Source of the DNA: Proteromonas lacertae | Taxonomy: Eukaryota | Assembly (NCBI GenBank): GCA_002245135.1 | Contig: NGBS01000628.1 | Coordinates: forward strand, 1 to 62,255 | Direction: 5' to 3' | Length of the DNA: 62,255 nt | Position numbers and translations under genes: made by a program | Notes under the pieces: generated by a model | Told to the model about the DNA's origin: nothing | The model's input: only the letters and a program-made list of their open reading frames with translations | The model's database searches: none | In this document: in pieces, positions 1 through 62,255 of the stretch | How positions within the stretch are numbered: position 1 is the stretch's first letter | Layout of the letters: each line of letters begins with the position of its first letter

Positions 1-952
1 TATTGTTTGGTATTATTGTTGCATTGAGTATCCTTGTTGATATAAGCATAGAATTTGAAATTCTTAAATGTCATATTTTTAATACCACCATCCCTATCCC
101 ATGCTATAACATTATTTAAATCTTCATAACCATTTTCATCAATACAATATTCGGTTTGGTGTATATGATTTCAAATTTCCATAATTTGCTTTAGTTTGGA
201 ATCGAATGCATATATACATTCTCTCTCCAAAGAATACATCGCTCTTTAATGCAGCAAATGTATTGTAAAATTTACCTAACTGTAATTTGAAATGTAATGT
301 CTTTTTACTCTTATACACAGTAGCATTTGTTACTTTATTATTACTTTCATCAGAAATGTCTATAACATTAACATGCATATCATCATCACCTTCTTTGTCC
401 ATTTTCCATTTATTAACATCTTGAATAAGATAACTGTGTTCATCGGTTACTCCAATCTAATTGTATTCCATCATAGTAATTGTCTTGATAGAATATATCA
501 CATCTCTTTCTAACTAATTCATCCATAAATACACGATATGGTTCATACGAATCATCAAGCTTGACCAGATCTGTTCCAGTCTGATTACAAATTCTAAAAG
601 AGGCCAAACCAAACCCTTCTTTAATTCCTCCAATTGTACTTGGATATAAATCATCATCTTTATTTATAAGTTTCTTACTTAAATCTGCTCTAACAGCACC
701 TGCTTCTGAACCTTTTGCTAATGGTTCTGTTTCTACATCTATATCGAATTGGATATATGACTTAGCTAAATTGATAATATTATCTCCACTTATCTCCCAT
801 CTAATCTCTTCTGTATACGTGTTATCACTTAGAGTATATTCTGATGTTGATCCCATCGGAGTCAATCTCACATAATTATAGAAGGGTAGCATCACAGGAC
901 ATCTACACCATGTTTCTGTTCTTTTGGAATAGATAAAGCCATTAGAAAACAA
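1..952 (-). pseudogene. Putative major capsid (double jelly-roll)-like protein, N-terminal part, split into ORFs 440..952 and 139..402
   Basis: N-terminal pattern YVRLTP..G...EIRWEI...INLAKSYIQFDI resembles Polinton-like/virophage MCP starts; lies next to the penton-like gene. Judged by eye. Confidence 0.45.
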
Positions 953-973
953 AAGAATAAAGAAATATAAAAA

Positions 974-1933
974 TTAGACTTTAAATACAACAATATCTAA
1001 ATTAAACTCAATATTATCAAGATTAAGCTTATAGCCATTTTGTTGAGTAATCTGAATAGTGATCATACCATTGTTATAGGTATTATTGAATCTCTTTGAT
1101 GTATTCAATATGTCATTATTCTGATATGTAATAAATGGTAACTCTGGATTTGAAACGGGTATATTTTCTAATACATTTGAATCCTGCATAATATTCACTA
1201 TGTCTAATCTAATGGATATAGAATTAACCCATATCAAAGAAGGACGGTATGGCAATTGAGTAAATGGGAATGGCTTAACCATAATTTCTTGTTGATTCTC
1301 TGGTTCTTCAGATGGAATATATTCTTTAAAACAACACCAGTAATTATTTTTGGGTATACCTAATATTTTGTAACTAAGATCTTTCGTGATGATCTCTAAT
1401 TTTTCTATCCAATATACTGGGTCTTTTTGATAGTATATAATATTCATATCATTAGCTACCTCAATATGATATGTTTGATTATCATCGAAATTGTCTATAC
1501 GAAATAAATCTCTTTTCCTTGTATAATAGACACATGTGAACCTTCAGTATTATATGCAGCATCATTTATTCCAAAAACATCATATGTCATATTTTTGAAC
1601 TAAATTATTGATCATACTTAATATCTGAGTTTCATCATAGAATCCTTCTGGTATTTTGAGGTGTTTTACGATGTTTGGATACTTTGGTGTATCTACTTGA
1701 ACATCATGTCTCCATCCCAATGTGAATACTAATGAAAACTCATCATTTGTTTCTTCCTGTATAGTTGGGAATGAATTGGGTATAACAGCATGTAATAAGC
1801 TGACATGAGTATAATCATCATCGAATGATTGCAACTTTAATGTCTTCTTATACTTGTTTCCTCCACCCATGGAATCAGATAACACAATCATATCAGAATT
1901 TAAGTAGTATACACGATGATTCGAAACTAACAT
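974..1933 (-). pseudogene. Minor capsid (penton)-like protein, split into 1580..1933 and 974..1447
   Basis: YYLNS...VSLLHAVIPNSF...NDEF...LKIPEGFY...INN at the N-terminus and VLENIPV...ITYQN...ITIQITQQNG..LNL..FNLDI at the C-terminus match the single jelly-roll penton pattern of PLVs/NCLDVs. Confidence 0.65.
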
Positions 1934-2680
1934 AAGATAAAATCTATTTTGAAAATAAATTCGTTAATAATGTCAATATTGTCATTATTAGTATTAATTA
2001 CACTTTTATTTTTTTAAAATGAATAACGATCAGGAACACAAATTTAGAACAGTGCCATATAACTTTTGGAACTCTGATAAACAAATACTCATTAATTGCT
2101 TTAGAAAGGATGGCAAAATGAGGGCACCAACCAAATATAAATTATGGGAATTTGATATGTGGCGAGAAAAAGGAATTAACTTATAGTGAGATCAGATATA
2201 TACTCAAATACGTCGATGAACAGTATAGATTAGACTTGGAATATAGATACAAAAATGGATGTTGGTGGGATGAGAGTAAAGAGAAATTAATTCAAAGATA
2301 AGGTATTTCTGATGTAGATGAGACTGTGGCGCATTACACCTAATATGTTCCTTGAGTGTGTTAACAAGATTAAGGAGAAAAGAAACCCATCTTTTGAAAA
2401 AACTCATCAATTATTAGAAAGTATTATTATGATGAATCATGAAGCTAATATATTACCTCCTCCTAATGATAATAAAGAAATAGAAGAAATACAAGTCAAA
2501 GCTTGAAAATGACAATGACAATGTCAATCTCACAGATTATGACTTATCTCCAATATCACCAAGATCCATTAAGGATGAATATATTAATAATAACCAATGT
2601 CTTGTAAGTTAGTTTATTGATAATAAATACATTACTTTGATTAATTTTGTTTTTCTTATATAAGATTCTCATAAACACAC

Positions 2681-2917
2681 ATGGACTTTGATGTAATAAC
2701 TGTTTTGCTTTCAGTTCTCGTATTTGTATTGTATATGATAGCTTTGGCTCTTTTCAAATACTTAAAGGCACACAATTGTATTCCAAACAATACAGACATA
2801 GAAGAACTTAGAAATAATATAGATGCCATGATGAATAAAGGGTTAGAACATGATAAGACACTTAAAGATATTCAGTCTCTTATTGAAATCACTAAACAAA
2901 GGAAAATGACTATTTAA
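2681..2917 (+). CDS. Small membrane protein (N-terminal TM helix plus coiled-coil tail), probably viral
   Basis: ATG-initiated 78 aa ORF with hydrophobic VITVLLSVLVFVLYMIALALF followed by a heptad-like tail. Confidence 0.5.
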   Translation: MDFDVITVLLSVLVFVLYMIALALFKYLKAHNCIPNNTDIEELRNNIDAMMNKGLEHDKTLKDIQSLIEITKQRKMTI

Positions 2918-2984
2918 ATTTATTTCACTCTTTATATTATATTATTATATTATGTTCTTTTTATTTTTGGTTAAACTTGTATTT

Positions 2985-3080
2985 TACAACTAGCCCAAGT
3001 TGTAGGATACATCACAATTCAAGTTACAACTGGCGCCAGTTGTAACTTATATTACAATTCAAGTTGTCAAGTGGCCGCCG
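2985..3080. repeat. 39-bp-period repeat with palindromic core TTACAACTGGCGCCAGTTGTAA
   Basis: Two units at ~2985 and ~3023; homologous in reverse complement to 19775-19910 and similar to 43764-43820. Confidence 0.7.
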
Positions 3081-3162
3081 GATATAGCAGTACCAAACAC
3101 CAAAAAAACAAACACACATAACATTACATAAAAAAAAATATATATATATATAAAGAATTACT

Positions 3163-3606
3163 TTAATTATCCATATTAGGAACTGGAATACCATACTGAT
3201 AATGCCTGCCATTATGCACAACTATACGATGTGGATCATTCTTTGGAGCGGCTCGTGGCCCGGCTCGTCTTGGTTTACGTTTTGCTCTATCTTTACTTCC
3301 TTTTGGTCTTCCTCTTTGTTTAGGTGGATTAGCAGCTAATAATCGTTCATACATTTTCATTAATTGTCTATATTGTAATTTAACTTTTGTTTTGTTTTGT
3401 AGTGCATTCTTTACTTTGTCTCTATACAAATCATAGCTCTTTCTCCATTTACTCCTATTAACTGATTTAGGAATATATGTATTCCAGTCTTTACTAATTT
3501 TAAACCCTTTTGGCCATCCTCCATAATAAGACATGTTGTGATTTTTATAATTGATATTATTTAAAATATAGTAACTATTAATAGTATGTTTATCAAACAA
3601 AAACAA
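3163..3606 (-). CDS. Basic DNA-binding (core-like) protein with an AT-hook
   Basis: K/R-rich, with motif KQRGRPKGSK; probable real start MSYYGG at ~3534. Confidence 0.55.
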   Translation of the reverse strand: MFLFDKHTINSYYILNNINYKNHNMSYYGGWPKGFKISKDWNTYIPKSVNRSKWRKSYDLYRDKVKNALQNKTKVKLQYRQLMKMYERLLAANPPKQRGRPKGSKDRAKRKPRRAGPRAAPKNDPHRIVVHNGRHYQYGIPVPNMDN

Positions 3607-3717
3607 ACATATATAATAATAATAGAATTTTTAAGTATTTAATCAGAGTCGCTACTACTACTACTACTACTACTACTACTATCACTACTACTACTAATTC
3701 CATCAGCAACATTTCTA

Positions 3718-4137
3718 TCAACTGGATGTATGTGATAAAAATTCCCTCCATTCCATTGATAACTCATATGATGAAAAACATATTTTTTTAAATTTTTGAG
3801 GAATACAATCACCATCTGCATACTCATGTTCTCCATTTCTTAATTTTCTATTCATTACTAATATTGAAGCTCTTCTGTCATACCCATAGGTTTTGAGGTT
3901 TATCATTAATTGATCGCCATGATGTCTATAATCACCTAGTACTTCTGGATCATTTCTATTAGTTCTGAGTGAACCACATATAAACACCTTTACTTTATTT
4001 CTTTTTAATATTTTCATTGTTTTAATTGGAAATTGAATAACCCATCTATGTGCTCTATTGTCTCTATATCTATGAATGTAAAAAGCATATTCACCGTTAG
4101 GTTGTCTAAGCATATTATATGTTAAATGGTCAGGCAT
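3718..4137 (-). CDS. Hypothetical Polinton protein
   Basis: ATG-initiated 139 aa ORF co-oriented with neighbouring viral genes; no motif recognised. Confidence 0.4.
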   Translation of the reverse strand: MPDHLTYNMLRQPNGEYAFYIHRYRDNRAHRWVIQFPIKTMKILKRNKVKVFICGSLRTNRNDPEVLGDYRHHGDQLMINLKTYGYDRRASILVMNRKLRNGEHEYADGDCIPQKFKKICFSSYELSMEWREFLSHTSS

Positions 4138-5444
4138 ATTCTTTGTATTTTTTGCTATTATATATATTATTAAATTTTTATGGGTCTAATCAATAAAGTT
4201 ATTGTTTGTTTAGTAATACAAATGTTTGAGGTTTGTTAAAAAAAATAATATCTCACGATCCATTGACATAATGAATAATCTGTTGTGTTTCTTATTATAT
4301 GGCATATCATAAGCAATCGATTGATATAGTTAGATTTCATATATGTTTCATAATCAAAGATGATTAAGATTATTGCCTGAAATGAGATATTAATATAATT
4401 GAGATGGGTATATACCCTAGTAAGTATATATAAATTATAGTTAGCTAAAGCCAATTCGTTTTGTAACAAGAGTACAAAAAATACAAGTAAAAGAATACAT
4501 ATAATACATTGTATTCAATGTATTATTTATATTTATTTATTTTTATATATAATATAGCAGTCTTAGAGAGATGCCTGCTACAATATACTTTAACAACGTC
4601 CCAGGGATTTCAAAACCATCACTTTTGGAAGTCATTATTAGAAATCTAAAAACGATTTTTTATCATCAAGAGTATTTAAGTAGATACACGTATATTCTAT
4701 TAATATATATTTTTCTAGCTTTGAAAGTGAGAACATATTTGGCTATGGGGGCATCAGACCCATTATCAATGAATTGGAGAAATATATAAAGCTAGGAAGC
4801 AAGAATGAATTGAGAATAGTTATCCAAAGAGCTTTAACCTGTACGATACTCAGCTGGTCTTATAATCCAGAAATTCCGAAATCATTAGTATTTAAAAACA
4901 TTAACATCTGATACAATGACATAATTAGGGCATGGGGAAATATTGTAGCAGCTTTAGTAAAAGAGATTGAAACAGTGAGTGAAATAGAAGATGATGTTGA
5001 ATTAACAAATGATCCTAAATTAGAACAAGAGAATAAACAAGTTAATTTATTTAGTTATGTAGATGAATCGATTGATGTATTATTATTGTCTAATTATGTT
5101 TCTAATGATGAAAAAACAATATGGGGAAATGACTCATAAAAAACGGATATTTTTTTGGATCAAAAACACATATGGGGAAATGACTCATGAGTCATTTCCC
5201 CCTAATATTCATTATTATAGGCTTAGGAACAGCTATTGATACTTTTGGTTCAGCAAAACTGGAATAGATCTCAAATTTGGACAAGGTTGTATAAACAGGA
5301 TTGTTTGTATTATCTAATGATCTCAATTATAAACAGGATTAAATTTTCTTTGGGATTTGAAATGATCCTAATTATAAAGAAAAATATGGAGGAATTCCTG
5401 GTTTATTTCACATCAATCTTGAAGAAAAAATTAATGAATATAAA

Positions 5445-6023
5445 ATGATTGATGTTTATGGTGGTATTCCTGCTAAATATAATGAATATATATATATTTA
5501 TAATGTTAAGAATGAGTTTGAAATTCCTCAGAAATTGAAGTTTATCTCAAATTATATTGAAGAGATGGTATCAAAGAAAATAATTATAGATGAAAACAAT
5601 TATAATATTTATCTTGCTCTTTTAACAGAAATAATTGAAGGAAAAAATGAAAAAATAGGTTCAGAAGGTAGATGGTATTATGAACATTTGGTATTATATC
5701 TGAAATCTTGTAATATTGGATTAAAAAAAACTGAAGAATCACAATTGGATGGAATAGATAGAAGAAATTTACCATTATTCATTAATTGTTCATTTCAATC
5801 TAATTTTCCATGTGTCGATGCAATAGAAATTAATAGAAAGTGTATAAATGGAATACAAGTAACTGTATCTGACCAACATAGCATTAAACAATCTGTAAGT
5901 ATTTTATTGAATGTGATATTTAAAGAAACATATAGAATGAGAAAAGAAATCATATTAGAAATGTTTGAGAATAGAGAAATAGATGAACTTGCTGAAACTC
6001 TTTATTATTTAGGAGTATATTAA
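5445..6023 (+). pseudogene. Crinkler/RHS-type (CR) REase-fold nuclease domain fragment
   Basis: Motif SNFPCVDAI...GIQVTVSDQH matches the NFP..D...QVT...H PD-(D/E)xK pattern of CRN/RHS proteins; the upstream frame is broken. Confidence 0.55.
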
Positions 6024-6218
6024 TTATCTAGTTTTTTATATTTATATAGTATACACCATCTTCAATGATAGATCAAGCATTAAATATCCATATGAATAAA
6101 GTAAATGAATACCTACAAACTGAGTCAGAATTAAGATTTGGATTTATAATACTAATTTTATTTGAATTATTCACAGATGGTATTCATTTGTTTGGTAATG
6201 ACAAAAAGAAATAAGCAA

Positions 6219-6554
6219 ATGCCATGCGGCAAATATCGTAAGTGTATTATTGGGAAAGGCTTCTGGGGTAATTTAAACAAAGGTCTAAAAGATACTAAAG
6301 TTATTTCTGGTATAGCAGGTTTATTTCCGGGTATTGGAGGAAAAATTGCTTCAGGAGTTGCGAAACTATTTGGTTACGGACGCAGAAGACATAAGAAAGC
6401 AAGAAGGAATAGAGGTGGTAGGAGTAATCCATTTAGCGGACAAAATATTATAACAGGAGGACCATATTCAATACCCAAAAATATTTACAGACATCCAAAC
6501 GTTGAATCTGCACGGATGTATCTTTTACATTTAATAGCAGTATTGAGTAATTAA
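6219..6554 (+). CDS. Virion core / membrane-lytic precursor (adenovirus pX/pVI/pVII-like) with protease sites
   Basis: IIGKG-FWGNLNKGLK amphipathic helix, GIGG and FGYG glycine motifs, then an RRRHKKARRNRGG basic patch. Confidence 0.6.
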   Translation: MPCGKYRKCIIGKGFWGNLNKGLKDTKVISGIAGLFPGIGGKIASGVAKLFGYGRRRHKKARRNRGGRSNPFSGQNIITGGPYSIPKNIYRHPNVESARMYLLHLIAVLSN

Positions 6555-6582
6555 TTATTTCTTAATAAAATATAATTATTAC

Positions 6583-7029
6583 ATGAGTGATTCAGATTCA
6601 ACAGATTATGCTAGTGATGTAAGCTCAGTAACATCATCTGAGAGTGAATTTAAGAACAATAATGAAAATGATGAAATTATGAAAACATCTCCTAATATTG
6701 TTGATGATGAACCAAATGATGACATGATTAAGAAGTTCTTAAAGAAAAGCTCACCTAAAAAAGTCTATAGAATGCTAACAAGTGATGATGAAAAAAAACA
6801 TAAACATCACAACCACGATAAGAGTCGTCATCACCATTCACGTTCTAGATCACCTATCAAGAGTAGTAGTAGCAGTAGTAGTAATAGTGTATCAAACACA
6901 AAGAAACATTTACAAGATGGATTAGAAGATCCCATAAAAGGCAGAGGATCAAAATCAAAGCATGGTAAGAAATCTAACGATTGTCTACCACCACCAAGTA
7001 GAATGATAAAGAAAGTAGAGAACAACTAA
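6583..7029 (+). CDS. Low-complexity Ser/His/Lys-rich protein
   Basis: ATG-initiated 148 aa ORF within the viral gene block. Confidence 0.4.
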   Translation: MSDSDSTDYASDVSSVTSSESEFKNNNENDEIMKTSPNIVDDEPNDDMIKKFLKKSSPKKVYRMLTSDDEKKHKHHNHDKSRHHHSRSRSPIKSSSSSSSNSVSNTKKHLQDGLEDPIKGRGSKSKHGKKSNDCLPPPSRMIKKVENN

Positions 7030-7639
7030 TTAAAATGATAAAGAAATTGGAAAAAAAAGTGTTTCATTAACCGATGATGAATATGAAGATGATGAAGATA
7101 AGAAATGTTTAGGTAATGATTTAGATGGAAGAGAAATACAAGGCAAGCCTATCGAGCCTGTATACATTAAATAATAATAACAATAATTATAAAAATAATC
7201 ATAATTATTGTAGTTGATATATATTGTTTATTTTTATAATGGATCACAAATCTACACTAACTCAAATAGACCTGACTATATGAGTATGGCAAAACAACAA
7301 TCAGATACGAAGATGGTATTTTATATTATATATATATAATTATTATTAATAGTAGACAAACAAAAAGAATCTTAAATTAATTAATCTTGCAAAACATAGG
7401 CAAATGTTGGAAATAAAACATTAGAGCAAAAAAGTTTAGAAGAAAAAATTTAATTTATGGTATTCCAATATTATATCTTTTGGATGCTCAAAATAAAGGA
7501 ATGAATATAGGTAATGTTCTTCTAATAATAATAGATGGAAAATAATAGTAATCATAATATCATTAACAGATTAATTATTGGTTTTTGCAATACATATCTT
7601 TGTTTATTTTTGTTTTTTGTTTCCTAATTGTTTTAATAA

Positions 7640-9635
7640 ATGACTAATCCATCTAAATTACAACATAAATTAAGAGAAAGCGAAAGAAATGACTTTGAAG
7701 ATCCATCTATCTACCATTCAGCATTGAAGAGAAAGCTGAAGAAAATTATATATGATAGATCAAATAGAAATAAGAAAATTAAGTTAGATTTAAGTCATAT
7801 GGCAAATCCAACAAGTGTAGTAGACAAAGGCAATGCCACAAATGAAGTGGAGATTTATGATCCATATACAAAAAAATTGATTAAAACTTTGAATAATAAT
7901 AACAACAATGATTATGAAGTAATGTAGGATGATATGAACAATGATTTATCAATGAATCCAAACATTGATGCAACGAAGAATAACTACATGACTGATGAAA
8001 ATAAATATAAAGCATATATGAGTCAAATTACTGACTAATATGGGAGATACTATAAAAACATTGATCAATTCAACAAACCATATTCAAATTATTACAATAA
8101 TCCATCAAACGTGACTACTAATTATTAAAATCCTTTTGGATATAACAATCCATATCTACAACAAATGCAGCAAATGCAGCCTAATCAAGCATAAGGCCAA
8201 TGGAATACAAGTCAATGGAATAATCCTTCACAATATAATACTCAGTCTTATGTAAATAGTCAAAGATGGACAAATAATGGTACTGATCAACATTACGATA
8301 TAAAACAAAAATACCAAGCAGAACATGCAGCTCTAGAACAAGCTAAGAAAACTATATCAAAAATGTCTGAAGCTCAGCAAAAATCAGTATGGGGACATAT
8401 TGATAAACTATTCGCTGGAAATACATTATGAGATTGGACTAAATGGGGAGTTAAGTTTTTAACTTGCACATTAGTTTTAGGAGGTATAGGCCAAACATTC
8501 AAATATGCTTTCCCTAATGAAATAGGTAGTCTACTATCTGGATTATTCAATTATGGTGTAAGATCAACAGATATATGTCAAAGAATATTTGGTCTATCTA
8601 CTGTTGATCAATGGATGGAAAGTTTATTGTCATAATGGTATAGCTGGTCTTTATAAATATGGATGGGATATGCTATCGCAATACTAGGATTATATGAAGA
8701 ACTTGTTTGGTAATTTCACAGGTTGTATTAATATTTTCAGCACCTTTATTCTTCAAGTTTTCAAACTTTGATTATATTAATACAAAAAATGGTGTTGTAT
8801 CAGGGTTGCTTTCATCTATACCAAAATCATCAGGTGATGTGAAAGGATGGATAGATACAATAGGTGCATTTGGTAAAGTGCTTAGTGCATTTGGTGCAGT
8901 AGTAGGATTAGTAGCTCCTAATGCTTTATCAAATTTTTTAGATAATGGTATATTCCCTTCATCAAGTAGTAATGTTAGTAACAGCATCAGAGATAATGAT
9001 ACAAATAATAGTAACTATTATCCTAATGGAATCAACTTACCTAATGGATTGTCAAACTTTCAGAGTGCTATCAGTAATGGATTACAATTGAATGAAATGT
9101 TTGGCATGCTGAAGCAGTTTGGAAGTGGTAAAAATCCAAATAAACTATGCTCAAGAAGGATATTATTATCAAATATAAATAGCCAAGGTGCATTATCTAA
9201 CTTCGATATTGAAGAAATTATAAAAAAAGAATTCAATGATTTTGGAAATAGATTTAAAGGATGTTTTTGCTGGGATGAATTAATACTTCCTATACCCAAC
9301 AAAATGAATTTTTGGGGCATAATTATTAATACACTCACTACTAAAGCAAAGCCTAATGCAATTGGTCATTGGGTTGCTTTAGTAGTTGATAATAGAAAAA
9401 AGATGTTTATGTATTATGATTCATTTGGTGAAGATCCAAAGAAGCTAGAGAAGTTTAAACAAGTATTAAAGAAGTTTAAGAAGCACTCTAGCACTCTAGC
9501 AAAGGGTTCTTTGCAATTAATTTTTTAAACAACATTTTGAATAGACATAAATCATTCAAGCAAGCAACAGATTTTAATACAATTGAAGGTGAAAAGAAAA
9601 TAGTTTTGATGATAAAAGAGTTTGGATTAATATAA
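7640..9635 (+). pseudogene. Membrane polyprotein-adenain protease fusion, copy A (stops and frameshifts; catalytic Cys segment deleted)
   Basis: GHWVALV and YYDSFG motifs in 8707..9528; start and end are homologous to 19084..22721. Confidence 0.8.
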
Positions 9636-9717
9636 AATATAAACAAAATATTAATATTATTATAATAAATTATATAAATATTTTTTTACTTTATACTGGT
9701 TCACTTTTATCTCCTGG

Positions 9718-10090
9718 TCATAATAAGATTCTTCTGAAATGAGTACTTATATCATTTTTATTAACTAAATGTAATTCATAATGTTTAAATTTGAATCTTG
9801 ATACACTATTGATATAGTTACCATATTCATCAACTAAAACAAATGAATATCTGTTCCTTTTTATAATTTTGTAGATATTGTCAGACCAATATGTTGCTTT
9901 ATCCATCTTTCTTCTTCTTTCTTTGAATCTAACTATATCTCCTACTTCGAAATGAACTTTTAATTTATGTTCATTATTCATATTAAAGTTCACAGATTTC
10001 ATCAGTATTCTATTCTGTAGTATAGGGCTATGGTAGACTTCATTAGGAGTAAAATTATTAAGACTTGAATTATGTTTGTTATTGTAATCT
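9718..10090 (-). pseudogene. Polinton retroviral-like integrase, C-terminal remnant
   Basis: DYNNK...TP.EV...FEVGDIVRF...YWSDNIYKI; homologous to 23569..24072. Confidence 0.75.
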
Positions 10091-10320
10091 TTAATAGTGT
10101 CTTAATGGTTGGTGCATCTTTAACTGTTTCTCTCTAAGGTAGTAGTATTGCTTATAAAGATCGTCTAAATATTTTCTATATTGATCGATTTGTCTTGATA
10201 TCTGATCATTTTCATACGGATTTGCTCTTGGTAAGTTTGATATAGGTGGTGGTGGTGCATTGTTAATATATTGAGTAAGATTTTGTTTCCAGAATAGATT
10301 GATAATATTTAAAGTCACAA

Positions 10321-13300
10321 GTCTTAATTCTAAACTCTCTGTTTTTCATAAACATACATCTTTGCTTTTAATCCACAGAAACGAGTTATTGTAATTTATA
10401 TATCTATCTTCTAAATATTTGCAATGTATATTCATTTGAAGGAAGTTCTATATCTACTTCCAATATATAACCTCTACTATCTTTATCTTTCCATTGAATT
10501 ATATCTTGAGGATCAGTTGATTTCTTTAATATTTCATATGGTTTCATTTTGATTATTACATTATTATACAATTGTTTTGAATCTTCTTCACTTTCCCATT
10601 GAAAGTCTTTATATCAATGATTGGAGGATCCATATAATGATTATGTGCTTCTGCTTTTCTCTATGTATGAAGTAGTATTTATCTTGATCTGCTATAATTT
10701 CTATAGGAACTTTACACTTCTTCAAGAATATAGACCAAGCTAAACCAGGTAGGATACATGCCAACAAGGATCAAGAGTAAATGTTTGAAATACTACATTC
10801 CTAAAGTGTTCAAATACACTTGTAAGTGAAAGAACATCCATAGCTAAGTAGAATAGATTATAATCCATAAGATTTTTGCAATCCAATAGTTGCCATAATG
10901 CTACACAAGAATGATAATCACGGTCACTTATTGTGTAATCTTGTTTTAATTGAGATAAGAAACTCTCTTTTGGAGGTAGTTCATGAGTTTGATAATACTT
11001 CTCTATACTATCCACAAATATATGTGGAGTACTCTTCACATAATCATACACTGGTTTGAATAACTTCTTATATTGTATATTTTTAGGATCTTCTTCTGCT
11101 TCTACTTTTAATGATTGTACTAAACTATCCAATGATGAAGGCATAAACTGACATGAATCAATAAAATGCAGCTTCTTAAATTTAATCATTAAGAACTTAT
11201 TATCTGTTTATAACAACACTGAAAGTTTTGAATGATATCTCTTTTGTTTAGGTTTTGTTGTTTTTGAAGTTGTATCATTAATATGAATCTGTTGATGATC
11301 TATATATAGATTACCAATGTTTGATTCTACATCAACATCTTCAGCTGTTGTAGGTGATAAGTAATGTTCTCTATAGTTTAATATATAATGTAATTCATTG
11401 AATGCTTCTTTATCATTCAGATTATATTCATCTGTTATTATTTCAATAGTATTAAGAGAAGGTAATATTATAATATCCTCATCTTCTTGTGTTGATTTAT
11501 CATCATCAATTATTTGTATTTTTGATCTATGATTAATATGTATAGGTTGGTTATCATCATCATCATATTCTTGTTTCTTTTCTTCTTCTATATCTCTATT
11601 ATAATTAGATACTCTTTCTTCAATAGTAGGTATTGGTAGTGATTATGATGATGTTGTTTCTGACATTAGTTCATTATCAACACTATATTCATCAACTAAT
11701 GAAACATCTATCTTGTTATCTGCATTAAACTGAACTTCCATCTCTTTATCTAATCTTGCTAGACCTCTTATAATAAAATTGTTATCATAATTTTTTGAAT
11801 TATGAGCAAGACAGGGTATAGGTAAATGCTGAATACTGCAGTGCCAATTGCAATTTGAACATATGGTAGCTATATATCTACCTGTAAAATGGTCATGATG
11901 TAATGTCCTTCTTATATTTCTATTAGATTCAAATAATGTGTCTCCGCAATAAACACATTTAATTTGTTTATCATGATTAGGAATATATGTACTCATATCA
12001 ATTGGTTTCTTTTTTTCATCTTTGTATTCATCCCATTTCTAAATTTTCAGGATTATCAATAATACCAAGTTTACCAAAGAATGTTTCCTCACTTATTATA
12101 TCAGGATTACGAGAAGAGATGTGGATACACCAGCTACTTAACACATGTTTCTTGAAAGCACCTTTAGCTCCAGTTATTGGAATGTTTTCATCAATAGGAA
12201 TTTGATATACTTCTGTATCCCAATATAGGACTACAGGAACTAGTTGCATATACTTGAAATTATGAAATTTAAGGAAAGTATCTTGAGGAGGAAATTGTCT
12301 AAGTATACCTCTCGATATTTGACAATCTTGCTTCTCATGTAACAACAATGATTGATCTAGTATAATAATTATGTAATTTCTTTCCTGGTGGTGCTAAAAA
12401 TGCTTCTACCTTAATGATAGTCATATAATGACATTCCCATAATAGTATATTAACATGAGGATAATGATTAGTTTTAGGATAATGTGGTTCTTTTTTATTT
12501 ATAGTAAATATATTGACTGTAATATGATTTAATTCTTCAAACTCTTCGATTCTATCATGATCAAGTATAGCACCGACAGGAAATATTAGACAACTATAAT
12601 CTAAGGCATCCACAAAGCGTTTATACTTGTAAGATCTATTACGTTTTTTTTTGAAATCCATATTATGCAACCCAGCTGCTACTGAGTATAAAAAACATAT
12701 ATTCAAAGCATAAAACCTAATAGATTGTACTATTCTAGTGGTACATATAACCTGGTAGATTTATTTGATAATACTATTGTAATCAGTTGCAGATCCAGCT
12801 GTCATTGTAGATTTCATCATAACCATCTCAACCATTATAATTCTTCTAAACTTTAGTACTGATCTTTCTGTATTGAAAATAGCACCTAAATCTCTTACCA
12901 TTACTTTATTTAAAGTAATAGTCATTGAACCCATTTCTGAACTTGTAATAATCTCAGGATTTGTTTCAAATGTTTTATAATTAGATACATAATTAGCATT
13001 TGTATCATCAACATTAGAAACTATATATCCCACTCTGAATCTGAATTGAACTTTAATAAAACTAAACCCATTATCTTTCATATAGTTCCTAATCTCCTTC
13101 ATTGCTCTTCCATTATCATCTGAAATACTATTAAATACTCTTTGAGGTTGTTTTCCTTGTTCAGGATCAATTTTAATTTCAACTGTTTTTTCAAACATTT
13201 TGGATGAATGTGACTTTTCTCGGATAGTATAAAGACGAACATCCATTGGCATTTGCTTTAATACATCAGGATTATTATCAACTACATCCATTGCTATCAT

Positions 13301-13697
13301 CTCTTCTGTCGAATTTTTATAATTGGATTGAGTAAAGGTGAAATAGGTGGAGTATCAGGTAATTCTTCATCAGCTACTTCTTGCATATACTGTACCATAT
13401 TAGTTCTTCTTATTTTTGATGGTGGAGGCGAATTAAGATTAATAGATGAACCAATCCATTATTTTGAACTACTCCTAATGGAGGCTCTTGCAATGATGGT
13501 GGAACCATACCATATATCCCTCCTCCACTGCCACCTATAACAGGATATTGCATTAGAGGTTGATAATATTGCTGTGGATATGGTAGATATGGAGGATACT
13601 GAGGATAACCTTGTGACTGAGGAACAAAATATGGATTCATATACTGATTGAAATAGTTTTGAGGTAAGTTTGGAACAACATTACCAAGGATAGACAA
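10321..13697 (-). pseudogene. Protein-primed family B DNA polymerase with inserted endonuclease VII-like domain; fragmented, polymerase domain mostly deleted
   Basis: CFLYSVAAGL, IEEFEELN, VVLYWDTE (ExoI), CVYCG..HHDHFTGRY...CSNCN (EndoVII), AHNSKNYDNNFI (ExoII), FIDSCQFMPSSLDSLV, LPPKESF, YLAMDVLSL..VFEHFR, LDP, GYILEVDIELP. Confidence 0.88.
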
Positions 13698-13916
13698 TAG
13701 TATTTAGCTAAACTAACTAATGAAATACTTACTAGTGTCGTAATATTGTTTGTTGTGGATTTATTATAAATTTTTAAGAGAATTTCTTAATTTTAACAGA
13801 TTCGTATAAATCTTATAATAACTTCATAAACTCTTATTCTTTTTTTATTATAAAATCAAATTAAATCAAACTATTTATAATTATACTAAATATCAAAAAA
13901 TAAATTTCAATTAATG

Positions 13917-14050
13917 ATATATTCTCGATCAGCTTGATATGCAGCATAGACTCATCGAGTCTATAAGGAAGATCTCAAAAATATATTTGCTGATGTTGCT
14001 TATAAACTCGATGAGTTTATGCTACATATATAGCTTATCAAGATGATATA
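13917..14050. repeat. Long imperfect inverted repeat whose arms are each self-palindromic
   Basis: TATGCAGCATAGACTCATCGAGTCTATAAG (13938-13967) matches the reverse complement of 13999-14028 at 27/30 positions; pairing extends outward. Confidence 0.85.
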
Positions 14051-14280
14051 TTTATTACATCAAATGATATTCTTACTATATAAATTGTTTATGCTAAAAA
14101 TGTAATACTACAATTAATTTCTAAAATAATTTATATGATAGATAATATTTTTGTATCATTCTTCATTAACAAAAGAAATAATAATACTAAAAATATATCC
14201 AATAACTCTTATTTCATCCTTAATTGAAATTTAGTTGTCATTATTATATTAAAGAAAATACAGTTTAATATTTACTCAAA

Positions 14281-14720
14281 TATATAGTATATAAATGGGA
14301 TTCCTGTAAGCTATTTCTATACCTACCTATACCTATCTATGAGACGATCTCCTACAAGTAATTCTGGAAGTAATATCGGACTTGGTAAGGAAGGTTCCGT
14401 CGTAGAAGTTCTTGTCCATACTCCGAAAGAAGAACTGCTTTCTTCATTACCAGGATCATTGAAAAGGAACTTTAATTTGTTAACCATCATCCAGGGATGT
14501 TGAATTTCTTGGAGTTGCTGCTGTCCATTAAAGCTTATTATCATTAGCTGAATAAGGAAGCATAATTGAATGCTATAGTAGCTGTAAATGAAACAGAACC
14601 ATTTGGGATTGTTGGTGTAGCTGAAGTTATCATAGCCATTATAAACGAAGAAGTGCCAGTATGCCGTTGAGGAAGACCAGTAAGTGTTTCTATTATGCAA
14701 TGCCGCCATAGGCATTAACA
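14281..14720. mobile_element. Deleted end of the TATATAGTATATAAATGGGA TIR-element family
   Basis: Same 20-nt terminus, then AAGCTATTTCTATACCTA...GAGACGATCTCCTAC shared with 17065-17120 and reverse complement 52985-53040; GC-richer than the flanks. Confidence 0.7.
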
Positions 14721-14726
14721 TTCATG

Positions 14727-14947
14727 TATTTTAGTTTATATTAGTTAAATATGCATTTAGTTTGCTTCAAAAATTTCTAGAAAACAAACGTCGCAAATAT
14801 TCAAACTAATTATATTAACAAAAAAGTATCTGCAGTGGTAGGTCATATAACAAAGTAAGTATAAAAGTAACAATTTTTCATCAAGACAAGTAAGAATATA
14901 CATTTAGTTTGTTTTCAAAGTGTCTGGTAGACAAACGGAGCACAACA
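14727..14947. repeat. End of a dispersed TGT...ACA (Ginger2/TDD-like) element
   Basis: Close reverse-complement match to ~55198-55437; shares its terminal sequence with 37184 and 41733. Confidence 0.7.
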
Positions 14948-15262
14948 AGATTCATTAAATAATTTCTATCTTGGAATATGAAATTACATCGTATTAAAAT
15001 TGTTTGAAATTAAAATTGTTCAGAAATATATTGTTATTTAAATATATCATTATAAATTCTACAGTTAAATAATTATATATGAAAATATATTTTGTAATTG
15101 TCTTTTTCATTTATATTATATTTTCATATAGTAATGAAAAGAAATATTCGAATGTGATGAAATGCGAGATGATATACTTAAAGTTACTTCATTTTATAAC
15201 CTAAATACTTGACCAAATTATTTAGTAATCATCAATCTTTTTGAAAAAGATTTGAAGGTTTC

Positions 15263-16411
15263 ATGTATTATAATTTCATTTATATTATATATTTTGTTAT
15301 ATTAATTGCTTTATTTGAATATGTTTATAAAAATTATGACTATTCATACATCAGATCATTTAATAACAAATTACATTATAAATTAAAATGTATATCTAAT
15401 TCGAATGAAATTATTCATCTAAATTATATATATAAAAGACTGAGTAAATTATTGTTCAATAATAAAGGAAAAGTGTATATATCTTATCTTAATAAATCAA
15501 CTTTATTTGAGAGGAACATTAATAATATTCTTCCTGAATATATGCCGAAAATTAAAGTCTTTAAATTTAAGAATGTCATAGTCAGCAACAGCGGCTTAGT
15601 ATATTCTAAAAATTATATTCTAAGATTAGGAAGAGGATGTATGTGTAATGATCTTACTATAAAAAAACAAAATAAATTATTTGCATATAAAAAAGTACTA
15701 GTTATATCTCAATATTGGAATTATGGTACTTTTCATGCCCTTATTGAATGCCTTACAAAAATATCCTTCTATTTAAAAGAAATTAAAAATAAAAACATAT
15801 ATCTTCATATAGGATTTAATAAAGCAATACTTAATTATCTAAAATTATTAGATATCAGTATTAGTGTTATATTGACAGGATATATTTATGTAAAACATTG
15901 TTTAATAATTGAAAATAGTAAATGTGGCATGTCATCAGGTGTTGCTCCTTTATTATATTTAAATAAAGAGCTAATCAAAAGAAATAAATATTATAATAAT
16001 ATACTTGACAGAATTGTCATAATAAAGCGAACAAATGTTAGATCCATTGTGAACTTTAACAGTCTTATAATATTTATAATGTATTATTTTGATAATTATA
16101 TCATAAATGTGTTTATGCCAAATACATCATTTAATAATACTCTGTTAATGTTTGGAAGAGCAAAATACATTTTTGCACCTCATGGTACTGGGTTAAGTAA
16201 TATTATATTATGTAATTCTAAAACAGAAATTGTTGAATTTTTACCACATACTAACACAAATTTTTGTTATACAAGCTTAGCTTATTCTTTAGGCAATATA
16301 TATCATGGTATATATCAGAACTATGATGGATATAAATTTACCATTAATATTTCATCTTTGTGTTATTATATAAAATATCATATATATTATAATAAAAATA
16401 AAACTTGCTAA
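15263..16411 (+). CDS. Glycosyltransferase family 61 (DUF563), type II membrane anchor
   Basis: N-terminal TM, YGTFHALIECL, KR..VRSIVN, IFAPHGTGLSNIIL...IVEF. Confidence 0.85.
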   Translation: MYYNFIYIIYFVILIALFEYVYKNYDYSYIRSFNNKLHYKLKCISNSNEIIHLNYIYKRLSKLLFNNKGKVYISYLNKSTLFERNINNILPEYMPKIKVFKFKNVIVSNSGLVYSKNYILRLGRGCMCNDLTIKKQNKLFAYKKVLVISQYWNYGTFHALIECLTKISFYLKEIKNKNIYLHIGFNKAILNYLKLLDISISVILTGYIYVKHCLIIENSKCGMSSGVAPLLYLNKELIKRNKYYNNILDRIVIIKRTNVRSIVNFNSLIIFIMYYFDNYIINVFMPNTSFNNTLLMFGRAKYIFAPHGTGLSNIILCNSKTEIVEFLPHTNTNFCYTSLAYSLGNIYHGIYQNYDGYKFTINISSLCYYIKYHIYYNKNKTC

Positions 16412-16774
16412 TTGAAATAATTCTTATAAATGACAATATTAGTTCTTACTATTTACAGTCTTTATGACAATAGCTTACACTTTTAGGAAGAGATATTTTT
16501 TAATATGTTTCAGCATATAAAGAAAGGCTTATATATCTTAATGGTGCATCTCCCCATCTATATAAAAATTGACCATAACTTAAATCTATCAAATTTTCAA
16601 ATTTACAGTTGTATTAAGAATTGACTCAGAATCTAATCTCATAAAGATATCAATATTATATAATGAAGGATGTAAAAATATATCTCTAAAAAAGAATCGA
16701 CACATATGTTGATAGTTCCATTTTCCTCTTTTTATATATATTGAATTGTGTATCGAATCATTAAACATGTAAGG

Positions 16775-18500
16775 TATATAGTATATAAATGGGACCCTGG
16801 GACATTGTCACAGAGTTCTAACGAATTTTCTAGGGGTCCGTCCCTTTCTAGATTCAGAGTTGACCTTTACGGGAGCTTCATCGATGCAATCGATGAAGCT
16901 CCCTTAAAAGTCAACTCTGAATCTAGAAGGGGACGGACTCCTAGAACACTCGTTAGAACTCTGTCACATTGTACCATAGTCCCATTTACGTAAGGTTCCT
17001 ACGGGATTCCTCCCAACAGGGTCTACTTCTCAACGGGGTCTACTTTTCCTACGGGGACTCCTCTAAGCTATTTCTATACCTATTTATGAGACGATCTACT
17101 ACGGGTACTCCTGGAAGCTATCTAGAAGTGTTGGTTACCTCGAGGTGATGATTCTAATCATGCTCTTGACTCTCCTTGCTACGCTGGTGACCTTGTAAGG
17201 GCTTTTAATTGAACCGTGGAAACCAATCGTGGAACCGGGAGTTTACAATTGGTAACAAGTTACCAAATGGTAACTCCGGGAGGTTCTAGCTAGTTGTGGA
17301 TCCAAGGTAAGTTCATCATCCTTATAACTCTCCTAGGTAAGTTCATCCAAGACCTTCCCGAGAAGAACAGCCGTGTTGGCAAGGAAGGGAATCTCCTACG
17401 ATGGGAGATTCCCTGACGCAGTCATGCACGGCTGGACGTATCTGGGAAGGTCTTGATGGTTCTTCTATTAATCAGTCAATTTACAAGGCCATTGAAAAGC
17501 TAGGGTAATCAACAGGGCAATCTTGGATCTCAATGGACAACTCAATGAAGAACTGGGACTTTACAATTGTTAACAAGTATACAATGATGACTTCGGGAGG
17601 CTTCAATCAATTCTATAATTCTCAAGGACCTTGAAAAGAGATAGCAGCAATCTCAATAGTCTTCTGAAGGTAAGTCTCATCATCCTTGTTAATTGTTTAG
17701 GTAAACTAATTCAATTCTGAAGAGTATGGAGGATAACATCCTTAAGGATCAGCAAGCAGTCAGTTCCAAACTACCCTACCACTCCATCACGATCATGAAT
17801 GGTACTTTACGGAAGAAGCCTTTAGCTCTTTACCAATCACTGGGTAATCTGTTACTAAACCTTTACATTGTTCAGAACCAGGCTAGGTGCTTATACATTG
17901 TACCTAAACCCAATAAGATGATGTTTTTTCGATCATCCCAATAAAGCAAAGGTACCATCAACCACAACGATAAGCAGGAGATCTAGCTATCTTAAAGGCC
18001 AATGCATCCTCCATTATAAGTAAGTTTCATCAGCTAGGATGTCATAGTCTAGAACCTCATTCACGGAAACAACATTGTTACCTACAAGGAGCAGGAGATC
18101 AGCTGGGTAAACTCTTAAGAATCGATTGTTGAATCCATCAAGGTCATCATGAAGAAATAATCTTGCCTGGTGTTGTATTCTCTGAAGCTTCATATCGATA
18201 AAGGCAAGGACCATTGATACTAGCACTACGTATAAGGATAGTAAGTAAATGTTCTTAATACCGGACACATAGTGATCTATAGAAGGAGGCATCGGAAAAG
18301 TTCAACTATCTCGGCAGTAAGCAATTTCTGAACACCTCCCGTGAATGCAATACTTTAAGAACACTACCGATAAGAGGTTGCTGTAAAGGAACCAGAGGGT
18401 AAAGGATTATCTCAAGCACCAGGGTTGTAAGAGGCAGTACTCTCAGTTGATAAGAAGAGCTATAGCAATGATCCGATCATTGCTAGATAAGGGAGGTGTC
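16775..18500. mobile_element. End of the TIR-element family with a 203-bp terminal hairpin and subterminal repeats
   Basis: Terminus TATATAGTATATAAATGGGA; 16980-17450 matches the reverse complement of ~52570-53125; palindrome at 16786-16988. Confidence 0.85.
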
Positions 18501-19083
18501 CTCGGAGAGTTCCATTCTACAGAGGCATTGCTTGGCTACTAACGTTTTAGGAGGTGTGGTACAACTAAATATGGGAACAACAGTAAAACCTAATGAACAC
18601 TTTGTTGTTTCCAATCCAAGACAAAGTGTAGATGAAGGTAATATGCATATCTCTTTAGTAACTCAATTACCAACTAATGTTCAACGATATATACCAGAAC
18701 AGCCTGTTGGATACAATTATAATTCCATTTATAATTGATTTTAATTTCAATTTACTCTTCCTATCATGTTTTCTATGTTTTTTGAAATGAACATGTTTAC
18801 TGATGTTAAACATGATATTACAGAATTAACAAATGATGAACTTGAGAATATAATACAATATCTAACACCAGAAGAACAAAAAGAAATAAGATAGTATTGG
18901 AGAGAAGCCAATAATATTGAAAAAGATGATATTAAAGAAGAAGATGAATTTGATTCTGATTTTGATGAAGATGCATGACAACCTGTAGAACAAAAGAAAA
19001 AATAATATCATCTATAATATCAATAACGGCTATATTTCTAATAGTATTGTTTCTCTATTTTTTATATTGTTTTTATATATTTT

Positions 19084-22000
19084 ATGGGCGTTAAACGAAA
19101 GCATAAGCAGCAATCATCACCAAAAGAAGAAGCAATTGATTTTGAGAATCCCTCTGTGTATCATAATGCACTTAAGAGAAAATTGAAAAAGATCATCTAT
19201 AACAAAGTGAAAGATAACAAAAAAATAAAACTAGACCTTAGTCATCTTGCCAATCAAACAGCTATTGTTGACAAAGGCAACGGTACATATGGATTAGACA
19301 TCTATGATCCTAAATCCAGTTTCAATAAATTTTATGATACTATTGGAGATGAAGATGATATTTTTCATGTAATACAACATACGATTGGTTGAAATTTGGT
19401 TTGAAGTTCTGCTTATGTACTATGACATTAGGTTCTATTTCGCAAGTGTTTGATATACTATTTCCTGATAGTACTGTTGGTGCAATATTAATGTATTTAG
19501 TAAATGCAGGAATAGGATATAGTGGTGTTATGCAATGGATATTTGGTTTATCTCCAGCATGGGTTAATGCAGCATCTTTTGTGTCAATGTTAACTCCTAA
19601 TTTTGTCAGCTTGGTATATAATCGTTGGAAACAAGTTCCTCCAATGGATATGTCACAATGGATTCATTCTAAGTTAGATAGTATAATGGGTTTCTTTACT
19701 ACATCACTAAGTAATATATACAATTGGTTCAGAGGTATATTTGGTGCTACTCCTTCAACAACAAATTCGACGAGTGCGCCGGCCACTTCAAATATTCAAG
19801 CATCGAATGTTACAACTGCTCCCAGTTATGATAATACAACTTCAATACCTACAACTGGCGCCAGTTATAATAATACAACTTCAATACCTGCAACTGGTGC
19901 AGGTTATAATAATCAAAGTTCAAATGTTGCAAACTACTCCGGAATGATGGCAGGTGCTGCTGCCGCCACGGCGGCAACAGCCCAGTCATCATTCCAAAAT
20001 AACACACAACCAATACAACAAAGATATAATGTAGATGCTATTATGGAAAAATTACAATCATTTTTGATTAATCAATATGATTATGATTCAGTTAAGCAAA
20101 TGGTTATGAATAATACAAAACAAGATTTAGAAAATGTATGTAAAAATGTAGGATTGCCATTAGATATTATATCAAAGTATTCCAGCTATGGAGGAACAAT
20201 AGATCAATTAGTAGATTACTTACATTATTTCAAATATCAATGTGGTCGTAATGCTCCAGAAGCACGATCAGATGTGTGTAATTTAATTAATGGTATGGGT
20301 AGTGAATATCATTTATGGCCTAAAGTAAATTATGGTATCTTTGGTATGTCTTTAGATGGATATCCAAAGACAGGTTCAGGTAGAAGAAAACATGTTCATT
20401 TCAAGCATAAGAAACATCACAGAAGAAATAAACTAAAATTAGAGAGTATCCCACGGAGGCATCTCTTGGCTACTAAGAAATTAGGTGGTATTATACCATT
20501 AAGAGTGGGTCAAAGTGTTGGTCCTAATGAGCATGTCATTATTACTAATCCAAGACAACAAATGTATGATGCTGCTAGTGCTGCTTATAATGGAACATCA
20601 CAATTACAGCCAAGTCAAATACCAGAATATATTCAACCATATATACCAAAAGAAACTGTAGGATATGATTATAATTGGAATTATGATAAATTATTTAGTC
20701 CAGGTTTGAATAGACAAGCTCGAAAAGAAGTTCAATATGCATTAACTAATAATTATGCTTCTTTGTTGCCTAACAATTATCATATTAATTTTTATGATAT
20801 GCTAGATCGTGAACATAAAAAAGGACATTTAAGAGGAACATTCCCATTAGCAACATTAAATACATCTAATCCAAGAAGCTATCTTTTGAACTGGCCTGAA
20901 TATGTTACAGAAGCAGATGTTCAGGCATATGATAATGGAATGAATAGAGTTACAGATCCTTTGTTACAAAAATTTCCTAAATTACAAAATTATAAATCAT
21001 TGCAAGAGATTATAGAAAAGAATCCTCAATTAGCAGCCTATAAAAATTATAGACAAGATTGGTTGACCTCAACTTGGGATAAATTAACAGGTAATGATAA
21101 AGATGCAATAGAATATTATAACAAACTATTATTACAGCAGGAGTATTTGCAAAATGAATTAGTTGATGGAGTAAGTAAGATCAATCAATATTCAGATCCA
21201 TATAATTTTGATCCGAATCGAGCTGAAAAAGTAAAAGAATATATTGCATTGAATAATCAAAAGGCACAAAGATATATGGATGATCAAGAGATATTAGAAA
21301 GATCAAAATTTTATAGATGGGCATTAGATCCAAAAAATCAAGAACTGGTGAATAGTGCTATAGATATAGATAAAGAACCTCATACATGGATTAATGAAGA
21401 TAAATATAGAGAACTGAATGAAATAGCATCACAGAATAGTAGAGATTTCATTAACTTTGATTATAACAGAGAGAAGTTAGGTCACTCACTTCCTCAAGAG
21501 TGGGTGAATGCAGATAATAGACAAAAATATGAAATAGCTATTGGTTTAGTGAAAACTGCTTGTAATTCATGGGCACAATTTGAAAATTCACAGTTTCAAA
21601 AAGCACTTGATTCATTACGTGAATCTGATTTTATGGGTTTTGCTGGTAATTTGTTCCTGTGTGTAGAGAATGTATTTAGGATATTTCCACAAATATACTA
21701 TACAATGAAGTCATATTTGGTTGGTGGAGTTACTCCTCAAATGTTTGAAGTAGATCATGCAATGAAATATGTTCGTGCAATAGTAATGACATGTTTAGCT
21801 TATTGGTTATGGAAAAAATCTAAACTACCAACATCAGGGTTCTTGTATGTAATGTGGTACTTCATTTTCGACTACTATGAAATAATTCGTATGCTGTCAG
21901 GTGGTAGACTGACTTGTATTATAGGAACAGTATTCAGTGCATTGACTGCTTGTTTTGGTTTGCTAGATGCAGGTGGTTTATTAAACTGGTTAAAACCAAC

Positions 22001-22721
22001 ACCATATCAACACAAGAATGCAATCAAAATGGATAACTACGTGAAACGTTCACAACAAACAATTCCAAGTTCACTCACTAATTTTGGTAGAGCAGTGAGT
22101 AATTTAGATCAAGCAAAACAACTCAGTGAAGCTATGAGTTACTTTGGAATAGGTAATGGAAATAATAAAAAAGTAAAGAAATTAATTTCACGTAGGAAAG
22201 TTTTGTATAACAGTATCACTTCAGATGCCTTATCGAACTTTGATATAGAGTTAATTGTGAAAAATGAGTTCAATAATTTCCATGGAAAGTTCATGGGAGT
22301 GTTCTGCTGGGACGAGCTTGTACTTCCTATACCCAAAAAGAAGAATCAATGGGGAATCATAATCAATACACTCACCACACAAGCTAGCCCTGATTCTATA
22401 GGTCATTGGGTGGCCTTAGTAGTTGACAATATCAAAAAGCAATTCCTGTACTATGATTCATTTGGTGAAGATCCTCAACACTTGGAAGAATTTAAAAAGA
22501 ATTTGAAAAAATTAAAGAAGTATCATAATGAAAAGTATGAACTTAAAATCAATGGAGTACAGAATCAAAATTCAAATACTGCTAACTGTGGTTTTTTTGC
22601 TATTAATTTTTTGAAAAATATTTTAAGAGATCAGTGTAGTTTCAAAAAGGCTACTGACTATAATACAATAGTGGGTGAAGCAAAAATTAGGTTAATGAAA
22701 AAACAATTTGGATTAATATAA
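19084..22721 (+). CDS. Large membrane polyprotein with C-terminal adenain-like cysteine protease (ORFs 19084..19392 and 19389..22721, offset by an internal deletion)
   Basis: Catalytic GHWVAL / YYDSFG / QNQNSNTANCGFF motifs; hydrophobic segments; T/N-rich repeats. Copies at 7640 and 36762-37183 show the segment missing after GDEDDI. Confidence 0.85.
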
Positions 22722-22750
22722 TATATAAAATTATTACTTAATTATTTTTT

Positions 22751-23158
22751 TTATGTGTGGTGAAATATTGTATGAGTTTCAATATATTCTATCATCTCTA
22801 AATCCATATGAGTACATTTGAAGAATATTGGCATCTTACCATTAAAACATCTTTGTGGCATTCTAATGATTACTTTTTTCATTGTTGGTGTGTATGTAAC
22901 TTTCGGATAATCTCTATTTCCTAAGTCACAAGGACCTACAAACACTAATATCAAACGTTGACTAATGATCATGTTAATCATTTTGTGTGTTAACTCAAAA
23001 TACCATTGATATATAGGTTTTCGATAATAAAAAAATATAAGGAATTGTAGGCTATACAAATCTAAGTATCTGTCAGGGCCACTTAAATGATATTTCTTTG
23101 TTACCTTGGATTCAAGTTCTGGTAATTTATATTCAATCTGTGGTGGTAGTGTAATCAT
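22751..23158 (-). CDS. Hypothetical Polinton protein
   Basis: ATG-initiated 135 aa ORF between the protease and integrase genes. Confidence 0.45.
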   Translation of the reverse strand: MITLPPQIEYKLPELESKVTKKYHLSGPDRYLDLYSLQFLIFFYYRKPIYQWYFELTHKMINMIISQRLILVFVGPCDLGNRDYPKVTYTPTMKKVIIRMPQRCFNGKMPIFFKCTHMDLEMIEYIETHTIFHHT

Positions 23159-23224
23159 ATATAAAAAATAGAATATACTATATGTATATGTATAATAAAA
23201 TATTTAAAAAAAAGAAATTAAAAA

Positions 23225-23315
23225 GAAAATGGGATTACTAATAGTCTGTGCTAGGAATCGAACCACTAATGCCAGCTGCATGACTCTTTTTTCCTTGCAC
23301 AGTCTATCAGATCCC
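23225..23315 (-). ncRNA. Candidate Pol III small RNA 1 (~90 nt, VA-RNA-like)
   Basis: Minus strand starts GGGAT and ends ATCCC then a T-run; long terminal stem; perfect B-box GGTTCGATTCC at +52..+62. Confidence 0.5.
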
Positions 23316-23323
23316 AATTAAAT

Positions 23324-23518
23324 AAAAAAAGGGCATTTAGATATACAGTGCCAGGATGATTCAAGCCGAATTTCAATGGCGCAATATTAAACAACACACA
23401 TCCAAGTAGAAATTATTATTAAACTTCCATAAATTCCTTGTGAAATTAATTTAATAAATAAATAAATAATTATAAATTAGAAACGCAGCCCTCATCGTAG
23501 CTAGTCTATCCAATGCCC
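23324..23518 (-). ncRNA. Candidate Pol III small RNA 2 (~190 nt, VA-RNA-like)
   Basis: Minus strand starts GGGCATT and ends AATGCCC-TTTTTTT; terminal stem of about 14 bp; no internal T4; shares GATAGACT near its 5' end with RNA 1. Confidence 0.45.
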
Positions 23519-23568
23519 AATAATAAAAAACAACATATACAATATATAGCATAATAAAAATTTATTCG

Positions 23569-24091
23569 TTACAATATTGATTTGTCTCCCTTCTTTCTCT
23601 TGGGTCTCTCCAGTATTTTTCTAAACCATGTGGTTGGTGCATCATCTTTTCTCACTAACTGCAACTCATAGTGTTTGAATCGAATTAATGAAAAACCTTG
23701 AATGTCATTCCCATTGATATCACCTAAATTGTATGAATATCGATTTTTCTTGATTATCTTATATACATTGTCTGACCAGTATATGTTCTTATCCATTTTA
23801 CGTCTTCTCTCTTTGAATCTCACCAAATCACCTACTTCGAAATTTTGACCAGTATGGTCCAATTTTTCATAATTCTTTAAGTTGTAGTTAATTGATTTTT
23901 GTAATATTTGTTTTTGTAATTCTGGACTATGGAATACCTCATTTGGTGTATATCCTTTAATTCCTGGTAATGGCTTGTTGTTATAGTCATCTATCACTTC
24001 CTGTATTATACTATCGAGTTTTAATTTATAATTCATATCTGGTATAATATGCTTATCATTGTGATCAAACATTAGACTTTTCAGTTCATTG
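23569..24091 (-). pseudogene. Polinton integrase, C-terminal half (5' truncated)
   Basis: VIDDYNNKP..IKGYTPNEV...FEVGDLVRF...YWSDNVYKI. Confidence 0.8.
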
Positions 24092-24092
24092 T

Positions 24093-26340
24093 TTGAATGG
24101 TAAAGGTAATTTATTAAAAATAGGCCATTACAGATTAGAATTTGATGTGAGTAATAAAACCAAACTGTTGATAGAAAAGTTGGGATTGAATATCTGTGAA
24201 AATACAGTAGTAGGTGATGAAATGATTCGAGGTATTAGTGGAGGTGAAAAGAAAAGAGTTACATTAGGTGAGGCATTAGCTGGTCCAGCCAGAGTATTGT
24301 TATTGGATAAAGTTAGTACTGGTTTAGATAGTGCAGTTACGTATGACATATGTAAATTCCTAAATCAATGGGTAAAGATATTTGAAGGAATCTTAGTATG
24401 TCACTTATTACAGCCAGATCCAGAAGTAATAAAACTGTTTGATAATGTGATTATACTGAGTGAAGGTGAAATAATTTATGGTGGATCATCAAATGAAGAG
24501 TGTATTATGAAGTATTTCAATTCAATTGGTTATAATATTCCAAATAATAAAGATATTGGTTCATTTTTATCAGATATGGGAAAAGAAGAATCAAGATTAT
24601 CATTTCGAAAAGATGAAAGTGTGAATGTTGATACAAAGTCAATGGTTGAGTTATATTATAAGAGTGAAAGTTTTGAAAAGATTGAAAGAGAAGTAAATAA
24701 AGAAACAATTCCATCCAAAGAAATTCACAATAATTATAATGATTTAAGGTTTCATCAAAAACATACAATGTCTTATATTCAACAGTTATGTTATTTGTTT
24801 AATTATCACTGTAGGAATATATACAAGAATCCTGGTGTAATTGTAGGAAGAATAGTTCAACAAATGATAGCTGGTGTATTACTTGGTTGGATCTTCTTTG
24901 GACTTGATAAGAATGACTTTATATCTAAAACAGGAGGGATATTTATGGTATTAGGAACGCTTCTCAATGCTACTTTAGGTGTAATATATCCATCATTTTT
25001 TAGTAAACCACCGTTATATAAACAATTGAAACAAGGATATTATAGTAGTAGTTCTTATATTGTTACTTCAGTAATTAGTCGTTATTTATTTCAATTTCTT
25101 GAAACTATAGTATATGGGACAATAATCTATTCAATGATGGGATTTTCATTTGATAATAATGGTGAATATTATTTCATACATATTTTGATATTATTTCTTG
25201 GTTATATTACTTTTTATTCTTTTTATGAAATATTTGTTTATCTATGTGATACAATGGGTGGATTAAGTGCAATTTTGTCAGTAGCCAATTTTATTATGAA
25301 TGTGTTTAACGGTTTTAGTATAACCAGAAAGAGTATTCCAATTTGGTTAATTGAATTCTATTATTTCAGTCCACTTGCTCATATAATAAAAGCTTTACTT
25401 ATAAATGAATTTACAAGTAATAAGTATACAAAAGAAGAATCTGAGATATATCTTGGAGCATTTGATTTTCCAACAGAGAGAAGTGAAATATGGTATTCAT
25501 TAATAATCATGTTATGTGAACATATCTTCTTTGTAATATGTCAAGTAATAGTAGTTCATTACTTTCAATATGATCCATTCTATCCAAGTAAAACAGTAGA
25601 CAAAGATTCAGTGAAAAAGATAGAAAAATTGAAGAAACATATGAATGAAAAGACAACTAGTTCACTTGATAATCCAATAAGGAATGTAGATTTTACATTT
25701 GAACATGTCAAATACAGTGTAAGAGTAAAAGATCCAATAACAAAAAGAAAAGTAGATAAAGTGTTATTGAATGATGTAAGTGGATTTGTAAGAGCTCACA
25801 GTATGACTGCTTTAATGGGAGCAAGTGGTGCAGGTAAAACAACATTATTGGATGTATTAGCCAATAGAAAAACACAAGGAAAAATAGAAGGTAAATTCTT
25901 ATTGAATGGTAAAGAATATAAACCCAATGATTTGTGTATGTTAAGTGGATATGTAGAACAACAAGATACATTACCTGAAACTGAGACAGTCAAAGATGCA
26001 TTGATGTTTAATGCAAGATTAAGATATCCAGGAAATCCTAAAGATAGTGTGATAGTGAAGTATGTAGATGAAACAATCGAATTATTAGGATTAAGTGAAT
26101 ATAAGAATATGATGATAGGAACAAAAGAGAATGGTTTGCCAATGGGTATAAGAAAATTGGTAATGATTGGAATAGAATTAGCAGCTAATCCCTCAATATT
26201 ATTCTTAGATGAACCAACTACTGGGTTAGATAGTTCATCAGCTTTATTAGTATGTAAGATGTTGAATAAGATAGGTGAATGTGGAAGAAGTATAATTTGT
26301 ACAATCCATCAACCATCTTATGTAATATTTGAATTGTTAA
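24093..26340 (+). pseudogene. ABCG/PDR-type ABC transporter, internal fragment (end of NBD1, TMD1, NBD2)
   Basis: RGISGGEKKRVT, LLLDKVSTGLDS (Walker B E>K), ALMGASGAGKTTLLDVLA, GYVEQQD, LFLDEPTTGLDS, CTIHQPS; lacks the N-terminus and TMD2. Confidence 0.9.
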
Positions 26341-27198
26341 TGTGTGTACTATTGTGCAATATAGCTTATAAAGAAGATTTGGAGAAAAGCATTGTATATA
26401 TTAATTATATATATTTTTATATAGTATGACAGAATGGAAGATATGATAGAACTCACAAGTATGTATATCATCCATTTTGGAGACTCTGATTTATCTAAAT
26501 GCGAAAAAGAAGAAGACAAGAATGGAAGAGGTGATATAGTGTACAGAAGTACTATAGAAGATGTGTTTTCTAATAGAGTTTCTGCAGTATCATTGTTTGA
26601 AAACCTAGCTGAAAATAGTATCTACAAAAAAGAAAGTGCACTACTTCAACTACTCATAAATTCAAAAAGAAGAGAACAATTCAAAGAAAGAAATCAAACA
26701 AAAAAAAATGGAAGATGTGAGCACAGAGGAAGATGATGATGATGAGTACTGTCCGCTTCCATTATTAATCTCTGATCCTAATTGGTTCAAATGATTGATT
26801 GTGTTTGTGTAGGGTGTTGTGTTTATGATATACATAATTAATTAGCATTATATTGATAAGTAATATACGTCTTATAAGAAATTTCAATAATTGAAAAAAT
26901 AGATGCGTTTCGAGATTTGACTTGAACTCCATTTTTTTTTTGTTTTGTTTTTTTATTACATAGGATGGTCACTATATGGTGTCATATCACACCATGTGTT
27001 GACCATCCTATTGAGATTGTTTTTATTGAATTATTTTTTGAAATTATATGTCATTCACTTTCTATAATTTGAACTAACAACATAAATAGATTCATCATAA
27101 GATGAGGATTCAAATGGAATAATTATTTTTGTTTAAATTCAAACAGAAAAGCGAAAAAATAATGTAAGCTTGAATTATGGTTTGATAATGAAACGGAC

Positions 27199-27310
27199 AA
27201 AAAACACATAGGGGGAAATGGAACACTGTTCTATTTCCCCCTATGTGTTTTTGGTTCAAAAAAAGATCCGTTTTCAATGTGTTCTATTTCCCTCTAATAC
27301 TCATTATTAT
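27199..27310. repeat. Dispersed hairpin repeat (GGGGAAAT...ATTTCCCC), related to 5110-5218
   Basis: AAAAACACATAGGGGGAAATGGAAC-ACT-GTTCTATTTCCCCCTATGTGTTTTT; both loci end in CTAATA(C/T)TCATTATTAT. Confidence 0.65.
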
Positions 27311-27612
27311 TTGGCCTATATCTCATCAAAGAGAGTTTATTGAGAAAGGGTATGGCAGTTATGTAAAAGAGCTAGATACAAATATAAGTTCATTTTTGAC
27401 AATATTAAATAAAATATATAATATAAAGTATAATGCATATGAATTATCACAGAATGTATTAAATAATTTAAATTGCCTTAATTCACTATATCAAGTAGTT
27501 AATCATATATTTAGTTGATATATAGAAATTATTCAATGAATCTAATGAAAAATAAATCTAATGAATATATGCCTTAGTTCTATATAACTTTAATGGTATT
27601 GGAAGGAAGATA

Positions 27613-28479
27613 ATGAACTTCAACATTGTAATTGTAGAATTAGTTAGTATATTTATATGCATATTAATGTTTATTTTTAATAAATCTAAACCAAATGAAC
27701 ATATAAATATAGCTAATAAAGTGCTATCCATTTTTCCTCCTACAATTATAAATGAACAATCCTTCTATTTTGTCAAAACTAATTATAGAAACATGTCATT
27801 TCATCAGTGTATAAGGAGTGATGATTATGTATCAAATTATATTAGCAAACATGGAAGGTGGGAAGAATGTCAAATAATTTTCGACATATGGAATTCAAGC
27901 AGCAAAAATGGTATATTTTTAGATATAGGGGCAAATATTGGTTCTTGTTCATTTCCTTTTGCTGAAGCAGGAGTAAAAGTCATTGCTTTTGAACCTTTAC
28001 CTAATAATTTGTTTCTATTTACTATTACAACTAATAGTAATTCAAAATTAAAAAAATTTATCACCATATATCCTTATGCATTAGGAAATGTAGATAAGAA
28101 ACAAATAATATACATAAAGAAAAACAACTGGGGAGCATCATCCTTATATAGGAATTATAAAGATTATAATTATACTATACATGTGAAGAAACTAGATGAC
28201 TTTATTGCTTTAATACCTAATAGAATATCTATTATTAAAATAGATGTGGAGGGAGGAGAATATGATTTATTAAAAGGAAGTATAAATTTCTTTAAGAACC
28301 ATAAAGCTGAATATTTGTATATTGAATCATCATGTGGAAATAAAAATAAAAATAATATGTATGGCATTGAAAAGTTATACTCTTTGCTTAATAAGTTAGG
28401 ATATGATATTGTAAAAAAAATAGAATGTGAAAAAATACGATTGGATAATGTAATTGCAAAAGCTAAATTTAAAACTTGA
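27613..28479 (+). CDS. FkbM-family SAM methyltransferase, membrane anchored
   Basis: FLDIGANIGS, VIAFEPLP, IYPYALG, IIKIDVEGGE; N-terminal TM. Confidence 0.9.
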   Translation: MNFNIVIVELVSIFICILMFIFNKSKPNEHINIANKVLSIFPPTIINEQSFYFVKTNYRNMSFHQCIRSDDYVSNYISKHGRWEECQIIFDIWNSSSKNGIFLDIGANIGSCSFPFAEAGVKVIAFEPLPNNLFLFTITTNSNSKLKKFITIYPYALGNVDKKQIIYIKKNNWGASSLYRNYKDYNYTIHVKKLDDFIALIPNRISIIKIDVEGGEYDLLKGSINFFKNHKAEYLYIESSCGNKNKNNMYGIEKLYSLLNKLGYDIVKKIECEKIRLDNVIAKAKFKT

Positions 28480-28516
28480 CTTATACTATTTTATTTCTTA
28501 CAACACTATAGGAATT

Positions 28517-29263
28517 TCAACTTTCTCTTCCATAATAATACATATCTGATCTAAAAGAGAATTTAGATTCAAAGAATTTATAAACAGATTTTAAATAATT
28601 ATTCAAATAATCTAATGATGCATCGATTGAATTTGCTTTACACATACCACCTTTATATCTTGTGTGTCTAACATAGCCATATGTCGAATTAATTATTCTC
28701 ACTTTTATAGGCATTAATACTTCTTTGTATATATGAACATCAAGAATAGAGTATTTATATAAATTACCTACAACATATTTTTCATATCCTTTTTTTACAG
28801 TGCAACAATTTTTGTTGCTAATTATTGATTCATGTGTTTTTGAATAATAAGAGAATAACTTTGATTTTAGCAAATACATATCACTACTATGATTATCAAC
28901 ACTTTTAAATAATGACAAATAGTTATTTGTTTTTAGCGGTACTATAATCTCATCAATATCATGATATATAATATATTTTGTGTTATACATATATCTATAT
29001 AGAATATCATTGATTTTAGGTACTTGACCAGTTGAATGAACAAATTGAATTTCTTTATTAAAACAAAATGGTATTAATTCTATATATTTGCTTTTCAGAT
29101 AATAGAATAAGATTGATTTAATATAATTAGTAGATGATGTTACATGTATAATTATATGTTCAACTCCATAAATTTTTGCAATTTCAATAACATCAATTAC
29201 TTGCTTATAGTTGATGATTTCATGAAAATTTACTATTGATAAAATAATATTGTACACTTTCAT
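28517..29263 (-). CDS. Glycosyltransferase family 92 (DUF23)-like; N-terminus probably extends to ~29600 with frameshifts
   Basis: YGVEHIIIH, GQVPKINDILYR, YIIYHDIDEIIVP, DVH. Confidence 0.7.
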   Translation of the reverse strand: MKVYNIILSIVNFHEIINYKQVIDVIEIAKIYGVEHIIIHVTSSTNYIKSILFYYLKSKYIELIPFCFNKEIQFVHSTGQVPKINDILYRYMYNTKYIIYHDIDEIIVPLKTNNYLSLFKSVDNHSSDMYLLKSKLFSYYSKTHESIISNKNCCTVKKGYEKYVVGNLYKYSILDVHIYKEVLMPIKVRIINSTYGYVRHTRYKGGMCKANSIDASLDYLNNYLKSVYKFFESKFSFRSDMYYYGRES

Positions 29264-31977
29264 TGGTTTATAAATTAGTAATGGAATAATTTTGTTATTA
29301 ATTACAATTGCTTTAGGTGTTAAGTGTTAAGTTTTTTTGTTTATGTATATTATATAATTTTTTCACATTCATTATACAATTAAATCTATATTCTTCATAT
29401 ATTATGTTACATATATTTATATGATTCTTATATGGGTATGATACTCCTATTAAAATTATTTCTTTATTTTCTAACATATTTGAGGAATAAATATATAACT
29501 GGTTATTAATATTAGAATTGTGTATATAGTTGCATGTATAACTCTTTTCTAAATATATATATGTATTATTAATAAGATTTGATAATGAAAATATATATGT
29601 AATATGTTTCTGTATTCATTGTTAATTTCTGTTGCCTTTTATTTAAATACTTTAATTAATACAAAATTAGGACATAATAAGCAATTACTGATAAAATATG
29701 AAGTTTATAATTTTACTACATATAAATATTCATTCTCATACAAAAATATATCAATAGAAGCATACTATGTAAGAAATATATCTTTTAATATTTTTTACTA
29801 TATTAATGGGTATAATAATATTATGTTGTAGTGTAAAGCAAATTCCATTTATTTTTTATACAATTGTATTGAATGGTTGGCCATTTATTACATATCATTA
29901 TGATGTATTCAAATCTCTAAATAGATTTTTTCAATGGAATATTATTGAAGGATATGCAGTTGGAAGAGATAATCATAAATCTAAATACTACAATTCAACT
30001 CCATCAGAAATAAAAAATGTATATGATTATATTATGTCTAGGGCATTTCTAATGATAACACTTCAGAATATATTAATTATTTATTATATAATCATCCTGA
30101 GGGTGTAATATTACATAGATCACAGTATGGTAGATTTTGGAAAGATAAAATTGAAATGATTTCTGTGGTTCATAGAATCAAATATGCATGCATAATGATG
30201 GCTGTATATTCATATTATCGGTGAATTGAAGTAAGTGTATGAGGGCGTAGAACTGGATGATTGATTCTCTTGCTTTACCTTAAAGCTATCGGTAATTACT
30301 TGAATATCATTTTTGGGAATAGATGTTGGGGTTGGTAATGAAGCAGGAACTGATGTAGCTGTCACTGATGGATCAGATACAGAAGCTAGTTTAAGATCGT
30401 CAAGGATCTTATGAATGTAAGCGTCCTGACTCTGCCATACTACTGGGAAGATGATTTTACCGTCAATGTTCTATCAGTTCCAATCCTTAAGAAGTCTATT
30501 CAACTAGAAGTTGAACCTCAACCTTACTTCCTTCTGTAGAGATCTCCGATCCTTCCACGTCCACTTAAAGAAGTAATTAATTAATCTTTGTTTATTGTTT
30601 GTTGTCTTGGGAGATTGCTTAAATAACACTAAGAGTCCCATTAAGTGATCTCCTCAATGCAACAAGGCAATGAACAATTGCAAAGACACTTCAAAGGAAC
30701 GTCAAGGACAACAACGAGATAGAATAGAACAAGAGATTATCAGGTTTAAGTAATGCTAGTTAGTCCTCACAGGAGGATTCAACATTAGTAGATTAAGTAA
30801 GGTCAAGATCATCCATCTTAGGACTAATGATACAAGTAAGTACTTAACCTTCAAGGTTGGCTGGAGGAAGTCCATGTACTGCTTTATCTTCAAGGTAAGT
30901 AATCACGAACACTAGCTTTATCGGTGTATTGTCAGCTTTGAAGTCTCTTACCAGGTCCATGATCTCAGCATTGAAAGGAACATCATCATCATCATCAGCA
31001 ATCATCTCAGCCTTCAACTTCTTATACAAATATTTTTATAGGAATTTTAACAAAACCAGAATGCTTATATGAAAGGATGATATTGAGAAGAATATTATGA
31101 ATCGAAAAGGGAGAGTTACTTATATTTACATTTTATACCACATAAAAATAAAGATTGCATAAATCATAGAATTTCAGTAAATTTGTTACTATTTGAAGGA
31201 TTATCTATAATCCATTTTCCTCCTATAATTATAAATGAACAATCTTCCTATTAATTCTGGTATAATATAATGTTCTTCACCTTCTACATATATTTTCATT
31301 ACTTTAAAATCATTATGTGGTATATTTTCTAATATAAAATTTTATACATTCACTACTGGTAAAGTATAGTATATTCTGTTTCTGTTAAACCTGTTATATG
31401 ACATATAAAATTTTGACGAAGCAACATCATCTTTATCAATTGTCATAGTTTCAATTCTGGTGTAAGTACTAACAATTAAAGGACAATATACATAGAAATG
31501 TATGTAGTAAAATTCTATGAGAAGCCAAATGATTTTTTAGGATATTTATTAATTATTTATATATAAATAATAATATAATGCACGTAATTAAAGTGATCCA
31601 ATTGTCTATCTTATTAATATATAAAACAATATATTTATAATATTGTGAATTGAATATCCCATCACAAGTTATGATTTATGAATAGAAATTATGAAAACAA
31701 TATCATATAGTTTAGGTCATTTTAAAAACTGTAGTGATATTAGTTTTTGATGAAAATCATTAATCTACAATAAAGATTAATGTTTCATTGATCATTTAAA
31801 GGTTTTTACATGCGTTGGTAACCTCGTAAGAGCTTTTTTATATTATCAATGAAAATGAATAATAATTTATTGACATTTATTAATCATATAAATAATAATT
31901 CTAATAGTATTAGTTATTGATTTAAATATTAATTAAACCATATCAATTGAAATCAAATACTTGGTTTTAATTTAATT

Positions 31978-32832
31978 TTAGCACTTTTTTCCATGATTAT
32001 TATAAAATAAGCTTTCATTTTCAATTAACTCTTTCACTTTTTCATTATAATTTGGATCATAAAAACATTCATTTCTTATCTTCTTATTTGGAAAACTACA
32101 TTTTCTGTATCCATTTTTAAATAACAAATATTCCACATAATCATCTTTAGTCTTATTCTTACTATTAAATTCAACTACCCAATAATGAACTCTTATATTA
32201 AAATCAAACGTATCTAAAACCATATATTCAGCTCCTTCAACATCTAATGAAAAGAAATCAATATGAGTGATGCCTGTTGAATAGAAAATATCTTTTATAT
32301 ATGTGCATGTCACGTTTACTAATGGTTTTAAAGTGTTTTCATCTTTATTCCAAAATGGATTGTTTTCTTTTAATCCTCCCATAGCCCATACATCAAAAAA
32401 TTCCACAGTATTAGGAAAATACGGACAGACTGCAGTACAGAATATTTCTGATCTATTACTTCCTCTCTGCAATAGTTTTTTGCAATTTGATGGTAATCCT
32501 TCAATAAGTATACCTCTCCATCCTAGCTCCTTTTCAAAAAATAGTGTATTGCTAAATTTTCCATCCAAAGCTCCTATCTCAACAAATATTCCATTTGTGA
32601 CTATTACAGGCTTTGAAAAGTATAAATCAAAATATATTTCATCTTCTTTATATTGTGAATAAAAAGTTGTATTAATTTTATTATTTATTTGAATAGGGCA
32701 TTTCCAAAGATTATGATACAATATGCCATAATTTGTTAAATGTGACTGGATTTTATTAATAATTATATAGTGATGAATTGTATAAATAATGAAAAATAGA
32801 ATAACAAAATGAAAATATTTGAATAGTTGCAT
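31978..32832 (-). CDS. FkbM-family (Methyltransf_21) methyltransferase
   Basis: YSQYKED, FVEIGALDG..SNT.FFEKELGWRGILIEG, HIDFFSLDVEGAE; N-terminal TM. Confidence 0.9.
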   Translation of the reverse strand: MQLFKYFHFVILFFIIYTIHHYIIINKIQSHLTNYGILYHNLWKCPIQINNKINTTFYSQYKEDEIYFDLYFSKPVIVTNGIFVEIGALDGKFSNTLFFEKELGWRGILIEGLPSNCKKLLQRGSNRSEIFCTAVCPYFPNTVEFFDVWAMGGLKENNPFWNKDENTLKPLVNVTCTYIKDIFYSTGITHIDFFSLDVEGAEYMVLDTFDFNIRVHYWVVEFNSKNKTKDDYVEYLLFKNGYRKCSFPNKKIRNECFYDPNYNEKVKELIENESLFYNNHGKKC

Positions 32833-32866
32833 AAGATGATTTATATATTTGACATTTCTATTTGAA

Positions 32867-33660
32867 TTAATTGCATTTTACACCATAATTTGTTCTATAT
32901 TTTCTCTCAGTATCAACCAATTTTTTTACTTCATTATAATAATTATGATATTCATAACATTCATTATTATGATCTAATTGAATGTTACATCTAAAGTAAC
33001 CATTATCTTTTAGTAATTTTCTAACTTTCATGTTCTTTTGACGATTATAGTAAAATCAAAAGTTTCTATTACAGCAAGTTCACTTCCTTCAACATCAAGT
33101 GAAAATAAGTCTATATGTGTTATATGATATAGATGTAGAATATTTCCAATGTTTGAACACTTTGTAAGAATTCCAGCTTTTTTCTCCATACCAAACCATT
33201 TTTCTGGCAGTTCTCCTGTAATTCCTCCTACACCATCGCCTTGCTTGAATTCTACATAGTCAATATTTGGACAAATAGCTGTGCAGACTATCTCAGATCT
33301 TCTTCTCAAATATTGATTTTTATGTAATTCTAAGCAGCTTTTTAGACTTCCTTCTATCAAAATGCCAGACCAACCTAAATATTTTTCGAAATAGTATGTG
33401 TTACTAATTTTATATCCATCTAAAGCTCCAAGTTCTACAAATATTCCATTGAGTTTATTCTTAAAGAACTGATTATTATATACAAAGTCTTCTTTAAATT
33501 GACTCTTATATGAACTATTGTAATAACTATCTCTGGATTTGTATAAACAACTCCATATGTGAGGATGAATTATTGATTCATACCCACTTTTATGACTGTT
33601 ATTAAATGAAATAAAAATAAAATTTAAGAAAAGTATAATTAATATTATTTTTTCTATCAT
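32867..33660 (-). pseudogene. Tandem FkbM paralog with internal deletion/frameshift near 33045
   Basis: FVELGALDG, HIDLFSLDVEGSE; a C-terminus homologous to the neighbour (LLKDNGY..C...NECY...YGVKCN*) continues in other frames to 32867. Confidence 0.8.
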
Positions 33661-34056
33661 ATATATTTGTTCTGATCAAAAATTCTTTAGTTTATTATCT
33701 TGTGAAGACTGTTAATCAAGTTAATGACAATAACATTCTATCTACAAAAACTTTCAAAGATGTGTTTATATAGAAAAGATTAATCCTCTCAAAAAGATTA
33801 ATCCCCTTATAAATATTGTTAAGAAGTTATTATTAAAAGTTTCTCAAAACTTGTTCTTGGAATTTTAATGATCTTTCATGATTAACAATATATTTTCATT
33901 CATATGAATGTTTCTATTATAATAATTAATATATTGATTATTTTGTTATTTATACTTTTAAAATATTATTATTATTATAAAATATAAATTACAATTAACA
34001 ATATTAACAAAAGAATTAATACAGAAATTTATTTATACTATAGCTGTAAAACGAAC

Positions 34057-34932
34057 ATGAATAATTTCATTTTGTGTGGAAGAAGAAAGATAAAGTATAA
34101 TACTCATAAAGCAATTATGCATTCCCACACATCATATTTTCCTAATTCTATAACAATATTATGCAAATGTTATAACAATGTTGCTTGTTCTAATACATAT
34201 ATGTTAATAGGAATTCTAAGTAGACCAGAGTGCTTTTATGAAAGAACTATAACAAGAAAAATATTACAAAATTATAACAAACTAAAGTATTTATTTATAA
34301 CTAGTATTTCTACTATTTACGAAATAAATAATCTGATTTTAACAGAAATAAAAGCATTTCATGATATACTATTATATGAAATAATAAACTCATATTATAA
34401 TTGTTCAATTTTAATGTCATGCTTTTATATATACTTATACAAGCATTGTTATGATTTAAAATGGATAATGAAATTAGATATAGATACTTATTTCAATATA
34501 AAATTGTTAAATTATATAATCAGATTAGTGAATGAAAATATTTCAGTAATAGGGTCAATTAATAAAAGACCAAGAAAAAAATGTAATGTTAATTACAAAT
34601 GGTCTATAACATGTAAAAATAAAAGCATTGAATATAAATATTTTCCTCCTTATCCATTTGGACCTGCTTTTGTATTTAAGCATTCTGCTATTAATTGTAT
34701 TGCTTCGTATTTCAATACTAATAATAGTATTATTTGGATTGAAGATATTTTTTTTAGTATACTAATGAAATATTGTAATTTAAACTATTTAGATATTACC
34801 AACTACACTAAAATAACATATTCGCCTAAATACAATTTATCCATTATAAATGATAATATATTTGTTCATGGATTTTATCCTATTGAAATATTAATTGCAA
34901 ACAAATTATATGATTCAAATTTTTATCTTTAA
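34057..34932 (+). CDS. Glycosyltransferase family 31 (beta-1,3-galactosyltransferase-like)
   Basis: EIKAFHDIL...NSYYN, WIMKLDIDTYFN (DxD), FPPYPFGPAFVF, IEDIFF. A TM-containing N-terminus probably lies upstream at ~33905. Confidence 0.8.
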   Translation: MNNFILCGRRKIKYNTHKAIMHSHTSYFPNSITILCKCYNNVACSNTYMLIGILSRPECFYERTITRKILQNYNKLKYLFITSISTIYEINNLILTEIKAFHDILLYEIINSYYNCSILMSCFYIYLYKHCYDLKWIMKLDIDTYFNIKLLNYIIRLVNENISVIGSINKRPRKKCNVNYKWSITCKNKSIEYKYFPPYPFGPAFVFKHSAINCIASYFNTNNSIIWIEDIFFSILMKYCNLNYLDITNYTKITYSPKYNLSIINDNIFVHGFYPIEILIANKLYDSNFYL

Positions 34933-35706
34933 ACAGAAATAGTTTTGAAATTTTTATAGTATTTATTAATTATAAATATGTGGTTTACATAAATAATCTT
35001 AATATATCCATAAACTATATCATTTTTGCATATTTCCAAATATTCTTCCCCTTTATACCATATTTTGGGGAAATAAGATATAAAACTAACATAAACGACA
35101 TCTTCAACAAATACATAAAATGTTGAATCTGTATAGAATTTCATTAGATTTATAACATCTTCGATGATTTGATTATAATTTCTCTTTGATGATATTAATA
35201 AATATACTATTTTAGTATATTTCTTAATATGTGACATAACTAATTTTCTATTATTAGAAAAAATTGTTGCATTGAAATTTACCGATTGTGGATATTTTAC
35301 TACTTTAACATTCCTACCAAATGGATCATTTTTAGGTAAATCAATATATGTTTTACCTTTCATCCATCCTAAATAATTAGATACTTCAAAAGGTAGTTTT
35401 CCCTATAGTATGAATAATCATTTCTATACATTATAGTTGTTGATTAATGACCAATTCTTATAATTAAATGTTTGATGCCCATAAAAATTATCTTTAAATT
35501 TTACAGTCCTCTCATCTGTATATGAATAATGAGTAAATACTAAACCATTATCTTTAGTATTAAACAAATATTACACGGTAAGTAATTAAAATAGATTCTA
35601 ATAATATAATATTTGTTTAATAACTTACCGACAGCCTAGGCTATATTTTAGGTTTAAATGTAAAACCTATAATCTATAATCTTATAATTTTCTTATCATA
35701 TCACCA

Positions 35707-36522
35707 ATGGATATTACAGCAATTCTCTTTATCATTTTCTTTTCAAGTTTCATTATTAAAGAATATTTTTCTCAGAAATGTAGTTACTATTATGATAAAG
35801 ATGATAACGATAATTTATTTTATTCAAATCAATATTTAAACATAGTACAAGAAGCATACAGTAAATCTCCAAACATTAGAAAAATATTGGAGTGTATAGT
35901 TAATATTCACAAGCTCAATAAATTACCATTGTTTATTTTGCTTGACAGTATAAGGATCTATGCAAAATCTATTAGAATGACAAATATTACATCTACATTA
36001 AGTAATGTTGATGGAGATATTGGAATGTATTATTATCAAATGAAAAAGTATAATCATTTAATCAAAGAATTTGACAAAAAAAGTAAAATACAAAATATCT
36101 GCGAAATTGGCTTTCAATTAGGTGTTGGAGCTATTACGTTAATCACTTCTATTAATCATGAAATTAATTATTATGGATTTGATATTGGCAATCAGTATTC
36201 TAAAGATGCATATGATGTTGTAAGTCAAGTTTTTAAAATGAATATGATATGGGGTAAAAGTGAATATACAGTAATTCAATTTAACAAACTTAAAAGCAAT
36301 TTTAGTAAATGCAATGTAATACATATTGATGGATGTCATACGCAAAGTGCAATATATAATGATATTCTTAACATAAAGTTAATATCACATCCTAATTCTC
36401 TTTTATTGTTGGATGATGTATATATAAATAGCGAAGCTATAGTAAACGCTAGTAAAAATAATCTCATTAATAATGTAAATTGTTATAAATGGAAGCCATA
36501 CTGCGCAGCTTACTTATATTAG
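35707..36522 (+). CDS. Class I SAM methyltransferase (Methyltransf_24-like), membrane anchored
   Basis: ICEIGFQLGVGA, YGFDIG, WGKS, IHIDGCHT, LLLDD. Confidence 0.8.
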   Translation: MDITAILFIIFFSSFIIKEYFSQKCSYYYDKDDNDNLFYSNQYLNIVQEAYSKSPNIRKILECIVNIHKLNKLPLFILLDSIRIYAKSIRMTNITSTLSNVDGDIGMYYYQMKKYNHLIKEFDKKSKIQNICEIGFQLGVGAITLITSINHEINYYGFDIGNQYSKDAYDVVSQVFKMNMIWGKSEYTVIQFNKLKSNFSKCNVIHIDGCHTQSAIYNDILNIKLISHPNSLLLLDDVYINSEAIVNASKNNLINNVNCYKWKPYCAAYLY

Positions 36523-37699
36523 AATATGTAATATATCTATACAAACTAGAAGTTTTATAACATAGTTATGAAAAATTGTTACTTTTATATTTACTTTGTC
36601 ATATTATCTATTATATATAACTTCAATTCATAATAGATTATCTAAATTCAGTAGTAATATGATTTAGTTGGTGTACTTTCGAATAACCTTGAATTGCATT
36701 TTATAGATAATGAATACTCAAAAGCCTTGTATATCAACTTTACAGGCATTAGCAAATTTTTAGGTATGAATTTACATTGTACTGTGATCCCCATTGTTGT
36801 AATGGTTGTCCTTCAATTTGAGATAAAAATGGATTTTGCCATTGGTATGTTAAATTCTCTGGTTGAGCATAATAATCTGAATATGGCTTGTTATACTTAC
36901 CTATGTTCCTATAATATCGTCCAAACTGGTCTGTGATGCCTGACATATATAATTTGTATTTCATCTCATCAGTCATGAAATTGTTTTTTGTTGCGTTTAT
37001 ATTTGGATTAACAGGCTTTGATAATTCCTCTATATCATCCTCATCTCCTATAGTATCATAAAATTTATTGAAACTAGATTTAGGATCATAGATGTCTAAT
37101 CCATATGTACCATTGCCTTTGTCAACATTGGCTGTTGGGTTAGCCATGTGACTGAGATCTAGTTTTATTTTTTTGTTATCTTTTGTTGTGCGCCGTTTGT
37201 CAGAGTTGGCCGTTTGTCTACCAGACACTTTTAAAACAAACTAAATACACAATTACACTTCTTTTAATGAAAAATTGTTACTTTTATACTTACTTTGTCA
37301 TATAACCTACATCTATGAGTAACTATTAATTGTCATAATATTGAATAAAAACAATCAAAATATATTCTAGAAATTATGTATATTCCAAATTATATGTTTT
37401 TATTGACATATAATGTCTAAATGAGAAGTGTCAGTTACACAGGAATTAAGAATAATACCCCTTCTGACGTCATTTTTAATTTAAAATTTCATTTTCTTCA
37501 ACTTTTTTGTTTGTATGTTTTTTTGGTTCAGTCAAAGAGAAAAAATGAATTTCAGCAGACACTTTGAAAAATGTTAAAATATTATATCAAGATATGAAGA
37601 TATTTCAAAAAAGAAAAATCAAGCTTGTCAAACTTGACAGTTTTTTTTATTTTTTATTTTAGAAAATCAAAATGTAAGTACTATATATATATATATATA

Positions 37700-37732
<33 letters not shown>

Positions 37733-37759
37733 CAAAATACTTTCTTTATATTATTTATA

Positions 37760-39814
37760 AACTTTATAATACTATCATGTACAGTGAAATGTATAGAAGC
37801 ATCATTATTTTATGAACATAAAGTAGATGTAATTGATTTTGGTGATAAATTTATTAACAGATAAGCTGAAAGCGCATTTTAATAGAAAATCGAGGTTTAA
37901 GAAGTCAAAGATTAACTAAGCCCAATTATAGAGTAGAAAAAATAATATATCAAATTTACAGCAGAATAGTGTTGATTTAGACTTTAGGAGAAAAAATGTT
38001 TTAATTAGAAGAAAAAAAGCTCAAGCTCAAGATTTAGATATTGGTTGAAGTACTCAAATAATATCAATGGATCCTGCTTATTTATCATTAGATATTGGTT
38101 GAAGTATTACTTACAAATGAAGGATCAATCAAACCAAATTAATATTTACTCCGCCAGAAAGTGAAGTAGATATAGAAGAAAGTGTAACAATCGAAGTATC
38201 TTATACAAGTTCAACTCTTGGTGAATTTAGTGATCATTTTGAATTTGCATTAAAAGGAGCAACTAATAATGTGGTATTAACAATAAAAGGACATGTAGTT
38301 GGTCCAACATTCTTCTTTAATAAGAATAAACTAGATTTTGGTATTGTAAGTTATGCGTTTTTTAACTCAACTGATTTGATATTAAGAAATACTTCCTCTG
38401 TTCCATTTATATTCAATTTACGAGTTCCTCAAGATGGTAATTACTTAAACAAAGAATTCGAAATAATTCAAGCAGTAGCAACAGTATTACCAGAAGGAGA
38501 AGAGAAAATCAAAATCAATTTCATATCTCAAACAATAAAAGTATATGATTATTGTTTAGCAATTGATATTGAAAGTGTAGGTGAAGCTTTATTAACAATT
38601 CCAATAAGTGCTGAATGTCGAGTAGCTGAAGTAGAATTATTAGAAGAATCATTGAAATATGGAGATTGTTATTTAAGATATACTTATTATCGAACTTTAA
38701 CATTAAAGAATAAATCCAATTTAAGTGCTCAATTTGAAAACAGAACAAGATGAAAGAAGTAAATCAATTGGTAGTTATTTCCCTGATCCAGCTAAAGGTG
38801 TAATTGGACCAATGGCAACTCAAATGATTAAAATTTAATTAAATCCTGAGAAATTAGGTGATATGAGAATTCCATTATATATTCAAATAATTGGCAGTCA
38901 ATATCCTCCATTGGTATTAGTATTAGAAGCAAATGGACTTAGACCAGTGATAAAGTCAAATTTAAATTATATAAAATTTGGTGATATAACTTGTTTAGAT
39001 ACTCATACAAAAGAATTTACAATAACTAATCCAACTTCAATTCCAGCTTTTTATAAATTAGATTTTGAACGAGGATTTTATTTTAATACTGATATAGTTG
39101 ATGGTATATTACAAAGCAAAGAATCTCAAAAGATAGTAGTTAGTTGCATGTTGGAAGATGTATTAGCTTATAAAGATACAATATACATAGCAGTAACTGA
39201 AGGAGATAGTGCAATTCTTCCAGTTACAGCTAAATGTATAATAACAACAATATTTTGAGAAGATCCAGTAGATGTAATTGATTTTGGTGATCAATTCACA
39301 AACAGAACAATCGAAAGAGTATTTTTATTAGAAAATCGAGGTTTAAGAAGTCAAAGATTAATTTGGATAAATCAAACTGCAGCAGAAAAAGAAAAATCTT
39401 TTAAAGCCAATAAATCAAAGATGGAAAGTGAAATGAATTCAAACCTTATGAAGCTATATTTGCAATAACTCCCAATGCAATCGAATTAAAACCCAATACT
39501 GCTTGAAATTTTGTAACATCTGGAAGTTGTGAAAAACCCTGTGAAGTGATGGAAATGTTTCTTGTTTGAGGAAATTTGATGGAGAAATAAGAAATAATGA
39601 AGCAAAAGAAACCGAAGTAAAAGTGAACTTTATGAATCCATTAATTCAATGTTCTGAAGAGAAAATCGAAGTTCAAAGTAAGACAGTTGTATTTAAGAAT
39701 ATATCAACATTGAGTTTAGATGCGATAATAAGTGTAGCAGCTCCATTATTATTGAGTATGAATGAATTCCATTTAGAACCAAATGAATCAATGAATGTGA
39801 CAATGAATCATTGA
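37760..39814 (+). pseudogene. HYDIN: HYDIN internal fragment (ASH/PapD-like repeats), broken
   Basis: TIKGHVVGPTFFFN...LDFGIVSY...NTSSVPF.F.LRVPQDG...KEFEI matches recalled HYDIN sequence; multiple stops and frameshifts. Confidence 0.75.
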
Positions 39815-40187
39815 TACTATTATATAAAACAAAAAACAATTTTGGAAAAAGATTTGAGTTGAATGTTGTTTCAACTTATTTTCTGATTTCAATTTTGTTA
39901 TATTTGTTAATAATATATTATGATTATCTCATATATGAAATATGAGAAATCAAAAGTGTCTCCTAGACAAACGGCGTGAGAAGATTTAGAAATACGCCGT
40001 TTGTCTAGGAGACATTTTTCACTTCTCAATTTTCTTCTGTAACTTATGTGTATCATTTCATAATCATTGATACTATTATATAAAACAAAAAACAACACAT
40101 AAATTATAATTTTGTAAATTATACAAAAGAAGCTAAGTGTTAATAATATATTGTAATTGGCTACACGCTGAAATGAATGATTTTTAT

Positions 40188-41254
40188 CAGGGTTGTATAA
40201 ATCGGTCATGACCGACGGAGAAAACCGATCGGTCATAGGTCAATAAATAAATGTTGACCGACACCAGGCTGTAGTAATTATTAGCTGACCTCCTCCTAAA
40301 CATGTGATATTAATAATATTATCTAACTGTACATATTGAATTCAAGCTCTATATATCATTCTATAAAATACCGAATTAACCGTCGGTCGATGCGCTTTTT
40401 TCTTTCTTCATAATTGAATCTAACCTTACCAATGAGTTATTCTATTGTGTTATATATGTAATATAAAGTATAGAATGATTATAAAAATTTGAAAGAAAAA
40501 ATGGCAAACTTTTAGCTTGACATTAATCATTTCTTAAAATTATCATAAATGTATCTAATATAATCTATCATTATATATTCTAGGAGTATAGTTTTACCAA
40601 TTTGAGCGGCTCGTGAAGTTATTGCCTTAAAAGAGGCAAATATGCTTAAACATCTTAATTTTAACTTATACAAAACCTTTTGGTATAATATGTTAAAGAT
40701 AAAAAGCCTTGATAAATGCATTTGCAGTAAAAAGAAAGAGATTAATTATGCCAAATGAAGTACAAGAATATTTGCAATATGATATTCATTACAGCACCTC
40801 TGAAACCATTGGAAATATCTGGCTATCATTAAAGTCCAAGTTTCCTAGAGTATACATACTTGCCAATAACAGTTTAAACAGTCAGAAAGAATATTTTCCG
40901 AGGCTGGACAAATAAGTAACTTATCCAAATCAAATTTATCATGTGATAGATTACAAATGAAACTGATGATTAGTAGAAATAAATAAGAACATAATTATAT
41001 AAAATACCTAATTATTGTTGAGTATTAAATTGTAATTCTTTATAGAAAGTTAAAAATTATTTAATTGAATTGAAAATATATGAATCAAGTATTAAAATAT
41101 ATTATAAGATAGTTTTTATGAAGGGAAAATTAGTATATAATGAATTAAAATAGATTTTATAATATACGGCTTGTAAGGCTTGACCGACCGACAGTCAAGG
41201 CAAAACCTATAGGTTTTGACCTATTTCCGTCGGTAACCGATAAATACAACCCTG
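40188..41254 (+). mobile_element. Mini-hAT transposon, 8-bp TSD ATTTTTAT
   Basis: TIR CAGGGTTGTAT...ATACAACCCTG; TSD at 40180-40187 and 41255-41262; hATC domain with a 19-bp deletion. Confidence 0.92.
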
Positions 41255-43539
41255 ATTTTTATAGAAGGCATTGAAATATGAAATACATTAATTTGTTGTA
41301 GCTTTGATATTCATGTCGATTAAAGATTGTATTTCTGTTTATATTGTAGATATTAACTTTGTAACTAAAATTATAGATTTAAATGAAAAACATGTGCATA
41401 TAAAACAAGTGTTTATATCAAAATATTGATTTTCGTACAAATAAGGGGGTAAGAAAATTCAAGTTTTTAGTTACATTTTTTTATTTATATCAACAACAGA
41501 AGTGAGTTGTAAGCTAATATTTTATATTATTCATGTACTTAATATGTATTAATAGATTATGTAAAATAATTTGTTACATAGGCTAATTAAGTCATATCGT
41601 GACATGTCTATCATATACAAAATGTTAATATAAAAGTAACAATTTTTCATCAAGACAAGTAAGAATATACATTTAGTTTGTTTTAAAAGTGTCTGGTAGA
41701 CAAACGGCCAACTATGACAAACAGCGCACAACATCTTTCACTTTGTTATAGATGATCTTTTTCAATTTTCTTTTAAGAGCATTATGATACACAGACGGAT
41801 TCTCAAAATCATTTGCTTCTTCTTTTGGTGATGATTGTTGCTTATGCTTTCGTTTAACACCCATAAAATATATAAAACAATATAAAAAATAGAGAAACAA
41901 TACTATTAGAAATATAGCCGTTATTGATATTATAGATGATATTATTTTCTCAGTTGTATCTCTTCCTCATCATCTGAATCTCTATCATATCAAACTCATT
42001 CATACTTCTTCTTAATAAATGGTTTAATTTAATATTTATAATTATCTATAGTTTTATAATCTTATTTATTTATATGATTTATGAGAAAAGATCATATAAA
42101 TAATAACAAATACTAAAGTTATCAAAAATATATATTGCAGACATAGTTTATATGACAAAGTAAGTATAAAAGTAACAATTGTTCATCAAAATAAGGAAGA
42201 ATATGCATTTAGTTTGTTTCTAAAGTCTCTAGTCGCTCAACGGGGAGTTGTACTTAACGGTGAACATTTGTAAAAGATTAGAACATGTAAGAATATCAAA
42301 AAGCTAACATCAAATGAAATAAAATGAAAAAAGTAATAATTTGAGATATATTACTTCAAGTTATACAGGTTTGACTATAATTCTTAATTCCAGTATAACT
42401 GATACATTTTATCTTTTCATCATCTAAAGAAATAAATATTTTATTTAAAATATAAGTCAATTCTACAGGCTTTGGAACAGCTATTGATACTTTTGGGCAA
42501 GACTCTATAAACAGGATTGTTTGTATTATCTAATGATGTTAATACTATACATCGTCTAACTCTAACCTCAAATAAAACACACGAGATTAAATTATCTTTG
42601 GGATTTGCATTGATTTTTTTCCACGCTATACATTTCAGATTGTTATTATAATTATCTTCTGGAATAATTACATTAAATCCAAATTACTTGTTTGTGATAG
42701 AGCATACAAACACTGGAATTTGTTGATGAATTATCTACAAAATATACGACAGCCTTTCAATATATGACAAAGATGAAAATTCTAGACATGCAATAAGTAC
42801 TAGAATAGCATACTTTTTTAGATCATATTATGAAGAAGAATATCATATTATTAAAACAGTAGTAAAACAAAATAAAAGAGATGTAATTACATGTGGATAT
42901 TTTACATTATTCTTTTTAGGCATTAGACTAAAGAACATCAACATAGATAGCATTCCAAATATTGAAAGCTTCAATATTCAATACTTTATTCATGATATAA
43001 AAGATATTATGACTAGATTGACAACAGAACAAAAACAAAGAGTTTTCTCCATTATGACAGAAATAATACATATCACAGATTTATGCAGACATTAATCAGA
43101 TTTATTTCCCTTATAATTACGCTTTCAGCGATATAACATTTTCCCAAATGTTTGATAGATTTTATGAAATTTTGTTTTTATTATAAATTTATAAGCTACA
43201 TATGTTTCGTTCTAAAAATATATTCATGTGTAATTTATTAAATATTAAAATTAGAAAATTAGTATCTAATAAATATTCTTTATATCTATACATAGATCTG
43301 CAATTAATTATTAATATTTAATAGTGTTATTTACATTGTATTATTTTTTCATTTATCTGATTATTTATTTTTAGATATTTCATTTTAATAATACATATAA
43401 GTACTAGTAATAGAATTTATAATAATATTACATATGTTGACTTAATAGTTGATATTGGCACAAGTTATATATTTGTAAATAACTCTTTATAACTAAGATA
43501 AAAATGATATATCACAACAATACCTTTAAATGTTTCATT

Positions 43540-43825
43540 AATATGATGCCAAAAAGTCTTTTGTTCTTCGTCAGTCATTCTCTCAATTGTTTTCATTGCA
43601 TCTTCCATCTTTTATCTGGTTTTGTTATTTTAATTCATAGTTACTTCCTAAGCCATTGCTATACCATCTCTGACTGTTTACATAAGACTGAGTATTGTAC
43701 TGAGCAGGATTGTTTCACTGGTTTCTAGACCATTGATATAATCCTGGTTGTTGGTTAAGGTGCTAATAACGGCGCCAGTTCTACGATATTTCTACGTTGC
43801 CGTGGTGCCGGCCGGCGCTGGGTTT
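43540..43825 (-). pseudogene. Polinton polyprotein fragment D plus GC-rich GGCGCCAGTT motif
   Basis: Reverse complement matches 8230-8400 (QYNTQSYVNSQRW...MTDEEQKTFWHHI). Confidence 0.65.
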
Positions 43826-43948
43826 CATAAAAAAATAAAAAAATAAAAAGTGTAGGGGGAGTGATTTAAAGTATAAAAATGTATTGAAATTGCTATATAA
43901 TGTAACTATAAAAAAATAATTATCAAAAAATACTCTTTATTCTTTTTT

Positions 43949-44400
43949 ATGAGTTTTCTTTGTCAATCTGCTATATTTTTTGGACCAAAATTTAGAGATG
44001 GTATTGTATATAAAAGAAAATGCATCCTATGCAATTTTAACGTCAATATTGGTATTTTTTTTATAATAGATATAATTAGGTACACAAAAGGATTCAAACA
44101 CATCACACTTAAAAAGCCACCTAATGAAGAAACATAAATTTAGTGAAGAGTGTATTAAAAACAAAAATTTAATCCAACACTTTAATCAGACAACAATACC
44201 AACATACAGCAATATCAATAGAAAAATTCTTTACCAATACGTGGCAGCGTTACACATAGATTGTCGACCTTTGCGATTTGGAGATGGATATGGGTTCAGT
44301 AGTTTTTTTGATACATTACATATAAAATTACCAACATATAAGCAAATATCAGATACAACCGATTCAATAATATCGTTAATAAAAAAGAAAATGGAATGTG
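43949..44400 (+). pseudogene. hAT transposase N-terminus (BED-finger-like), truncated at the TIR element
   Basis: KCILC followed by IDCRPLRFGDGYGF..FF....KLP, typical of the Hermes/Ac N-terminal region. Confidence 0.55.
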
Positions 44401-44883
44401 TATATAGTATATAAATGGGACTCTGTGACAATGTCCCATAGTCCCATTTACGTAAGGTTCCTACGGGATTCCTCCCAACAGGGTCTACTTCTCAACGGGG
44501 TCTATTTCCCTACGGGGATCTTTCTCATGCTAGCTGCGCTGCGCCTATTTAACTTTTATTTCCTTTTGCAAGATTTGAACCAGGCTGGGCTACCCGGCTG
44601 GGCTAGTACTTCCTACGGCATTCCTCTGACCATTCGGGCTACGCCCCCCAAGGAAAAGAACCTTCAATCATGTATATATACCTTCATATATTGAAACGAC
44701 TAGTTTGCAATTCTATTATGACTATCTTGTAACGACTAAATTCAATTCTATTTTGACTAATACCCAATACACTGGTACTATGTAATGCATTTGGCATTTT
44801 ACAATTAATGCTTATGAGTCGACACTTCATCTAGTTTCAAATTTCTTACACTTTTTTAAACTTTGTCAATTACCTAATTTACC

Positions 44884-45844
44884 ATGTCAAAAAGAGATAC
44901 TGACATGAAGACTTCTGGATCCTTTAAGCTATCTCCTCAGCATGAAAAGTACCTTGCTGATCTCCTAGCTGCTCATCAGTCCTGGGCTGATTGTATGGAT
45001 AAAGCCTTCCGAGAGACCAGCAGTAAGTTCTCCTTTCCAAATTACGTCTTCTATAGACTATTCGAAATATACCGTGGCTGGGAGGATGTTCTGGATGAAC
45101 TCCATGAGATGGAATTGATACCTTAAAAGTACGAGAAGCAGGATGCTAGATATCATTGGTTCGGTATACAAGCCTCCATATACTTGTCTATCAAAGGAAG
45201 GGTAATGAACTTAACTGAGCTTCAGACACGCCCTCAGTCTGTTACTGCACCATTTACTGAGTACATCAATGAAGCTGCTGAAGTTATTGAAAGGGTCTTG
45301 AATTGTTTATTGGACACTCCAAAGGATGAGGATGGATTTGTTGACTTCGGTACTTACCGAAGGAGTGGAAGATATATTCCTTCACTCTCAACATGAATTT
45401 GAACGCTCCCTGGAGGATTTGAGAGAGAAGAAATTCCCGGAGTATAAGAAGGAGCTTTACAAGCATCATCCATACTTAGCTGAACATAACCCTGAGTTGT
45501 TAGGCTGCAGGATGGTAGAAGAGTGCTTTAAGGAATTGAAGGATGCAGATAGTAATATATGCCATGGTACTAGTTCATTTCTAACATGTCTTCTCCAAAA
45601 TATCGAGGATACCTTGGAGAAGCTAGATCCTATAGATGACTACAAGGACATCTGTGAGTTCCTTGAGAAAGAAGAAATACTGCAACTGCATAATATGTTG
45701 ATTCCCGAAGGAGACATGGCTGAGGAACTGTTGAAGCAAGTAATTGAATCCATTGTGGGTATCAAGAAGAACTGGTCTATCGCTGTTGATGCCTTTGCTA
45801 AGCTCTCTAGAGTGGTTAGTGGTGAGTATAAGGATGATGAATAA
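44884..45844 (+). pseudogene. Orphan helical protein, paralog 1 (stop at 45124 and a frameshift)
   Basis: WFGIQASIY, DGFVDFG and ELYKHHPYLAEHNPE align with 47378..48235. Confidence 0.7.
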
Positions 45845-46059
45845 ACTTAAGCTTCTTGTTAAGTACCTTTCTTAAGTACCTTGTTGTTGTTGTTCTGGGG
45901 TTGATAACGACTACTTTTCAAATCTATTCTGACAATAACTAAATATAATAGTACTGTGTACTTACTATCAATACCTAGCACATTGGTACTATGTATTGCA
46001 TCTTGGCATTTTACAATTAATGCTTATGAATCGACACTTTGTCAATTACGTAATTTACC

Positions 46060-48235
46060 ATGTCAAAACGATCTTGTATGTGTACTTCAGTTATTTCTGA
46101 CTCCTCCGAGGATGAGGTATCTCCTCCAGGGTTGTATTTATCGGTTACCGACGGAGATAGGTCAAAACCTATAGGTTTTGCCTTGACTGTCGGTCGGTCA
46201 AGCCTTACAAGCCGTATATTATAAAATCTATTTTAATTCATTATATACTAATTTTCCCTTCATAAAAACTATCTTATAATATATTTTAATACTTAATTCA
46301 TATATTTTCAATTCAATTAAATAATTTTTAACTTTCTATAAAGAATTACAATTTAATACTCAACAATAATTAGGTATTTTATATAATTATGTTCTTATTT
46401 ATTTCTACTAATCATCAGTTTCATTTGTAATCTATCACATGATAAATTTGATTTGGATAAGTTACTTATTTGTCCAGCCTCGGAAAATATTCTTTCTGGC
46501 TCTGAAGATGTTGCTAGACTGTTTAAACTGTTCTTGGCAAGTATGTATACTCTAGGAAACTTGGACTTTAATGATAGCCAGATATTTCCAATGGTTTCAG
46601 AGGTGCTGTAATGAATATCATATTGCAAATATTCTTGTACTTCATTTGGCATAATTAATCTCTTTCTTTTTACTGCAAATGCATTTATCAAGGCTTTTTA
46701 TCTTTAACATATTATACCAAAAGGTTTTGTATAAGTTAAAATTAAGATGTTTAAGCATATTTGCCTCTTTTAAGGCAATAACTTCACGAGCCGCTCAAAT
46801 TGGTAAAACTATACTCCTAGAATATATAATGATAGATTATATTAGATAAATTTATGATAATTTTAAGAAATGATTAATGTCAAGCTAAAAGTTTGCCATT
46901 TTTTCTTTCAAATTTTTATAATCATTCTATACTTTATATTACATATATAACACAATAGAATAACTCATTGGTAAGGTTAGATTCAATTATGAAGAAAGAA
47001 AAAAGCTCATCGACCGACGGTTAATTCGGTATTTTATAGAATGATATATAGAGCTTGAATTCAATATGTACAGTTAGATAATATTATTAATATCACATGT
47101 TTAGGAGGAGGTCAGCTAATAGTTACTACAGCCTGGTGTCGGTCAACATTTGTTTATTGACCTACGACCGATCGGTTTTCTCCGTCGGTCATGACCGATT
47201 TATACAACCCTGATCTCCTCCAGTGGTCAAGAGAGTATACCATTCCTTACTATCATCTACTAGGTAAAGATCCTTCCGAGTCTACATGAGCCTGATAATG
47301 TTGAAGCTTTTACAACTACTGATAGTTCCTTACTCCTCAAGAAGTATGTTGCTGGTGTCAGTTCACTTTATGAATCCTTGGTAGGTATCTTCGATAATTG
47401 TTTCAATGAGACCCGTGGTAAGATCGTCTTTCCCAATGCTGCCTTTGATAAGCTCGTGCTTGCTTACGATGAGTTGATTGATGCTAAAGGGGATATCGAT
47501 AAGTTGAAGAAGCTACCAGTAAAGTTCAATGTTAAGCACGGTGAGTATCCATGGTTCAATATCCAAAGCTCCATCTATTATTCAATTGAAAGCGTCCAGG
47601 ACCATCTTACTGATCTCTACGATACCAGTGACTATCCCTTCAGAGTTATCCGGGATATGCGTAGCTATGTGGATAAGGCTTATGACACTATCGAGAAGCT
47701 AATGAATTACTTCAAGGAAGCTGTTCATCCAGACCCTGACTTCATTGACTTTGGTTCCTTCCTTGGATTGCTTGGTACAGCTAATGATACTTCCAGGAAT
47801 ATAAGTAACCATCTGAATAACTTCTCCAGTCGATTCCAGGACTATAAGAATGAGCTTATTGCTACTCATCCATACCTAGCTGAGAACGACCCTGAGCAGT
47901 TGCATTACGAGGATGTGGAGGAGTCCCTTGAGGATCTAAAGGAAGAGTTTAAACCCATTGATGCAACAGTCCATCTGATGAATGGTGCTGGTCTACCAAG
48001 GATTATCAGTGCCCTTGAAGATATCCTGCCTATGGCTGACAATGAAGATCTGGAATTCTTTGAGACGTGTGAAGTACTCCTACCGAAGAATAAGTTTGTA
48101 TACGAGGGAAGTAAAGCTGAAGAGAAGCTAAAGCTGGTTGTTGACTCTCTAAGAGATCTTCGTAATAGCTGGATAGTCTTGAGCGATACCTTAAACAATA
48201 TCCAGACTACACTTGTCCTTGAGCATAATAATTAA
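46060..48235 (+). CDS. Orphan helical protein, paralog 2, interrupted by a mini-hAT; 29-nt intron at 47235-47263
   Basis: Removing the hAT plus one TSD and splicing GTATAC...CTAG gives one open frame MSKRS...PPVVKR|VKILP...LVGIFDN...LEHNN. Confidence 0.75.
46127..47212 (-). mobile_element. Mini-hAT transposon, 8-bp TSD ATCTCCTC, retaining the hATC dimerisation domain (46395..46691)
   Basis: TSD at 46119-46126 and 47213-47220; W.SLKSKFP.VY.LA...L...ATSSEPERIFSEAG. Confidence 0.92.
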
Positions 48236-48667
48236 CTTTACCTTATTCTTTCTAAGTACCTTGTTTGTTGTTGGATTGTTAACGACTAGTTTTCATAACT
48301 AATTTGAAATAAAACGATGAACATCCGTAATGTGTACTTGTAACAATTACCTTATTGACATTATCATGGTCATAATTACCAGCTCTAATCTAAATGGGGT
48401 ACGGTGTTAGTTGGTGTACAGTGTTAGTTAGGGGTATAAAACTTTCGGATAACCTTGAATTGCGTTTTACAGATAATTAATTCTCAGGAGCTTGTGAATC
48501 GACATTCCAGGCATTCGCAAATTTCCAGGTCCTTTAAAAATCTCATCTTTACTTTTGCTTATCATGAACTTTGACTTAGCCATTGTATCATCTCCTATCT
48601 ATCCACTCCGAAGAGTCTTTACCTTACCAGATGATTGCATCTTCCAAGTAACCTTTCGTCACAGTAG

Positions 48668-49288
48668 TTGAACCCAATCACTCAGATCCTCCATGAGCAA
48701 TTGAAAATTGATCCGATACTTAAGCTCTTCAGAACAACTCCATCTTATCCAGGCTATAGTCTTCTCCTTGCCAAGTTCCGAGAAGACCTTATTGAACTAG
48801 AGATACTTTACGAATCTACCAAGGCTGGATGGGGAGCTCACAATCCCTTGACCTTTCACTTGATCACCTCCATGCATTACCTTTACTCTCTGAATAACCA
48901 GATAAAGTACTACGGGCAGTCTTATCATCAACATTTCCATGGAGCTGTCATTGTCCACAACCTCCAAGAGATGTTCCTTGTGGATGCTTGGAAGGAGATG
49001 GAGGATGCTTCCTATGATGTTCATTTACAGCTAGAGTGCTTAATCCCCACGATCATCACAGGGTATTGTAGGTTACTCTTCACTACCCTTGAATATCACG
49101 ATCAGTTATCCGTTATCGTCAATGAGTTGAATGGGTTGCTAGCGATAGTTGATAATAACCTGGATATCGTAAGGCGTAACATTGATCCTAGAAAACTATT
49201 ACTACTAGGGACTTGTGATCCAAGGACTGATCTACGTGAGCTACAATGCATCTCCTTCAGTAAGTGTACTCCGAGACTACTTGCTTAA
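48668..49288 (+). CDS. Orphan helical protein in the TIR element (probably partial)
   Basis: 206 aa ORF with composition like the neighbouring cargo genes; likely true ATG at ~48564. Confidence 0.45.
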   Translation: MNPITQILHEQLKIDPILKLFRTTPSYPGYSLLLAKFREDLIELEILYESTKAGWGAHNPLTFHLITSMHYLYSLNNQIKYYGQSYHQHFHGAVIVHNLQEMFLVDAWKEMEDASYDVHLQLECLIPTIITGYCRLLFTTLEYHDQLSVIVNELNGLLAIVDNNLDIVRRNIDPRKLLLLGTCDPRTDLRELQCISFSKCTPRLLA

Positions 49289-49541
49289 CTGCTTCAACAT
49301 CTTACCTATGATCAATCGCCTGGCTAATGCTACGAAGTCCCTTAAGGAGTTCATTAATAAGTATTACCTACTCGGTAAGGAGATCGTTGATCGTAGAACT
49401 CACAAGGATCAAGAGATTCTATCATCCTTGTCCATATCATCGATATCCAGACTCTCAGTAACTAGCTTAAGTTATAATCTAGTCCTTACCTTTGCTTCTT
49501 GTCTTGTGTTGGGTTGATCATCTCCTTGATCATCTCCGGTA

Positions 49542-50042
49542 TTGATCAATTTCCTTACCTTTGAAAAATCTCTTGCTTTAGTTGCATACACACTTACCAT
49601 GACTAAGAGATCTCCAGTCCTTTTCAATATCAATGCTAATGGAGTCATCGATAAGCAGGTCGTAGACAGGTGCGTGAAGCTTACCAGGAGATGTCTTCTT
49701 AAATCCACTACTCTTTACAACCACTACAATAGAATGATGGGAAGCTTAATCAGAGAGCACCCTCAGCTAAACTTTTACGACTCAGATAATGATCTCGAGA
49801 ATTACCTCAGGCATGGAGAACTTATGGATGAACTATGGTCCTTGACTTACCTTATCATGAAAGATCATGATGACTTGCTAGCTGCTCAAGATAGAAGTCC
49901 CAATGGTTGTTTGCATGAAGCTGACATCGTTGACATTTATGGGAACTACTCAATCATCCGTACTAAGCTCTCTACACTCCGTGAGTACCGACTCCTACTC
50001 TATCCACACGATGAACTTCAACTCCTTACGATTGCTAGCTGA
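49542..50042 (+). CDS. Orphan protein in the TIR element
   Basis: 166 aa ORF, probable start MTKRSP; EHPQL resembles the HPYL motif of the paralogs. Confidence 0.4.
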   Translation: MINFLTFEKSLALVAYTLTMTKRSPVLFNINANGVIDKQVVDRCVKLTRRCLLKSTTLYNHYNRMMGSLIREHPQLNFYDSDNDLENYLRHGELMDELWSLTYLIMKDHDDLLAAQDRSPNGCLHEADIVDIYGNYSIIRTKLSTLREYRLLLYPHDELQLLTIAS

Positions 50043-51100
50043 TGGATGTAGATGACTTTATCGGCGTTATGATGATTCTATTCCGATAAGACTTATACGA
50101 TGGTCAGAAGCCTCCTTTGAAGTTCACCTACTCTCCTTAGACTTCCAAGGATCTACTAATCGTCTCTCTATTCCAGATGCTCCTTTACCTTCATGGACTT
50201 CTTGGACGTGACAGACATTACCTATGATATGCTTCGTCTTCACTCTCGGTTCTAGCAGTCTACGATCACTGCTCTGGTAAGTACCTTAATCATCTCTTGG
50301 CATCTCTTGACATCTCTTGAAGAGCTACTTGTGATCCTTACCGATGCCTATCTCTTGAGCTGATGGTAACCCTTTCAAGTGACAACTCCTTCTAGTTCTT
50401 GTTCATCGTAGTTGTTGATCCTCGGTAATGTCCTAGCCTTCAATCAGATCACTACTAGTCTCAGTAATGTTGTTGTTGAAGTCAGTGACTTTACCTATCT
50501 ATTGAGAAGCACCTTACGATCGATAGCTAATAGACTCTTGGACATCTATGCCGGTGTTGTTACTTGAGGAGTATACGATATCTCGGGTCTACTGACTTAC
50601 TTACTTACTTACTTGTGATGATTCCTAGCATCACAAGTAAGGACTACTCAGGTAAAGGATTATCGATCACACTTCCTATAGTCTGTATTGCAACTCTTTA
50701 TGTACCTACAACTACTTCACGATCTTCAGAGTCATTGATCCAAGGTTGCTATCTCGGGGTTGTTGATGTCCTTGCTATTATCGTCATCTCCGAGACTCCT
50801 TTAGTTTATTAAATTGATTACTTACCATGTCCTTGGGTTGATCATCTCCGTAAGGCTCCTTGAATTGATTATTTCTATTGTCCTCGACTATCCCAAGGTA
50901 ACATTTTGCTAAGTACCGACAGAGTTGTTAGAGTTGAAGATGTGTCTATTGCTGAGGTTATTGATGATTACTTTGCTGAGCGAGGAGTAGTAGTACGTCT
51001 TCTCCTTGATAATAACCTATTCTGTTCTCGGCAGTCCCGACATGACGATGAGTAATAACCTTCCTTAGGCATTTGAAATTCCTCCAAGGGCTTATCATGC

Positions 51101-51355
51101 TTACAAGTACGGCATACTACTTCCTTTTACGGTAGCTTCTCCATTCTCTTTAAGTTGTTTCCATTGAACGGACTGCTTCCTATAATATCGCTCCATTGCC
51201 TGGTTGTTCTTGGCCCGGCATGATGGACATTGCTTATAACATCCTTTACCTCTATCCTTTGGGGTTGGGATCATAGGCTTCTTATACTTACTACAAATGG
51301 CTTCGGTATCATCCATTGAATAACTACTTCCTTGTCGGCGTTGAAGCTTATCCAA
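51101..51355 (-). pseudogene. Degenerate C4 zinc-ribbon protein fragment
   Basis: ICSKYKK...CYKQCPSCR followed by a basic helix; the second Cys is replaced by Tyr. Confidence 0.35.
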
Positions 51356-51389
51356 CTTCCCTGTGTTAGTCGATCAGAGCTATCTTGGT

Positions 51390-52770
51390 TGCTCCCGTCC
51401 TTGTCATCATGGTGATCTCCTCGGTGAGCTCCTGGACAATGTAATTAAACTTTACCTAGATGAGTTATAAAGACAATGAAGCATACCTAAGCAATGATCC
51501 CGTGGATGTTCCTTGGCTTTGTAATGAAGTCTCTTGATAGAAGTTCCATGGGAGGTTCCTCCTTGAGCTATAACTCAAGGAGGAACATCCCTTCCTTGCT
51601 AGGATAGATGATAGTTGAATGTTACCTAGTTGATTAACAAGGACGATAAGACTTACCTTTATAAGGCTCCCGAGATTGATAACAATGATCTTCAAGGACC
51701 CTTGAGAAATTGAAGCCTACTGAAGTGATAACTAAGTTGTTGATTGTTTAAAGAGGTTCTGATAATGGTCCTTTAACTGAATGAAGATCTCCTGGTCTTG
51801 TTATTGTTCAAAGTGTAGTACCTCCCCTGATACAATCACCATTCATGACTACGTCCGAGAGAACTCCTCCTTACGGCTATGCCTTCAGGAGGACTTCTCC
51901 CGTCCTTGTCATCATGGTGATCTCCTCGGTGAGCTCCTGAACAATGTAATTAAACTTTACCTAGATGAGTTATAAAGACAATGAAGCATACCTTCAGAAG
52001 CATCCTGAGATTGCTCTTATCTATTCTCAAGTATCCTTGTAAGTATTAATGATAAACTGCTAAGCTTAAATCATTTTCATTAGTTTACCTAGTTGAATTA
52101 TAAAGCCATTGTAACTTACCTCTAGGAAGCTCCCGAGAATGCTTACGATGATCTTCAAGGCCTTGAGAAAATCCAGTACTAACCAGAACTTCCAGTTGTA
52201 AAGTCACTGATTAATAGAAGTACCATTAAGGCACCTTCCCAGATACGTCCAGCCGTGCATGACTACGTCAGGAATCTCCCATGTTGGGAGATTCCTTCCT
52301 TGCCAACACGGCTGTTCTTCTCGGGAAGGTCGTGGATGAACTTATCTAGGAGAGTTATAAGGATGATAAACTTACCCTTTAGAAACAAACTGAGATTGCT
52401 CTTATTGATTCTCAAGTAGCCTTGTAAGTATTAATGATAAACTGCTAAGCTTAAATCATTTTCATTAGCTTACCTAGTTGAATTATAAGGCCATTGTAAC
52501 TTACCTCTAGAAAGCTCCCGAGATTTCTTATCATTATCTTCAAGGCCCATCCAGAAGTACCATCAAGGCACCTTCCCAGATACGTCCAGCCGTGCATGAC
52601 TGCGTCAGGGAATCTCCCACGATGGGAGATTCCCTTCCTTACCAACACGGCTGTTCTTCTCGGGAAGGTCTTGGATGAACTTATCTAGGAGAGTTATAAG
52701 GATGATAAAACATACCTTCAGAAGCCTTCCGAGATTGCTAATCATTATCTTCAAGGGCCTTGAGAAATCC
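51390..52770. repeat. Degenerate subterminal tandem repeat array
   Basis: 51393-51487 is repeated at 51897-51992; 52230-52376 at 52567-52712; 52020-52140 at 52390-52522. Confidence 0.85.
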
Positions 52771-54247
52771 ACAACTAGCTAGAACCTCCCGGAGTTACCA
52801 TTTGGTAACTTGTTAACAATTGTTAACTAGTTAACAATTGGTAACAAGTTAACAATTGTAAACTCCCGGTTCCACGATTGGTTTCCACGGTTCAATTAAA
52901 AGCCCTTACAAGATCACCAGCGTAGCAAGGAGAGTCAAGAGCGTGATTAGATTCATCACCTCGAGGTAACCAACACTTCTAGATAGCTTCCAGGAGTACC
53001 CGTAGGAGATCGTCTCATAGATAGGTATAGAAATAGCTTTCAAGAGTCCCCGTAGGGAAGTAGACTCTGTTGAGAAGTAGACCCCGTTAGGAGGAATCCC
53101 GTAGGAACCTTACGTAAATGGGACTATGGTACAATATGCCAGAGTCCCATTTATATACTATATACTTCTTTTATAAACTAGTAAGACATATCATTTCCAT
53201 AATACTTTTAAAAATCATATAACTAGTGTATGCACTCTTTATCAAACTCATTATTGTAACCTAGAATTATATTCTGCTTATAACGATGTTTAAAATGACT
53301 CATCACAAAAAATCAAGTGTAATAAGTATAAAAACCATTTACAACATTTGATAAACAAGTACTGTAAGGATGATTGTTATATTAAATCTAAAATCAGGTA
53401 ATAAATATATTAATATGATTACATGAGTATATAATATATAATATAATAATAATATATAAGAATAATATATAAATAATATATAATAATAATATATAAATAA
53501 TATATATAGCACTTACATTTTCAAAATTAAATTCAAATATCAAAGGAAACGGATATATTTTTAAATGACTGTATAGGATGACTTTAGAATAGAATTAACT
53601 TAAATTTATAATCAACTAATAATGGTTCTTATCCAATATGAGTAAATGAAATATGCAGTAGTCTCATATTTAAGTAATTAGTAAATAGAAGCAGTTAACT
53701 AAAATAAGCTATATAAAATAAATAATTATAAATTGTTTAATAAACATTTCATTTATAAATTATAAAATATATGAACATTAGCTATTTAGGTAGATTTAAT
53801 TGTATTTTAGTTTCTATGTATATCAAATGGTAAATTGTTCATTATTAATTCTAATATTTATAGTAAAGTAATTTAAAAAACACTATATAATAAGAAAAAT
53901 CAAGAAAAACATTTCAAAAGTTTGATAGAAAACTCGAGACAGAAATGACGTCAGAAGGGGTCAAATTCTTAAATCCTGAATAACTGATAATTTTCATTTT
54001 GAGTGTATATATATAAAATAATATTATATTCATAATCTACATGAATTTTGTAGTCTATTTAGATAGGTTTCATGTCATATTAAGACATTTTTTCGTTGCC
54101 TAAAAAAGTTGTTTATATGGGTCTAAACCTATATATTCTAAAATAACTAACTCCGAACATCATGAATATCATATTAGTTTTGATTGAATCATTCTGCAAT
54201 ATAGATTTCCGCCATACGGGGATTTCCGCCATACGGGGAACAACACC

Positions 54248-54873
54248 TGTCGCGCGCGATAAAGAAATTTGCGCGATAAAGGAAGTAATTGTTTATATTT
54301 AGATCTAATATAATATTATTGTTAATGTCATTACGCTATGCATGAATATATAATCATTTTGTCTTATAACAGTCATATACAATAGTTATGTTCAATTATT
54401 CATAAATATTCACTTTATATCCATCTTAATTATTTCTATCATTTAACATTATTTTTATTGCATATATCACAGGAAGAAATTGAAATAAACAGTTCTTTGA
54501 TGAAAAGATTAAACAAAATCGATGTTACGATGGTTTGAAATAAAAAATAAAATATTGGCTTGAAGAAGGCTTGAATGTATTTTCTTTTTTCTTTAATATT
54601 TTTTTAAAGGGTGCTATATATATATCAATATGATAATAAGACATATATGCTAATATATTCTAGCGATTTAAATAAAAAAATAATTACAAAGATTAATAAT
54701 AGATGATATAAATCTTATTGAAAACTTGATAACAATTTCAACATATGTAATTTATTAGACAAAATAATGTTATATTTATATTTACTCGGCCTTCCAAATA
54801 AGTATTAACATATTCACTTTAATGGAAACTTATTACTTCCTTTACCGCGCAAATTTCTTTATCGCGCGCGACA
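54248..54873. mobile_element. MITE with TGT...ACA TIRs (~42 bp) and 5-bp TSD ACACC
   Basis: TGTCGCGCGCGATAAAGAAATTTGCGCG...CGCGCAAATTTCTTTATCGCGCGCGACA; ACACC at 54243-54247 and 54874-54878. Confidence 0.9.
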
Positions 54874-55883
54874 ACACCAATTACCATCAACACAAATACT
54901 AAGTCTCAATCTACTCCCAAATAACCATTTTTATTAAACATTTACTCATTTATTTTAAATGAGCTATAAAATAGAAATTCAAGTTAAAGGTATTTGACTG
55001 TATCTTATATTTCTATATCATTCTCTAATAAAGTATAGATCATACAAAAAATCAAACTAAATAACATCAGAAGGGGTATAATTCTTAAATCCTTAAATAT
55101 AAACATTATGTATTTAGTTTGTTTCTAAAGTCTCTAGTCGGTTATCGGGAGTTGCACTAAGTGGACAACAACACGGATAGGTGGTTATGACTCCGAGTTG
55201 TTGTGTGCCGTTTGTCATAGTTGGCCGTTTGTCTACCAGACACTTTTAAAACAAACTAAATGTATATTCTTACTTGTCTTGATGAAAAATTGTTACTTTT
55301 ATACTTACTTTGTTATATGACCTACCTCTGTAGTATACTTTTTTGTTAATATAAATAGTTTGAATATTTGCGCCGTTTGTTTTCTAGAAATTTTTGAAGC
55401 AAACTAAATGCATATTTAACTATTATAGACTAAAATGTATTAGCTGAAATGATTAAAACAACTTAATATTGATCATATGGCATTTAAAATGAAAAAAGAA
55501 AATATAGAATCAAGCCTCATTCAAGCCTATTTTTTACATTTCTTTTTTTATATAGAAAGATTTAATAATTATTATATTTAATATATAAGTCAGTTTTACT
55601 TTTTAAAATGCACAGTTGAATAATTCACAGTTGGTTTAAATCCTACTTGGAAAATCTACTCCTACTCCTTCCAATTCTACAGGCTTTGGGCAAGTGTTTG
55701 TATTATCATTTCAGACTGTAATCAGGTTATAAAAAGCAAAAATAGTAATATAGTTAACCCCTTTCGCATCTAAAGAAGTCCTTTCTGCAACTCAGTTATA
55801 GACAAACAGCCAAATCTGACAATGAATCAGAACAAGTGCATTTAGAAACACTTAGAAAAACAAATAAATTAATGTATATTATT

Positions 55884-58800
55884 TTAACTATCTTCATAAC
55901 TTCCATATCCTCTCAATATTATATCAACACTCTCAGCTTCTTCTACTGTAAATCTAAAACGACTCTCATAAAAAACATTCTTCTTAGGATGAAAATCAAC
56001 ATTTAATATAAAAGGCATTTTCTCTGGCCATTCTATTTCATTCGGTTGATATCCTTCTTGACTTTCTATCGAATAACAAGGTCCTTTAATTACACCTTCT
56101 GTAGAACTAAAATGAAATACACTTGCATCATCAACAATGTTGTTTTTATTATCCTTATTCTCTTCATTAGATTGATGAGATAATGACCATTTTACATCAA
56201 CTTCACTTGGATTCATTAGAATTAACCTGGTAGTTTTCATTTCACTTGTATTTACTACATTATAATTATATTCCACTGGTTTAATCACTAACATTGGATG
56301 TAATTCTTCACATTCAATTGGAATATCTTGAATACTTCCATTATTATAAGTTACTCTTAATTTTCCATTAATTATATTGGATAAGATAGGAATAGAGGAT
56401 TTTGCTGTATGAACTAAAGTTTTAAAAGTTTCGTTTCTGAATTTCTTTGATGCATTATATTTAATTCCACATTCTAAATTGCTCTTTATATCTAACTTAT
56501 ACACCAATTTCTTATCATTAAAATATTCATTACTTTTAATCGAAGGATGATCAGCAATACTTTTGTTACTTACTTCTACAATATCAAATGGTCTGGTTGT
56601 TTCTAAACTAAAAGTAATTTCATTACTTGTATTATTTGTTAAACATAAATATTTAGTAAAAGATGGATGGCTTGATGGATTAATTGACCATATTTTTATA
56701 TTCAATTTTGTCTTATCAATTGATAGTTTTGGATATAAGACATTTGCTCTAATGCCAAACGACAAACAATTTTCTAATTTTGGTCTTCTCACAGATGATG
56801 TTAAACTATTATTATTACTATTATTAATAATCCATTCTCCATCGATTAATACTAAACAATCGTATTTACTCTCTTCTTCACTACCTGGAAATGTTATTAC
56901 AAACTCTCTTGTACAATGTGAAGGTATTAATTGTTTATTTGGACTTATAACAAATGGAGATTCTACAAATCTCTTATCATTTCGATCATATGATAATTTA
57001 TAGTATATATCAGGCTCATTTCTATTCATATTAGGTAAACAATGAATATTGAAGTAATATTCTTGTTCTGCTAATAGATTTCTTTGCCTAAAACTTACCA
57101 TTATATCATATGGTCCAAGATTTCTAATTTTAATTGGTTTATTATATTTTCCACTATTTACTATCTGATTTGGTATATTTAATATATACGGATTAACATT
57201 ATAATCTAAACCAACACAATCTTTCACTATTTCTAATGGACATCCTACAACTTTAGCTTTTACATTCAATAATACATTTTCATTAATACCATCTATTTCA
57301 CATACTAATTCATCTTTATAACTACCAGGTATATCTGCATAACAATCTAATTGGATTACTATCTGTTCCCAAGGATTTAATACTCCTTCACTTGGTGTAT
57401 TAATTAGTACCAATCCTTGTCCACTACTTAACATTTTGTCAATGTGTTTCTCAACCTTTTGAGTGGTTAAATATTCAATTCCTTTCTTTGATATGAAACG
57501 GTTAGTTTTTTCATGTTTATTATCCAATATTTTTCTTTTCTTTGTATTTGTATTTGTATTTGTATTTGTATTTGTATTTGTATTTGTATTTGCATTTGTA
57601 TTAGTGTGTATAAATGTATTCTGTAATTCTAAAGAATCTTCACTCATTGATGGCATTAAATTATCCAATGGAACAATTTCATTTGTTTTTGATAATTTAT
57701 TATTTTTATTACTATTCAATATTGAAGTGGATTTATTCAATACAAGTGATTGAACTACACCAACTCTAGAATTATTACTTTTAAAACTGGTCTTTTGATG
57801 ATTGGATGGATCAGATACACATATTGTTGATTGTACTCCATCTTCACGTATTAATCCAGTAATATTATCAATATTATCAGTATTAGGCTTTAAATATAAT
57901 CCATCTTGACTAAATGTAGTAAAATATAATCGATAATTCGTCTTAATTCCACTGTAATTACCTATTATTAAATATTTAGTATATTGTTTATTCAGTTCTA
58001 AATTATCACCAAAATCTATTTCAGGTAATTCTGATGGTAAAACATCATTGGGTTTCAACAATTCCAAGTTACTATTTGATGGAAGATTATCACTTATTGT
58101 ATAACCAACCATTAAATCTCTAACTGTTGCTTTAGTTTCAAATCCTAGTGGATAAAGTATTCCACCAACATCACATGAAAATAGATTCTCTATATAACCA
58201 TCTTTCTTTGCAGTATAAGTGAGTTTAACTTCCAAATTTTGTTTTTCTGTTAAAGTGCCTTTTGAGGGAGTTAATTCATATTTAAATTCATCATTTTCAC
58301 TGTCTGTATTATTGTCAGGAAAAGATTCACAATGGAAATCGTAGGTAGTATCTAAATTAGAACAGTTCTTTAGATGTAATATTCTTGTTACTGGAACACC
58401 AACATAAATAGTTCCAAAATCAACTACTAATTCTTTCAAATATACTTCTGGAGCTTGAATTTCTGCTCGTAATGGTAAATATTGAACTGTTTTCATATCA
58501 TTGTAATATATTTTCAAACTATTTCTCATTCTTTCAGGTAATTTTCCTGCTAAACATTTACAATCGATTAATATCTTTTCTTTTGGTTTAAATGTATAAT
58601 GTTTTGGATATGAATCTATTGTTGCTTTATTTGGATCAGTTTCTTTATCTTCAATTAAATTATTATCATTCTCTTTAAACATTCCATTTAGTTTATACGC
58701 TGAGAAATATACTTCTATTGGTACATTCGTTATATTGCTAATTGGTATTTTAAATGTATTTGAATGATCTACTCCTAACAAGCCAAAGTCAAGCTCTGGT

Positions 58801-61712
58801 ATGTCAAAATGTAATTTTGGTAAAATAACTTCACACTTTATTCTTAATCTATATTCTTTTTGTTTTATATTAGCTATTCTGATTGGATAAGTAATATCTA
58901 ATTTACCATAATCTCGATCTTTTGGTTTTAAGATTACTTCTATTGTTACAGGATGTTCTGGTTCAATTACATTGGTTGGAACTTTCAATTCAATAATTGA
59001 CCAATCATTTAATGTATTTTCAGATGCAGGCTCGACATAAGGCTTGTCAATTTCAAATGTTGTTGGAGCACTACTGTTATTAGTGAGTGTAAAATTATTT
59101 GTATAAATATTATTAGGATATATACAACCATGAAATTCAATAATACTTTTATCTATTGTTACATCCAATAATAACGGTATTCCTCTCAATTCTATGTTAA
59201 TACATCTACAGATAACTAATTCTATTCTATTACTCTCATTCTTCTGTGATTTTACCAACATAGAAGTTCGAGTTACTGGTGCATTATTCGGTAATACAGT
59301 TTCAACGTATTTTTCACCACATGGAAATATTGTATCTGTTGGAGAACTTTCTTTTGGAATATTCTTAATGAAGAGTGATAAAGTAGCATGTAATTGTTTC
59401 AATTCTTTAGGATGATAGGTAATTAATGTTTCTAGTGTTTCATTTGCCTTTAATACTCCTTCTACTTGATCTAAATCAATATCATCACATTCAATGAAGT
59501 TATTATTATCATCAAGTAAATACCACTGATATTGTAAATCAATATATGTATTACTTTGTATTGTCACTTTGTGAGTTTCTTTATCTCCAATCATACAGTC
59601 AGTAAATGCAACATAATCTGTTTTTAGATTCTTTACAATTTGCCATTCTTTATCTAAATCTACATCTTCATCATCATCATCATTATCTTCACGATATTCA
59701 CTATTATTATTATTTGATTTTCTAGTAATTGATTCATTTGTAGGAATATCATCAATAGCATCCCATGTTAATTGCACTGGTTGACATAACCCTACTAAGG
59801 TATATTCATATACTAAACAATGATCACAACATATGTAAAATTTACCTTCATGACGACCTATCTCTAATGGACAAAATCTAATTTCACAAACTACATCTTT
59901 GTTATGTTCAATAGTGAATTCAGTTGGTTTTATAGTAAATGCATCGAATTTCAATATTCCTTCCTTTGTTCTTCTTTCTAAATAATTCTCTGTGTCTAAT
60001 AACATCCAAAAATGACCTTCTCCTCCTTTGTTGATTATTGGTTGTTTTAAAATGATTTTATCTCCCATTAGACATGCACCAACATCTATTGTGGATGGTA
60101 AAGTAAGAATTGGTGGATCTCTTCTGGCTTGAAGTGGAATTAAAAATTGATTTGAATCAGAAATGACAATTATACCCTAGATAAAATAAAATAATATATA
60201 TAAATATAAATATATATACATCATCATAATCTCTTGCTTCATCAGGCATAAATCTAATATATACTTTACAACTCATCCCTGCAGCAATATCACCATTACC
60301 AGCATAACCCTTTGGGTATTGAATATCTATTATTGTAAAAAATTCAGTTTTAGGTGGTAGAATCTGAATTCTTTTTGTAATTGAACTTCCATTATAGACG
60401 AAAACCTCTTGCTGATATTGTAATCCTTTTAGATAATCACGATATAACACAACTTCAGGTTTAGCATAAAAGCCTGTCTCATTACGCTGAAATAACAAGG
60501 TTGAGGCTTGAGTGTGGTTTGACCTCCTAAACCATTAACAGCTGTTTCTTGTTCATAAGTCATTAATGTCTCTCTTAAATGAGAATTTGCTTGCTTAGTA
60601 TTTCTATATCTTGGATTCTTTAAGAAATTGTTTTTGGCATTCATTCTCGTAGTGTCTTCATAGTAGCATCTAATTCATCTCCTGTTAATACATCCTTAGC
60701 AGGTAATAATATCTTAGCACGATGTGTTTTACTATCTGTTTTGTTGTTGTTGATTGATATTCTTTGATAATGATTCCATCTTCTTTAATGCTTCTTTTTC
60801 TCTCTTTGCCTTTGTTCTATTAAGTATTCCTGTTCTAGAAATAACATGATTATCAATTACTTGAGTACTCTTCAAATAATGTGGTGGAATTTTGGCTGTT
60901 CCAAAAATTACTTTCATATTATCAGGTAACTCAACATTTCCTGTTAAATATAATGTCTTTTCATTGTAATTATCAATTAAATCAGTACCAATAACTACAT
61001 GGTCTCTTTACACCTGGTGAACCTTTAATTTCATTTAATTTTGTCAATTTCTCATTCTCTTCGCAAAAGGAATATCAGTTTTAAGTAATAATCCCCTTTC
61101 CTTTAAATATTTTTTCACATTCATTGTATGTTCATTGGGCTTCTTGATTTCTCTTTTCTAATTCTTGCATCAATTGTATCTAATTGATCTACTCTACCAG
61201 AAAATGACTCTTGAATCTAAAATATTATAATTTATTTATTATATTATACATTATTAAGTATAGAATTCTGTATTTCTATATTTTCTTGTGATAATTCTAA
61301 TTTCTTTTCTTCTAATTCTGGCTGTGGTTTCTCTTCTTTCAACAGGTTGGTCAATTGGTTCTTCTTCTATTACTAGTGATGGTTCTGGTTCTTTACTTTG
61401 CTCTTCTTTCTTCTTTGAACTTACTTTGCCTATTTCTCTTTGATGCTATTTTATTATATTATAAATAGGAATATACACTTTGGACTTTTGGGTTCTTTAC
61501 TACCTTTTTGAAGATTTTTGAAACACTTGAAGATCTAGAAGATTTCTTAGGAGTTTTATGGTTCTTCAGGTGGCTGATCAGTTGGCATCATCTGTAGTCT
61601 GAGTTTCTTGTTGAGGAGGAGGTTGTGGAGGTTCTTTGGGGAATTCTTCTGGAAATAAGTCTTTAAATGTAGCTCTAAATACATGAGCTACAGATCCTAC
61701 TCTTCCTTCCAT
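55884..61712 (-). CDS. DLEC1: DLEC1/CFAP81-like central-apparatus protein, multi-exon
   Basis: N-terminal VAHVFRATFKDLF, NFLKNPRY, FYAKPEVV.Y.DY, ASH-like repeats, C-terminal LRGYGSYED; short introns such as 60177-60219; 1394 aa final ORF; the 5' part has apparent indels. Confidence 0.8.
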
Positions 61713-61825
61713 TATTTAATCAATATATGAAAAAACTAATGAAAAATAAAAGAATTAAAAATCAAAACGGTTAAAGTTGGTTTGATAAAAGTTTGATTCT
61801 GTTTTAGATTAGGATTAAATTCTGT

Positions 61826-62255
61826 ATGTCTGGAGCAGTTAAAAGGAAATCTGAAGGTACATCTTCTTATTTGAAGAAACCATTAAGCAATGGGAAAGTA
61901 TTGTGTAAATTATGTGGAATAGCAATTAATAATGAAGCTCTATGGAAAGTCATGTTAGAAGTGTTGATCACTTGAATGTATATAATTTAATTGATTTATA
62001 GAATGTATTAGGCAATAAGTAATTTGAAAGATAGTTTAAATAAAAAACCTAAGATCGATAGTTCATCTTCAAATAAAGACATACAGGCTGATAATACTGA
62101 TAATAGAATATTTAATGATTATACAATGTCTAGGGGCAGTATTACAAATGAGACTGAAAGATGGGAAGAAAGAGTTCAGAAAAACTCTGATCTATACAAA
62201 CATGCAGAAAAGAAGGGAACTACCAAATTACCTGCAGGATTCTTTGATGATAGAA
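61826..62255 (+). CDS. ZNF830: ZNF830/CCDC16-like zinc-finger protein, 5' part
   Basis: LCKLCGIAINNEALW..H..S..H (one apparent missing A), a 24-nt GTATAT...ATAG intron, and KLPAGFFDD. Confidence 0.65.

Follow-up and report, generated by a model that had tools for sequence, protein, structure and literature searches.

A handful of vertebrate viruses are known to encode small structured RNAs transcribed by Pol III (PMC4378190, PMC11194592; here and below, papers are cited for their accessible parts). Adenoviruses, which are of Polinton origin (PMC6943099), contain two adjacent genes of this type, VA RNAI and VA RNAII, whose transcripts of about 160 nt start with GGG, form a long terminal stem, end at a terminator of four or more T residues and carry an A-box and an internal B-box at about +52 (PMC7589676, PMC4378190). 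The defining features of VA RNA include the GGGU-ACCC central tetranucleotide pair besides a three-domain fold, and Exportin-5 binds to the terminal stem, which Dicer cleaves (PMC7589676). In the pre-miRNA cluster of bovine leukaemia virus (BLV), Pol III initiation and termination define the two ends of each hairpin, the promoters are degenerate, and a B-box located just past the terminator is functional; gaps of up to ~365 bp between A- and B-box are reported to be tolerated (PMC12498455). Vault RNAs are products of host genes with A- and B-boxes, which form clustered paralogues showing little conservation beyond these promoter boxes (PMC7058938). EBER1 and EBER2 of EBV and BocaSR of bocavirus are further structured Pol III RNAs of DNA viruses, and EBER2 and BocaSR show that a layout of this kind can serve viral DNA replication or chromatin targeting in the nucleus instead of counter-defence (PMC4378190, PMC11194592). 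For Polintons, no description of Pol III small RNAs was found in the literature searched, which covered few subscription journals: the accessible part of PMC8502044 reports tRNA genes in some related viruses and no RNAs like those considered here, that of PMC6943099 does not mention VA RNA, and those of bioRxiv 10.1101/2024.03.23.586382 and PMC12487709 contain nothing decisive on such RNAs.

In this study we analyse a locus that may encode a pair of such RNAs, designated U1 and U2. It is located in a stretch of 62,255 nucleotides, termed the window; the host is a eukaryote of 29% GC with ciliary Ig-domain genes, likely a protist. A preceding sequence-only reading had described two minus-strand units, each starting with GGG and ending with CCC followed by a T run, and both the sequences and the coordinates of these units were confirmed. 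The locus and its neighbourhood comprise the following features:

19422..22721, plus strand: uninterrupted ORF of 1099 codons with a C-terminal adenain/Ulp1-like cysteine protease domain
22751..23158, minus strand: ORF135, an orphan ORF of 135 codons, part of the U1/U2 cassette
23206..23229, minus strand: predicted terminator cluster of U2 with T4, T5, T3 and T8 runs
23231..23315, minus strand: U2, a predicted RNA of 85 nt forming a single long imperfect hairpin with 32 pairs and 45% GC
23254..23264, minus strand: perfect B-box GGTTCGATTCC at +52..+62 of U2
23301..23308, minus strand: 8-mer GATAGACT in the 5' arm of U2, at +8
23324..23330, minus strand: predicted Pol III terminator of U1, a T7 run in the sequence
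23331..23518, minus strand: U1, a predicted RNA of 188 nt with an imperfect outer stem of ~39 bp around an AT-rich multibranch core
23341..23345, minus strand: TATAT at -30 of U2, within the 3' arm of U1
23503..23510, minus strand: 8-mer GATAGACT in the 5' arm of U1, at +9
23543..23548, minus strand: TATATA at -30 of U1, a weak feature, such tracts being frequent in the element
23569..24105, minus strand: C-terminal part of a Polinton-type integrase, 56-59% identical to P0006/P0007

The units lie in a truncated, Polinton-like relic of 5.5 kb. The location in a Polinton that had been proposed is likely and has to be narrowed to this relic, which has integrase and protease features and from which a protein-primed PolB, capsid proteins, a packaging ATPase and terminal repeats are absent. 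The integrase was recognized via P0007, which aligns to P0014 (E 6e-29), the latter matching rve (E 4.2e-9), and the protease domain matches PF02902 (E 2.7e-7) and PF00770 (E 2.9e-4). A more decayed relative, copy A, is located at about 1-14000 and shows ~60% protein identity; it gives a weak protein-primed PolB match (PF03175) below the cut-off (E 2.2e-4), and no capsid protein or packaging ATPase was identified in copy A either, the predicted model of its capsid candidate being unusable (pLDDT 33). On the basis of the integrase, the protease and the sub-threshold PolB match, the element is likely a Polinton. The integrase gene breaks off at a truncated host ABC-G gene, whose homology starts at about 24024-24063 and whose nearest relatives are 67-68% identical, one of them 99%. 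This transporter gene (24024-26429) is truncated at both ends, its 5' break coinciding with that of the integrase.

Together with ORF135, U1 and U2 form a cassette of ~800 bp (about 22727-23525) between the integrase and protease genes. U1 begins 50 nt past the integrase stop and ORF135 lies 72 nt downstream of the units, all on the same strand, and the end of the protease ORF is convergent toward ORF135. In copy A, the protease and integrase ends match those of the relic and are about 60-85 nt apart, so that the entire ~800 bp are missing between the aligned ends, in line with the claim that copy A lacks the region; no hairpin is present behind the copy A integrase. Since U1, U2 and ORF135 are all absent from copy A, they are interpreted as an accessory cassette of one family. 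For ORF135 we found no homologue, no Pfam or NCBIfam family and no PDB match; Atlas matches do not exceed 0.84, weak F-box clusters appearing at 0.80-0.81, and the structural model (pLDDT 42) gave no fold match. The close protein relatives of the element are Logan records. Among viral contigs, related loci were confirmed in 0 of 11, 0 of 24 and 0 of 33 cases with the integrase, the protease alignment and the integrase alignment as queries, respectively, and prokaryotic genomes (0 of 130 candidates) and the phage collection yielded none; 143 metagenome candidates contained one distant protease locus (31% identity, 1307 bp). A strict DNA pattern of the units had no match in viral contigs, and the 99 loci retrieved there with a relaxed pattern were mostly tRNA-like or tmRNA-like T-loops of phages, none of the distinct contexts listed resembling the units by eye.

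The U1/U2 locus is a real feature of the window. Both units stand out as GC islands from intergenic flanks of 0-14% GC, U2 with 45% and the arms of U1 with 48%. They are separated by a spacer of 15 nt, composed of the T7 run of U1 and 8 further nt, and the end of U2 is followed by A-T4-C-T5 and further T runs. Both fold with the first base paired to the last, as expected from the complementary 5' and 3' ends noticed before. The description of U1 as free of T4 runs holds, whereas 'very AT-rich' applies to its core of 105 nt alone, which has 19% GC versus 48% in the arms.

In this layout the locus resembles several of the systems introduced above. Like VA RNAI and VA RNAII, U1 and U2 are two adjacent genes of predicted Pol III type in an adenovirus-related dsDNA element, with a GGG start, a long terminal stem and a T4+ terminator, and U2 shares the internal B-box at about +52 (PMC7589676, PMC4378190). 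They differ in length and in lacking the A-box and the GGGU-ACCC pair, in U2 the B-box lies on the 3' strand of a single hairpin rather than in a three-domain fold, and the host is likely a protist. To our knowledge, targets of the PKR type are not to be expected in such a host. With the BLV cluster the units share hairpin ends coinciding with (here predicted) Pol III start and stop sites, degenerate promoters and, as proposed below for U1, a B-box past the terminator; however, the BLV hairpins are shorter and keep scoring A-boxes, whereas U1 and U2 have longer arms, the B-box of U2 is internal and U1 contains the AT-rich core (PMC12498455). EBER1/2 and BocaSR, being RNAs of vertebrate viruses, show no sequence or Rfam similarity to U1 and U2. 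The units are VA-, vault- or BLV-RNA-like in layout and are not members of the VA RNA family. Rfam searches gave no match of U1 or U2 to VA RNA, neither at the gathering score nor at E up to 10; the only matches were sub-threshold ones to miRNA hairpins, such as mir-1542 with 22.9 bits versus a cut-off of 70, and a search of window positions 1-25000 gave nothing at E up to 1. The VA-RNA label of the sequence-only reading consequently fails as a statement of membership: besides the missing Rfam match and A-box, neither tetranucleotide of GGGU-ACCC is present and U2 is a single hairpin. Membership in the vault RNAs was rejected owing to the lack of an Rfam match and of an A-box. The proposal that Rfam and tRNA searches be used to exclude known classes could be followed up with a clear outcome, as no Rfam match appeared at E<=10 and ARAGORN predicted no tRNA at default settings or with -ps80. 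A tRNA or D-armless tRNA was also rejected, no cloverleaf with a paired T-stem having been found; the relaxed mitochondrial modes of ARAGORN gave 11-18 calls in 550 nt, which we regard as noise. A possible similarity between the SRP Alu domain and U1 in its 5' arm is without Rfam support, and an intron in the AT-rich core of U1 would yield a frame of 24 codons only, as judged by eye.

The similarity to vault RNAs leads to an alternative in which U1 and U2 belong to an undescribed, vault-RNA-like class of host genes transcribed by Pol III, either captured along with ORF135 or landed at this site, and useless to the element. The layout fits vault RNAs, which have an internal B-box, paralogues with little conservation apart from the arms and a central domain that differs in length (PMC7058938), and the B-box of U2 lies in the 3' arm, 23 nt short of the unit end. 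The absence of the cassette from copy A and the mosaic nature of the element, which adjoins a truncated host gene, also suit a host origin. Yet vault RNAs have both promoter boxes, and U1 and U2 have no A-box and no Rfam match even with E values up to 10. The cassette also fits cleanly between two genes of the element, both with ends that align with those in copy A, and no second copy occurs in the host part of the window. We consider this origin unlikely.

The predicted RNAs are unusually stable for their composition. The folding energy is -49.8 kcal/mol for U1 (z -3.94) and -35.0 kcal/mol for U2 (z -5.46), and in neither case was any of 200 shuffled sequences equally stable. In the ensemble, the outer stems of both units are well defined and the first internal arm of U1 is poorly so. 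Both strands of the window were scanned for closed units, defined as running from a purine after a pyrimidine to the first T4 with paired ends, a design that presupposed neither GGG/CCC ends nor a B-box and postdates the sight of the units. Among 324 candidates, U2 ranked first (-32.2) and U1 second (-25.7), followed by a unit with -19.9; U2 exceeded the best unit in all 25 shuffled windows, and U1 was tied by the best unit in 2 of 25. In a sliding scan with 90 nt, 22 strand-specific rows corresponding to about a dozen loci were more stable than U2. A hairpin by itself is therefore unremarkable in this window, and it is the combination of features that stands out.

The folding is biased toward the minus strand. 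For U1, the energies are -48.6 on the minus versus -30.5 on the plus strand, the largest gap among 17 hairpin loci compared; for U2 they are -33.3 versus -28.9, a gap of 4.4 kcal/mol that is unremarkable. The outer stems of both units contain nine G-U pairs on the minus strand, and A-C occurs in none of the five symmetric mismatches, the register having been chosen on the minus strand and one 2x3 loop in U1 left unscored. U2 carries an A6 tract, which would be an internal terminator on the plus strand, so that only the minus strand is free of one. This bias bears on the possibility that the units are features of the DNA from which no RNA is made: MITE-like GGG...CCC inverted repeats or palindromes in decay, in which a box bound by TFIIIC might act on chromatin. 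Palindromes and inverted-repeat elements are plentiful in the window, and U2 is flanked by ATT on both sides; but the flanks of U1 do not match, only one strand allows the mismatches between the arms to form G-U pairs (9 vs 0), and the top four palindromes of the window show little strand asymmetry (differences of 0.1-4.4 kcal/mol). A second copy of U1 or U2, as expected for a SINE or MITE, was not found anywhere in the 62 kb, host part included. Features of this kind are distinctly improbable as an explanation.

For U1, the absence of T4 alongside ten T3 runs has a probability of 0.007 in dinucleotide and 0.038 in mononucleotide shuffles, and T4 is also absent from 60 of 994 T-matched windows on the minus strand and from 97 of 1002 on the plus strand (6-10%). 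The avoidance is suggestive only, because three of the ten T3 runs are located in a single (ATTT)n repeat.

The strongest promoter element is the B-box claimed at +52..+62 of U2, and GGTTCGATTCC was indeed found there. On either strand of the window, GGTTCRANNCC is matched only here; the motif occurred once in 5 of 30 block shuffles (mean 0.17 per window). The box scores 18.9 bits with the position weight matrix, the next best site of the window reaching 12.6 (A- and B-box matrices from PMC12498455). No scoring A-box is present near the 5' ends, the best values being -0.8 bits for U1 and -6.7 bits for U2, so what had been called a non-canonical A-box is rather an absent one; the best A-box-like site of U2 is at +63, downstream of the B-box. 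Likewise, the weak B-box attributed to U1 dissolves into the background: the site at +152 has ~0 bits, and 467 sites of the window score the same or higher. With respect to the features of type 2 or mixed Pol III promoters (B-box, purine start, first T4+ at the 3' end and none internally), U2 shows all and U1 all save a B-box of its own. TATAT begins exactly at -30 in both units (local frequency 1.6% per position). The TATA/T-rich tract ahead of U1 is similar to the one preceding ORF135 (70% over 44 nt), and similar tracts occur in other intergenic regions of the element; it is consequently not Pol III-specific and constitutes weak evidence. The B-box of U2 is 255 nt from +1 and 67 nt from the end of U1.

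The resemblance of these upstream tracts and the missing A-box fit an alternative in which the hairpins are cis-acting parts of Pol II transcripts and the B-box is incidental. They would then mark the 3' end of the integrase mRNA or affect its stability, or else form a structured leader for ORF135. Both neighbours are on the same strand, as this would require, and the G-U strand bias is equally expected. Against such cis-acting hairpins speak the stems that end exactly at the first T run in the two top-ranked closed units, the perfect B-box with its expectation of 0.17 per window, and the copy A integrase, which is not followed by a hairpin. In view of these points, we regard a cis-acting function as quite improbable.

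U1 and U2 are probably paralogues. A direct repeat of 28 nt with 75% identity spans the upstream flanks and the 5' ends of both units, and the common 8-mer near +8 that had been pointed out was recovered at both sites: GATAGACT occurs only twice in the window, with a position-anchored p of 0.0017. Local alignments of the arms gave p = 0.036 and 0.025, and in a register set by hand, 18 of 24 positions are paired in both units, with 14 identical, 1 one-sided and 3 two-sided changes. The anchored tests of the 3' arms (p = 0.40 and 0.13) and the global alignment with fixed ends (p = 0.32) did not support homology, and MAFFT left the 3' arms unaligned; overall, the indications of homology between the units are modest. 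The shared 8-mer also weighs on whether the whole arrangement arose by chance, with GC-richer spacers of an AT-rich element folding and containing a B-box by accident. The locus is single, no homologue was found, and several tests were framed after the sequence had been seen, which leaves room for coincidence; nevertheless, two adjoining units on the same strand lead the scan of 324 candidates, the top one with the sole B-box of the window, and an anchored 8-mer is common to both. A chance origin appears most improbable.

The reading that accounts best for these data is that U1 and U2 represent a tandem pair of Pol III panhandle RNA genes, for which we see a reasonable though by no means overwhelming probability. 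It is favoured by two GC islands with stems that close exactly from the GGG start to the first T run, by the sole perfect B-box being located in the top-ranked unit, and by the minus-strand folding bias, and the position between integrase and protease genes and the absence from copy A argue for an accessory cassette. The proposal of tandem, stem-closed Pol III genes is hence upheld with regard to layout, strand bias, B-box, terminators and context, more strongly for U2 than for U1: U2 is likely to be a Pol III RNA gene, and for U1 the balance tips slightly in favour of such a gene. In the proposed mechanism, TFIIIC would bind the B-box in U2 and place TFIIIB on the TATA tract at -30. U1, having no B-box of its own, might use that of U2, 67 nt past its terminator, in the manner of the BLV pre-miRNA genes. 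With initiation at the G and termination in the T run, Pol III would produce RNAs of ~90 nt and ~192 nt, each closed by a long terminal stem and carrying a short U tail. To the benefit of the element, these RNAs might occupy the host machinery for dsRNA export and dicing or serve as its input, which is the least supported step of the model; by analogy with VA RNA, a role as decoy or Dicer substrate against host RNA defence is conceivable and rather doubtful. The four terminal 22-mers of the units have no trans target in the window, the best off-site duplex having -18.9 kcal/mol. Taken as a whole, the model in which an accessory cassette of a likely Polinton contains tandemly duplicated Pol III RNA genes whose products would serve as dsRNA decoys or Dicer substrates has about an even chance of being correct. 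A bolder version, in which protist Polintons make their own Pol III panhandle RNAs to blunt RNA silencing, with one B-box driving two tandem genes and the 3' arm of U1 doubling as TATA element of U2, is unlikely on present evidence.

If U1 and U2 are expressed, Polintons would hold non-coding accessory genes that have been overlooked by protein-centred annotation, and the VA-RNA strategy, if the proposed role is true, would also exist in the lineage ancestral to adenoviruses and in hosts without an interferon system. Expression would also allow a test of whether this virus lineage has long used VA-like RNAs and invented them repeatedly, and of what these RNAs do in hosts relying on RNAi or on unknown dsRNA sensors. 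The signature, consisting of a GC island, paired ends, the first T4 as end and a B-box, can be scanned for across Polinton collections.

Several further structures were observed in the window. In copy A, an intergenic GC island with repeated palindromic ACAACT...AGTTGT units is located between convergent ORFs (2968-3095) and can fold on either strand (-44.5 and -46.0 over 171 nt); it may be an array of operators or a further structured RNA. A strand-symmetric imperfect palindrome with two similar short palindromic sites (13909-14056), close to the copy A end, looks like a pair of DNA recognition sites. An Endonuclease VII-like insertion occurs in Polinton PolB, and the broken polymerase region of copy A contains a match of this type (11646-12038; PF02945, E 0.0036, below the cut-off). 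Positions 44400-53165 and 16774-18560 belong to an element of 8.8 kb with ~41% GC and terminal inverted repeats of ~120 bp, which has orphan ORFs without Pfam match and strand-biased hairpins at 51831-51920 and 52236-52325; a fragment of it with a near-perfect palindrome of 203 nt (16786-16988) adjoins the Polinton relic. An inverted repeat of 1088 bp with 97.5% identity (40186-41254 and 46127-47214) encodes a hAT dimerisation domain (PF05699, E 1e-7). The regions 36752-37240, 41715-42017 and 18487-18735 hold scattered pieces of the small ORF 19084-19392, 89-92% identical, and a second piece of the interior of the protease ORF, indicating that the element was fragmented recently. Finally, an intron-poor cluster of glycosyltransferase-61 and FkbM-type methyltransferase genes, the products of which have N-terminal membrane anchors, extends over 15263-16411 and 27613-36522.
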